A stretch of 64,000 nt of DNA, taken from positions 78,988,001 through 79,052,000 of the forward strand of contig NC_043002.1 of the NCBI RefSeq assembly GCF_006345805.1, written 5' to 3'. The notes beneath the pieces were generated by a model that ran no database searches, was not told the DNA's origin, and saw nothing but the letters and a program-made list of their open reading frames with translations. This document shows, in pieces, positions 1-64,000 of this stretch. This stretch comes from Octopus sinensis. Lineage: Eukaryota. The number at the start of each line of letters is the position of its first letter. Within the stretch, counting starts at the first letter, position 1. Position numbers and translations under genes: made by a program.

Positions 1-194
1 ATTGTTACTTGATTGCATCTCCTCAGGTGTTGTTCTTTCTTATCTACATTTCACTCAGCTCTATTAAAATATATTCTTAGGAAGTTTGCTACATTCTAGT
101 AGTTGTCATACCACTAAGTTACAGGGATGCTAACACACAAATACCTGTAGTCAAGTGGTGGTGGGTGACAAGCACACACACACACACATGCAAT

Positions 195-390
195 GAGCTT
201 CTTACCAAATATACTCACAAGACTTTGATAGGCCCAGGGCTATAATAGAAAACCCTTGCCCAAGGTGCCATACAGTGGAACTGAACCCAGAATCATGTGG
301 TTGAGAAGCAAACTTCTTAATACACAGCTGCACCTGCACCCATACACACACAAACACACACATATACACACATACACACACAGAGCCATA
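195..390 (-). mobile_element. tRNA-derived SINE (family 1) head fragment with CA microsatellite
   Basis: Reverse complement of the recurrent head ...TGTGTATTAAGAAGTTTGCTTCTCAACCACATGATTCTGGGTTCAGTTCCACTGTATGGCACCTTGGGCAAGG; same head at 4701, 21809 and many other sites. Confidence 0.75.
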
Positions 391-977
391 CCTGCACTTA
401 TGTGTGTTTGTATGTATACACACACACACACACACACACTACACACATATAATTGACTGATGACAAGCAGAAACTAAACTATTAAAAAATTTCTAAGATG
501 AGGTTAATAGTTCAAATCTTTCTCTACCCCGCACCCCATTAATACAAACTATGGTTTACTTTTTCAGTAAACATTCATCTCTTCTTGCCAAATCCTATTA
601 CCACCTCCACAATCATTTCTTCTTCTCTCTCCCTTTCTTCCCCTCTCTCTCTCTCTCTTTTTTCTTCTTCACTCCTCTTTTTTCCTTTCTTCTATCTCTG
701 TTCTTTTTCTTCTCGTTTTTTTTTTCTTTTGTCATTCTCTCTTTTCCCAGGCTGCTATTGAATTAATTGGCTCTATAAATTTGGAGCAAATAAATAACTT
801 CTGGCTCCTGGCAAGTATTCACGAGAACAAGCTGAGATTTCGCTAACTTCCATAGATTTGCAATTCTTCAGATACAATGGCAAACACTTAAGTAGCCTTG
901 TAATCGTTGGTCGTAGTTTTGTAACAAGTTACAAATAAATAAAAGTCTCAGCATTACATATTACAATAATGTTTTAA

Positions 978-1193
978 CCCTTTAGTACTCAAAGTAGCCA
1001 TATCCGACCCAAATATTGTACTTGTTTTATAATCAAACTGGCCAGATCAGGCCTCTCATACCTATCCCACAATGTCATTCTAAAAACAATCACATCGTTG
1101 AAATCTCAAAGCTCCAAGATAATGCATGATAAATTCATGTCAATGTGAATAAATAAACATTACATTTGACAGAATAATCTGAATGCTAAAGGG
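978..1193. mobile_element. piggyBac-type MITE (family A)
   Basis: TTAA|CCCTTTAG...CTAAAGGG|TTAA. Related copies at about 4434-4646, 8857-9078, 29113-29326, 31063-31273, 41277-41437 and 48440-48643. Confidence 0.8.
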
Positions 1194-1315
1194 TTAAATT
1201 TGACAAAGTAGGTCAATTGTTGGAATGTTGTATTTGTCTTGCACCAAATCTATATGAAAGGGCCTCTCAAGGCAAACAACACAGCATCTGGTGTTCTAAC
1301 AATACATCCACATTA

Positions 1316-1598
1316 GGTGCTGGTGGCACATAAAAAGCACCATCCAAACGTGGCCGATGCCAGCGCCGCCTTGACTGGCTTCTGTGCCGGTGGCACGTAA
1401 AAAGCACAATTCAAACGTGGACGTAAAAAGCACCCACTACACTCACGGAGTGGTTGGTGTTAGGAAGGGCATCCAGCTGTAGAAACACTGCCAGATCAGA
1501 CTGAAGCCTGGTGCAGCCTCCTGGCTTCCCAGACCCCAGTCGAACCGTCCAACCCGTTCTAGCACAGAAAACGGACGTTAAACAATGATGATGATGAT
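1316..1598 (+). mobile_element. RTE-like retroposon 3' end with (GAT)n tail
   Basis: GGCACGTAAAAAGCACCCACTACACTCACGGAGTGGTTGG...GGACGTTAAACAATGATGATGATG; many copies in both orientations. Short tandem-repeat tails are typical of RTE-clade LINEs/SINEs. Confidence 0.7.
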
Positions 1599-2439
1599 TA
1601 TGTATGCTGTTTACATTAGTCAAACTATATGTCCTGAACTTGGTTGTTACTTTCACTATGTTTTGGCTGTTGTATGCTCCAACCTTCTTCAGGTGGTACC
1701 TTGTGATTCATCTTAGTGCTTTGCCTGGGATTGAACTTAGAACCTCTAGGTTACTGCACTGCATTAACCAACACCTTTATCTGCTATGCTATGCCCGTAG
1801 GCAGTGACAGTGAATTTTTACGGCTTACCCATTGATGTCTTATGTCAGGTCTGGACTGATTATATTGTACAATTCCACAAAGGGGTATTGAAAAGTTCTT
1901 GTCTTTGGGTAAAAGAAAATACTGGATGATCAGTCCGTTTATTCTTTTACACATTTCAGCCCTAAGGCTGTGGCCATTCTGGGGCACTTCTAGTATCCAA
2001 CATATTCTCCTCTCAGATTCACACACCCATTGCAATGTTCCTTCAGTTTTTCTCAGCCCTGTAAAATAACTCAGATGGTTGGGCCTCCAACTAGACCTTT
2101 CAAGATACCCATAAAGCCAGGAACTTTTCAGTACCCTCTCATATATGCTGGAGTGTACAACAGCCGAAACATAGTGAAAGCAACAATCAAGATGAGAACA
2201 CCAATCTGACTAATGTAAACTATGTACATAATGTTTTTCATATTTCTCATTAGGTTTTTGTGTCTTATTGTTCCAGAATATAAAAAGTTCATAGAGAATG
2301 AGGATTGGAAGAATTATTAGAACATTAAACAGAATATTTTTTTTAGTATTTCCAGTATTTAGTTTCACTCTTTCATCCCCATGTTCTGAGTTCAAATCTT
2401 ACTGAGACCAATTTCTGATGTCCATTCATAAATCCATCC

Positions 2440-2690
2440 ATTTTCTCCATCCACACTGTTCCTGGGAGGATCATGGCAGTTGTGTTGCTCACAGGCACTT
2501 CCTCCATAGAGCTCTATCAGAAGTAACCATCACTACACTTGCTGGCTGGATCCCCAAGCATGACCAACTGAAAAACTGTGGATATTATTCAACCATCTCA
2601 TTCTTGATCAACCCTTGCATCTGCTGGTTGGATCAGCTTGAAGAATTCATCTTGCAATTATTTCTTCTGACATTCTAGTCATGTCTGTAG
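2440..2690 (-). mobile_element. Degenerate RTE-type LINE ORF2 C-terminal fragment
   Basis: Frameshifted minus-strand translation gives SRMRWLNNI and SDRALWRKCL, resembling the RTE C-terminal motifs RPRxRWxD and DRxxWR. Confidence 0.5.
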
Positions 2691-2798
2691 TACCTGAGTT
2701 ATGACCTCTCAAAGCAGAGAAGTAGTGGCTTGACTAAGAAAGATTTATTAACCTTTAAGCTATACAACCTGTCAAGTAATATTATTCTAGAGATCCAA

Positions 2799-3000
2799 GG
2801 CACCGAGCTGGCAGAAACGTTAGCACGCCAGGTGAAATGCTTAACGATATTTCATCTGCCATTACGTTCTGAGTTCAAATTCCACCGAGGTCGACTTTCA
2901 TCCTTTCAGGGTCAATAAATTAAGTACAAGTATTGGGATTGATGATATCAACTAACTCTCTTCTCTCAAAACTACTGATTTTGTGTCTAAATTAAAAGCA
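2799..3000 (+). mobile_element. tRNA-derived SINE (family 2)
   Basis: GAGCTGGCAGAAACGTTAGCACGCCAGG...GTTCTGAGTTCAAATTCCACCGAGGTCGACTTTCATCC; same family as 33403-33631 and 46070-46302. Confidence 0.75.
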
Positions 3001-3175
3001 ATTATAATTCCATCTAATACATGTCCAAAGCTGTTCAAAATCAAATAACTATGAGCTGTACTGATCAGGTTCTTCATAGTTTCAAGACTCTTTTTACCAT
3101 TTGTTTGTTTGCTCAAACAAAGACATTTTACAAAATAAAATCTTACATATAGTAAACTTTAGTTTGAATTTTCAG

Positions 3176-3453
3176 AAACAGCCAGCTCTATCACAGAAAA
3201 TCAACAGAGTGAATCAGCTATTGTACCAAATGACACCCAAACCATTAACACAGCTAATAGTACCTTCAACGCAACTTCTCCACGTAGAAAAACTGTTGCT
3301 GAAATAAGTATCACATTGAAAACAACCAGTGTCAGTTTTCTCACAGAGTATGCCGAGCCAATACCAGTAACTACAGCGTCCAGCACAAATGTAAGTGCTG
3401 AAACAAGCAAAGAACCTATTGTGGTCAATTTATCAAAAAATCATAAAAAAAAG
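3176..3453 (+). CDS. NTR-domain protein, Ser/Thr-rich (mucin-like) internal exon
   Basis: TTTTCAG acceptor, AAG|GTAAGC donor, 278 nt open (phase 1 in, phase 0 out): (x)TASSITENQQSESAIVPNDTQTINTANSTFNATSPRRK...SKNHKKK; in frame with exon 6839-6905. Confidence 0.8.
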
Positions 3454-3571
3454 GTAAGCTTCAATGCTTTTCAAATTATATCAAATTATCATCATCATCA
3501 TCGTCATCATATACTAAATGATGATGATGATATTGGAGATGATAAAGAAAATTTGTATTAATTGATAGCTA

Positions 3572-4269
3572 CCGTAAATCCTCGAGTATAATCCGCATTT
3601 TTTTCCCAAAATTTAAAGGTCAAAATCCCTAGTGCTTACTATATACGAGATTAAAAATGAAAAATATTTTCTAAGCAATATCCGAGTCTCTATTTGCTGT
3701 CCGGCAATGTTTATTCAGATGCATTTTGTGATGCTTAATAGATTAGTGCTAAATAGTTCATCCTGCTGTTTGTATTGGCAGTTTGCATCATTACCGTGGC
3801 AAACAATAGCTACTTAATTAAATACCAGTATTAAATGTTTGAACTACTGTGGGTCTTTACTGGGGATTTAAACCTGTACATTAATCTCCAATAAAACCTT
3901 TTATACATTACATGCCCATAAAATGCCTCATAGATCTTATTCAGCTATGTTTAAACATGAAGTTATATTATATGCTGAAGAGCATGGTAATAGGGCCGCC
4001 GGAACAAAATTTGATGTTGACGAAAGCAATGTCAGGTTATGGAGAAGAAATAAAGATGAAATTAAGCAGATACCAAAGATAAAGAAGGCAATAATAAAGG
4101 ACGTTACCGTATAGATTTTTACAAACCAAGGACGTTATATAGACTTCCTTGACTCAAATTAGAGAAGGGGTGAGTATTATACACAATGTTTAGGTTTTTC
4201 AGAGGAACAGCCCCCTAAAAATCCCCTGCGTATTATACTCAAGGGCGGACTATACTCGAGGATTTACGG
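3572..4269 (+). mobile_element. Non-autonomous pogo/Tc2-like DNA transposon (internal deletion derivative)
   Basis: TA TSD on both sides, ~24-bp TIR CCGTAAATCCTCGAGTATA(A/G)TCCGC. Internal ORF 3923-4114 (RSYSAMFKHEVILYAEEHGNRAAGTKFDVDESNVRLWR) resembles the Brinker-type HTH of POGK-like transposases. Confidence 0.85.
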
Positions 4270-4700
4270 TATAATACATATCACGTAGTATGCCTACAAG
4301 CCATAGAATGAGCCTCTGTACCAGCAATTATTTACCTGTGCAGTACCATCTCTCTGGATGTATTGTGAGTTCTAAAGTCGATGGATGCTATGGTGGTTCT
4401 GTGTGTTTAAAGGGATCATGGTGAAATAGTCAACCCCTTAGCATTCAGATTACTCCATCAAATGTAATGTTTTTTATTCGTTGTTTTGAATTAATCATGC
4501 ATTATCTTGTGGCTTCAACATTTTGATGATGTAATTATTTATTATTCGACATTGTAGTGTAAATGTGAGAGGTCAGACCTAACTAGTTTGAACATAAAAC
4601 AGGTAGAATATTTGTGCCAGGTATGGCCTGCTTAAACACTGAAAGGTTAAACCAGGTACAAGATTTATTTTAAATGGTCTGATATAATTTTCATTATATA

Positions 4701-4876
4701 GGCGTAGCAGTGGCTGTGTGGTAAGTAGCTTGCTTACGAACCACATGGTTCCAGGTTCAGTCCCACTGCGTGGCACCTCGGCAAGTGTCTTCTATTATAG
4801 CCTCAGGCCGACCAAAGCCTTGTGAATGGATTTGGTAGACAGAAACTGAAAAGAAGCCCATTCTATATACACACAC

Positions 4877-4922
<46 letters not shown>

Positions 4923-6080
4923 TCATCATCATCATCGTTTAACGTCCGTTTTCCGCGCTAGCACGGGTTGGACGGTTTCGACCGGGGTCTGGGGAGCTAG
5001 GGACTGCCCCAGGCTCCAGTCTAGTCTGGCAGTGTTTCTACAGCTGGATGCCCTTCCTAACGCCAACCACTCCGCAAGTGTAGTGGGTGTTTTTTACGTG
5101 CCACCTGCACAGGTGCCAGAGGGGTCTGGCATTGGCCACGTTCGGATGGTGCTTTTTATGTGGGGGGGGGTGCAGAAATATAGGGGAGCATCAGTGGGGA
5201 GGGGTGGTTCAGAGAAATGATGACAGGTTCTAGGCAAGAAGAACGTAGGATATCAAGAGAGGGGTAATGCATGGTGAAATAGCGTATTGAAGAGGGGTTC
5301 GAAGAGTAGACACCTATAATGGTGGTGGGAGAAGCGACATCCGGTATAGATGGAGCAAAAATATAGAGATATCCGGTATTGGTGGTGGGGGTGGGCAGGG
5401 CGGGTGCACCGCGAATACACGATGGCGTATTATAGTCGAGAGGAGAAATGGATAAATTAGTTAAATAGTCGAGAGGAGAAATGGATAAATTAGTTAAAAT
5501 AATTAGATAGAGAAATTAGATAAAAATAGTTAGATAGATAAGAAAGCATGTATGATCGATCGAGAAGTGAAAATAAATAAGCATTCAAACTTATCTGCGC
5601 TCGGGTGCTAGATGAATGAATGAGAGAGCAAAATGTTGGGGCTGCCTTTAAGTAAAAATTGTCCGGAAGAGGAATTTTTGGACAAGGCGGAAGTGTATTA
5701 AAGGAACAGGCTTCAAGATGGCGTATTATAGTCGAGAGGAGAAATGGATAAATTAGTTAAATAGTCGAGAGGAGAAATGGATAAATTAGTTAAAATAATT
5801 AGATAGAGAAATTAGATAAAAATAGTTAGATAGATAAGAAAGCATATATATATATACATGTATGTGTGTGTGTGTGTTTGTGTGTCTGTGTTTGTCCCCC
5901 CAACATCGCTTGACAACCGATGCTGGTGTGTTTACGTCCCCGTAACTTAGCTGTTTGGCAAAAGAGGCCGATAGAATAAGTACTAGGCTTACAAAGAATA
6001 AGTCCTGGGGTCGATTTGCTCAACTAAAGGCAGTGCTCCAGCATGGCCACAGTCAAATGACTGTAACAAGTAAAAGAGTA
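4701..6080 (+). mobile_element. SINE family 1 split by a ~925-bp insertion in its central microsatellite
   Basis: Head 4701-4880 (A/B-box-like motifs, CCTCGGCAAG core), (TA)n, insert 4921-5845, (TA)/(TG)n, tail 5870-6080 ending CAGCATGGCCACAGTCAAATGACTGTAACAAGTAAAAG. Confidence 0.75.
5421..5845. repeat. Two identical 129-bp direct repeats (5421-5549 and 5717-5845), each with an internal 33-bp tandem duplication
   Basis: Base-by-base comparison of the two copies. Confidence 0.9.
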
Positions 6081-6838
6081 TATACAAATCTTTGCCCTCT
6101 TTAGTAATTTCCATAAAAAGTTAACCCAAGAGACACTAGTCCAATGCAAATATCTAAAAGGAGGTACATGGGATTCTATGAGAAATAATGGATAATAAAT
6201 GACTTTGCTAAATTAGCTTCTGTTCAACTAAAATAATAGGGGATGTGGTTTTGTGGTTTTCTAGTAACTCAGCAACCCACCTCCTTTTACTGAATGATAT
6301 TCGCAAGTTGCCATTTGGTGGAAGGGGTTTGTTGAGAATCACTGAGCTAGATGGTTGCTCAACCCATTATGAATATATAATGAATTATATTATCAATTAT
6401 ATCCTACCATCATAAAAAGGTAAGACACAATGGATAATGTTGTCCTTGATAACCAGTGCTCTTCCAAAGGATGGATGGTCAAAGCTGCAACACTTTTGAT
6501 CATAGGTTTGCTCAGTCAGGGCTTACTTAAGGCTAAAACAACCACACCAAATACAAGTAATACAGCTATGAATCAAGTAACAAAAGAGTGAAACAACTGT
6601 ATGGTCAACTACATATATTAAGTAGTTCAAATTTATAGAAAAACAAAAGATGAAGACAGGTATAGGAACAAATAAGCATATTAGTTTGTCACTCAGGAAA
6701 AAAGGAAAAGTCCTTTACATTTCGAGCCTATGCTCTTCAACAGAAAGGAATGAGGAAATAGAGAGAGAATGAAAAAAAAAAATGTGTAGAAAAACGCTAA
6801 ATTAAAACTAATTATTTTTGTGGCTCTTTATTCTACAG

Positions 6839-6905
6839 AATTGTCCAGTATGCTGGGATAATGTACCAAAAGATTATCACAAGTTATTCTGCAATGCAGT
6901 AGAAG
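6839..6905 (+). CDS. NTR-domain protein exon (start of NTR module)
   Basis: TTCTACAG acceptor, AAG|GTAAAT donor, 67 nt: NCPVCWDNVPKDYHKLFCNAVE; the CPxC...LFC pattern matches the start of NTR modules (e.g. sFRP CPPC...HLC). Confidence 0.85.
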
Positions 6906-7448
6906 GTAAATAAAAATCTTTCATTTTGTATCTATTAAGTTCAATTTTTGACTATAAAACTATTACATCATTATTCATTCTGGAATGTTGGATTTCTTTT
7001 CATTTCGTTCTCGTAGCATAAAAATTATTCTACTATATTGACTTCTTTGTATTAGTATTTGCTGTGATAAGCCATTACAGTAGTATTTGAGAAAACTAGT
7101 ATCATTATGTACATTATTAGATAATTTATGTGATTTCACATCAATTACTCCCTGCTGAACAACATAGCTAAAGGAAAAAAATTTATAAAGGGAGAATACT
7201 AAATATAAATATGTTAAGGTCTCTCATATTTAATTTCTGTTTAGTATGCAGAACACTCTCCTGATGTATTTGTTCTCAAAGACAAATTGTTCATATTCAT
7301 AACCAATGTGACTACTTTTCCTCTACTCACACACACAAGTGAGTGGACAAATGAAAAAAGGTGGCACTCAACATATTTAGTAGGAGTTACATACATTATT
7401 TAAAAACAGCTTGACTCAGCTTCATGCAAATTAAGTCAAACTGTTATT

Positions 7449-7817
7449 GTGTGGAAGCACTCCGTCGGTTTCGACGACGAGGGTTCCGGTTGATCCAATC
7501 AACGGAACAGCCTGCTCGTGAAATTAACGTGCAAGTGGCCGAGTACTCCACATACACGTGTACCCTTAACGTAGTTCTCGGGGATATTCAGCGTGACACA
7601 GAGAGTGACAAGGCCGGCCCTTTGAAATACAGGTACAACAGAAACAGGAAGTAAGAGTGAGAGAAAGTTGTGAAAGAGTACAGCAGGGATCACCACCATC
7701 CCTGCTGGAGCCTCGTGGAGCTTTAGGTGTTTTCGCTCAATAAACACTCACAACGCCCGGTCTGGGAATCGAAACCACGAGTCCGCTGCCCTAACCACTG
7801 GGCTATTGCGCCTCCAC
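7449..7817 (-). mobile_element. Young tRNA-derived SINE (family 3) with 13-bp TSD
   Basis: TSD TCAAACTGTTATT at 7436-7448 and 7818-7830; minus-strand head GGAGGCGCAATAGCCCAGTGGTTAGGGCAGCGGACTCGTGGTTTCGATTCCC; CpGs intact. Confidence 0.85.
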
Positions 7818-8200
7818 TCAAACTGTTATTAAGTAATATATATATATATTGAAAATAAGGAGAATCAAGAATTTGAACATTCATACTTTAAGTTTATTTC
7901 CTGTTAGTATAATGGCCTTGGAATTTTACTCAGAGAAATTCGGTATCTACCCTCCTCTTGCTATATAAATATATATATGTGTGTGTGTCTGTGTGTTTTA
8001 ATGCAAAATTGAGGTGAACACCAATTTTCCTATGTGATCGGCTTGAAGAACTGTTGCAATATTTCTTAACATGAAACCAATGGTAGCCTTAATACACAAA
8101 TAAAGAATCGTTATCTTCCAATGCGGTGTTGAGCACTCATTCTCATTGTTTGATATTGATGAGGTGTGTGTGTGTATATATGTAGGTATGCATACTTTAG

Positions 8201-8261
8201 GACAATCAGTAATTTGTCATAATAGTACTATGAGTATTATTATGACAAATTACTGGTTGTC
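8201..8261. repeat. 61-nt palindrome/hairpin
   Basis: GACAATCAGTAATTTGTCATAATAGTACT-ATG-AGTATTATTATGACAAATTACTGGTTGTC: 29-bp stem (two G-U pairs on the + strand) with a 3-nt loop. Confidence 0.85.
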
Positions 8262-8330
8262 ATAAACTATACATATATAAATATCCTCTATTAACCTAAT
8301 ATTGAGGTCTCATTCTTTTATTGTCACTTT

Positions 8331-8379
<49 letters not shown>

Positions 8380-9307
8380 CTTCACGGAGACAGTGACAAG
8401 TGACTGAGACTATTGGCAATATTCCATGCTTGAGAAGACCTGTCAATTGTAGTTGTGGCCCATGCCGGTGTTTTATAACTGGCACCCATAAGCACCTCCA
8501 CTCTTGGAGTGGTTGGCATTAGGAAGGCCACCTTCTTTCATTTGTCCACTCACTTGTGTGTGCGTGTGTCAGTAGAGGAAAAGTACCGACATTGGTTATG
8601 AATATCAACAATTTGGCTTTGAGAGCAAATACATCTTGAGAGTGTTCTGCATACTAAGCATGTCAAATCAGATTGCAACCTGGTGCAGCTTACCAATTTT
8701 CAGTCAAACCGTCCAACCCATGCCAGCATGGAAAAACGGACATTAAATGATGATTGATTACTTATAGTTTTACCAGCTGAATTGAATATGTTTCACTGTG
8801 GAGGTCTATTAAAGTCCAAACATATCTGTTGTTTTCACTAACTGGCATTGGCTTAACCCTTTAGTGTTCGCATTATTCTGCCAAAATTAATGTTTTTTCA
8901 TCCACATTGTTTTGAACTAATCATGCATTTATCTTGTAGCTGTGAGATTTTGATGAGGTAGCTGTTAATTTTTAAAATGATATTGTAGGGCTGGTGTGAG
9001 AGACCAGATCTGGCCAGTTTGAACATAAAACAGGCAGAATACTTTTGTCCAGATATGGCCGGTTTAAATGCTAAAGGGTTAAAGACCAGATCCATGCCAG
9101 TTTTCATGGTCTATATTATTCACAAGTTTCTATTGGATCTTGTTAGTTATTTTCTTTTCTTGCAGGTTTTAGATTTTAAACACTCCCACTAAAGGGATTG
9201 TTTTCTCTCTACTAATAAGAGTTCAACTCTTTAAATATATCACATTTATGAAAAAAAAAATTCCATTCTATATACATTAATATCAAAACTTTATTTATTT
9301 TTCATAG

Positions 9308-9451
9308 TTTATAAAATATCTTCTGGAAAGAACAAAGAACATTTAATACGAGTGATGGCAGATCTTCGGCCACTGAAGAAATTACAAATTAAAAAATTTG
9401 TTGTCCCCAAAATGGACAAATCTTGTGAATGTGCCTGTATAAAGGAAAGAG
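9308..9451 (+). CDS. NTR-domain protein exon
   Basis: TTCATAG acceptor, GAG|GTAAGG donor, 144 nt phase 1-1: (V)YKISSGKNKEHLIRVMADLRPLKKLQIKKFVVPKMDKSCECACIKER(G); CxC motif of NTR. Confidence 0.85.
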
Positions 9452-10391
9452 GTAAGGCTCACAATGTATTGATTTTGATTTCATTAATCTACCCACTACC
9501 CAACCAACTTTCAACACTGTAAATAGAAATTAATTCAGTAAGCAAACAAAGAAATGAAGCAGTGGTATTTCATGAAGGTATATTTGACTTAACTAAGCCA
9601 TGTGCTTCAACATTAAGATGTTAGACTCCTGGATGTAAGATTCTGGTTTTGATCCCTGGATCAGGTAACACATGTTCTTCAGCAAAATACTTCATTTCAT
9701 ATTGCTCCAGTCCACTCAGCTGGTAAAAAATTAGCAATCCTATGACAGCCCAGGTTCCTATTCAGAGAGAATGAATATATATATATATATATATATACAC
9801 ATTAGAGAAACCAGCCTTATGCTCCTTACAGAGTAATGCAGACTAATCAGATTTGACTTAATACTTGTAGTGCATTGTTTTCTTTGAAAGCTGTATTCAA
9901 TAACTATGGCTTTTGATGATGTATACAATGTGAAGTATGAACATTCCTAGTCACAATACTAGTATACTTATACTATTTCAGCATCTTTGTGGATGTTTAT
10001 TTGAATTTATTCTATTTCTCCCATAAAAATGTGAGCTTTATTTAGAAATACCATAGCATCTCTACCAGTTAAATACCCCTTAACCAGTTTATTTGTATGA
10101 TCTTCAATAAGCTCACAAATAGAATGGAATTAAATACTTTAACTATACTAAGGTTTGAACATCTGACCATGTAGCCATTAGTCTAGCAACTAAAGCTTAC
10201 AGCAGCAACTGTAATAAAAACCCAATTCATGAGCATCTGGCTTTTGATTTAAAGTCAAATATGTCAGATGATGACATTCAAGCCTTGACTTACCCATTTT
10301 CCTTTTAAATAGTAGCAAATTGGTCTCAAATTGCACCCTGCATTTTGTAATGGATCAAGCAACCACAGAAAAAAAAAAATCCTCTTTCATT

Positions 10392-10700
10392 TACTTTTTT
10401 TTTTTTACTTGTTTCAGTCATTTGACTGTGGCCATGCTGGAGCACCACCTTTAGTCGAGCAACTCGACCCTGGGACATTCTTTGTAAGCCCAGTACTTAT
10501 TCTATCGGTCTCTTTTGCCGAACTGCTAAGTGACGGGGACGTAAACACACCAGCAACGGTTGTCAAGCAATGCTAGGGGAACAAACACACATATATACGA
10601 CAGGCTTCTTTCACTTGCCCAAGATGCCACGCAGTGGAACTGAACCCGGAACCATGTGGTTGGTTAGCAAGCTACTTACCACACAGCCACTCCTGCGCCT
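10392..10700 (-). mobile_element. SINE family 1 (internally deleted)
   Basis: Reverse complement of the head and tail seen at 4701 and 5870. Confidence 0.8.
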
Positions 10701-11160
10701 TGGTTAAGATAATTATATTTATTGTACAGTAATTTAAGTATTAAATAGATAGGAGGGGTTTGGGAAACTGCTGCTTCCATTAGCAAAAAGATTTCTTTAC
10801 TCTGTAAATCAGAATGTTGTTGACATATGGCAGTAAAATTTAGGTACTAAATTATGTGACAGTTTCAAAATTCTCCATATCAACAAGCTTGAAGTGTAAT
10901 GCTTTTGGAACATTCTTCAGACAAGATGGCAAGCCAATCACCTGTTTTGACAAGTCCCTTACAGATAGCCATCAAGAATCGAGATGGCAATGTCTATAAA
11001 ATATCTTCCTATGTGTAAATATTAACTCCAAGACCTTTTGAAATTTGATAGTCTAAATACATTATTATCTTCTTTACTTCTCTTTCCACCGTTACCTCTG
11101 TACTTTTAGTGATGTCAAATTAACTCCTCACTTAAAATTGCCTTTTGTGTTTCATTTCAG

Positions 11161-11306
11161 GACGTCGAGTCTTAATGCGAATGAAAGCTGGGCCAAAATT
11201 CAAAGAAATGGGTCCCGTTCGTCTTGACAAACATGTTGTTATATTTCCACTTAAATCTGTTGTAGAACGACACATGCGTAGACTGGCAAAGTCTTGCAAG
11301 AGATGA
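11161..11306 (+). CDS. NTR-domain protein terminal coding exon
   Basis: TTCATTTCAG acceptor; (G)RRVLMRMKAGPKFKEMGPVRLDKHVVIFPLKSVVERHMRRLAKSCKR*; stop TGA 11304-11306; terminal Cys as in NTR modules. Confidence 0.85.
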
Positions 11307-12236
11307 TGGAAATTTAGTCTCTCATTCTCTTCATTCCTTCTTACACAATTATGTGAAAACTATATAAAAAAATTATAAGCAAAAGAAACAAAAATCCAAT
11401 CCCTCACCACCACTGCCTCAATTGATTACAATGATATAAGGAAAAAACGAGGGGAAGGTAAGAAGTCGTTAAGCTTTATCGACTTAGGAATAACCAAATG
11501 TTTATTACTCCTGATAAACTACAGAATTACTATTAGTAGGTAGGGGAGATAATCCCTGTTTACAGGCAAGGTTTGACTATCAACGATGTTTGAACACAAA
11601 ATATTAATGTCAAAATCATTGAGAGATCTGGAGAGTCTCTGGTGCTGCAACCAGCTTAACTCGTGTAACTTACTGATCAGGTCAATTGAATTTTGTAATC
11701 ACCTTAAAATAATTGATAACTAAACAGGCTAATAATATTTTAATTGTGGATGTAATTTTTTTCTTTAAAGTTTGAAATAGCAAACTAAAAAACTGAGATC
11801 AAAATTCGTTTCATATTAAAATAATATTTGAATTTTTATGTAAAACTATTTCAAAAAATGTTAATTATTTAGTTTGTTTTATACTCTTCTGCTAATTTGT
11901 TTTTCTCAATTTGAAAGTCCAAGCCAAAGAAAAAAAAAAAAAAGAAACATTACCCCTTCCAATTAAGTATTTGTGAACTGGACAGTTATTCTCCCTCTAT
12001 TATACCCAGTATATCTTTTACTCCCTTTCTTTAAATAGACATTTGTTTCATATATTCTATTAGGATTGGATTTTGATTTTTAAAAATATCTGCATCTTTT
12101 TTTTTTTTCTGTTGCACTGTCACATGACTCACTACTAATTAAGTAACTATTACACACTAAAAATAATCATCAACAGCTCCATTAATAGGAAACTAAACCT
12201 GATGGTTAGTTTGTAAAAATAATTAAAAAAAACCTA

Positions 12237-12242
12237 AATAAA
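12237..12242 (+). terminator. Candidate poly(A) signal of the NTR gene
   Basis: First AATAAA I found downstream of the stop; weak evidence in AT-rich DNA. Confidence 0.25.
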
Positions 12243-15191
12243 GTATTTGTACTCCTTGATATATTCTGACTGTTTTCTTTTTATGTTTTTGTGACTGAAT
12301 CAACCCATTGATTGTAATTGTTTCATCCCAAGTCAGCCCAGACTGAGGAGGCTTTATGATCAAAGGAATTCCAACCATGGCAATCCAGTCTTTATAGACA
12401 ATAGATGACTGACTATATTGTCCAGTGCATCCTCCACTTAAACCAACAACGTCAAGGCTTATAAAGATAAATATTTGGTGCTAAACTTCAGAATATGTTG
12501 AGGCTGGTGCAGTGACAACTACATCCTCATTCACCAACAAGAACAGATTCAGAATGCTGAACAGTTCTTTTAACAACTTCTATACTCGGGTTTCTATTCT
12601 CCAGCCAAGCAAATACAGATTTGCCATTGTGAATTTAGCATATCTCTCCAGTCATGACAGTGTAGTCCCAGAGCTATATGTATCAGCTATTTTGTCAGAC
12701 TGCAGTTTGTCTCTTCCAGTGTGTATAAATGGCTGTTTGCGGTCGTCATTCAAAGAAGGCCAACATAGAAAATACGATAAAGATTCTGTTAATTGTTCTT
12801 CATTTACACACACACACAGTAGCATGTGAAGCGAGTTGAGTGTCTGGCAAAATACAAGCTACTCACTGCTCCAGTGGATGTAATTACTATCACATGTTTC
12901 CTTCTCCTGATCTAATGTCAACAAAACCTCCCATTGTGTCAAGGCCAATAAAAACAATCCAGAAAAGTGGATTAGGAGAACTTAGGGAGTCAGGCAAGAT
13001 GTTATGTTATGTTCTGGGTCTGTTTTGAGAACAATGCTCACATTATTGATCACAAGCTGCATGGGACAAAAATCAGCAGTCTTTTCTTTGGATAAACATC
13101 AATATTGTAGAGAGGAGGACTTACATAGGCAACTAGCAGCTGTCTTCAAGGTGTGAAAGGCTAGATCTGGCCAGTTTGAATGCTTGAAGGGTTAAGAAAA
13201 CTTGCCAAAGCCAGCACAACAAATATGAAAAGATCTATGGTCAACTTTGACCAACAGAATCTATTTTCGATTGGTTGCTGGCAAAATGTAATTTACTGTT
13301 GATAAATAAATTTATCGCAATATGGGTATTGAAAACTAAATGAAAGACATAACAGCGCTATTAGAACACTACAGTGCTAGGATGCTTTTAGAATATTATA
13401 ACAATGTTTCTTCTATTCTTTTACAAAGAAAAAAAAATTGTTAGACTGTCCAGCAAGTAAAATATGGTCATTCAGATTGTATGCTACCTGCCTGCTCTCA
13501 CAGGGTCTGAGCACAACTCCTCCTTCCAGACCAACTCATTAAAAATTTATAACTGAACATTTTTCACTTGAGCTACCAGGATTATCTCTCCAGTATATTA
13601 TTACACCAGATGTAAGGAAGTCAAAGTGAACCTGCACCCCTTTAATCACTTTAAACTGCTGCTTAAGAGTCTATTAACAAATTAGTTTGGTATCAAACCC
13701 TTTTCTCCATCAGTTACTCAGGAGATTAATTGGACAGAGTGAATTGCCAGTAACTTACTGCAAATAGGTTTCTCTGAAGATTACTTCAAACTACAATGTA
13801 ATTTTTTATACAAGGACTAATTTTTCATTGTGTATAAAAAATATATATATATACACACAATAGACATTGCATGTGCAATAAATCAATATATTGACTCCTT
13901 ACAAATAAAAGATGATGTTCATAGCTTTAGCCATATCACAAAAGTTAATATCACAATTGTTAATGAGGCTGATAAAGCTTGTTCAACTGAGGGGGGGGGC
14001 AGGGTAAACCCATTAACTCCTCTTTCAATTACACACCTACCATCTTGAAAATGAACAATACTAATCTACTTCCGAGATTAGTTATACATAGGGGAAAAGA
14101 CAAGATGGTCTAATATGGAATGCTTTTTGCCATTGGTCCGCTTCATTAGCCAATTTGGAAGCGAAAAAAATCATGCTTCAGTCATAATTTTCTTAACATT
14201 TTATTTTTAAGTATATGTACAAGTTTTCTAATGTATAACTGACGACTTAAAAGTCTCTGAAATTTTCCCCAATGTCTCAACAAACCAAAAATCTACTCAA
14301 AGAGCAGATTTCAGCTTTAAACAAGGCAGCCTGAAAATAAATAAAGTAAATATTGAAATAGATTTTTAGATTCCATTGGAATAATTTCTTGGTTAAAAAG
14401 GTAAAATAAGTGGCCCAATGGGTTGGGTTAGAGAAGGAATAAGAGACAAAAGTGTTTCCTCCAGAATAAATATAGTTTAATCAAACAATAGCTAATGACA
14501 TAATCTTAATGTAATGGCATTCCCCCCTCAAAAAAAAAAAACAAAAAAAAAATACCTGAAATTCATATTAATAGGGGGGGGGATTTTACATTTTCCCCAA
14601 ATCTTAACCATTTAGTATTTAAACCTATTTTATTCAGCCTAAACAGTCTAATTGGCTAAATCCAGGCTCATGCCTACCATACAATGTATCTCTGAAAGCT
14701 GATGCCAGTGCCACCTAAATGGCTCCCGTGCCAGTGGCACGTAAAAAGCACCAACTACACTCTTGGAGTAGTTGGCATTAGCAGACATTAAACGATGATC
14801 ATCATCATCATTGAAATCTTGAAGTTATGAGATAATGCCTGATCAATTGTAGGCTCCAGATTTTGCTTATGTGATTATTTCCAGAATGACTACAGGGTAA
14901 GAGCAAGAGGCTGGGCAGTTTGAACATAAAACATACAATATTTAGGCCTTATATGACCAGTTTAAATGCTAAAGTCTTAAGGAATGGGTAAGTGGATATT
15001 GCCATCTTTGAGTTTGTTCTAACAATGTGAAGTGAACTGGTTTTAATTAGAAATTGAAACCACATTACTGCTCCAGTTGATTAGCTTTCTTCTCTACATC
15101 ATTAACCACTTATTTCAGCTCTATTTGAAATTGCTAAATAATAACAGAAAGCAAAATGGGAAGGCAAGAGATTTGGTTAAAATGTTAATAA

Positions 15192-15197
15192 TTTATT
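15192..15197 (-). terminator. Candidate poly(A) signal of PPA
   Basis: AATAAA on the minus strand ~180 nt past the stop codon; weak evidence. Confidence 0.3.
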
Positions 15198-15372
15198 AAA
15201 ACAAGATTAATTTTTTTATGGGTGAAAAAAAAAAAATATGCCGATCTGTATTCTGTTGATTATGTATCAAAACAACCCAAAATGTCGCTGCTCTATATGT
15301 TTGTATATGTACATGTGTGTGTAGGTGCATATATGTATATATACATATATATGCATCATCTGTTTAGATCTC

Positions 15373-15401
15373 TTACTTGGTTACATAATGCCATTGATCC
15401 A
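15373..15401 (-). CDS. PPA1: PPA exon 12 (terminal)
   Basis: TCTCTTTTCAG acceptor; (V)DQWHYVTK*; matches the conserved VDKW(H/F) C-terminus. Confidence 0.9.
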
Positions 15402-16384
15402 CTGAAAAGAGAGAGAGAAACAATAGTTAGAATATGGACATCATGTAATTAGTTTTGAAAACAAAATCCTCAACTCGATATCTTCAATAAAAAAAATAAA
15501 CTCGCACTGAATGACCTGCACTGATAATACAAAACCATCATCATTGTCATTAATTTGGTTCAGTCAATTTTCAATTATTTTTTTCCCTTCTTCCAAACAA
15601 TCACAGGTACATCAATTTCCTGGGAACCTTAGTTCAGAAACTTTTCGTGATTACTCATTTTTCAGAGCCAAGAGTGGTCACCTTGGTCAACACTTAATTA
15701 AACAAGTATTAAATTTACTCAACCCTTTGATATTAACCCATCTGAAACTGCTCCTAGTCCTCTCTATTTTAACCGATTAACGTGTAATGTCCAGAAAAAT
15801 GGACGTAGGAAAAATTACTGTTGTTTGTTCCATACATGTGTATAGTTGGTTTGTTTGTAAACAGCACCTGTTCACTCATAGAGCACTAGTTTAGAAGCAG
15901 ACTATACAAAAAATAAGCTCAATAGGTAGTTTACTTAACGAGCAATAGTAATTTTTCTGGACACTATGCATTCATGGGTTAAAGTGATCTGAATTATAAA
16001 CTTCCAAAATCTTGTGTTAATTTACGTTCCAAACACCAGCTTAAATTCTTCATTTTAAAAATTCTATAAGATAAAGGTAGTGAATTTCAACTGAAATATG
16101 GTAACGAAAGGGTTAATAAATAAAAAGGAAATACGGGTGCCTGTATATTACTGTAATTACAAGAGGTTCTGAACTATCAGTATCTGGAAAGTTTGTGTGA
16201 TATTAATAAAGACTGACCCTAGTCCTACGATAAGAATTTCTTTTTTTTTTTTTAAATGATCTACATTAAAAAGGTCCATCAAAATTTCATGTTAATTTAT
16301 GTTCCAAACACCATCGTAAAAATCAGAGGTATTTTAATAAATTCTTCACTATTTTAAAAATCAATTAAGTCAAAGGTGTTCAGA

Positions 16385-16632
16385 TTAGACAAAGGAAATG
16401 GAGATGGATCGGGGGGGACACTGCTGAAAGAACCCTCAAATGCGACATGACAAGCACTTGACTAGAACCCGCAGGGGAAAAGGAACCGAAGACGCCCGAA
16501 GCAGACATGGAAGTGGAGCATTTTGGACAAGCTCAGGACCACCTGACATGGGAAGCAGCCAAGAAACTGACTGCAAAAAGTGGAAAACAACTGTTGAGGC
16601 CTTTGCTCCACAAGGGGCAAAAAGGATTAAGA
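16385..16632 (+). mobile_element. RTE LINE ORF2 3' fragment
   Basis: Frameshifted translation RQRKWRWIG...NPQGKRNRRRPKQTW...KWKTTVEA, the classic RTE C-terminus. Confidence 0.7.
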
Positions 16633-17236
16633 AGTGTATATCAATAGAAATACAGGAATGAATGGTTAATTAATTACAATAATATACAGGTATCTGTATT
16701 TCATTTTATTTAAGTAAATTAGTACAAATAAGAGGTTCCGGACCATCAGTATCTGGAAAGTTTGTTATATTAATAAAGGCACAATAGCCATGTTGTTGAT
16801 GTGTTGGACTACTAAGTACATGGTTATAAGTTCTACCTTTACAATTGTCATCATCTGTTATTGTCTCCTATACAACTGTTTGTTTGCTCACGCTTTACTC
16901 CTACTTCACAGTTCAAGTAATTATTAGTAGCAATTGTATACAACTGTTAACATCAACTGACCAAACAAAAACACATGAGAGAGAGAGAGAAAGGAAGAAA
17001 ATGAGAGGTAGGGAGGAAAAAGAGAATCTAGATGTTTGACCTGCTAGAAATAGTAGTCAGATCTTCCATACAAAGCTAATATGAGAATAATGTTCTCGAA
17101 ATTGAAAGTTATACATTTTGACCTCAAAAGCTTTGCCAGCATGGAAGGTAGATGCTAAATGATGAAGTAGAAGAGAGAGAGAGAGAAATAATGTGAAGGT
17201 GAAGTTATTTGAACTATTTCAATGAAAAATACCTAC

Positions 17237-17276
17237 CATCACTTGGTAATTCAGCAGGAGGACCAGCATCAGGAGC
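17237..17276 (-). CDS. PPA1: PPA exon 11
   Basis: TTCTGCAG acceptor, G|GTAGGT donor; APDAGPPAELPSD. Confidence 0.9.
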
Positions 17277-17560
17277 CTGCAGAAGAAATACATGGAAATG
17301 GAATTAATCTAGATTAAAGAACCAAGCTGTGTACTTAATACAAGATATTACTGGTATGTATATAGAAACTCCTCATCTCTAAAGCACCCAGTACACACCA
17401 TAAAGTGGTTGGTGGTGTTAGGATGGGCATTCAGCTGCAGAAACCATATTAAAGAAGACATTGGAGCCTGACACAGCTCTGCAGCTCATCAGACCCTGTC
17501 AAATCACTCGACCCATGCCAGCATAGAAAACAGGTATTAAATAAGTAACAAAGTTACTCT

Positions 17561-17870
17561 TATTTACATTATTTACAAATGACAGATACTTGTCCTCATC
17601 TTGTTAACACAACATTTCAGCTGATATACCTCCAGCCACAGGCATATGGCATTGTGGTTAAGAACGCGGGCTACTAACCCCAAGATTCAGAGTTCAATTC
17701 CAAGCAGTGACCTGGATAACAACAACAACATTGAAAAATACCTTAGGAATGAGAACCCAGGTTCGAAATTTCCCTAAGACACTGACGAAGGCTGGAGGGT
17801 ATATCAGCTGAAACATTGTGTTAACAACAAGATGAGGACAAATATCCGTCAAATGTAAATAATGTACATA
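17561..17870 (+). mobile_element. tRNA-headed short element with a Penelope-like 3' end carrying a hammerhead motif, and an inverted 5' copy of that end
   Basis: A-box TGGCATTGTGG and B-box GTTCAATTCC (17647-17702); CTGACGA-A-GGCTG..CAGCT-GAAA (17782-17813); ~77-bp inverted arms at 17561-17637 and 17790-17870. Confidence 0.65.
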
Positions 17871-18194
17871 ATTCCTCATCTCTTAAATACAGAACTAAAG
17901 TCCTCTTGAATTCTAATGCACATGCCATGATAAAATACACTCAGTGCACTTTTGGAAAGCAGTTGGTAAAACCAGTAGAGACAATTTAGGGTCACAAAGA
18001 GATTCTTTAGGATGGCCCAAAGCCTTGACTGTTCTAGTGCTGGTACCATGATAAAATGCACTAAATACATTCTAAAGTAGTTTGTGTTAAGGGCACCCAG
18101 CTAAAGGAACTATACAAAAACTGAGAGGACTAAGCATGATATGGTCCTCCAAACCATTCAGGTTGGTAGTAACTTTAAATAAGAACTGACTCAA

Positions 18195-18580
18195 CTAAGA
18201 TGACACTCCAACTTAAGCAAGTATGGAGAACATGGTTCCAGGTTCAGCCCCACTGCAAAGAAGCTTGGGCAAGTATTTTTTAATAGTCTTGTGCTGACCA
18301 AAGCATTGTGAGTGGATTTGGAAGATGGAAATTGAAAGAAGCTTGTCGCACACACGCGCGTGTGTGTGTGTGTGTGTGTGTTCATCCCACCATTACTGCT
18401 TGACAACTAGTGTTGGTGTGTCTACATCCCCATAACTTAGTGGTTCAGCAAAAGGCTAAGTATTTTAACAAAAACAAAAAAAGAAAAGAAAAAGCCCAGG
18501 GGTCAATTTGACTAAAACCCTTCAAGGTGGTGCTCCAGCATGGCTGCAATCAAATGACTAAAACAAGTAAAATAAAAGAA
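18195..18580 (+). mobile_element. SINE family 1
   Basis: Degenerate head, (TG)n, tail ending CAGCATGGCTGCAATCAAATGACTAAAACAAGTAAAA. Confidence 0.7.
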
Positions 18581-18672
18581 TGAAACCCATACAAAAAAAA
18601 AAAATCAAATATACAGCCTGCTTGCAATAGATTATTGATAATAACAGATTAGTGATAAAGTATTATACTTAC

Positions 18673-18742
18673 ATTATTGACGACAGCCTGTGCTTCGTCC
18701 TTTGTTATAGTATAAGGACTGTTAGCAACACTGGTATTTTCA
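18673..18742 (-). CDS. PPA1: PPA exon 10
   Basis: TTTCAG acceptor, GTAAGT donor; (C)ENTSVANSPYTITKDEAQAVVNN. Confidence 0.92.
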
Positions 18743-18945
18743 CTGAAATTACAATATTTCAGAACATTTACTTGCATTGCTTTAGACTTAATGCAGTTGT
18801 TACAGTGAATGTAAGCACTAATTTCTGGTAGGGAAACCAGAGCATGCAATTATAAAAGTCAAAACAATACAACTATATGCAGGGTAAAAGATGGCACATA
18901 TGTATCTTCTTGCAAGCTGCCTCTCATAAAAATGAAATATCAAAA

Positions 18946-18983
<38 letters not shown>

Positions 18984-20656
18984 TCCAGCATATAATTAAT
19001 AAAAAAAAAAAAAACCCCACCATCAAATGCCCTTCTGCACCTTATATACTAATGATCAGGCTTTGGGTAGGACTCAGTATTAATAATGGATAATACTGGT
19101 GAAAGTGGAGGACAGTAGTGATATTTGGTTGTGGTAAGGTAAAATATTATAACTTAGCCCACCATAATAGAATACCAAACAGCATCAGTCTATATTTTCA
19201 TGGTTCCTATACATGAAAATGTGCGAGACATTCAGTGAGAGGATTTACAATTAGCTGCAGTTTTTGGTTGCTTTTTTTTTTAATAGATTAGGCTTGCTAA
19301 AATCAGGGCGTATATTATATGTCCATGCACCTTACTGCCCAAAAATACAGTATGTGTATATAAAAAGAAAAAAAGGAGATGGGAGGGTTAAGATAGTTCA
19401 GGCAGATATCAATAAAGCACTCAGTTTTAAACAAATTTGGTTTACTATATCCAACAATAAGACACCAGTAAATCTAAGTAAAATACACATCCAACTAATT
19501 TTGGAACACCTTGAAAACGCGTTAGCATGTATATTCAGAAATATTAATTTCAATGATATTTTCTATATCTAATACAATAAAAACAACTGTTAGCTTTGTA
19601 AGGTGAATTCTACAATTAAAGATGTGATTTTCTCTATATGCATTTTTGTTTTTATATATATGTTGATTTACCAGAAGTAACAAATTACAGAACAATACAT
19701 AAATGACAAGTGCCAAGTATCCTTTAATACAAAATGCAATGGCCCATAATCCCAGGATTCTCAAGTCATGTGGAGCCAATCATTTAGTTAATAATCCGAT
19801 CCAGTTTTGTCAAATTACCTTATGGTTGAATATATTTCGAAATAAATGAAAGTTATAAAGAAGCTATTTATTTTTGATTTCTTAAAATCATTGCACAGCA
19901 AATACAAAAAAGGGCCATTTGATGTCTTGGATAGAAAACTCAAAGGCTGCCTGTGGGATCCGAAACCACATCTGTAAATATGACATTCTACCACTGGACC
20001 AAAGCATGCTATTTACCTTAGTTTTTATAGCTTTATCTACATTTTCAGCTAGAGAATTTTCACATTTTTTAAATCCTTATGATAAATATACACACAATCA
20101 AAAATGATGGTGGACCAGTGATGTAAGAAATATTCATTTGAATAAATAATTAGAACTAAATTTTAAAATCTAAAAAAAAAATTTTTTTTAAATCAACACA
20201 GGCGTGACTATGTGATAAACTTGCTACCCAACCACATGGTCCCAGTGTGACACCTTGGGCAAGCATCTACTATAGCCTCGCGTCAACTAGAGTCCTGAAT
20301 GGATTTGGTAGATGGAAACTGAAAGAAGTCCATCATATATGTATATATTTGTGCATGTGTTTGTTCCCCATCACCGCTTGACAACTGGTGCTGATATGTT
20401 TACGTTCACGCAACTTATTGGTTCAGCAAAAGAGACCGATAGGATAAGTACTAGGCTTAAAAATAAGTTCAGGGCCAATTCCTTCAACTAAAACCCTTCA
20501 AGGTGGCACCCCAGCATGGCCACAATCAAATGACAAACTATTGAAAGATAAAAGACTATAAGAAGCTTACAAAGAAACATTGTCATGAAATGGATATGTG
20601 TTGTAAATTCTGTAGAATTTATCAGATTCTCAATAAAACAGAAAATAAATGCATAC

Positions 20657-20742
20657 CATCGGATTCCTTCAGCATCAGTCATTTTATTCATCAGTTTCTC
20701 CCATTGTTCATGAGTCTCAGTAACAATTTTCAGAGCATAAGC
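20657..20742 (-). CDS. PPA1: PPA exon 9
   Basis: TTTATAG acceptor, GTATGC donor; AYALKIVTETHEQWEKLMNKMTDAEGIR. Confidence 0.93.
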
Positions 20743-20900
20743 CTATAAAAAAAAAAAGGCATTGACTAATTGTAACAGTTTATTTTTTTAACATTTTAGC
20801 ATTTAAACCAGCCATATCCAGCCAAAATATTCCACCTGTTTTATGTTCAAACTGGCCAGATATGGCCTCTCACACCAATCCTACTTATCATTCAAAAACT

Positions 20901-21324
20901 GGTACTACTCTGGCATGTAAGCTACAAGGGAAATTACTTTAGGTTACTTTTTAATTTACTTTTCAATTTCTAAAAAAAAAGATGTTGGCCAAAAATTATT
21001 ACAATGCGATCAGCAACAAGACAAAGGCAGTTGTATTTTTACAATAAACCAGCACTAAATTCACATTTAAGGAGAGAGAAAAAAAAAGGTGTCCCTTTGG
21101 CATATGATCTACAATTTAAAGGGAGATTACTTTAGGTTACTTCTTAGTTTTACTTTGTGTTAGTGCTTCTTTCTGTGTGGTCTACATGAGCAAATTTACT
21201 TTGGTGATTGATGTATGTGCATATTTTAATTATTATATGGTTTACTTATACATTTAAAATGCTAAGTATGAAAATAAGTAACCTAAAGTAATCTCCCTTG
21301 TAGATCACACACCAAAGTAGCACC
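20901..21324. mobile_element. Merlin-like MITE nested inside a piggyBac MITE
   Basis: 8-bp TSD CAAAAACT (20893-20900, 21325-21332), GG...CC termini, ~50-bp TIRs, and an extra internal left-TIR copy at 21088. The host piggyBac MITE is split into ~20795-20892 and 21333-21443. Confidence 0.7.
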
Positions 21325-21808
21325 CAAAAACTTAACAGTTACCTCATCAAAATCTTAAAGCTACAAGGTAATGCATGATGAATTCAAAACAATGTGAATA
21401 AATAAGCATTACATTTGACAGAATAATGTGAATGCTGAAAGGTTAAACACCACTTTTAATTAAGACAATTCTGTATAATTGTCACAAAAAACAGCTTTGA
21501 ATAAAATATATCCGGAAAGCTACTTCATATGACAATTATTTAACTTTAGCCTGACCAGGCTATTTGCATGCCAGCATACATCTCTTTCACTGTTTCAATA
21601 ATTGGATATTTACCAGGTTGTGAGAAACAGAGTTATTACTAACTGACAAAGAACAATGCAGAAACACATGCATTCTATGAGCTAATGGTGTCATTCATAG
21701 ACCAAAACAAAATGTGTTTACACAAGTCTAGATGGAGAATTTTCTCCCAGGACTTATCTTGCAGTGATAGGTTTCATCACTGCTAATAACAATTGAAAAT
21801 GTTAAACA

Positions 21809-21966
21809 GGACAAGGAGTGGCTGTGTGGTAAATAGCTTGCTTACCAACCAGATGGTTCCGGGTTCAGTCCCGCTGCCTGACACCTTGGGCAAGTGTCTA
21901 CTATAGCCTTGGACCGACCAAAGCCTTGTGAGTGGATTTGGTAGATGGAAACTAAAAGAAAGCCCG

Positions 21967-22021
<55 letters not shown>

Positions 22022-22235
22022 ATATATATATGTCCCCCCCCCCAACATCACTTGACAACCGTTGATGGTGTGTTTACATCCCCATAACTTAGCAGCTCGG
22101 CAAAAGAGACCGATATAAGTATTAGGCTTACACAGAATAAGTCCTGGGGTCGATTTCTTCGACTAAAGGCAGTGCTCTAGCATGGCTGCATTTAAATGAC
22201 TGAAACAAGTAAAAGAGTAAAGAGTAAAAGAGAGT
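21809..22235 (+). mobile_element. SINE family 1, full length
   Basis: Head, (GT)n microsatellite and tail all present. Confidence 0.85.
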
Positions 22236-23222
22236 AGGACTTTACATGAATATACAATTGTATATATCTGCAGTGAGTCGTATTCAGTTGTGTTTGTATA
22301 GGAAGTGATTCAATCAGATATCCTAAAATAATTACATCATAGGATTGTTTTAGCTACTGGAAATACAGACACAAATACAAATTTACTCTGGTATAATTTT
22401 GCATTCATCAACATTTTTACATTTTTTCTTCAAGCTGTTACAGGATAGATGAAACTTTTTTGAGGCAGGCTTCTTATGGTCAGCTGCTCATGTTGTCAAT
22501 TCCTACTTGTTTTTCAACTGTTTCTTTTATTTCATTGCATTAATTTGCACATGCCTGTAGAATTACAGGACATTCGTTTATTAAGAAATGTATACAATGA
22601 ATCTTTTTTTTTTTTCTTTAGATTGTGAATGGCAGTTTCACATGTCCTCATTAACACAAATATGCATATTATTATACATGTCTTTTTGCCTTGGTAATGT
22701 GATACTTGTAAATGAGTGTTGCTCTCATATAATCAGTGTCATTCATTTTCTATTTTCTATGGAAACCTGTCTGATCATAGGAAACAGTACTTTGCCTGGA
22801 AACAGGTGAGGGTTGGTAGGAGGAAAGAGTCATAGGAAATCTACCTCCCTCAACAAAATTCATCCAACCCACACACGCATGGGAAAGTGAATGTTAGACA
22901 AAGACAAGTGTAAGAACAACAAGCAAGTGTATTAGTTTAACGCTCAGGAAGAATGGAAAAGTCTTTTACATTTTGAGCCTACACTCTTCAACAGACAGGA
23001 TTAAAGGGTAAATAAGAAAATTTTTTTAAATGGAGAGAGAGAAAAAAAGGGTGAAGGGATAGTAAAGATATGGTTGTGTGATTAAGCTGCTTGCTTTCCA
23101 GCCATGTGTAAATAAAAAAGCATTCCATTTGATAAAATAATCTGAATGAGGGATTAAAGCAAGTTATAAAACAGTAACAACTGAAACAAAACATGAAAAA
23201 GTGAAGATGAATGAAGGTTTAC

Positions 23223-23309
23223 CTTGTTTTTAGCTTCCCCATTGAAAGCAAACTGATTTTCTTGTTTTCCATCAGGCACTTTATAGTAACGGAACCATTC
23301 ATAGGTTGC
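23223..23309 (-). CDS. PPA1: PPA exon 8
   Basis: TTACTTAG acceptor, AAG|GTAAAC donor; [29 protein letters not shown]. Confidence 0.95.
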
Positions 23310-23652
23310 CTAAGTAAATAAGGAAATATTAAAGGGAAAAATGTTAAAATTGTCCAAGTGTCTAGCAAAGGTGATGCAAAGGACAAAGATAGTCCTAAAA
23401 TTTTTATTTTAAAGATTAATGACAATTCAGAAACCTTATTATTATTATTAACAGATATATAACTTGACTTATTGGAACAATTCTCAGTAGCCTCTATTTT
23501 AATCCATCTACGCAATGAACAGCTTGTGATCTAAGAGAGATAACTCTGCAATTCAATGCAGTGTTTTCATTAAATTTCTTAGCTACTATAAAGAAAAAAA
23601 TTTAACTTGCAAAAGCCATGAAAAGGAGAAAATCTTGCATGAAAATCGCTTG

Positions 23653-23694
<42 letters not shown>

Positions 23695-24934
23695 TCAGCG
23701 ATTTCAAATCACAACAGGAAATCCATCAAAATTTTTTTAGCGATTTGTTTGACAAAAGACCTCAGACAAGGTGAGGTTAATGTTAACAATGGATTTAAAT
23801 TTCTACAAGAGACGTGTGACTGGAAGAAAAACAGTCAGTTGCACATGTATGCAGGGGCTTGGACAAATTTTAGAAGAAAATTGGCAGTTGCCTTTACATG
23901 CAAGTCTTCTGTTGCTCCTCCCACACACACACACACACACACACACCAAAGTTTATTCAAAGAAAAGGCTGACGACTTTGGTTGATAGTTTGGCAACAGT
24001 GTTAGAATGTTAGTTTTGCTGTTAGAATGCTACAAAAGTCAGAAAGATATAACATCTTGCCTGATCCCCCTCGCAGTTCTGCCAATCTTGTATCCTGGGT
24101 TAAAGCTGCTTTATTGGCCCTAAGAAGGATGAATGACAAAACTGATCTGGGCAGGATTTGAACTCAGAATGCACAGATTTAGAACAAATACTATGAGGCA
24201 TTCAATCCAACTAAGAACTTGGCCAATTCACTGTCTAAATATAGCTAACCACATAGGCTCCAAACAGAAGCTATACCAAAGAAAAGTGATGAAATACGGT
24301 GGAGGTGAGTTGAAAGATGCAATTATCATTGGATTTTTTTTTTTTTTTTAAATACTGGATACTTTGAAAATAACAATGCATTTATTCATTCTTAATACAT
24401 TCTGGCAGATTTGAACATGAATATTTGATCACTGTTGGTTTTCATCATCAGAGAACACATCTTCTCTTTGGATGATGCCTGTATCTAACATGTGATTCAC
24501 TGTGCAATAAGTACACAATATGGTTCAATCATATTGTGTACCTCCGTAACCAAAGCTACCTTAACAGGCTGACGAATTTAAGAGCACAAGTTCTTGTTTA
24601 TAGGAATCTGTAAAGAAATTATTTGCTGATGTTTGTTCATGTCTGCCAAAACAGATAATTCATGGAGTGCATGCAGGAGAGCATGAAACCAAACAATAAT
24701 ATATCAATCCATTCTTAAAACATTCTAACAGACTCAAATGTTAAATAGCTGAATTTCAGAATATTTACTGCCATTATGGGATGCATATTTCTCAACCATA
24801 AATGTTTTATTTAGGCTTGTTTGTATTTCCAATGTGGAATATGTATTCCAAATTCCAATCAACCGAAAAGCACTTTTTCAAATGATTGCTACAGCAATGC
24901 TAAAACGTAATTCCAGAATTAAGTCTTAACTTAC

Positions 24935-24975
24935 CTTTAAAAATCCAGGCATTGATTTTTCTATGTCATCGACAT
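24935..24975 (-). CDS. PPA1: PPA exon 7
   Basis: GTTTTAG acceptor, AAG|GTAAGT donor; (D)VDDIEKSMPGFLK. Confidence 0.92.
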
Positions 24976-26161
24976 CTAAAACACAAAAGAAACAGAGATT
25001 AAGAGTAAGAACAAAAATGTGAACATAGCTGAAATAAACCGAGATTCTTTGCTCTATGCAGAAATTGCAAAAGCTACTCAGAGGTATTGCAAGCTTCTGT
25101 TCTGAATCCATTGCATTATTGGAAATCTTTCCATATTATGAACAGGTATCTCAGAGTCACAAGCATTACACCTGAATGGAGCAGTGAAAACTTAATTAGT
25201 TTTTGCCTGTAGAAGGGTGGCCTCTTGCCAACCAGAGCCACAATTGAGTTAATTTCAATTGGTATGCCTTATCTTGATGGCTTTTTTTTTCAGTTGTCTG
25301 GGCTCTAGATCAATATTCTGCAGGAAATAGCATACCAACCCAATTGGAAAGTAGCGGCAGCTAACTTCATGAAAAATTACACACTCTCCATCTTTAATAC
25401 AAATGTTATGAGAACACTACTCTAATTATAAATGTAATGTCATCTCGACTTTAAAATCACGAGGAGACTTGAAGGAAATTCAGATTGTAATACTGATAGA
25501 TTAACACAACTAAGACAGAATGTTATCAGTATATAAGACTTTTCAGAATTGATAACAAGGCAGATTGAGATGACAAGTGGACTTCAAGGTTAAGCCAGTT
25601 CACTAAGAGATTTATATTTCTAAGTGAACTGAGGCTTGAAGCAATATAGATTTGAATTCACAACATGCCAATGAACAATGTTTAATATGATCTGGAGTGT
25701 CATAACCTCCAGGCAGAACATACAAGCTGAACAATATCACAAAATCATGATGTCAACCTGTGTAGAAATAATACCAGTTAAATAATAGGGTTATTCCACA
25801 TAAGTATTTACCATCTCTTTAAAATAAAGATTATAGGTGTTCTACTAGCAAAAAAAGAAAAAAGAAAAAAACTTATTTTTATGGATCATTTCAATTTTAA
25901 TGCAGACCTCCATCCAAGTCACCATCACTCCAAAAATAGATGTTTTATTTATTTTTTATATATGCAAAATATGTGGGAATATTAATATATGTTCCAACAA
26001 TTTATAAAAATTGTTAAAATTTTTACAATCATCCTCTCAGGCTAGAAACACATGTATTTATAATACACACACAAGTATTAAGTAATCTTTGACTGAAAAA
26101 AAAAAATAATTGGACAGAATACAGTGCCATAAAAATCAGCAAAAATAATTCTAAAACTTAC

Positions 26162-26224
26162 CATTTAAATCACTGGCTAATGGATCGGTAACATCAATTG
26201 CTAGAACTTTCCAATCAGTCTCTC
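26162..26224 (-). CDS. PPA1: PPA exon 6
   Basis: TTTCAG acceptor, G|GTAAGT donor; (G)ETDWKVLAIDVTDPLASDLN. Confidence 0.95.
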
Positions 26225-26401
26225 CTGAAATTAAAGAGATAAAAAATCCATAGTACTTTGCTAGAATTAGGAACAAAGTTCTGTTTGTAAACATGCAAGA
26301 CATGCTACAAAATACAATAAATAAACTACAGAATAAACCTCCTGTAGATTTGACCTGCGACTACATGTGTAGAATAATTAGTTTACAATAGGCTACAATA
26401 T

Positions 26402-26775
26402 TCTTTTATTCTTTTTTAATTTCAGTCATTTGCCTGCAGCCATGCTGGAGCACTGCCTTTGGTCGAACACATCGACCCTAGGACTTATTCTTTGTAAGCC
26501 TAGTACTTATTCTATCAGTCTCTTTTGCCAAACCACTAAGTTACGGGGGAGATAAACACACCAACATCGGTTGACAAGTGATGATGGGAGAGGACAAACA
26601 CAGGCACACAAACACACACATTTATACACACGATGAGCTTCTTTCAGTTTCTGTCTACCAAATCCACTCATAGGGCTTTGGTCGACCTGGGGCTATAGTA
26701 GAAGACACTTGTCCAAGGTGCCACACAGTGGAACTGAACCCGGAACCATGTAAGCAAGCTACTTACCACACAGCT
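26402..26775 (-). mobile_element. SINE family 1, near full length
   Basis: Reverse complement of 21809-22235. Confidence 0.8.
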
Positions 26776-27004
26776 GTGTGCCTTGTATAGTTTACAATAG
26801 TTTAAATAATTAGTTTACAATAAACAATCATAAACTGCTATCTCTGTTTCAACGTTATTACAATGGACAGGAAAAGACAGATCAACTTACAACAGTTTCA
26901 AGTATCAAAAATACTGTCAGCAACAGAATACCAGATCCTCAACTGTATATGTTGAAACTGCACTTGTATAGCTGTCATTATTATGCACTTTGTTAAATCA
27001 GGTA

Positions 27005-27212
27005 ACGTGGCTGATGCCAGCCCCTATGGCTCCCATGCCGGTGGCACGTAAAAAGCACCCACTACAATTGCGGAGTGGTTGACATTAGGAAGGGCATCCA
27101 GCTGTAGAAACACTGCCAGATCAGACTGGAGCCTGGTGCAGCCTCCTGGTTTCCCAGACCCCAGTTGAACCATCCAACCCATGCCAGCATGGAAAACAGA
27201 CGTTAAACAATG
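27005..27212 (+). mobile_element. RTE-like 3' end
   Basis: Same sequence as 1316-1598. Confidence 0.7.
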
Positions 27213-28634
27213 AACACAAGCTGTTTACAATGATATATCTAGTGCATTTAATTCTCATTAGTTTGCATACACAGTATCAGCTAAAATTTGTAGGTTTATT
27301 CTCAAGTGGACTCACTCACAAAAAATTAATATGGTGGTAATTTATACAATAAATAAAAGACAGCATTTTCCTCTGTGTACACACATAGACTCAAGTTTTA
27401 TCTCACTGCATGGCTGGTTTGATTACAGAAGTCACTTGGGTAAGTGACTTCTGAAATCTTGGGTCAACCATTGTCTTGTAAGTGGAACTAGTAAACGGAA
27501 ACCATAAGGAAGCCTGTTGTATATTATATCTATCACCAACATCATTTAACATACATCTTCCATTCTGGCATGGGTTGGATGATTTGACAGGAGCTGGATA
27601 GCCAGAGATGTGCACCAAGCTCTACTGTTCTGGCATGGTGTTTACAGCTGAATGTCCTTATTAACTCCTACCACTTTACAGAGTAGAGTGGATGCTTTTT
27701 ACATGACACCAGCATCAGCAAGGTTGGCTTTGGCCGGCAGGCACACACATACACACTGAATGACCTCAGGAAACTAAATCTTTCAGGCACCTGGCCATAC
27801 TCAAGAAGACCCATACTCTGCAGCAGCAATGTTAAGACTGATCCTTCTGTTGGTGTAAAGCACTCATGACAGTGCCATGTAAAAGCGCCCAGCACACACT
27901 GTAAAGTGGGTAGGCATTAGGAAGGGAATTCAGCTGTAGAAAATTTTGCCAAATCAGACTGGAGTCTGGTGCCTCACAAAAGACCAGCCAACCTATGCCA
28001 GCATGGTAAACATGTTAAAAGATGATATATCTGAAATTAGTGTGGTAGACGAAGTCACCAAAAAAACTGAAAAATGATATGGTTGATCATAGATCTGATC
28101 ATCCACTACTGCTCACCCAGGACACAAGTTCTTATCTCTATTTCAAATCAATACTTTTTAAATACACCCACTCAATCCATTGTTTAGATTTACAATATGT
28201 TTCAAAAGTGTTTATCTTCTCCAGCTGTTGGGAATTTCTCTCTTATTCAGCTTTCTCTGTCATATCACATTATAATTATGTTTGCTTAATCAATATATTC
28301 AATATATTGGCTGTGTAGATCACATCAAAATGTTACAAAGCTACATCTATACAACAGAGGAGATCAAGTAGACCTAAATGAAAGTTCACAATTAAGCTTT
28401 TGTTTCTCAACTATTAAAAAAATTGCCCCCATTACAAGAATGACTCTTCACAATGGCTTAATTGCTACAGCTCTACTGTTCCAGTTTGTTTTCTTTGTTT
28501 ATAATCTACAGATTTATGTGTAATTAAGAAACTTATAAATTTTAATTAATTTTGATAAAAACAAAATTTCAAACTATTCATTGAACAGAAAAACAAATAT
28601 GGATGCAAGACAGGAGAGAAAGAGTAAAATATAC

Positions 28635-28698
28635 CTTCATCAATAAGGCACATCACTCCGAGGACTTTCACTTGGATAACAGCACCCCGTTTGTGGAT
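28635..28698 (-). CDS. PPA1: PPA exon 5
   Basis: CTTCAG acceptor, AAG|GTATAT donor; IHKRGAVIQVKVLGVMCLIDE. Confidence 0.95.
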
Positions 28699-29357
28699 CT
28701 GAAGAGTAGATTAATTATTGAAAATGTGTTAACGCTATAACACCTAAATCATCAATATACATTTAAAAAAAAAATTTAATGGTGTTTTTCTGGAGGTTAA
28801 AGAGGATGTATCTCTTACACACACACACTTCAGAGATTTGTCTGGCAAGTGATTTGATCTGGGACTGTGTGTTGAAATTCAAACAGTGTGGAGGATGCAT
28901 ATTAGCCATTCAAAAATACAGACTCAACTTCTCTAACATTTACTTCTTAGTGTCAAAAAAATGTCACACCAATTGCAATCTGGTCACTGACAGTTCTACT
29001 GCAACTCAGAGTTACCTTTTAAAGTGATCTTATTTTAGACGACTTTAAAACAGTTGAGTTGGTATCATTCAACCAAGAGCAGTCACATGCAGTTTAGTAT
29101 AAAAAAGATTGACCTTTTAGCAATTAAACCAGCCATATCCAGCCAAAATAATCTACTTTATCTTCAAACTAGCCAGATCTAGCCTCTCACTTACCCTACA
29201 ATATTATTCTAAAAATAAACAATTACGTCATTGAAATCTAAAATCTACAAGGTAATACATGACTAATTCAAATCAATATGAATAAATAAGCATTACATTT
29301 AACACAGAAATTTGAATGCTAAAGGGTTAAAATCAATGCCTAATTTTTTCAACTTAC

Positions 29358-29444
29358 CTTTGATCCAATTTCACAAACATCAATTGGGTCAGAATCTCCC
29401 TTAGTGTTTGTATCTGGGGTTACAAAATTTGGGTCTTCCCAGGT
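29358..29444 (-). CDS. PPA1: PPA exon 4
   Basis: TTTGCAG acceptor, AAG|GTAAGT donor; [29 protein letters not shown] (PPase signature). Confidence 0.96.
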
Positions 29445-30295
29445 CTGCAAACGAAAGACAAATGGTATTTGAACAAAGTTAATAAACAGTCATGTCAGGG
29501 GTACAGGTTCAAGTCCTGTAGCCACTTTCTGGCAACTTTTTTGTCTTATAATGGTAAAATACCCAATCTTTCTGTTTTCTCAGCTATACTGCATTCGAAA
29601 TTTACACATAAAATGTCAAAATGTATTATCTTATAATAATTCTGCATGTTCTTCCATTACTTAGCCCGTCTGTAATGCTTCCACAGTGATTGGTTGAAAG
29701 AGGGAGGGGTATGAGAAGGGGAGGGGCACATGTTATGCTAGCATGGGTTGGATGAATACATATTTTTGAGGAATTGTTTTACAACCAGATGCACTTCTTA
29801 TCACTAATCCTTACCTATTTTATATGGAAGGGTTTTCTTTATTATTATTATTATCATTATTATTCTATTTTGCTTCAGAAATAAAGCTACAGGATAATTT
29901 CACTGACTAACATCAATGTCACCCACCATTTTTTATTGGCTCAACACTTTCATGCAAAGGACACAAAATGAGAAGTCACACACACACACACACACAGAGA
30001 GTAAGTGTGTGCCTCATCCTAACAGCGCATAAGTATTATGAGTGTCACCATAATACAGGCAGTGTCCATAGTTTCCAATCTTCTGTCAAAGTATCTCATG
30101 AGGAAATATCCCCTTGTCTGTAAACAGGCGAGGGTTGACAACAGGAAAGGCACTCAATTGTAAAAAATCTTCAACAAATTCCATCTGACTCGTGCATGCA
30201 TGGAGAAGTGGACGTTAAAATGACAATGGTGAAAACTCGTTTTCATGAGAGTTTTACATATAACAGATCAAAACAATAAAATTTCAATGTGTGTT

Positions 30296-30622
30296 GCTGA
30301 GACCCCCTTCGGTCATGACTGACCATGGGATTGCACCTAGAAAGTTACGTTCCCAGGCACAAGTCCAGGCAAGGTTGTTTTTATGGAAGACCAGCAGTCG
30401 CCCATGCATACCGGCCTCCCCTCTCCACACCACCAGTGTTATCCAAGGAAAAGGCAGATACAGCTTGGCACCTGTGACATCACAACTCATTTCTATAGCT
30501 GAGTAAACTGGAGCAACGTGAAAAAGTGTCTTGTTCAAGAACACAACACGCAGCCTGGTCTGGGATTCAAATCACAACCTCACGATCGTAAGCTCGACGC
30601 TCTAACCACTGAGCCATGCACC
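30296..30622 (-). mobile_element. tRNA-derived SINE (family 4) with 13-bp TSD
   Basis: TSD TTCAATGTGTGTT at 30283-30295 and 30623-30635; head GGTGCATGGCTCAGTGGTTAGAGCGTCG...; a related copy lies at ~40600-40830. Confidence 0.85.
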
Positions 30623-32519
30623 TTCAATGTGTGTTATATTTGGTATACTTAAATAAAACTAGGAAATGTTTTAAGAAGACAACATAATTATAATTCCCTG
30701 CATTCCAAGTTTAAATTCTATCAGAATTGTCTTGGACTTTCACTCCTCTGGAGTTGATAAGATAAGCACCACCCCATGTTCTTTTAGCACCATCAAGTTG
30801 TCAAAGTGCACCTGGTGACTTCTTTCATAAGTACTAAGTACCTGTGAAACTTCCATGGTGAGAAAAATAAAATGATTTCCATTTGCTTTCCAGTTTAAAT
30901 TTTCTTTTTTTTTCCCCTAACACTGCTTTGCTAGATACATGCAAGTTCACAACACCTGCCTGGCACAAGGTAAAGAAAAAAATCCTAAAAGAAACACTGC
31001 AATCCATTTTGTCCACTATTCTACCAGTTCTGCCAAACCACTATCCTAGACTGGTACTTTAACCCTTTAGCATTTAAGCTGGCCATATCTGGCTCAAATA
31101 TTCTATTGGTTTTGTTAAAACCGATCAGGTCCAGTCTTTTTCATCTACCTGACAATGTCATTCAAATCAAACAATCACATCATCAAAATCTCAAAGCTAT
31201 GACATAATGCATAATTAATTCAAAACAATGTGAATAAACAAGCATTAAATTTGACAATCTGAACACTAAAAGGTTAATTTTTATTGGCTGGACCCAGAAA
31301 GATGAAAAGCAAAGTTGACATCAATGGGATCTGAACTAAGAACTACAAATACTACAGGGTGTTTTGCCCTACACTTTAATTGGCCTAGTACTGGCATATA
31401 CCAAATAGTAGCTACAAGTCATCATAAGTAGGCAAACATCTTAGAGTACTTACTCTTGGCCTCGCATAATATCAAGGATGTAACAGCTACAGAAAGAGAA
31501 AATTACACAAGTACTTGACTGATATTCATTTTCAGCTAAACAGACAGGAGCAGCATGAAATGAGAGTGCCTGGCTTTGGACAAAGTCTCTTGGTCCAGGA
31601 ACCAAACCCACAACCTTAATGATCGTGAGCCTATCACCCAAATCACTAGGCTATGCATCTTCAAGACAAGCTTATACTAATAAGCTCAATTAATTTAACA
31701 AGATTCCTTTGCTGGAAATGATTAGCATTTTTTTTTAGCATTTTATCTAAAATATCATATCTAAATCACCAAGCTTTAATTAAGTCAATAGTGAACAAGA
31801 GAAGAAGCAAGAACATGTTGAGAGGCAAGAAGCTGTGTTTCAGATCCTGCTACAGCATTATGTACACAGAGCCCTCAAAATCTGCAATTACAGAGATTTA
31901 ACAAAGTACCATACATGATCTAATTCACTAATGTCAACAGTGGCAACACTATAGAATTGATGAGTGTGCAAGGTTGAATTCAGTTATTCTTGCAGGAAAA
32001 ATTATTTACAACAGGTTGGTATTCTTTCCAGGGAAAGAGCTACCTCACCTTCAGGTATATAAAAAAAAAAAAAAAAAAAAAACACTACCCCTACAATCTT
32101 CATGGTTTGGAGAGAAAACAAAACAACTGAAATATATCAGGAATTAAATTCTTCAAATGTTGCTGTATGAACAAAGAACTGCCATAATTTCTCAAACTGA
32201 TGGCAATTTATGAGGCCAAAGATCATAGCACTGAAGACAATGAAAGAACCTCTACAGGATCACTTGAACTGTTATAAATAGCAGTCAAATGAACACACAA
32301 TCTAGAGAAAAAAAAAGCTGGGTGTCACAGCTGGGATGTTTTGTTTTGTTTTTTATATCAGTTCTGCTGTTTAGTTAAAACCAGGGGTTAAAGAACAATT
32401 ATCTCTACTGTCACCACCACCTAGTTCTACATATTTAGCCGACTGGATAGTTAGAAACCTGATATAATGACAATACACCAGATGACAGCAGCTATTCATA
32501 AATTAATAAATACAAGACA

Positions 32520-32584
<65 letters not shown>

Positions 32585-33402
32585 CATAGAAACACAAAAG
32601 ATCAAATAAATCATTCATTCATGAAATCTCCCTATATGCAACAACAATGCATGACATGGCTGACCATTGTTGATTTAATCAATAACTCACTTTGTTTAAT
32701 TGAAAAACCCCACCCACAAAAAAAAATCCACTAGATTTAATGGAACTGAAGCAAACATTAAACCAAGTTGAATTAATTGTAATCTATAAAATTCAGATAT
32801 AAATTCAAAAGCCAAGGGATTGAATCTTGAAGATTGCAGTTTAAGTAGCTTTAATGAGATGAATGAAACGACTTAGATAAATTAGGAGAAAGTAAGCAAT
32901 AACATAAATTAAAGGGAGGTACACAAAAGAGAAATAGGAAAACTGAATCAGCTTCAGTGAACAACAATTCAAAGGTTACAGAGCTATTGATTTCATCATC
33001 ATCATCATTTAACATATTTTCTATGCCGACATGGGCTGGGCAGTTTGAACCGAGCTGGTAAGCACGGGAGCTGGACCTGGTTCCAGTCTGATTTAGCTGG
33101 ATTTCTCAGCTAGATGCCTTTCCTAATGCCAACAATTTTAGAGTGTGGTGGGTGCTTTTTATAAAATAAAATCACTCTCGTCATTCTGTTTTAAAACATT
33201 CAATACTAATCCCTGGTTCTATGATAGAAATTTCCAGTTTTGAAAAGGTGATATAAATTAAAACCTCCCTTCATAATTTCTATGTCTGCAAACATAACAC
33301 TTTGTATGACAGTAACATTGTTTAGGATTAGCAAGTGATGCTATAAAAAGTTTAAAAAAAAAAAAAAAAAAAACCCCACGCACAATGGACTTTTTAGTTT
33401 CC

Positions 33403-33631
33403 TATTTCTTTACTGCTCACAAGGGGCTACACACAGAGGGGACAAACAAGGACTGACAAACGGATTAAGTCAAATGTATCGACCCCAGTGCGCAACTGGT
33501 ACTTAATGTATCGACCCCGAAAAGGATGAAAGGCAAAGTCGACCTCAGCGGAATTTGAAATCAGAACGTAGCGGCAGACGAAATACCAAGCATTTCGCCC
33601 AGCGTGTTAACAATTCTGCCAGCTCGCCGCC
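33403..33631 (-). mobile_element. SINE family 2 with 12-bp TSD, nested in a family 1 SINE
   Basis: TSD TTTTTAGTTTCC at 33391-33402 and 33632-33643. Confidence 0.85.
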
Positions 33632-33830
33632 TTTTTAGTTTCCATCAAGTGAATCCACTCAAAAGGCTATGGTCAGCCTGGAGCAACAACTGCTGACACT
33701 TGCCCAAGGTGCCAAGCACTGAGATTGAAAGCAAAAAAAAAAAGAGGGTGCAAAGCAAACTTCATAATCACACAGCTATACCTGCATCTGTTATACACTC
33801 ACATAAACTTATATAGAGAGGTATGTGTAG

Positions 33831-33873
<43 letters not shown>

Positions 33874-35149
33874 GTACATGTTTACACATGTACGTAAAGA
33901 AAAGAAACCTGGAGAAAAGAGACAGCCAATTTATAAAAGACACAACAGCTCTCTTTCTGAATAGAGTTAAGGACACAAGTTAATACTGAACAATCAATCG
34001 ATAAGGGTTGAGCATAACGAGGGATGAATCAATGCAATGGAATTAAGTCAGTTTAATCCTTTATCGGTCAATATTTTATGAAAGACTAATGAGGAGATTG
34101 CAAGGTGAATAAGAACAGAGTATAAAATAGATGAAAGGGACAAAGGAGATTGAATATGTAAAGACTGCATTATTAATAATGAGCTAAAGTTTATAATAAG
34201 TCATAAATAGCTTATTGATGAATGTCTTATAATAAAGCTCTTTGGATCTTCTAATAGCTACTTAACATTTCTTCTTTAATATAAGTGTACATATGAATTG
34301 ACCGAGTCACAAGGGCATTGGTTTTCGTTCTGGCTCTCTGTATCGAGTGCAAATATTGGGGGGGGGGGTCAACATTGCCTTTGAGTTTTTAAAAAACGAA
34401 ATACCTGTACTGTGATTGATTCATCACTATCCCTCCTGATCTCTTTTCCTTTACCCTCCACCCCGGTTTTTTTCCCCTCAATCTCTCTCCACCTTTATTC
34501 CTCCCCTCCCCATCTCTAAAACATCATTCTTCCTGTATGACCTGGCAGATCAGTTCAGGGTTATGTCACCAGTGTCTCAGTGCAGACAACTTGTGTTCAC
34601 ACAAGCATGTGCTACTGTCTCCTTGCCTTGACAGCACAAAAGTTGTAAAACAAGTGTCACCTTCGTGCAAACAGTATCCTTCATTGCCAGTCTTGTGAGA
34701 CATGTCTGGTCATAAGGGGAACTATTACCTTACTAGGAAACAAATGAGGGCTGGTGACAAGGAAGGGTATCCAGCCATAGAAAATGCACCCCAACAAATT
34801 CCATCCGAAACATGAAATGTGGACACATTAAAATGAAAAATTTTATTTTACTTTTTTGATTTCTTCCTATCCCATTTTAACAAGTAGACAAAAGTTTAAA
34901 GATTTGACCATTTGAGAGTATTTCTATATTTCTAGTTTTTACATCCTATTCTTGCTTGCTGAAAGGTATTACTAAAAGTGTTGATATATCATGAAGGGCT
35001 CTAGCTGCAAAAAGCTATCTGAAAAAGTCCTGTTCAATCCATGCAGCATAGAAAAGCAAATGTAAAAACCATGATAATGATGAAATTGTTTTACATCTTT
35101 TTTTCTATGTTGGCATGTATTGTATGGAGAGTTGCTAGACTATCTGTTT

Positions 35150-35470
35150 CAATCATTTGACTGTGGCCATGCTGGAGCACCACCTTTAGTCAAGCAAATC
35201 GACCCCGATACTTATTCTTTGTAAGCCTAGTACTTATTCTATCAGTGTCTTTTGCCGAACCGCTAAGTTACGGGGACATAAACACACCAGCATCAGTTGT
35301 CAAGCAATGCTAGAGGGACAAACACAGACACACAAACATATACATATATATACAAGGGGCTTCTTTCAGTTTCCGTCTACCAAATCCACTCAAGGATTTG
35401 GTCAGCCGAGACTGAACCCAGAACTATGTGGTTGGGAAGCAAGTTTCTTACCACAATCAAGCCTGTGCCT
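35150..35470 (-). mobile_element. SINE family 1
   Basis: Reverse complement of head and tail. Confidence 0.75.
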
Positions 35471-35898
35471 ATATATATCATTGTTTAATGTCTATTTTCC
35501 ATGCTGACACGGGTTAGATGGTTTGAGAGGAGCTGTTCCTGTGATCATGATTCAAGAAGATATACAGCAGTATGCTAAAGATCGGACATAATCTCTCGTG
35601 GACAAGAAATGTAAAGTTTATAAACAACACAAACACTGTAATTTAATAGCTTTCAATGTGATACCTGTTAAACAGAAATTATTTAATCATAAGTTGTCTA
35701 ATCATAAGAGAAATTATGCTAAATACAACTATATTGAAAACCTTTTCCTCCTGGCTATATTGGTGAGTAGAAGCTTTAACAAATTTTATCCTGAAAATCA
35801 CCTGCGTAAATTACACAGGTGTGCAAATTACAAGGGTTTTAAGGTATATGTGCATTACCACCATCAAATGACAAGTAAAAAAATAAAAGAAAATCTAT

Positions 35899-35936
<38 letters not shown>

Positions 35937-36549
35937 CAGGCTCCTTTTTCCCCCATTTCTTTCCATTCACAAACACTGATTGCACCAATGCTATAATAGG
36001 AGACACTTGCCAAAGAGCTGTGCAGTGGGATTGAACCCAAGACCATGTGAGACAAACTTCTTAATCATACAGTCATGCCTGCACCCCGTTTGCATTGATT
36101 TGCAATTGTAATCAATGAGTTTTAGTAAAATAGCTGTAACATTTATCTGCACATTATATTGGTTTCAAATTTTAGCACAGGGTCAGTAACTTCGGGGTGG
36201 GTTAAGTCGATTACATCGACCACAGTGCTCAACTGGTACTTATTTTATCAACCCTGAAAGGATGAAAGGGTAAGCTGACATCGGCAGAATTTGAACTCAA
36301 AACAAAGCCAGCTGACAACACGAAGACAAATGTTGCCTAGCATTTTGCTCAGCATGCTAATAATTCTGCCAGCTTGTTACCTTATATGTACATTATACTG
36401 GTATTTACCAAATGAAATCTCAATATTCATGCAATGAGAAATTACAAGCAGACTAATAAAAAGAGAGAGGGTGGGGTTCAGAGTGAGGACATGTCATTTT
36501 AAAACTTAAAATGGTGTAATGAAATAAAGAGTTTTTTTTTCCCATTTAC

Positions 36550-36669
36550 CTGTGGAAGTGCTCCATAGTTCCAGATATAACCATGGTGAGGGAAAAGGTT
36601 CTTCACAAATCTCACTTTGCCATTCTTAACATCTTGTTTGATGGGATTCATCATGTCCTCTTTGCAGAT
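36550..36669 (-). CDS. PPA1: PPA exon 3
   Basis: TTTATAG acceptor, CAG|GTAAAT donor; [40 protein letters not shown]. Confidence 0.96.
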
Positions 36670-37540
36670 CTATAAAAAAAAAATAAATTTGTAAACTTTT
36701 TAAGAGAAGGTAACAATTTTTTTTCCAATCTTCCATGGAAGGATGTCTGGTCATAGAGCAAATATTACTTTGCTCGAAAACAGTTCCAAGTAGACAACAG
36801 AAAGAGCATACAGCTGTAGAAAAACAGCTTCAAGGAATTCTGTCTGACCTATACAAGCATGGAGAAGCAGACATTTATACAATATTATATACCTGCTTTT
36901 ATATACTAGCATCGGTTGTACAGGTCTTCGAAATCCTAGTTTTTTTTTTTTTAGAGTCTGTTTATATAGAGCTAGCACTCACTTCAAGGAGTCATGGACA
37001 TCATATCATGATTTCATAGTTGGCATGGTTTTTATAACTGGATGCCTTTTCTAACACCAAGAATATTATAGTTTAGATGTACATTTTACTAGGGCACCAA
37101 TATGACAATTCAACAAAAATTCACAAACATAAACAGGCATGTGGTTAACAGGCTTTGCTTTGCAAAGCATGTAATTTCAGGTTCAGTCCCACTGCATGGC
37201 ACCTTGGGCAAGTACCTTCTACTACAGTCCCAGTATAACCAATACCTTGTGAGTGAATTAGGTGGATGGAAACTGCATGGAAGCCTGTCAAATGTGTTTT
37301 TACATTTGTTCCCTCACCATCACTGCTTGACAATCAGTGTTGGTTTGTATACATCCTCATAACTTAGTTCCATAAAAGTGACCAATAAAATAAGTCCCAG
37401 ACTTGAAAAGTACTGGGGTCGGTACCCAAGTACAACTGTAGTCAAATGACTGAAACAGATATAACTCAAAAAAGACAAAATATGATAAATGCCTAAAACA
37501 AAATCTAGTTGAGGGAAGAAAATTCTATAAATCAACCTAC

Positions 37541-37656
37541 CTCCATCTTGTGGTTTGTCCATCGTGGAATTTCAACAACCATATTAAACTCAGTCTTGCT
37601 TGTATTTGAATATAAGGGAATATCATGGAATGGTGAAATGATGCCATTAGGACCAC
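37541..37656 (-). CDS. PPA1: PPA exon 2
   Basis: TTTTTCAG acceptor, GAG|GTAGGT donor; (S)[38 protein letters not shown]. Confidence 0.96.
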
Positions 37657-37947
37657 CTGAAAAATAGACAGAAATTTAAGGCTTTGGATTATTAAGTAAA
37701 AATCTCATATAGAAATCACACACAGTTCAAGCTCGTACAACTTTGACACACGATTTATAGTGTTGTTACCATTGTTTAGCTTCAAGTCAATCTTGAACAA
37801 GCAGACATTCCAGTCATGACCAACCTATCTTTTTTATAAGTGTTATGTTGGCCTACTTCAACACAATGTCATTTAAGATGGGAGTATGACTGGCAGGTGA
37901 TTTGGATTCGAATTCCTGAAGGTTCAGAAATTATATAAAGGGTCAGG

Positions 37948-38200
37948 ATCATCATCGTTTAACGTCCGTTTTCCGTGCTAGCACGGGTTGGAAGGGTTCG
38001 ACCGGGGTCTGGGAAGCCAGGGGCTGCACCAGGCTCCAGTCTGATCTGGCAGTGTTTCTACAGCTGGATGCCCTTCCTAATGCCAACCACTCCGCGAGTG
38101 TAGTGGGTGCTTTTTACGTGCCACTGGCACAGGTGCCAGGGGAATCTGGCATCGGCCACGATCGGTTGGTGCTTTTAACGTGCCACCGGCACGGACATCT
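37948..38200 (-). mobile_element. RTE-like 3' end (young copy)
   Basis: Near-identical to 4921-5160; CpGs intact. Confidence 0.8.
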
Positions 38201-38730
38201 AAAATACACATTATGTGTATCATTTAACATCCATGTTCCATGCAGGCATGGGTTGAATGGTTTGACAAGATCTGACAGGTCCAGAGACCACATTGTCTAC
38301 TTTAACATGGTTTCCACATGTATGTATACACATACACCTCTGTGTCATATGTACACACATCCATACTGTTGCGCGTGTGCACACACACACACTGTATGCA
38401 CTTTTCTCCCAAATTTTTAAACCTCAAGATTGAAAATACACATATGTAAATAACTGTTACACATCCCCACCCCCACCCAGTCAAGTACATAGCCATATTC
38501 ATGGCAGCATAAAAGTGTTATATCTTTTGTTCGAGCTAACTGATGGATAACAAAGAGCTTAAACCACTTCGAAAATGTTACATTTTTCTGTTACTGATAA
38601 AATATTAAATGTTCAGAGATGTACTAGCAAAGCAAGTGACCTGATCTGAGATTGTGTGCTGGAACAAAAATAACTGCAGTGTGGAAAGTGTTTATAAGCC
38701 ATTTAAGAAACACGCAAAAACCGTTAAATT

Positions 38731-38894
38731 TAAATGTTGAAGGGAATCTAATTTGTCAAAATATTTACATCACTTTGAAACCATGACCTGTTCACTGACA
38801 AAATTCTGTGCTGCATCGGAATTTTGTCGGTGAACAGGTCACGGTCTCAAAGCGATGAAAATATTTTGGCAAATTAAATGTTGAAGTGAATCTA
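38731..38894. repeat. 125-bp hairpin flanked by ~20-bp direct repeats
   Basis: Arms 38750-38806 and 38819-38875; TAAATGTTGAAG(G/T)GAATCTA at 38731 and 38875. Confidence 0.8.
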
Positions 38895-38949
38895 TTATTT
38901 TACACTGGATTCGCCATATAGAATTCCTACCTTTCTTCCATATCAAGCA

Positions 38950-39660
38950 TGGGCACGTACCAGATCTTTCTTGCTAATTAAAGCTTTTGCCTTTGTTAGA
39001 CTTATTGCCAGTCAATTGTAGACTTCACTCTCACATTAGGAATTTCTTTTACAATTCCTTGATTTAGCAAATTGGCAATCTGAAACTCCATTATGACCCA
39101 AGAACTATGATCAACAGAAAGTACCCTAGTGAAGGCACTTGCAAACTAGATTCCTCAGATTTCTTTGCTAACACTCACCTTATTGACAGCATCTCTATAC
39201 ATTCATCTACAAGTTTTCTCAACAACCACCAGACTGCAGAGCATGTTGCATAACCAAAGTCCTCTTGTAGCTGGTTCTAAGCTCGTAACTATTGTAGCAA
39301 TGTCACAGAGAAAAGGGCATTAACGGTGCCATGTTCAAACACAAACTCAAAAACTACACTGCATCAAAGCTAATTTTCTTTGTAATGTGTAACTTATTCT
39401 TATAACTTAGACTATCAATTTGACATCGCAGTGTTTGTCAGATCATCTCTTTTGCCCTTGTCACAGTTGGTGATACTTCTCAATCATTAGGTATGTCATC
39501 ACCCTGTACAATCTGTTTAACTGTCCTAATTCAACCAGATATTTTTAGCATTTTAACTATTCATCCATCCATGACATCTGGTTGCTTTCCACATCTTCAT
39601 ATTAATTGCCCTTTAGAATGTACAGCTGTCAAAATCAAGAACTGGTCCTTGTGTTAAGTC
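38950..39660 (-). mobile_element. Highly decayed RTE-type reverse transcriptase fragment
   Basis: Broken minus-strand peptides such as GDDIPND, CDKGK and YRDAVNKVSV resemble RTE RT regions; many stops and frameshifts. Confidence 0.5.
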
Positions 39661-42337
39661 TACTCATAGTAGTCTCTCCCTCTCTCTCCCTTTAGCAACC
39701 TTAGCATTTAAACTATTTCTTTCAGTGTTGATGTCAGCAAATATACTGTTATTCTATAAACACTTTTCTCAAAAAAATACTTCATGAGATTAGTAAAGAA
39801 AACTAAAAATTTATATTAAAATAACCTCTTAATAAATAGGAAATAATGTAGGCCTCCTGAAGAAGATTAAATAAGTAGGCAATTTTATTTTTTGGTTCAA
39901 TATCTGATTATTTTCTCACATTATCAAGCTCATCTTGAGTCATCATCCTAGACAGCTTGGACAAACTGAAAATTGTCAGTATTTAAAGTAATTATCCAAA
40001 GTATGATTTCATGTGATTGTATTTATTTTTAAGAATTAATAAACTAAGGCAAGGCCAATAATATATAATATCAAAAATATATTAACAAATAAGAGAGCAA
40101 TTTAACTGACAAACCAAGAGAACAGAAGTCCACAGATAACAGTACAAAAATACCTATATAGTAGACTAAAAGTTACTTCCTTATAGATAAGGACAAATTG
40201 ATTATGATGACGTATGAATCCACTCAAATCAAGGCTACAAAAACTGATACACAATCAGTTAAAAAAAAACAAAAAAACAAACAATCTTGAGATAAATACC
40301 ATTTTATATCAGGCTTTAAAGTCTGATATAGACATCCTGATGTATATTATGAGTACAAGTTTATGAGAAATAACATTAATATAACTGTGTTTCAGGCAAA
40401 GAATATGTAATTCTATTTGTGTCAGTCTGCATTACCAATAACAGGTACCATCCTTATCACATAATATAGTTAGGGATAAGGTGTAATTATTTTTTTCAAA
40501 AATCACTTGTTCCAACAATAAATGTTTAAATTAGTAAAAACCAGGTCGTACCCACCATTCACAAGTACCTATAACTTGATGATATAATTGTTTTAGGTGC
40601 CTATGTACTTACAGGTGCCAATGTCCTCTCAGCTTTCCCAATCTTAATCCAGCAGACCACAGAGTGTGACAGATGAGAGGCAGTAGTGTGCTGGTACTCA
40701 TTTTCAGCTGAATATACTGGAGCAACACAAAATAAAGTGACCTTGCTACAGAAAAAGTACTGCTTGGTCTGGGAATTGAATCCATGACTTTATGACTGTA
40801 AGCCCAACACCTTAGCCACAAAGCCATACACCTTCGTATTCCTAAACTACAAAGAAAATGCTCATGAGGTTCTCAAGACCATATTTCTATTGAAAATGGA
40901 TGGCCTATGAGTTCCAATTAATTTTGAAAACAAATCAATTTGGAGAAATTTAATTAAGTAATTTTTGCATTGATTTGATATTTGGAACATTATCCTCACC
41001 ATTTTAAAATCTTTTTCTGTGGTAACAGATTCTAGAGGCTAGATGTCCTTCCTGGCATCACTATTCCACATATCAAATTGGAGTACATTGTTTATGTGCA
41101 ACATAAGCATCACCACAATCCAAGCAGTATTAATTCATTAATTTTGAAAACAATCAAGAACTTGATAGGATTGAGTAAAATCATTTTTACACTGAGCTAA
41201 TTGCCGTTTCGTACATTAAAAGGTTCTTAAATAAAATTAGGAAGACAGGTATATTAATTTAAATATTAATGCTTAACCCTTCAGCATTCGGCTTATTCTG
41301 TCAAATGTAATATTTATTTACATTGTTTTGAACTAATCTGTCACTGCAGGATAGGTTTGAGAGGTTGGATCTGAGCAGTTTTAACATAAAACAAGTAGAA
41401 TATTTCAGCTGGATATGGCTGTTTAAATGCTTACAGGTTAAATAAAGAGGGTTTGTATTAAGAGAAATAGAAGGACATTGTTCTCCAAAGGATTAAAAGA
41501 AAATGACATGAATAAATCCTAGAAAATAAAAGCAAGAAAGAAAAAAAAAAGCTGAGCAGTTCACCAAGACAACCAGAAACATCTACAAATGTAAAGTGGC
41601 ATAATTAAGGACAACATGGATCAGTTCTTTCCTACAGCACATAAGACAAGAGTTTCTTCTGAAGCCTTGAGCTGGTCCGAAAGGAAATTTGGAGGACAGA
41701 AACTGTGCAGAAGCCTGCCATGTATATATACGAGTCCCCTACATCATATAGTAAAAAACAGCTATAAATTAATGAAGTTTATAAGATAATTTATTCCTTT
41801 GTCATCTCTTCATATATATATATATATATAGTGTATTTTTTTCGTGCTTGTTTTACCCCTCTGCGAGGTTATTTTATTTTAATTCTCTCACAGGAAAGCC
41901 TAGAATTGACGAGTCGTGTCCTGTCTTGCCTTGCCTTCGAAACACGCTTAAGTCTACTAGTGACAGCTGATGAAGGGGATTTTTCCTTGTGTAGCATGTC
42001 CTGTACCTTGTTTTTCTGTTGTAAATAATGTTTTTCCTGTTTTCGTTCTCGTCCTGTTCCACGTCTCTGTCCTTCTGTTGTAACAAAATGGCTTTTCCGT
42101 TTTCGTTGAGTTTTACGTCTTTTTGTGGTGTCCTGTACGTATATATATTTATATATGCATGTATATATACATGTAGATGTCAGTACGTACATATATGTTT
42201 GTATGTATGCATATATATTTATTTATTACACTATTGTATGACAGCGCTTCGCGTCGTGGTTCGTTCGAATTTTCGCTTCGTTCCGTCTCTTTTTTCCTCC
42301 CAGTATTGTTTTATTATATATATATATATATATATAT

Positions 42338-42497
42338 CACCCACTACACTCATGAAGTAGTTGGCATTAGGAAGAGCATTCATCTGTAGAAACACTGCCA
42401 GATTAGACTGGAGCCTGGTGCAGCCTCCTGGCTTCCCAGATCCCAGTCGAACCGTCCAACCCATGCAAGGAAAACGAACATTAAACGATGATGATGA
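42338..42497 (+). mobile_element. RTE-like 3' end adjacent to (TA)n
   Basis: Same family as 1316-1598, with (GAT)n tail. Confidence 0.75.
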
Positions 42498-43818
42498 AAT
42501 ATATTTCATTTGAATGAACTGAACCTTGAAGTCCTATGCTCTCTATTTTTGAGAAATAAAGCAAGGCAAAAAGGGAATAGAAATTTTCCAAAATTCAGTG
42601 TTTCTACTCAATATCCGACTAACAAAACAACTTGTCTATGCTTTCATGAAATAGACAATAAAGGTACCATAGCAGCATACTCCTTACAATTTGCATGCTA
42701 GGGGTGGACAAACAGAGACAAAGAGACAAACTGACAAAGATTAACTGAACACAATACATGCTTTTTCATTATACATGTATACAAATACAATTTATATATG
42801 TAGATGATTAAACATATATATTTCTATGCAGTATTCAGCTAACTAAACATCCTGTTGGCATTTCCACGAAATTCAGATATAGTGAAAGTATCTACCATAG
42901 GTCAACTAACTAAAGGTGTCAGTATTTCCACAAATTTCAGACATAGCAAAAGTACTATAACAGCCAATTACTTTTCATGCACATGGTCAAAAGGAGATAC
43001 ACTGCTTATTATACACAAGTAGATAAAGTAAAACACTTAGGCAGTGCACTTAATAAAAATAGTCATAAAAGAGTTAAGTATACTTATTGGTCAGTGGCAA
43101 ATTGGCAAGAGCCATTAGGGTATTTGGATAGAATGTATTCATATTGGCTCGCTATGCATCAAGTTCAAATCCTGCCAAATCCAACCTTGCCTTTCATATT
43201 GCCTACTATAATATTTCACAAGGTAGAATTCCCATGGAAACAGTAAGAATAAATTCCATGAATTTCCAGTTTGTAATTATTTTCATCTTATTTGAGATGT
43301 CTTACTTTGTAAAATAATATCTAATAAGTAACAGGTAATATCATGCTGACAATTTCTAAAAAGAATGAAATAGTGCTATGGGTTATTACCACCAACTAGA
43401 AGTTGCAAGAACTTCATAAACAAACAAAAACATTAAATATATGAATCCTATGCATTGTTTTCCTCAAAATCCTTTCATTTCTAATTCAAATTCTTAATGT
43501 TAGAAGATAATCATTTCTTCTAACATGAAGAAATGATTATCTCTTATGTTAGAATAGTCATCACTTGGGAAATCATGTGAAAAAAAGAAGTACCATTCTA
43601 GAGAACTGAATTGGCAGAACTGTTAGGGTGTGGGGTAAAACTCCTTGCAGTATTATTTTGGTATAATATCCATTCTGATAAGATATTATAGGGCAGCTGT
43701 AAGTGGTTGGATCTGATCAGTTCGAACATAAAATAGGCAGAATATTTGGACCAAATAGAGCCGGTTTAAATGGTAATGGGTTAACTAAAACAACAAATTA
43801 GAATTTGAACTTAGAAAC

Positions 43819-44077
43819 AGTTGCTTGAACCATAAGAAATAGCAAAATTTCTTTCAAATCATAACACTTTAAATAAAGAATTCATTGAGCAGGACAGCCC
43901 CAGGAAAAAAAAAGGGGTGGACAGTCATGGCTTGCTGAACTGTCTTTATTCATCATCATTTAAACGTCCGCTTTCCATGCGGACCCTTTTTTCCTGGGGC
44001 TGCCTGCTCAATGAATTCTTTATTTAAAGTGTTATGATTTGAAAGAAATTTTGCTATTTCTTATGGTTCAAGCAACT
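43819..44077. repeat. Near-perfect ~95-100-bp inverted repeat with ~65-bp spacer
   Basis: Arms 43819-43918 and 43983-44077 differ only by small indels. Confidence 0.9.
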
Positions 44078-44639
44078 AAAGTTATTTGATCCAGGTTAAT
44101 CCTAGGTCAAAGAATAACTTGTTTACATACCACACCAACTGTATTTTGATATAAAAGGTATCATATTGGGGGAAGAGAGAAAAAAATTCACATTATATAA
44201 ATAGAAAAACTGGCAGAAGTTCAAAAGTTTACTGCATTCTAGACTTTGAAATACTTGTCCCCATCCCACTCTCACTTTTTTCCTTCTTACAAATCAAGAC
44301 TGACACAAGTAAATAATAAACCATATTGAATAAACAAGTGGTAACTTAGCCTGCTAGAAACAATAGCAAAATATTTCAAGGCACACTATATACAAAACAA
44401 AATATTAACCCTTTAGTGTTTAAACCGGCCAAAATTAATTCCCCTCTATTTGTTCAAACCAACCAAATCCGGCCGTATCTGACTCCTCTATAAAATCACT
44501 GTTGACTTCCCCTCCCCCTGAATCTAGTTATGTATGTTTATTGACGGATGAGAACAAGGAACAGATTTGTGAGCTAACAGAATGGTAAACAGTGAAATTT
44601 GTGAATGTTGAAGAGAAAATATTGACTTTTATAAAGCTG

Positions 44640-44790
44640 TAAGGATAAATGGAAGAAAAAAAGTTTGCAGACTGAGTTCGCTGCAAAAAAGAAAAACTGC
44701 AAAAGGGTATCAGATTGAGACTTCATATACATGTTCCATTTGCAAAGTACCCTTGTGACGGGTGCATTGGGCAGTTTCATGACAGAAATA
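44640..44790 (+). mobile_element. piggyBac transposase C-terminal cysteine-rich domain remnant
   Basis: + strand translation RINGRKKVCRLSSLQKRKTAKGYQIETSYTCSICKVPL* matches the C..C...TxYxCxxCxVxLC pattern; TTAA|CCC ends at 44409 and 45264. Confidence 0.6.
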
Positions 44791-46069
44791 TGTCATAACT
44801 ATATTCCTTTTCATATGTGAAAGTGAGAAATACATTAATTTTCAGTATGTTACACACTGTATTCACCTTTGTCTCACCTGTTAATGAGCTTTTTTTATTA
44901 GATTCATTGTTACGTAAATGAATTCATTAAATTATATAAGAATGCAAAGCCAATGGTATATTGACTCGTAAAAGAGTTTTGTACTTTATTTTCAATGAAA
45001 ATGAATGAAATATAGAAATAAAATCTTTTAATGATTACACCTGTATTTTAATTCAAATTAATGTACCTCATCTTGTATTCCTGGGTCTACCTCTACCACA
45101 GATTGTTACCATATTTCTGTTGATATATACTGCCTTCCTTTTAATTTTGAAAAATGTGCAGGATTTATAAAATCACGTAACTTTGTGCTTAAAAATTCTC
45201 TTTAAAACAAAAAGTATAAATCATAGAACTAGGGACAGTCTCAAAAGGGTTGCTATTAAAAGGGTTAAGCGATAAAGTTTTTCTCTCCCTGTTAACTACA
45301 TGTACAATCATCAAGGATGGATCTGACCAAACAAATTATCTCGAAGACAAACCAGCTGTCTTTGTCCACAGAAATAATTTCACTTTTATTAGTTGTTTGG
45401 TACCATTTCAACCCTGATCAAACTTTGAAACTGACCATCTTAAATTTGAAATGCTATGTAAGATTTCATTAATCAGTGTATCTTTAAGATTGTAGAATGT
45501 ACTACAGAGAAAATTCATTTGCTATTTCTGACAGGTGAGTGATTGTATCATCTTTAGTATTCTATACTCTGAATACCAATCTACCTTAGCTAGCAGGATG
45601 TAATCATGGAGACATACTAACTAGTGACTCAATCATTATCAAAATTGCACTTGTTTACAATGGTAATAAGGGCACCCTGACTTCGCCTGATGTATGTCCT
45701 CCTGTCCATGTTTTCCCTTTCAAAACACTAACTTACAAACACTCGAAAGATAAACTGTACTAAGTTCACTCAGTTATCTTGTTTCCCCTCCACCCAATGT
45801 CTGAGAAGGCCAGAGAAGTTTACTGACAGTATCTTTCCACCCTTAAACAGATTATATAATAGATAGAAATACACAAACACACAGACAGGCAGATAAAGTA
45901 AGATAAAAGAGAAAGAAACATGGAGAGACAAAAGATGCAAAGTGTAAGCATGCAGGTACATATATACGAGAAGAGAAAAGAGACAGGCATTGGAAATACA
46001 AAAAGAAAAAAGACATACAAAGGAAGAGAAAAGAGATAGACCAAGTCTAACAGTGCCCAGTTTAATACC

Positions 46070-46302
46070 TATTTCTTTACTACCCACAAGGGGCTAAACA
46101 CAGAGGACAAACAAGGACAGACAAACGGATTAAGTCGATTATATCGACTCCAGTGCGTAACTGGTACTTAATTTATCGACCCCGAAAGGATGAAAGGCAA
46201 AGTCGACCTCAGCGGAATTTGAACTCAGAAAGTAACAGCAGACGAAATACCACTAAGCATTTCGCCCAGTGTGCTAACGATTCTGCCAGCTCGCCACCTT
46301 AG
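46070..46302 (-). mobile_element. SINE family 2, young, 8-bp TSD
   Basis: TSD TTAATACC at 46062-46069 and 46303-46310. Confidence 0.85.
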
Positions 46303-49300
46303 TTAATACCATGACTTGGTCTTTGGGTACTTTTCGTAAAAAGTCCACTCTCAGTTCCCTCCAAGTTTTTCTTACAGACTCTAAGGTTGAATATCAAATA
46401 CATCAATCTGGGACAGCCTGCAAAAAATTTAGGGCACTTCCCCCTCTTAGCCAACTAATTAAGTAAACATGTTTTAAACCCCACCTTTCAAATGATGTTA
46501 TGCTTCATGGAGTAGAATAAGACAGGATTTTTTTTATAACTATCTAGGGAAAGGTGACAACTGCCTGGACTGACTAGGGAAAGTATACAGGATATAGCTA
46601 AGAACATTTTGACAAGATCTATTTACACAACAAATAAATCAACATCATTCAGATCAGAATGCAAATACACAGATGATAAGACAACATGCTACATAACTCA
46701 CTTTATTTTATCTCTCACAAGTCTTTCATCATACAAATGACAATTACCACTCAAACATTTACACATCCGACATAACTCAGCAACAAGGTATTTACTTTCA
46801 CCCAGCCCTCGAAACCTTTTTATAAAAACCCATAGTACACTTTCCAGCGCTCATAACTGGCAAGGTGAATGGCAGACCACCCACTTATTGGCTGAAAGAC
46901 ATCACAACCACAGGATTGTCTTTATTCTCAGCTGTCCATTGGGTAGAAGACAGGATAAGGTGGCAAGACATCGTGATGACCACAGCATCGCATAGTGCGA
47001 CACCTGACTAGGATGATGATGTGCACACTTTATTATAAATATTTAATATCCATTTTCTCATGCTTGCATGAATTAGAATTTGTTGAGGCAGATTTTCTAC
47101 AGCAGGATGCCATTCCCGTCACCAACTTATCTACTTCCAAGTAAAGAAATATTTCCTATGACCAGATTTTTTTTTTTTGTTTTTACAGAAGACTGGAAAT
47201 GAACGACTTTACTTGTACGAGTGATGACATCATGCGATTGTAAATGAGCAAGACAAGGATGCATGCAAACACACACTAGGCTTCTTTTAGTTTCTGTCTA
47301 CCAAATCCACTCCCAAGGCTTTGGTAGACCTGGGGCTATAGAAGATACTTGCCCAAGGTTCCACACAATGGGTCTGATCCCAAGACCACGATTATACCTT
47401 TAGCAAAAATTAAAATATTTTGCTATACTTTGTGCATAAAGTCAAAGAAAAATCAATTTGAAAACCGTTTTTATATATTTTACCCTATAAATATAAAAGC
47501 ATTTAATATTAAGAGTTTCTTTTCAAATAATGAAGCGTAGCTAACTATGAGAAACAGGACATAATTTTATCTTCATTGTGCACTTGAGAAACAGGACGTT
47601 GTAATTTGTGGGATTTAAAAAAAATTTCTATAAACTATCATTTTAAATCAGCTTTCTGTTCTGGCATGGGTCAGACAGGCTATCAAAGTGCAAGTCTTTC
47701 AAAGTTACAATTGTAGTATAACTATTATTTTCATGACACACCTTGAGAACTTCGTGATTTAGGGCATATCTTCCCACATTTTTTAAAATGTTGCCTTGAT
47801 ATTTTACAGTATTGATTTTTTTTCTTTTTGTAAAAAAAATTTTATGGTTTTCACAAAACATGAGAAATATATTTTTTTTTTTGTATCATGCCTTTTACAG
47901 AGTGGAATATTTTATTTTTGTAGCATACCTGAGGAATGTGGGCAGATTTTGTTGTTAATACATTGCAGCATGTAGTTTTAAAACCACTCTTTACCAGGGG
48001 TTGGCAAAGCAGTCAGTATTGACTTCAAGAGGTAGGACTCTACATGGCTATCCAAAGGGTTGATAAATATCCAAGTTGATTTTGAGCATCAAGAATGTGG
48101 AGTTCATCATCATTTAACATGTTTTAAATGCTGACATGGCTTAGACTGGAGCTATTAAACCAGAGGGTTGCACCAGGCTCCAGTCATCTGTTTTGGCTTG
48201 GTTTTTACAGATGGATGCCCTTCCCAACACCAACCATTTTACAGGGTGTACTGAGTGCCTTTTACATGTCACAGGCAATGACAATTCACTTAGCAAATTG
48301 TCAGAAGTCTGTCACTTGTTATTGCCTCTGTGAGGCTCAGCAACCAAAGATCATATCTCACCAGCTTGCCCCACGTCTTCCTGGGTCTATGAATGAAATT
48401 TTTACATTTCTTTATCAAAGTTATTTTCATTCAATTTCTTTAACATTTAAACCAGGCATAACAAGTCCAAATATTCTGCTGGCTTAATATTTAAAATGGC
48501 CAAATCTGGACTCACATCTACCCTACAATGTCATTCTAAAATAATCACATTGAAATCTTGAAGTTACAAGATAATGGATTAATTCAAACCAATATGAATA
48601 AATAAGCCTTATATTTAATAGAGTAATCTGAATGATAACGGGTTAATTATTTCCAGTAAGCGCAAAAAAAAGGACAGTAATGCTGCAAAAGAATAAAGGA
48701 ATTATTGTTCAAGAAATTCTTTATTACTTTTTAATTTCATTTAAAAATTTTACATGGAGGTCTATAAGTTAACAATTACATGATGGGGCCAATAAATTAG
48801 CAATTCCATGCAAGTGTCAATGAGCTAAGCAGTTTGCCAACCCCACCTCTAATCTAATAAACACCACAGGTAGACAGCTTTTATACATTGCTGGAAGAGA
48901 ATTCAATTTGCAAACTTTCTCGCACAGGTGCATATAATGTAGCTGTTGGTTGTTCCTGACTTTGAAAAAGAATTGGCCCAACTTAGTGAAATCATCATTT
49001 AACATTTTCCATGGTGGCTTTGGTTGGAATGTTTGACAGGGGCTGGTTAGTCACAAGACAGTACCAGGTTTCACTGTGTTTTGGCAGGGTTTTTATGACG
49101 CTGTCCTTCCTAACACCAACCACCTAATAGAGTGGCCTGAATGCTTTTCACATGATGCCAACACCGGCAAGGCCCATTTTGGTATGGTTCTTACAGTATG
49201 GACTGGATGCTCCAGCACTGGTGGGGTCACCAAGTAACTTACAAGACAAAGACCCTTTGAGAGGGGGTGTACGGGAGTAGAGAGATGGTGAAGTGCAAAG

Positions 49301-49846
49301 GCATACCCTCAAGGTACAGGGATCAGAATATAAATGGGATGGTAGAATATTACCAAGGGTGCATGAGTAGGGACTTCACATGAATGCAATATCAACCCTA
49401 TTAGTCAAGGGTTTAAAAAAATTAATAAATGACCAAGATATTTGGCACCATGTAGTCAAGAAGATCCACCCACCACAGCAAAAATTGATACCAGTTTCAC
49501 ATAAAAAGCACCCAATACACTGTGGAGTGGTTGGTGTTAAGAAGGGCATCCAGCTGTAGTAACCATGCCAGAACAGGCAATGAAGCCTGGTTGGACCCCG
49601 CCAACTTTACGAGCTCTGGTCAAACTGTCCAACCCATGCCAGCATGGAAAACTGACGTTAAATTATATTTAAGTTGGAGAAAGATATGTCATGGTTTTCA
49701 CAAACCCTCCCAGATAAGTGAGGTTGATGCAACTGATACTGCAAAAATTATAGACATTACCTCTGCAAGACAAAAATATTTTAAAATACTTCATCCAGGC
49801 AAAAGAAAATTGTGGGTAAAAAACTATGGAAGTATTGTGATATTAA

Positions 49847-50067
49847 CCCTTTCGTTACCAACCTGGCCAAAACCGGCTCTAGCTCTGTAGTACAAATGTC
49901 TTGATTTCATAAGTTTTGCATCAAAATATACCACCAAACCTTAGTCGCAATTTATATTCCTAATACTAGCTTAATGATAACTAAGTTATTTTACTAAATT
50001 ATTTGTTATATTTAAAATAATTGAAAGAAACACAGAGCATCTCAAAATGAATACAGTAACAAAAGGG
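49847..50067. mobile_element. piggyBac-type MITE (family B)
   Basis: TTAA|CCCTTTCGTTAC ... GTAACAAAAGGG|TTAA. Confidence 0.8.
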
Positions 50068-51881
50068 TTAATGCCTTTCTGAAAGAAAGAAATACAAACT
50101 GAGCCTTAATTGGCAAAGAATATTTCCTACTAGTGACTTTTACCAATTTGTACCTTATTAACTAACACATACAAATAAGTTAATAAGAACCTCTATGTTG
50201 TCATACCCTATGGTCTTAATAAATAAAAAAAAGGCATTGTGATTATATATATATATTGGAAAGCAAAAAAGATGGGATTGTCACAGCTGGAATACCTTTC
50301 AACCATAGTTTATTTGATAGAGCTAACCTGAGATTAAAGAACAACAAACATTAAATATTACAAAGCTGTAGCTTTATCTGATATAAATTTGAAATGGAAT
50401 TTATGATGGGCTAACAAAATTCTAATTTAAAATTTTAGCTGTAAACTGAAAACCAGGTCCATGCCAAAACAGTTGCCGTGCACGCACACACAAAGCTGCT
50501 TTCCCTGCTCGCATATACTACACAAATTTGTCACATTCAGCCAAATCACATTTGACTGTCAATTTTCCCACTTCATCTGTAAAAGCCGAAACATTTTTTT
50601 TTACGATTTACATCTACATCATGTTTCAATCAGTTTGATCTTTGATCAAGACAACAGAAGAAATCTAAATTTATTTTTTAAATGCGTCATCATTCACAAA
50701 AAGGTTAATAGTCCAAAAATTATAATATTAACAATAATTTAACTTAAATATTTAAAAATTTAATAATACTTGACACATCTATCTTCAATGATTGCAAATC
50801 TTTAGCATTACTTTTTCAGATCTTGCTACCTATCACAAGCATTTGCACACGTTTCATACAGATCACCAGTTTTATATGGAGAGAAACTCTTTTCTGATAT
50901 GTTTGTCAAAATCCACTGCCTTTGTTTCAATTTTGAAAATGATAAATTTAGTAAAGATCTGATGAGATTTTGATGGAAGATTTTAATTCAGATGATTTTA
51001 GAACAAGATTATATCACTGAAGCAAGGATGATCTCAGAATATTTTCTTCCAGGTCTCGATTTTGACAACTATACTTTAACTGCATTTATTTGCTACACCT
51101 AGCTGATTAATTAGCTCAACTGGAAAAAAAACTTACTTAAAGTGAACTCTAGTGAGCCCTTCATGAATTTCATTTCATGATATTAAGTAGAAGTTCCAGG
51201 TGAGGAAACATTTCAATGAAATCTAACACACAAGCAAGTTTCCATGGGCCAACATAAAAAAAATTCATAAAATTATCTAAGCTTATACACTGCAAACAGA
51301 AGCAAGATCTAATGTTTCAAATAGGCTCCTATTTTGAAACTTTTTTTCTTTTGGCCAACTAAACTATTACTCATTTTCACACACAAAAGAGTTTGACAAC
51401 TAAAAAAGGGAATGTTCTTAATAACCTAAGCTCTCTTTCTGGTTATTCATCTTAAGTAATGTTAACTAAACCATATACAGTAATAAAGACACTATTAGAT
51501 TTTTCTTTCCTTTTCTATGAAATTTATTTCTTGTTTGCCTTATGGTTTGCCCAACTTTTCAAGTCAAGGTACATCCACTAAATCAAACCCATCCAGACGA
51601 CCACTTCACATACAGTGAAATTTAATTCCTGTATGCAGCAGACATGTCTACATACACACACATTGTAATGTCCTACAGGAACCACTTCATTTCAGAAGAA
51701 TGATTTCAAATAATAAGAGTACAAAATATCAGTACTATCTGAGAAGACACCTTGATTAATACATAAAAAAAAAATTAGATAGAAACCCAGTACTGTTTAA
51801 TCAATACAAGTGATAGGTACCACAAGGGGAGTTTGAGTATTTATCTCTGTGGTAAGATTAACAGGAAGCTAAGGATTAGAT

Positions 51882-52115
51882 CAGTGGTTTTTGAACCATT
51901 TTTTGCCTATGGACCCGTTTGTTTCTTATTTATTTGGATGGACACTCCTAGCTACTTGAAATTTTAAAAATCCCATTATATTTTTTATAATTAGTAAGAA
52001 TCGCATAAAAAAAAAAAAAAGCTGAAAATATTTTTTGTATTGTAGAAGCAGAACCAATTAATAGCACACAAATTTTAGCAAAAAATCTTATATGGACCTC
52101 AGTTGAGAACTACTG
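51882..52115. mobile_element. hAT-type MITE
   Basis: CAGTGGTTTTTGAAC ... GTTGAGAACTACTG termini; degenerate 8-bp TSD GATTAGAT/CTTTAGAT. Confidence 0.6.
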
Positions 52116-54677
52116 CTTTAGATGACATGCATGTCTTGGGAGTAGTAATTTGAACTTAGAATGTAGAGGGAAGAAACTAAGTTGTTACATTCTGTTGTGT
52201 CTGGAGGGGGTAATTTTCTTTTTGTGCCTTATAATTTAACACACTCACCGGTAAAATTTCCACTTATTTCTTATTTTTATTTTCCTAAAATTTTTCGTTG
52301 TGTCTTGCAACCTTTTCAATAGTCTTGACGAATCCAAAAACAAAATAAGTTGTTACAATTTAGCCTTTTATTCTTTCTGCCAAAACTAGAAATTCTTTAC
52401 TCTAGGCACAAGGCCCAAAATTTGGGGGGGGGAGGGGGCCAAGTGATTAGATTGACCCCAATACACAACTAGTACTTAATTTATTGACCCTAGCAGAATT
52501 TGAACTCAGAACATGAAGATGGGGGAAATGCCATTAAGCATTCCACCTGGAGTGCTAAGGATTCTGCTAGCTTGCTGCCCTCCAAAACTAGAAATATTAG
52601 CCAACAAAAGAGCTTCTCTGCCAACACTTTTCATGTGATTCACATCATTGATATTCACATGAAAACCTTCATGAACCATGATACAAATATAAGCTCAGAA
52701 GTTACACTCCAATCTTGCACATATTTGCAGGTAGTGGTGGGAGAGTAAGAAAAAAAGATTATACAACTGCAGTTGCTGGTTTCCTTGTCTTTCACTTTCA
52801 ACCCTTGAGCATTCACATTATTTTGTCAAATGTATTGTTCATTCATTTACATTTCAGTCCACTCTGCTGGGTGGTTTGTGTTAGGAAGCACATCCAGCTG
52901 TAAAAATCCTGCCAAAAGTCAGAAATCTGGTGCAAACTTCTACTTGGCTGGCTCCTGTCAAGCTGTTCTACCCATGCCAGCATAGAAGGCGAATGTTAAA
53001 CGACGATGACTATTTTGAATTAATTCATGATTATGATGATTTACATTATTTGCCAGATCTAGCCACCTTGAACACAATATAGGTAGAATACTTGAGCCAG
53101 ATATGACTAGTTTAAATTCCAAAGGGTTAGGCTAGTTTCTTTAGCTTGATGAGAAACTCAAAATTTCTTCAATGTGTCAGGGAAGGTTTCAAGAACAAGA
53201 GTATAAAATTGAGAGTTGGCAGAAGGAGTATGAAATAAAGTTGATATTTCTAGCTGTTTAGCCCCAGGCCAGTTCCAACAGAGCAAGCATACAATTAAAG
53301 GCATTTTTTCCCTGCCAGTTATAGAGAACCAAACTATCTTTTAAAAGAAACGATACTTGGTGTCCAATTTTGTTTCCTCATAGCCTTCTTAAAAATGCAC
53401 ATTTTTTATGACATTTTCCAGCAATACATTTTTTCAGATAGCGTAGATTGCAATTAAGTGGGAGTGGGTGGAATTGAAAAAGAAAAAAATCCTTTTGGAG
53501 GACTGTCCACCATCCTGGACACACGACATGCGACTTTAAATGGATTTTTCATAAAAATTTTTCTAAATTCTCATTTTCGATGCTTTAGCTTATTATTTCC
53601 CCACCACCACCACCAAATTTTATCAAGACAGTTGTACTCAACACGCTCAAAAATTCATCTCTGGGAAATTTCGTTTTAAAAGTACGTAGAACTACATTGT
53701 CCTATGCTTGAAATCAAGACGGATTGTGAAGACTGGAATGCTGCCGTTGCTCATATGTCAGTTCAATCGAGTCGAACAAGGGTTTAAACATCAACAAAAG
53801 GAATTTATACATTTACACAACCGGAGAATAGACAAGATTATTCGCATCTGAAACTCCTTTAATCAAACGTTTGCTCTATCGGAGCTGATCCGAGACTGAC
53901 GTATTAAAAGTATATAAAGAAGCTTGCTTCCCAACCATATGGTCTTGGGTTCAGTCCCACTGCACGGTACCTTAGGCAAGTCTTCCACTAATAGCTCATG
54001 TCTGACCAAGCTTTGTGAGTGACTCTGGTAGATAGAAATTGAAAGAAGCTAGTTTTGTGTCTGTAAACAAACCAAGACTGGTTGTCAAGCGGTGGTTGGT
54101 ACAAACACAGACACATATATATGTGTATGTTCGTTTGTTTAGTCCCTGAAACTGGCTTAAAAATAAGTACTGGGATAGATATGTTCGACTAATCCTTTCA
54201 AGGCGGTGCCCTAGCATGGTTACAGAACAAAAACAAAATTTAAGCTCCTGTCCGTAAAACACAAAACTCGAGATTCTTATGAAACGAAGACAACATTAAA
54301 CAGGAGACTGTAGTAATCCACTTGTTCTTACTACCACCACCTACAAATGTGGGATGTGCGGCCTTTGCGCCGAAATAGAAATACCAGTATTTGAACAGAA
54401 TTATAACAAAAACAAAAAACTAAAGAAAACAAAAAGCGAAAAACCTCAGAGTAGTTATTACAATAATACCCAAACCGGCGCAGAAGATAAAACTTCAGAG
54501 CCGGGAATTCTTTAACGCATAAAACAGTCTTTCTAGACAGACTAAGCACATGTTTCGAAATGGAATTGTGTCAGAGTTAGTAAGCACATGGTTTGCTTCT
54601 TTAAAAATTCCATTCGAATCCTATCTTCAATGCTCCACAAGAATGCTTTTTGTTAATGTTTACGGTTTTCTCTACAC

Positions 54678-54717
54678 CAGAGGTTCTCAACCTGGGGTTC
54701 GCGAACTCAATTCAAAT

Positions 54718-54748
<31 letters not shown>

Positions 54749-54814
54749 AAGGATAAGCATATTAAAAGGGGGCTGTGGGAAAACTCATTTAAATAAAAGG
54801 GTTGGGAACTAATG
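54678..54814. mobile_element. hAT-type MITE
   Basis: CAGAGGTTCTCAACC ... GGTTGGGAACTAATG; 8-bp TSD CTCTACAC/CTCTACAT. Confidence 0.7.
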
Positions 54815-56598
54815 CTCTACATTAACCCAGTTTAACTCCCTAATTGTCAGATAAGAGGGGCGGCATGTTCAACCGTATTCCATGAGCCCGCAAGTTTCAG
54901 TTACGTATTTTGTAAGTACAGTGTGGTCGAATGATCAAGAAGTTCTCTTCGCAACCTCGAGAGCTGAATTCGATCCAAGTGCGTGGCATCAAAGGCAAAT
55001 GTCATTTTATAGCCTCAGGTCAACCTATAACTTGTGAGAAATTGGGGAGATGGAAACTATATAGAAGTCTCTGGGGTGATTGTACCTGCAATTCAAAAGG
55101 TACAGCCTTGCCACACTTAATTCTACCTGAGTTAAGGTTACATGCCTGTGGAATGCTCGGCCACTTACACAGTATGTCAGAAGTGGGTTATTCAGTTGAT
55201 CGAACAATAATCTCCATACATGCGTATGGTTTTAATATTATGTATGCTATTCAAGCATGCGCTGTATGCCTTAAAATTTTTTTTTACGACAGAATATGGA
55301 CACAATGAGAGCGTGATTTTTACCCTATTTCTATCATATGTATTATGTACAAATACAAAAACGTTATCCAGCACTGATTAAAATCGATTTGATACAGTTA
55401 AAAACGCAAGTGCTCGTTGGACCGCGTCCGCAATACAGCTTAACTTGCTAACGCTCGTGGGAAAGACTTAGCCGTCCTTTTGTACAAGGCCTCATGCCAC
55501 GTAATATAGAAACATTCTAATTACACAAATTATTTGTTTAAAAAATATTTTCTAGTTGACGTAAACACATACAAATGTTAGATAAGTTAGTTCAAGGAAA
55601 TCTTTTTAAACAATAGGAAAATATAGATTAGATTAAGAGATCACGATTAAAACGTCGTTTCTTTCCTCAGTGATGCCAGCGTGTGTGTTTTATATAAGTG
55701 CTTAAACACGTGGAGTGTGTAAAATCCATTACTCTCACACATACACACGGTGTGTGTGGAGAGCAGGGTAACTTAAACATTTGCCATGTCGGCAATCTTT
55801 CGTGTCTACCATAGTTTCACGAAGGTATCCATGTGGCTATCAGTGGCGCTAGGTGAAAGTGAATTACTCCTGTAGCTAATTGATTTAGATCTACTGGGAC
55901 TTCGTTGTCAGGTGTGCGTTTTGAGACGATAGTAGGGAAAATTTGAGCACTTTTGCTGCTATTTCCAGCAGGCTGAACCATAACGTAGCCTGTCGGTGAC
56001 TGGTCGAAACATGCTGGTGCTGACAAACGATGAAAACGTTAAGTGATGTATTCAATTCTAATGCTACGAGCGGTGATGTTAAACATAACCCATGCTAGTG
56101 TTTTTCGTTTTTTAGCCTCCAAGTCAACCTTACTTCAGCAGACCTATAATCTTAAGGGAGCCTAGCAATGACCCTCCCGTCTTAATTAGAACTTTAATAG
56201 GATTGCATTATCTAATTAATTAGGTTCTTTTATCAGAAGGTAAGGTGCAGATTGTGAAAGAAGTACTATATCTAGCGGGTCGAGTGACCAAACACGTAGA
56301 AGCTCAGTGTGTTGGCAAACTCTAGTTGTACAATGATAAAACTGCAGGCCAAGTTGAAAGAGCAACTCTTTTGATTGTGGTTGCATCACAATACACAAAA
56401 GAAAAAAAAATTGCTGGAAGTAAAGGTAACTGAAGACATTTAAATGGCAAGCAAAACCGGTCGTTTTGGAATAACTTTCCCATAGAAAAGGTAAATGAAA
56501 TGGGAAGGGAGGAATGTGAAAAAAAAATTAAGCTTAAAATAAAAAAAGAAACGTAATTTTCGTAGAATACAGGGATACTAAAAGAAAAAAAAACAAAT

Positions 56599-56788
56599 GG
56601 AAAAAGTTTAAGTAAATTTCTATTATTACACCCGTTTCACTTTGAAAGTGTGTGATTTACCTAAAGAACGAATGATTTATAAAAGGTAGTCAAATTCGTT
56701 CAAAGAAAGATTGCCAAAATCATAAGATCAATTTTCACCGTCAAAGTGAAACAGATGTAATAGTAAAAATTTGCCAAACTTTTTCCTT
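56599..56788. repeat. Imperfect ~55-bp inverted repeat (probable MITE core)
   Basis: GGAAAAAGTTTAAGTAAATTTCTATTATTACACCCGTTTCACTTTGA versus TCAAAGTGAAACAGATGTAATAGTAAAAATTTGCCAAACTTTTTCC. Confidence 0.55.
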
Positions 56789-57574
56789 TCCCATAGGATA
56801 GACTTCGAGGAATATTTATTTCAAAACTCCGTCCCAAAATCATCCCAATTACTTGCAAAAGCATATGCATTTTGGATATCCGTGAACGTCACACATTTTC
56901 ATCTATCCGCTTTTCAGGGGACGAATCACATTTAATTCGTAAAAGGTTCAGTTTTTGCTGTTTTTGTTTTCACGGGTTTCAGGGCTAAGAGTTGACTACG
57001 TCGGGATTTGAACTCATAAATGTAAGAATAAGAGCACTTGCAGTTCCTCATTATTCACTGTAGAGCCGGCACGACAGAACGACCAATTCTCATAACGACA
57101 ATAATAAGAATATGCCACTGATAAGATCCAAATATTGAGACGAGTACGAAATAAGACACGTGCAATGAAACCCAATTCTAAACCAGCAGTTCTTGCCGGC
57201 TTCCGTTAAGTTATGCCATCCTTTGCTGTTTAAATTGATATACGACTTTCATCATATTTGTAAAGATGAATTATTAATTTTCATAATACCTCAGAAATGG
57301 ACATAGTCAACTGAAATTAAAATTAGAGCTAAAGTTCACAATTTTACTTCAAACAAATAGGCAAATGAACAACTAATTAGGCAATCTTACGGTTCTAGTA
57401 AAATGATAGAAGGAAACTAAGTGACTTAGTAAAAAGCCGAACAAAAATAAAAGAAGAGGTTAAATGATATACGAAAATGAACTGTAATTAAGATTACGAA
57501 ATGAAATTAATTATTACTATTTAATTACTATTATTATTAATACTAAACAGTAAGACTAAAGTAAAAGCACTTAC

Positions 57575-57638
57575 TGTAGTATATTTTGTAGTCTTTGGTG
57601 TTGGGGGTTCCTTTCTCGGTGATTTTGTACGTAGACAT
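57575..57638 (-). CDS. PPA1: PPA exon 1, short (cytosolic-type) start
   Basis: ATG at 57638; MSTYKITEKGTPNTKDYKIYY plus 1 nt; A|GTAAGT donor; aligns to the N-terminus of cytosolic PPases. Confidence 0.93.
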
Positions 57639-58200
57639 AGTTGCTGTTTGCAAAGAAAATAGCCGTTGCTGCACACCGCAAGAGAAGAGCGAAAGTGAAT
57701 GAAGCTGATGTAATAACTGCAGCAATGGACTTAGCGAAGTTAGTCGGTAATTGCTAATCACACAAGCAGGACTCGATCTGGTGGCGATATTACCGGCAAC
57801 GAGTAGAGGTGCGAGTAGACGATTTGGTGTGCACCACCAATGGCAAATACTACTGCCGCTGTGTATTCTTCTTCTTATATCAATACTGCTGCTGTCGACG
57901 TTACAAAAGCTTCTACCACCACTACCACCTCCGTTGCTTAGATTATTATTATAACACGAAGCACGACGTTTATGAACTCCTACTCCCGCGCTTTTTTGTT
58001 CGACAGCTTTCAGAACCCGCCACCTCGCAAGCGTATTAATATTAATTGATTGACATCGGTTAACAATGGCAGAGGTGGGGGTCTTCGCGAAGCGTCCACT
58101 GAACCTGAATACACCAGGAAGAAAGCAAAGACGGCTGCCTGTAAAAGAAGGGTGGAAATGTTGCATCTCTGTAACGTACAAAACACAGCGACCTCTGCGT
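57600..58200. promoter_or_regulatory. CpG-rich 5' region/promoter of PPA
   Basis: Visibly high CpG and GC content around exon 1 relative to the gene body (qualitative; not computed). Confidence 0.5.
57639..58181 (-). CDS. PPA1: In-frame 181-aa N-terminal extension of PPA (putative mitochondrial targeting isoform)
   Basis: 543 nt without a stop, in frame with exon 1; only 4 acidic residues; rich in R/S/L; ends QQRLFSLQTAT-M. Confidence 0.6.
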
Positions 58201-58735
58201 CACAAATCCACACACACATCCATACACATACTTATATAAACACACATATCATGTGTGTATATATATATATATATTTATTTAATTGGCAGAAATTACAAAT
58301 TTAAAAACAATACAGAGCTATATATATATAATTAAGCCTTATATACTTATATTTATGTGTATGTATATAAACACACGTGTATAAATATGCTTTAATTCAC
58401 AAGGACATCCACAGTGAATATTATACCATAACAAGGTGACACCTGGTGTCCGAGTTCATTTACTAAGATGCAGTAACTAGTGTTTGATCACGGACACCTG
58501 CCCAGAATAACTTAATGGGTCAAATGGTTATTTGGCATTAGCAAGAGTTGGGTTGAGCAGACCAAATTATATATTTAATTTCCTTGGACAATCTATTGTT
58601 TTATTTGAATTTCTTTGATGTTTTATCAATAAACGTGATCTGACAGCTATTTTGATCTTACAATAAGGAAATTTTGAATAAAAGTATGATTATAATGACG
58701 GGATTTTGTTTATGTATATATTATCTTTAAATCTG

Positions 58736-59575
58736 GGCGATCTTTCGTTTGTAGTAGCACGTTTACGTCGATGATTTCCGTAAAAAACTTTTATTTTTTT
58801 ACATATGGGCTTGCGGGAACATTTGAAGTAATGAGAGCGAAAGAGACTAAGAGGAAGCGATTGTATGACGAGGGAATTTCTTTTGAAGTTACCGAAGCAT
58901 TGATGTACATGTGCGTGTGTGTTTGATAGGGTGTGGGAGACAGACAGTATGTTGTGTAAGTGAAGTGCTTCTGTTAGTGTGTGTGAAGAGACAGAGAGAG
59001 TAATGTGTGAAAGAGAGATAACTGAAATTTTTTACTCGGTGTATGTATGCATGTATGTGTGTGTATGTATCTATGTATTCGTGTGTGTATGTATCTATGT
59101 ATGTGTGTGTGTATGTATGTATGTATGGCCGATTCAGTGTACACTGAATCGGCCATACATACATATATACATACACACACACATACATACATAGATACAT
59201 ACACACACATACATGCATACATACATACACACATACATAGATACATACACACACATACATGCATACATACACCGAGTAAAAAATTTCAGTTATCTCTCTC
59301 TTTCACACATTACTCTCTCTGTCTCTTCACACACACTAACAGAAGCACTTCACTTACACAACATACTGTCTGTCTCCCACACCCCATCAAACACACACAC
59401 ATGTACATCAATGCTTCGGTAACTTCAAAAGAAATTCCCTCGTCATAAAATCGCTTTCTCTTAGTCTCTTTCGCTCTCATTACTTCAAATGTTCCCGCAA
59501 GCCCATATGTAAAAAAATAAAAGTTTTTTACGGAAATCATCGACGGAAACGTGCTACTACAAACGAAAGATCGCC
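58736..59575. mobile_element. Spacerless foldback (fully palindromic) Merlin-like element
   Basis: 8-bp TSD TAAATCTG (58728-58735, 59576-59583); GGCGATC...GATCGCC termini; arms of 405 and 435 bp meet at axis 59140/59141. Confidence 0.85.
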
Positions 59576-59714
59576 TAAATCTGTAATGAAATGCTTTCCT
59601 TTTCTTTTTGTACTCGTAGATGTTTTTAAGTATTTACCAATTAAAAAGAAATTAAAAGAGTTTTAAATTCCGGGAAATCAGTCGTATAAAATAAATTTAT
59701 AAAGACATCTTTTA

Positions 59715-60215
59715 TAGTTTATTTATTGCAGTCTTAGGTTGCGGCCATGCTGGGGCACCACCTTGAAGAATTTTAGTCGAATCGACCCCAGGACTTTTTT
59801 TTTTAAGCCTGCTACTTATTCTATCGGTGTCTTTTGGCGAACCCTTAGCTTTGGAGACGTAAACACACCAGTACCGGTTGTCAAGCGGTGGGGTGGAGGA
59901 AACACTCAAATATATGACAGTCTAGGGCATTTACCCCCCCCCTCACCGCCAGGACAATTACACCTGAGGACAACAAATGATGATTTAAAACGTCTTAATA
60001 TATTGGAGAGGGGATAATTAACCAAAGGCGGCAATTGTCCTAGGGGTAGTTGTCGTCGGGAGTGGGATTGTCCTATGGGGGGTGTAATTGTCCTGATACA
60101 TGACAAGCTTCTTTCAGTTTCCGTTCACCAAATCTACTTACAGGGATTTGGTCGGCAGATGACACTTGCCCAAGGTGCCATTCAGTGGGACTGAACCCGG
60201 AACCATGTGGTTGGA
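59715..60215 (-). mobile_element. SINE family 1 interrupted by a small GGACAATT-repeat element (59930-60100)
   Basis: Tail 59715-59905 and head 60100-60215 are separated by an unrelated insert. Confidence 0.65.
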
Positions 60216-61182
60216 ATTTCGATTTTCTGTCCTCAAACCAGCCCTGATCATGTAGAGCTATGGTCAAAGGTGTTCGGTAATTCTGTCTATTTATTGGATA
60301 TTGATAACTACATTACACAATCTGATGTCTTTTTTTTTTAAGATTATAGGATGTGATTTTGGAGATTTGGCTGCTATCTCTAACAGGTTGAGAAACGACA
60401 CAGAGACCCCCGTTAACTCAGGCCGGTTTGATCCATATCAAAGGCGCAAGGTCCCTAATAGGGCTTAATTTGAATAGGGCGTAATTCCTCTCACGGGCCT
60501 TTAATCCACACAGTATTGGCTCTCCCTTAGTAATTATGTTGTCCTACTTCGTGTTCTTTTAGATTAAATATTGACTTTCAATATAATTTCATTAATATAT
60601 TGTTCTTCGTTATTCTTTCAACTAAACATGGGTTATTTATCTTCTTTGATCCCTTTTAATCTGCTGTATGTCACTGGCCCTATTACAGCTGTCGTTCTGT
60701 CGTTGTTTCTTAAGACTTCCAACACGGGATTAGCTTACTGATTGTTTTGAGCATAGCACCCAACAAAGTACATCAATTATCATGAGCCTATGAGGCAGCC
60801 TCTACATGGTTGCTTGTCCTGCTAGAAATGTCAGCCAAAATTTTCATTTATTTAGACAATAAAAAGATGGTATAACAATGACTAGAATGTCTTCGACTAT
60901 TATCTGGGACTTAACAACAATGTCTACTATATACTGATTTTAGTAAAAAAAATTTCTGACATCTTTGGAAGCCACATGATTGCGGACGCCTACCCGTGTA
61001 CAACATTATATGCATCTACTAAATCAATGTTTCTCTGGGGTGGGCGGAGAGCGGGCAAATTGCTATGTTTAATATAACTCAGGTACTTTTAAACTTTGTT
61101 AAATCTACGTGATACTATGGCGAAAAAAAAGCATTATACCTATACAAAAACCCTAATTTCTCACTCCTTAATAACAAAAGAG

Positions 61183-61670
61183 GCAGCCCTTTTGGGATCT
61201 TTTCCTTTTGAACGGCACTTTTCAACATAATTTCTAGTTAACTAAACACTTTTAAACTTCGTATACTGGTGGAATGTGTTTATAAAACATCATTTTTTCT
61301 TGGCTTTATTGGGTGCATTTCAATCTACTTTAGAGTTAGGGTGAGTTATGGTTAGTTAGGGGTGGGGGAAGGGTATCTTTTTTTCTTCACAAATGTAAAT
61401 AAACCCAATCTGTTTCTTAAACGAGGGACATATTCATATAGCACGGAATGTTGTTTACCTAAATGGAGGTCAGCGATTGGTTAAAATTGCCGAAATGCTC
61501 GAAATTAAAGACGAAATATGTTACAACATATAGAATTTTCTCAATAAAGCCAAGAAAAAATTATGTTTTATAAACACATTCTACCAGTATACGAAGTTTA
61601 AAAGTGTTTAGTTAACTAGAAATTATGTTACAGAGTGCCGTTCAAAAGGAAAAGATCCCAAAAGGGCTGC
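61183..61670. mobile_element. Merlin-like MITE copy with ~128-bp inverted arms, no TSD found
   Basis: Interior and right arm are homologous to 62338-62753; the left arm is the reverse complement of the right arm. Confidence 0.75.
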
Positions 61671-62337
61671 AAAAATATATTTTTTAAACTAATATTTTGT
61701 GTGTATATGAAGGGAAGACTTCTATTTGTGAGTTTGATAATCATTTAGATGCTGTTTCTAGTTTCTGGTCAGTCTTTCACTGGTTTAAAGCGGAGTATGC
61801 GGATCGCACAGGGCGGTCATTTTATATGCATATGCATGCTGCAGTCGAAGATACATTATACTTATCAAAGAAAGCAGGCCATTTAGCTACCACATGAAAC
61901 GATCAAAATTCAGGCTATTACACCGCATTCTTTGTGACATTACTGATAGCGTCTGATGCCTTTTAAATGACGATGCATATTAGGGAACAGTATTGCACAC
62001 CTGCAAAGTGATACTCTCATCGTTGCTTTCACGAGAAACTCTAATAAGAATGGAACATGTCCAGAATTGTCTCCCCCTATTGCCACAATCATTAAAATAA
62101 TATTGGCGTTGTTCTCCATTGCCACTTATAGATTTTATTAATGCTCATCGTATTGAATATGTTGGCACTACCTTAACTATTGTGTCTTATGCGGATGGTG
62201 TCTCTCAGTAATTAACCTCAATGATACATATTTTTTATATACTAAATTCATAGCTGAGTTCATCAACCACCTTCGAATTTGGAAAACAAAAATGTGACGT
62301 TGACTGGTGGACAAAAGCAAAAGCTGGGTTAGCTGAA

Positions 62338-62753
62338 GGATCTTTTCGGTTTGAATGGCAGTTTTTTTCTAGCGGTGTTATATGAAAATGTCACCCATAA
62401 TTATGATCCTAGTATCGATCTATTGCATTTCAATCTGTTTTAGGGTTAGGGTTAGGGGTGGGGGAAGGGTATCTTTTTTTCTTCACAAATGTAAATAAAC
62501 CCAATCTGTTTCTTAAACGAGGAACATATTCATACGCCACAGAATGTTTTCACCTCAATAGACGTCATTGATTGGTTGAAATTGCAGAAATTGAAGAAAT
62601 AAACAACAAATATCTTACAAACTATAGAATTTTCTCAATAAAGCCAAGAGAAAAAGATGTTTTATAAACACATTCTACCAGTATACAAGGTTTAAAAGTG
62701 TTTAGTTATGTGGAAATTATATAAAAAAACTGCCGTTCAAACCGAAAAGATCC
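62338..62753. mobile_element. Merlin-like MITE with 8-bp TSD
   Basis: TSD TAGCTGAA (62330-62337, 62754-62761); ~30-bp TIR GGATCTTTTCGGTTTGAAYGGCAGTTTTTT; internal (TTAGGG)n. Confidence 0.8.
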
Positions 62754-63309
62754 TAGCTGAAAGCTTTGCATTGTTTTTGCTAAATGATGCATTGTTCATT
62801 AAACTGTTTTGAGGTCAAATAAGTAAGGGTACATTTTTATATTAACACCCGCACGATTTTCACTAACAAAAAAAACTCGGATTTTTTTTGCGTGGAATCA
62901 AGTACTCTGACCTCCTAATATGCTGCAAATCCCTTATTTTGGTTTGGAAGAAAGGAGGGGGGGTCCCCCTCCACATCCCAGAATCATTGACATTTTTTTA
63001 TCGCTGAATGAATTCCTGTGACGTCCTAATGTACTACAAACCCTTTCTGGGATCCAAAAAACGGAGTGGGGTGAGGTGGAAGCCTCGGAAATTTCACCTA
63101 CACGGTTTTCACTAAGAAAATATATATAAATTGTGCCTAAATTAATTTTTGTGATGGGGATGGGAGAGAAAGATAAACGATTTAAATTAAATATATCTTA
63201 ATTGGTGTGTGAGAAAGTATATATATTCCGATGATAAAATATAGTATCTTTTTTTTTTTCTGTAGTTTCAGCTCAGAGCTGCGGCCATGCTGATGCACTG
63301 CTGTTTTAG

Positions 63310-63416
63310 AAAAATATGGAATGCTTCACGAATTTGCGTGTCATCCTTGCGCAGGGGTTTTGGTAATCTTCTCTGTATCGTTCCAATTTTAGAATATGTA
63401 CTGCCGTAGCTTAGTT
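63310..63416 (-). pseudogene. RNU6: U6 snRNA retrocopy/pseudogene
   Basis: Minus strand reads GCTACGGCAGTACATATTCTAAAATTGGAACGATACAGAGAAGATTACCAAAACCCCTGCGCAAGGATGACACGCAAATTCGTGAAGCATTCCATATTTTT. ACAGAGA box is intact; AGC triad reads ACC; first 6 nt diverged; no clear TATA near -30. Confidence 0.92.
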
Positions 63417-64000
63417 TCAGTATTAAAGTGAAAATATCTGACTTTACAATAGAGATATTATTGTTTCACTTTTGACACGTAATACTGAAATAGTGGAGGA
63501 GATATGATATTGCTCTGGGCTGGCACTAGGCAGGAAGTTAAAACATTTTTTGGCCTATGACACTACATGGACCTTAAGTAAGGCATGTGTAAAATTTGAA
63601 TGAAATTGGTTGTGTAGTTCTCAAGTTTTAGGGATTCACACACACACACTCATGCACATTCTCATCTTTATATATATAGATATATATGTGTGTGTGTGTG
63701 TATTGTATGAAGGAACTGTAATGCAGGAAAATAAGAAAAGGTTCACCTACCTTCTCATTGCCTGCCATCCAGCTGTATTAATTTCAAAATTCACACCCTG
63801 CCCATCACACCTAATGAAAGCAACTGTTGATACCAATTCCTCTAGCTTGCTCTCGTCAAGTCTGTTCTTGGCAAATGCACCCAGGCAAAAGAACACGATC
63901 CTGGTCTTCCTTCCTTCACTTCCCCTTTCACCCTTCCTGCTCCAGTCAGGCCTCTTGACTATTGACGTCATAGCTCTTTCTTTCCAGCTCATCTCATCCC

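What the first reader, a model, noticed from the sequence alone, without database searches (positions are those of the whole stretch)
57575..58181. One PPA gene, two starts: a 181-aa presequence-like extension in exon 1
Seen: 543 nt of stop-free frame upstream of the conserved Met, with ATGs only at codons 1 and 6. The extension has 4 acidic residues, many Arg/Ser/Leu, a Gly/Ser/Asn-rich middle, and ends QQRLFSLQTAT. Established: vertebrates use separate PPA1 (cytosol) and PPA2 (mitochondria); R-x-(F/L)-S resembles MPP cleavage motifs. Inference: alternative TSS or leaky scanning yields both isoforms from one gene. The extension is unusually long for a presequence and may have an extra function.
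Basis: partly seen in the sequence, partly recalled or inferred. Interest (0 to 1): 0.7.

Follow-up and report, generated by a model that had tools for sequence, protein, structure and literature searches.

The report
Octopus pyrophosphatase gene with two starts
The first exon of this mollusc pyrophosphatase gene has two in-frame start codons that probably give a mitochondrial and a cytosolic enzyme from one gene, a layout shared with snails, oysters, sea urchins and human PPA2, and only the 176-residue length of the extension is unusual.

Summary
On the minus strand, 561 nt of stop-free frame (58199-57639) run into the conserved Met (ATG 57638) of a family I inorganic pyrophosphatase (PF00719). 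One detail is wrong: "codon 1" at 58181 is TTG, so the only upstream in-frame ATG is 58166, giving a 176-aa extension.

The frame is not open by chance:
- The composition-based probability is 6e-5, and it is the longest open run in the window.
- It shows codon periodicity (P=0.0006).
- It stays open in the one relative found (88% nt identity), where all four indels are multiples of 3.

The sense strand between the two ATGs is almost ATG-free: 1 and 0 ATGs against about 6-7 expected. This is the largest ATG gap on that strand.

Oyster, Biomphalaria, Dreissena, Patella and Diadema have the same exon 1. A first ATG in weak context is followed by a 34-54-aa basic extension with no out-of-frame ATG, then the conserved Met. 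Octopus, oyster and snail share RLFS just before it. Human PPA2 has been shown to use both starts.

This is therefore a new member of a known kind, with an extension 3-5 times longer than in the others. The extension has no homologues, no predicted fold and no detectable amino-acid constraint. Transcription starts, translation and targeting remain untested.

The parts
58200..58202 (-). In-frame TGA that closes the open frame 11 codons 5' of ATG1; conserved at the same place in the relative L001
58167..58199 (-). 33-nt leader directly 5' of ATG1, 94% identical in the relative against 72% further upstream. It is ATG-free, and five sense ATGs cluster just upstream at 58219-58252. Likely a very short 5'UTR or transcription-start region (inference).
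58164..58166 (-). ATG1, the only in-frame upstream ATG. Context acagagATGC (-3 G); in the relative acagaaATGA (-3 A).
57639..58166 (-). 176-codon N-terminal extension: stop-free, 3-periodic, single copy. S 25, L 20, R 16; 3 acidic and 20 basic residues. Identity to the relative rises from 66% aa / 84% nt (residues 1-55) to 85% aa / 92% nt (residues 116-176).
58042..58056 (-). The only other sense ATG between the two starts. It is out of frame and opens a 4-codon mini-ORF (MSIN*). It is absent in the relative.
57810..57821 (-). RLLA (residues 116-119), which fits the R-3 processing pattern R-x-[FYL]-[SA]; conserved in the relative
57654..57665 (-). RLFS (residues 168-171), fits the R-3 pattern, 5 residues before Met2. 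The same tetrapeptide sits 6 residues before Met2 in oyster and Biomphalaria.
57636..57638 (-). ATG2, the conserved Met. It aligns with residue 1 of human PPA1 and with the start of short forms in other animals. Context gcaactATGT (-3 A).
57575..57638 (-). First 21 codons plus 1 nt of the mature enzyme (MSTYKITEKGTPNTKDYKIYY). The phase-1 donor GT at 57574-57573 is at the same position as in snail, mussel, limpet and sea urchin.
15373..37656 (-). Remaining exons of the pyrophosphatase gene: 37541-37656, 36550-36669, 29358-29444, 28635-28698, 26162-26224, 24935-24975, 23223-23309, 20657-20742, 18673-18742, and a last exon 15373-15401 ending in TAA. One small exon between 18673 and 15401 was not located. 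PF00719 E=4.4e-50.

Best explanation
Exon 1 of a single family I soluble inorganic pyrophosphatase gene carries two in-frame initiation codons. Initiation at ATG1 (58166) would give an enzyme with a 176-residue basic, acid-poor, unstructured N-terminal extension. By homology of position with the 34-54-residue extensions of other invertebrate pyrophosphatases and with the human PPA2 presequence, this extension would direct the enzyme into mitochondria. It would probably be removed at or near the conserved RLF|S site a few residues before Met2. Initiation at ATG2 (57638) would give the cytosolic/nuclear enzyme.

Ribosomes would reach ATG2 either by scanning past ATG1 or on mRNAs that start just downstream of ATG1. 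Scanning past ATG1 would be helped by a very short 5' leader. Either route requires the 528 nt between the starts to be free of AUGs, as observed.

The proximal ~60 codons look like the ancestral molluscan presequence. The distal ~115 codons look like an octopod-lineage addition, most simply former leader sequence taken into the frame when the start moved upstream. In that part only the open frame and the absence of AUGs are maintained.

Shown: the open, periodic, conserved frame; the ATG desert; the shared exon architecture; enzyme family membership. Inferred: translation from ATG1, mitochondrial import, the cleavage site, the way ATG2 is reached, and the origin of the extra length.
For: Open frame:
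- P=5.9e-5 by composition, and it is the longest open run in the window.
- Codon-position base periodicity gives chi2 28.3, P=0.0006 against a null conditioned on being stop-free. Only 1 of 31 other open runs of at least 100 codons is more periodic.
- A stop lies 11 codons 5' of ATG1 in both species.

Relative L001 (88.3% nt identity over the extension):
- The frame is open despite 60 substitutions (14% expected under neutral simulation).
- All four indels are 3, 3, 6 and 3 nt, against 1, 3, 4 and 14 nt in the non-coding flanks.

ATG desert:
- The window has 1 sense ATG between the starts where dinucleotide shuffles expect 6.7 (P=0.004).
- The relative has 0 where 6.0 are expected (P=0.0002).
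- The desert is strand-specific, with 7 antisense ATGs over the same stretch.
- The 418-nt gap is the largest on this strand of the 64-kb window.
- The single intervening ATG opens a 4-codon mini-ORF.

Comparative evidence:
- Long (322-346 aa) and short (~290 aa) forms from one locus occur in Dreissena, Biomphalaria, Patella, Bradybaena, Artemia, Diadema and a Capitella-like sequence.
- An oyster mRNA contig carries an upstream in-frame ATG with a 54-aa extension.
- In four of these genomes both ATGs lie in one exon that ends at the same phase-1 donor as in octopus.
- In the five outgroups there are no out-of-frame ATGs between the starts: 1 in-frame ATG is seen against 10.4 ATGs expected. ATG1 always has a pyrimidine at -3 and ATG2 a purine.
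- RLFS is shared by octopus, oyster and Biomphalaria just before Met2.

Other:
- Human PPA2: the annotated form is mitochondrial, and the form starting at MALYHTEERG is non-mitochondrial (PMC12718117 Table S2).
- Very short 5'UTRs promote leaky scanning (PMC13219423 abstract).
- The first 40 residues have 5 basic and 0 acidic residues and a maximum hydrophobic moment of 0.54, within the range of the outgroup extensions.
Against: - There are no transcript, ribosome-profiling, proteomic or localisation data, and no dedicated targeting predictor was available.
- dN/dS is 0.65 (0.38-1.17), the same as the wrong-frame controls (0.57, 0.79). Substitutions fall 19/18/23 by codon position.
- The N-terminal 55 residues, which should carry the import signal, diverge at the intron rate: 84% nt identity against 83.6% for the intron.
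- Octopus ATG1 has a purine at -3, unlike the weak first ATG of all five outgroups, so simple leaky scanning is less obviously built in.
- 176 residues is far longer than usual presequences.
- Acid-poor, basic composition is common in translations of non-coding DNA in this window (21 of 223 controls).
- The ATG-free zone runs on 270 nt into intron 1, which the model does not explain.
- Only one relative was found, so conservation rests on a single pair.
Confidence: 0.6

Rival explanations
1. The extension is translated from ATG1 but most of it is a tolerated passenger. The frame is kept open only so that ribosomes that start at ATG1 still make active enzyme instead of terminating in a long upstream ORF that would block ATG2. 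The long form need not be mitochondrial, and mitochondrial pyrophosphatase could come from elsewhere.
For: There is no amino-acid-level constraint. The distal 55 residues diverge at the intron rate. There is no fold, domain or homologue. The composition is not distinctive against non-coding controls.
Against: The position, the exon structure and the RLFS motif are shared with extensions that other genomes annotate as N-termini of long forms, and with the experimentally mitochondrial human PPA2 presequence. The proximal third is clearly more conserved: 92% nt, 85% aa, no indels. Every animal examined here keeps a long form.
Confidence: 0.2
2. The true presequence is only the proximal ~40-60 codons. 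It would be initiated at a non-AUG codon or from a processed or alternative transcript. The distal open frame and ATG1 would be leader sequence with no protein role.
For: Conservation rises steadily toward ATG2. Outgroup extensions are 34-54 aa. The R-3-type motifs RLLA and RLFS both lie in the proximal third.
Against: The ~115 distal codons being open by chance has P of about 0.003 at the local stop frequency (derived). Two of the four 3n indels, and the 3-periodicity, involve the distal part. ATG1, the stop 11 codons before it and the 33-nt leader are conserved. No in-frame CTG, GTG or ACG with a purine at -3 and G at +4 was found.
Confidence: 0.1
3. The region is an untranslated 5'UTR of an mRNA that starts downstream of ATG1. 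The open frame is a coincidence and the ATG desert reflects ordinary selection against upstream AUGs.
For: The ATG desert is what a long 5'UTR under selection looks like. Substitutions are spread evenly over codon positions.
Against: An open frame of 187 codons has P=5.9e-5. Periodicity has P=0.0006. All four indels are multiples of 3. The frame is retained in the relative. Homologous exons in five other animals encode an extension at exactly this place.
Confidence: 0.05

Closest known systems
Human PPA2 (mitochondrial inorganic pyrophosphatase), annotated and N-terminally truncated isoforms from alternative start codons (PMC12718117)
   Same: Same enzyme family. There are two in-frame Mets flanking a basic presequence, and the second Met (MALYHTEERG) aligns with octopus Met2 (MSTYKITEKG). 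The long form is mitochondrial and the short form non-mitochondrial in GFP reporters.
   Different: The human presequence is 31 residues, the octopus extension 176. Vertebrates also have a separate cytosolic paralogue, PPA1. There are no sequence similarities between the two extensions.
Long and short pyrophosphatase forms of other invertebrates (Biomphalaria XP_055876679.1, Dreissena XP_052262051.1, Patella XP_050392087.1, Diadema XP_072165034.1, Artemia XP_065578130.1; oyster mRNA contigs)
   Same: The exon 1 layout is the same: ATG1, then a basic extension with no out-of-frame ATG, then ATG2, then ~21 codons and a phase-1 donor. RLFS a few residues before Met2 is shared with oyster and Biomphalaria.
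   Different: Their extensions are 34-54 aa and their ATG1 has a pyrimidine at -3. The octopus extension is 3-5 times longer and its ATG1 has a purine at -3. The distal two thirds have no counterpart.
Dual-localised enzymes made by leaky scanning or alternative transcription starts (TRNT1/CCA1, yeast Pif1)
   Same: The logic is the same: an upstream AUG adds a mitochondrial signal and a downstream in-frame AUG gives the cytosolic or nuclear form. Both routes, leaky scanning and alternative transcription initiation, are documented (PMC12718117; PMC11229318).
   Different: These are unrelated proteins. Their spacers between the two AUGs are tens of codons, not 176.
Paralogue solution: yeast IPP1/PPA2 and vertebrate PPA1/PPA2
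   Same: The same need is met, pyrophosphatase activity in both cytosol and mitochondria (own knowledge of the families).
   Different: Two genes instead of one. Whether octopus also has a second gene could not be checked from one window.
Acidocalcisomal pyrophosphatases of trypanosomatids (PDB 5cuy, 414 aa)
   Same: A family I pyrophosphatase core with a long N-terminal addition.
   Different: Their addition is a folded domain. The octopus extension has no predicted fold and no similarity to it.

Membership tests
Family I soluble inorganic pyrophosphatase (Pfam PF00719) | Full-length match to the Pyrophosphatase domain above the curated cut-off | tested here: met
   Spliced product of exons 1b-10: PF00719 E=4.4e-50, 169.9 bits against a cut-off of 23.5, profile positions 1-153 of 153. 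Best PDB relatives are eukaryotic pyrophosphatases at E=1e-100 or better.
Family I soluble inorganic pyrophosphatase (Pfam PF00719) | Active-site signature D-x-D-P-x-D | tested here: met
   [12 protein letters not shown] is encoded at 29358-29444. The signature itself is recalled from PROSITE, not retrieved here.
Dual-start gene giving mitochondrial and cytosolic isoforms (alternative start codon selection) | Two in-frame AUGs in one exon with no stop between them, the second at the conserved start of the mature enzyme | tested here: met
   ATG 58166 and ATG 57638, 176 codons apart, with no stop. Met2 aligns with residue 1 of human PPA1.
Dual-start gene giving mitochondrial and cytosolic isoforms (alternative start codon selection) | No intervening AUGs that would trap scanning ribosomes | tested here: met
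   1 ATG in the window (a 4-codon mini-ORF) and 0 in the relative, against 6-7 expected. The depletion is strand-specific and the most extreme in the window.
Dual-start gene giving mitochondrial and cytosolic isoforms (alternative start codon selection) | Weak initiation context at the first AUG (for the leaky-scanning route) | tested here: inconclusive
   Octopus has -3 G and +4 C; the relative has -3 A and +4 A. The purine at -3 is unlike the pyrimidine in all five outgroups, and there is no G at +4. A very short leader could compensate, but the transcription start is unknown.
Dual-start gene giving mitochondrial and cytosolic isoforms (alternative start codon selection) | Both protein isoforms are made and localise differently | not testable with these tools
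   There are no RNA, ribosome-profiling or proteome data for this species. The window's own exon-1 ORF is not on record in the assembly collection.
Cleavable matrix-targeting presequence | N-terminal, basic, nearly free of acidic residues, able to form an amphipathic helix | tested here: inconclusive
   The first 55 residues have no acidic residue in the window, but the relative has a D at position 18. Maximum hydrophobic moment is 0.54 and 0.37, within the range of the outgroups. The composition is not distinctive against non-coding controls. TargetP and MitoFates were not available.
Cleavable matrix-targeting presequence | Typical length of roughly 15-60 residues | tested here: not met
   176 residues, against 34-54 in seven other animals and 31 in human PPA2.
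Cleavable matrix-targeting presequence | Arginine at -2 or -3 of a processing site close to the mature N-terminus | tested here: met
   RLF|S at residues 168-171 and RLL|A at 116-119, both conserved in the relative. RLFS is also present in oyster and Biomphalaria. Actual cleavage is untested.

The most novel reading that the evidence does not exclude
The octopod lineage has added about 115 residues of new sequence in front of the ancestral pyrophosphatase presequence and maintains it as coding. The frame and an AUG-free state would be preserved over 528 nt because the added part does something of its own. It could be a second sorting or retention signal (a run of internal presequence-like segments, or a submitochondrial or other address), or it could set the ratio of the two isoforms. 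It would then be one of the longest natural AUG-free coding spacers used for dual initiation, and a case of leader sequence becoming protein.
Probability: 0.15. Interest if true: 0.55.

Novelty: new member of a known kind. Interest (0 to 1): 0.33.

Why it matters
It shows that cephalopods, like other invertebrates examined here, probably supply mitochondria and cytosol with pyrophosphatase from one gene through two in-frame starts. This layout reaches from sea urchins to molluscs and survives in human PPA2, so it most likely predates the vertebrate PPA1/PPA2 duplication.

For genome annotation, it argues that gene models for this locus should carry both a long and a short product.

The octopus case is also a convenient natural example of three things: how far apart two such starts can drift, how selection can keep a frame open and AUG-free while the encoded residues change almost freely, and how leader sequence may be drawn into a coding region. 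None of this overturns current understanding.

Tried and rejected
- Homologues of the extension. Two word-indexed searches (single sequence and profile) found only one cluster, P0001, a genomic contig of a related species. A full HMMER scan of 1.84 billion representatives found nothing. Pfam found nothing above noise, and PDB matches begin at residue 171 or later.
- Structure. AlphaFold2 on the exon-1 product with a 4-sequence alignment gave mean pLDDT 28. This shows no sign of a fold, but the alignment is too shallow to prove disorder.
- dN/dS. The value of 0.65 does not differ from the wrong-frame controls. One pair at 12% divergence has little power, so it was not used as evidence either way.
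- Amino-acid composition as evidence for a presequence. Rejected as weak after comparison with 223 non-coding open runs.
- Origin from a repeat or mobile element. The extension is single copy in the window, and only the microsatellite 5' of it matches elsewhere.
- Transcripts of this or a related cephalopod. The best pyrophosphatase hits were only 76-80% identical and come from other molluscs. The window's own ORF is not on record.
- UniProt K1Q3F4 (oyster, 426 aa). It looked like a long form but is an internal duplication in the gene model.
- NRF-1-type sites (GCGCAYGCGC). They are visible 5' of ATG1 in Patella and Diadema, but none was found within 1.3 kb of octopus ATG1 or in L001.
- Splice-acceptor-like sequences just 5' of ATG1 (ttacag|AG) and of ATG2 (tttgcaaacag|CAACT). 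These were considered as an alternative-splicing route. They cannot be tested, and the ATG desert disfavours a route that bypasses the extension.

Full report
WHAT IS THERE

The finding lies in exon 1 of a gene on the minus strand. The spliced product of the exons I could place has a full-length match to the inorganic pyrophosphatase domain PF00719 (E=4.4e-50). Those exons are 57575-57638, 37541-37656, 36550-36669, 29358-29444, 28635-28698, 26162-26224, 24935-24975, 23223-23309, 20657-20742, 18673-18742 and 15373-15401. Its closest solved relatives are eukaryotic family I pyrophosphatases. Residue 1 of human PPA1 aligns with the Met encoded at 57638, so that is the conserved start.

Exon 1 ends at 57575 with a phase-1 GT donor. 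Upstream of the conserved Met the frame is open for 187 codons, back to a TGA at 58202-58200.

The codon at 58181 is TTG, not ATG. The ORF tool lists it only because it accepts bacterial alternative starts. The single upstream in-frame ATG is 58166, so an AUG-initiated extension is 176 residues.

IS THE OPEN FRAME MORE THAN CHANCE?

Yes, on several counts.
- At the local base composition a stop is expected every 20 codons. The probability of 187 codons without one is 5.9e-5, and none of 20000 shuffles was open.
- The other two frames have 7 and 14 stops.
- The run is the longest of 7695 open runs in all six frames of the window.
- Base composition differs by codon position (chi2 28.3). That is P=0.0006 against simulated sequences already conditioned on being stop-free. 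Only one of 31 other open runs of at least 100 codons in the window is more periodic.
- The extension is single copy in the window.

THE ONE RELATIVE

Three protein searches with the extension found a single cluster, P0001. These were a word-indexed search, a profile search, and a full scan of 1.84 billion representatives. P0001 comes from a 1.6-kb genomic contig of an unnamed sequencing run, L001. It reads through the same donor into the same intron, so it is the orthologous exon of a related species.

Nucleotide identity between the two species, by region:

| Region | Identity |
|---|---|
| Extension | 88.3% |
| Intron 1 | 83.6% |
| Mature part of exon 1 | 95% |
| 33 nt directly 5' of ATG1 | 94% |
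| Further upstream | 72% |

- The frame, ATG1 and the stop 11 codons before it are all kept.
- All four indels in the extension are 3, 3, 6 and 3 nt, against 1, 3, 4 and 14 nt in the flanks.
- If 60 random substitutions are placed on the window sequence, the frame stays open in 14% of trials.

The amino-acid sequence itself shows no detectable constraint. Substitutions fall 19/18/23 on the three codon positions. dN/dS is 0.65 (0.38-1.17), no different from the two wrong frames.

Conservation rises toward the conserved Met:

| Residues | aa identity | nt identity |
|---|---|---|
| 1-55 | 66% | 84% |
| 56-115 | 79% | 88% |
| 116-176 | 85% | 92% |

The last block has no indels.

AN ATG DESERT

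Between ATG1 and ATG2 the sense strand of the window has one ATG in any frame, at 58056. Dinucleotide shuffles expect 6.7 (P=0.004). The relative has none where 6.0 are expected (P=0.0002).

- The one ATG opens a 4-codon mini-ORF, MSIN*.
- The depletion is strand-specific, because the antisense strand has 7 ATGs over the same stretch.
- ATGs occur every 48 nt on average in the window. The 418-nt gap ending at ATG2 is the largest on the minus strand, and no other 913-nt stretch on either strand is as ATG-poor.
- Five sense ATGs cluster at 58219-58252, just 5' of the conserved leader. Any mRNA that carries ATG1 as its first AUG must therefore start within about 50 nt of it.
- Under neutral substitution the relative would have kept zero ATGs in only 1.8% of trials.

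A frame that must stay open, combined with a stretch that must stay free of AUGs, is what is expected if the region is both translated from ATG1 and scanned through to reach ATG2.

One loose end remains. The ATG-free zone continues 270 nt into intron 1 in both species. I cannot explain this.

THE SAME LAYOUT IN OTHER ANIMALS

The best database matches to the mature enzyme are ~290-aa proteins of other molluscs, 76-80% identical. No cephalopod entries were present.

In the 90% identity clusters of those proteins, long forms of 322-346 aa sit beside the short ones. This holds for Dreissena, Biomphalaria, Patella, Bradybaena, Artemia, Diadema and a Capitella-like sequence. Each long form adds a 34-54-residue basic, acid-poor stretch directly in front of the conserved Met. 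An oyster mRNA contig (L004) has an upstream in-frame ATG, preceded by a stop, that adds 54 residues.

Genomic DNA of Biomphalaria, Dreissena, Patella and Diadema shows both ATGs in one exon. That exon ends about 21 codons after Met2 at the same phase-1 donor as in octopus.

In the five outgroups:
- there is no out-of-frame ATG between the two starts (one in-frame ATG seen against 10.4 ATGs expected);
- the first ATG always has a pyrimidine at -3;
- the second always has a purine at -3.

This is the textbook arrangement for leaky scanning.

Octopus (QQRLFSLQTAT|M), oyster (NERLFSSSSQVK|M) and Biomphalaria (ATARLFSAKKKLK|M) share RLFS five or six residues before Met2. RLFS fits the R-3 pattern of the mitochondrial processing peptidase; the pattern itself is from my own knowledge.

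In human PPA2, a published localisation screen found the annotated form mitochondrial. The form starting at MALYHTEERG, the Met that aligns with octopus Met2, was non-mitochondrial (PMC12718117, Table S2). The same paper documents leaky scanning, alternative transcription starts and paralogue duplication as interchangeable routes to dual localisation.

From memory, not checked here, the single Drosophila gene Nurf-38 also has a long and a short isoform.

HOW IT MOST LIKELY WORKS

I conclude that this is the cephalopod version of an old two-start pyrophosphatase gene. ATG1 would give a form that is imported into mitochondria and trimmed near RLF|S. ATG2 would give the cytosolic form.

The proximal ~60 codons behave like the ancestral presequence. 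They are better conserved, have no indels, and carry the shared motif. The distal ~115 codons are peculiar to this lineage. They have no homologue anywhere, no domain and no predicted fold (mean pLDDT 28, on a shallow alignment). They change at close to the intron rate while staying open and AUG-free. The simplest history is that the start moved upstream and former leader sequence was taken into the frame.

How ribosomes reach ATG2 is open. Unlike the outgroups, octopus ATG1 has a purine at -3, which argues against easy leaky scanning. Two things could compensate:
- the leader can be at most about 50 nt, and very short leaders are reported to promote leaky scanning (PMC13219423);
- transcription starts just downstream of ATG1 would give the same sequence signature.

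A route that bypasses the extension altogether is disfavoured, because it would not need the ATG desert. Such a route could be a start site near ATG2, or use of the acceptor-like sequence just 5' of ATG2.

CAVEATS

- Nothing here shows that the long form is made or where it goes.
- The presequence-like composition is weak evidence. 21 of 223 translations of non-coding open runs in this AT-rich window are as acid-poor, and 37 are as positively charged.
- The N-terminal 55 residues, which should carry the import signal, are the least conserved.
- Conservation rests on one species pair.
- A second pyrophosphatase gene elsewhere in the genome cannot be excluded.

VERDICT

Only the length of the extension and the size of the AUG-free spacer stand out. 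There is no support for an extra function.

Noticed in passing
window 58731-59580: An ~850-bp near-perfect palindrome lies about 560 bp 5' of ATG1. The outer arms (58731-58920 and 59391-59580) are 97% complementary, and the centre is in a (TGTA)n/(CATA)n microsatellite. It could be a foldback-type element or an assembly artefact.
   Followed up: partly
window 57305-57574 (intron 1, sense = minus strand): The sense-strand ATG-free zone continues 270 nt into intron 1: 0 sense against 5 antisense ATGs. In the relative L001 there is none for 320 nt after ATG2. This is not explained by the two-start model.
   Followed up: partly
window 3163-3558 (+): A 132-codon open run with the strongest codon periodicity in the window (chi2 48.8). 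It is Ser/Thr-rich with a His run and has no Pfam match above cut-off. It may be an exon of a neighbouring plus-strand gene.
   Followed up: partly
window 37920-38417 (+) and 4801-5217 (+): Two long open runs translate to nearly the same peptide-like string (...FNVRFP.HGL.GFDRGLGS.GL.QAPV.SGSVSTAGCPS...). An interspersed repeat is therefore present both in a pyrophosphatase intron and downstream of the gene.
   Followed up: no
P0122 (UniProt K1Q3F4, Magallana gigas): The 426-aa oyster 'inorganic pyrophosphatase' entry contains an internal duplication of about 130 residues of the enzyme. This is probably a gene-model artefact rather than a long isoform.
   Followed up: yes
L011 ~960-985 and L012 ~970-990: Palindromic GCGCAYGCGC motifs (TGCGCATGCGCA in Patella, TGCGCACGCGCA in Diadema) lie 15-40 nt 5' of ATG1 and resemble NRF-1 sites. 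None was found near octopus ATG1.
   Followed up: partly
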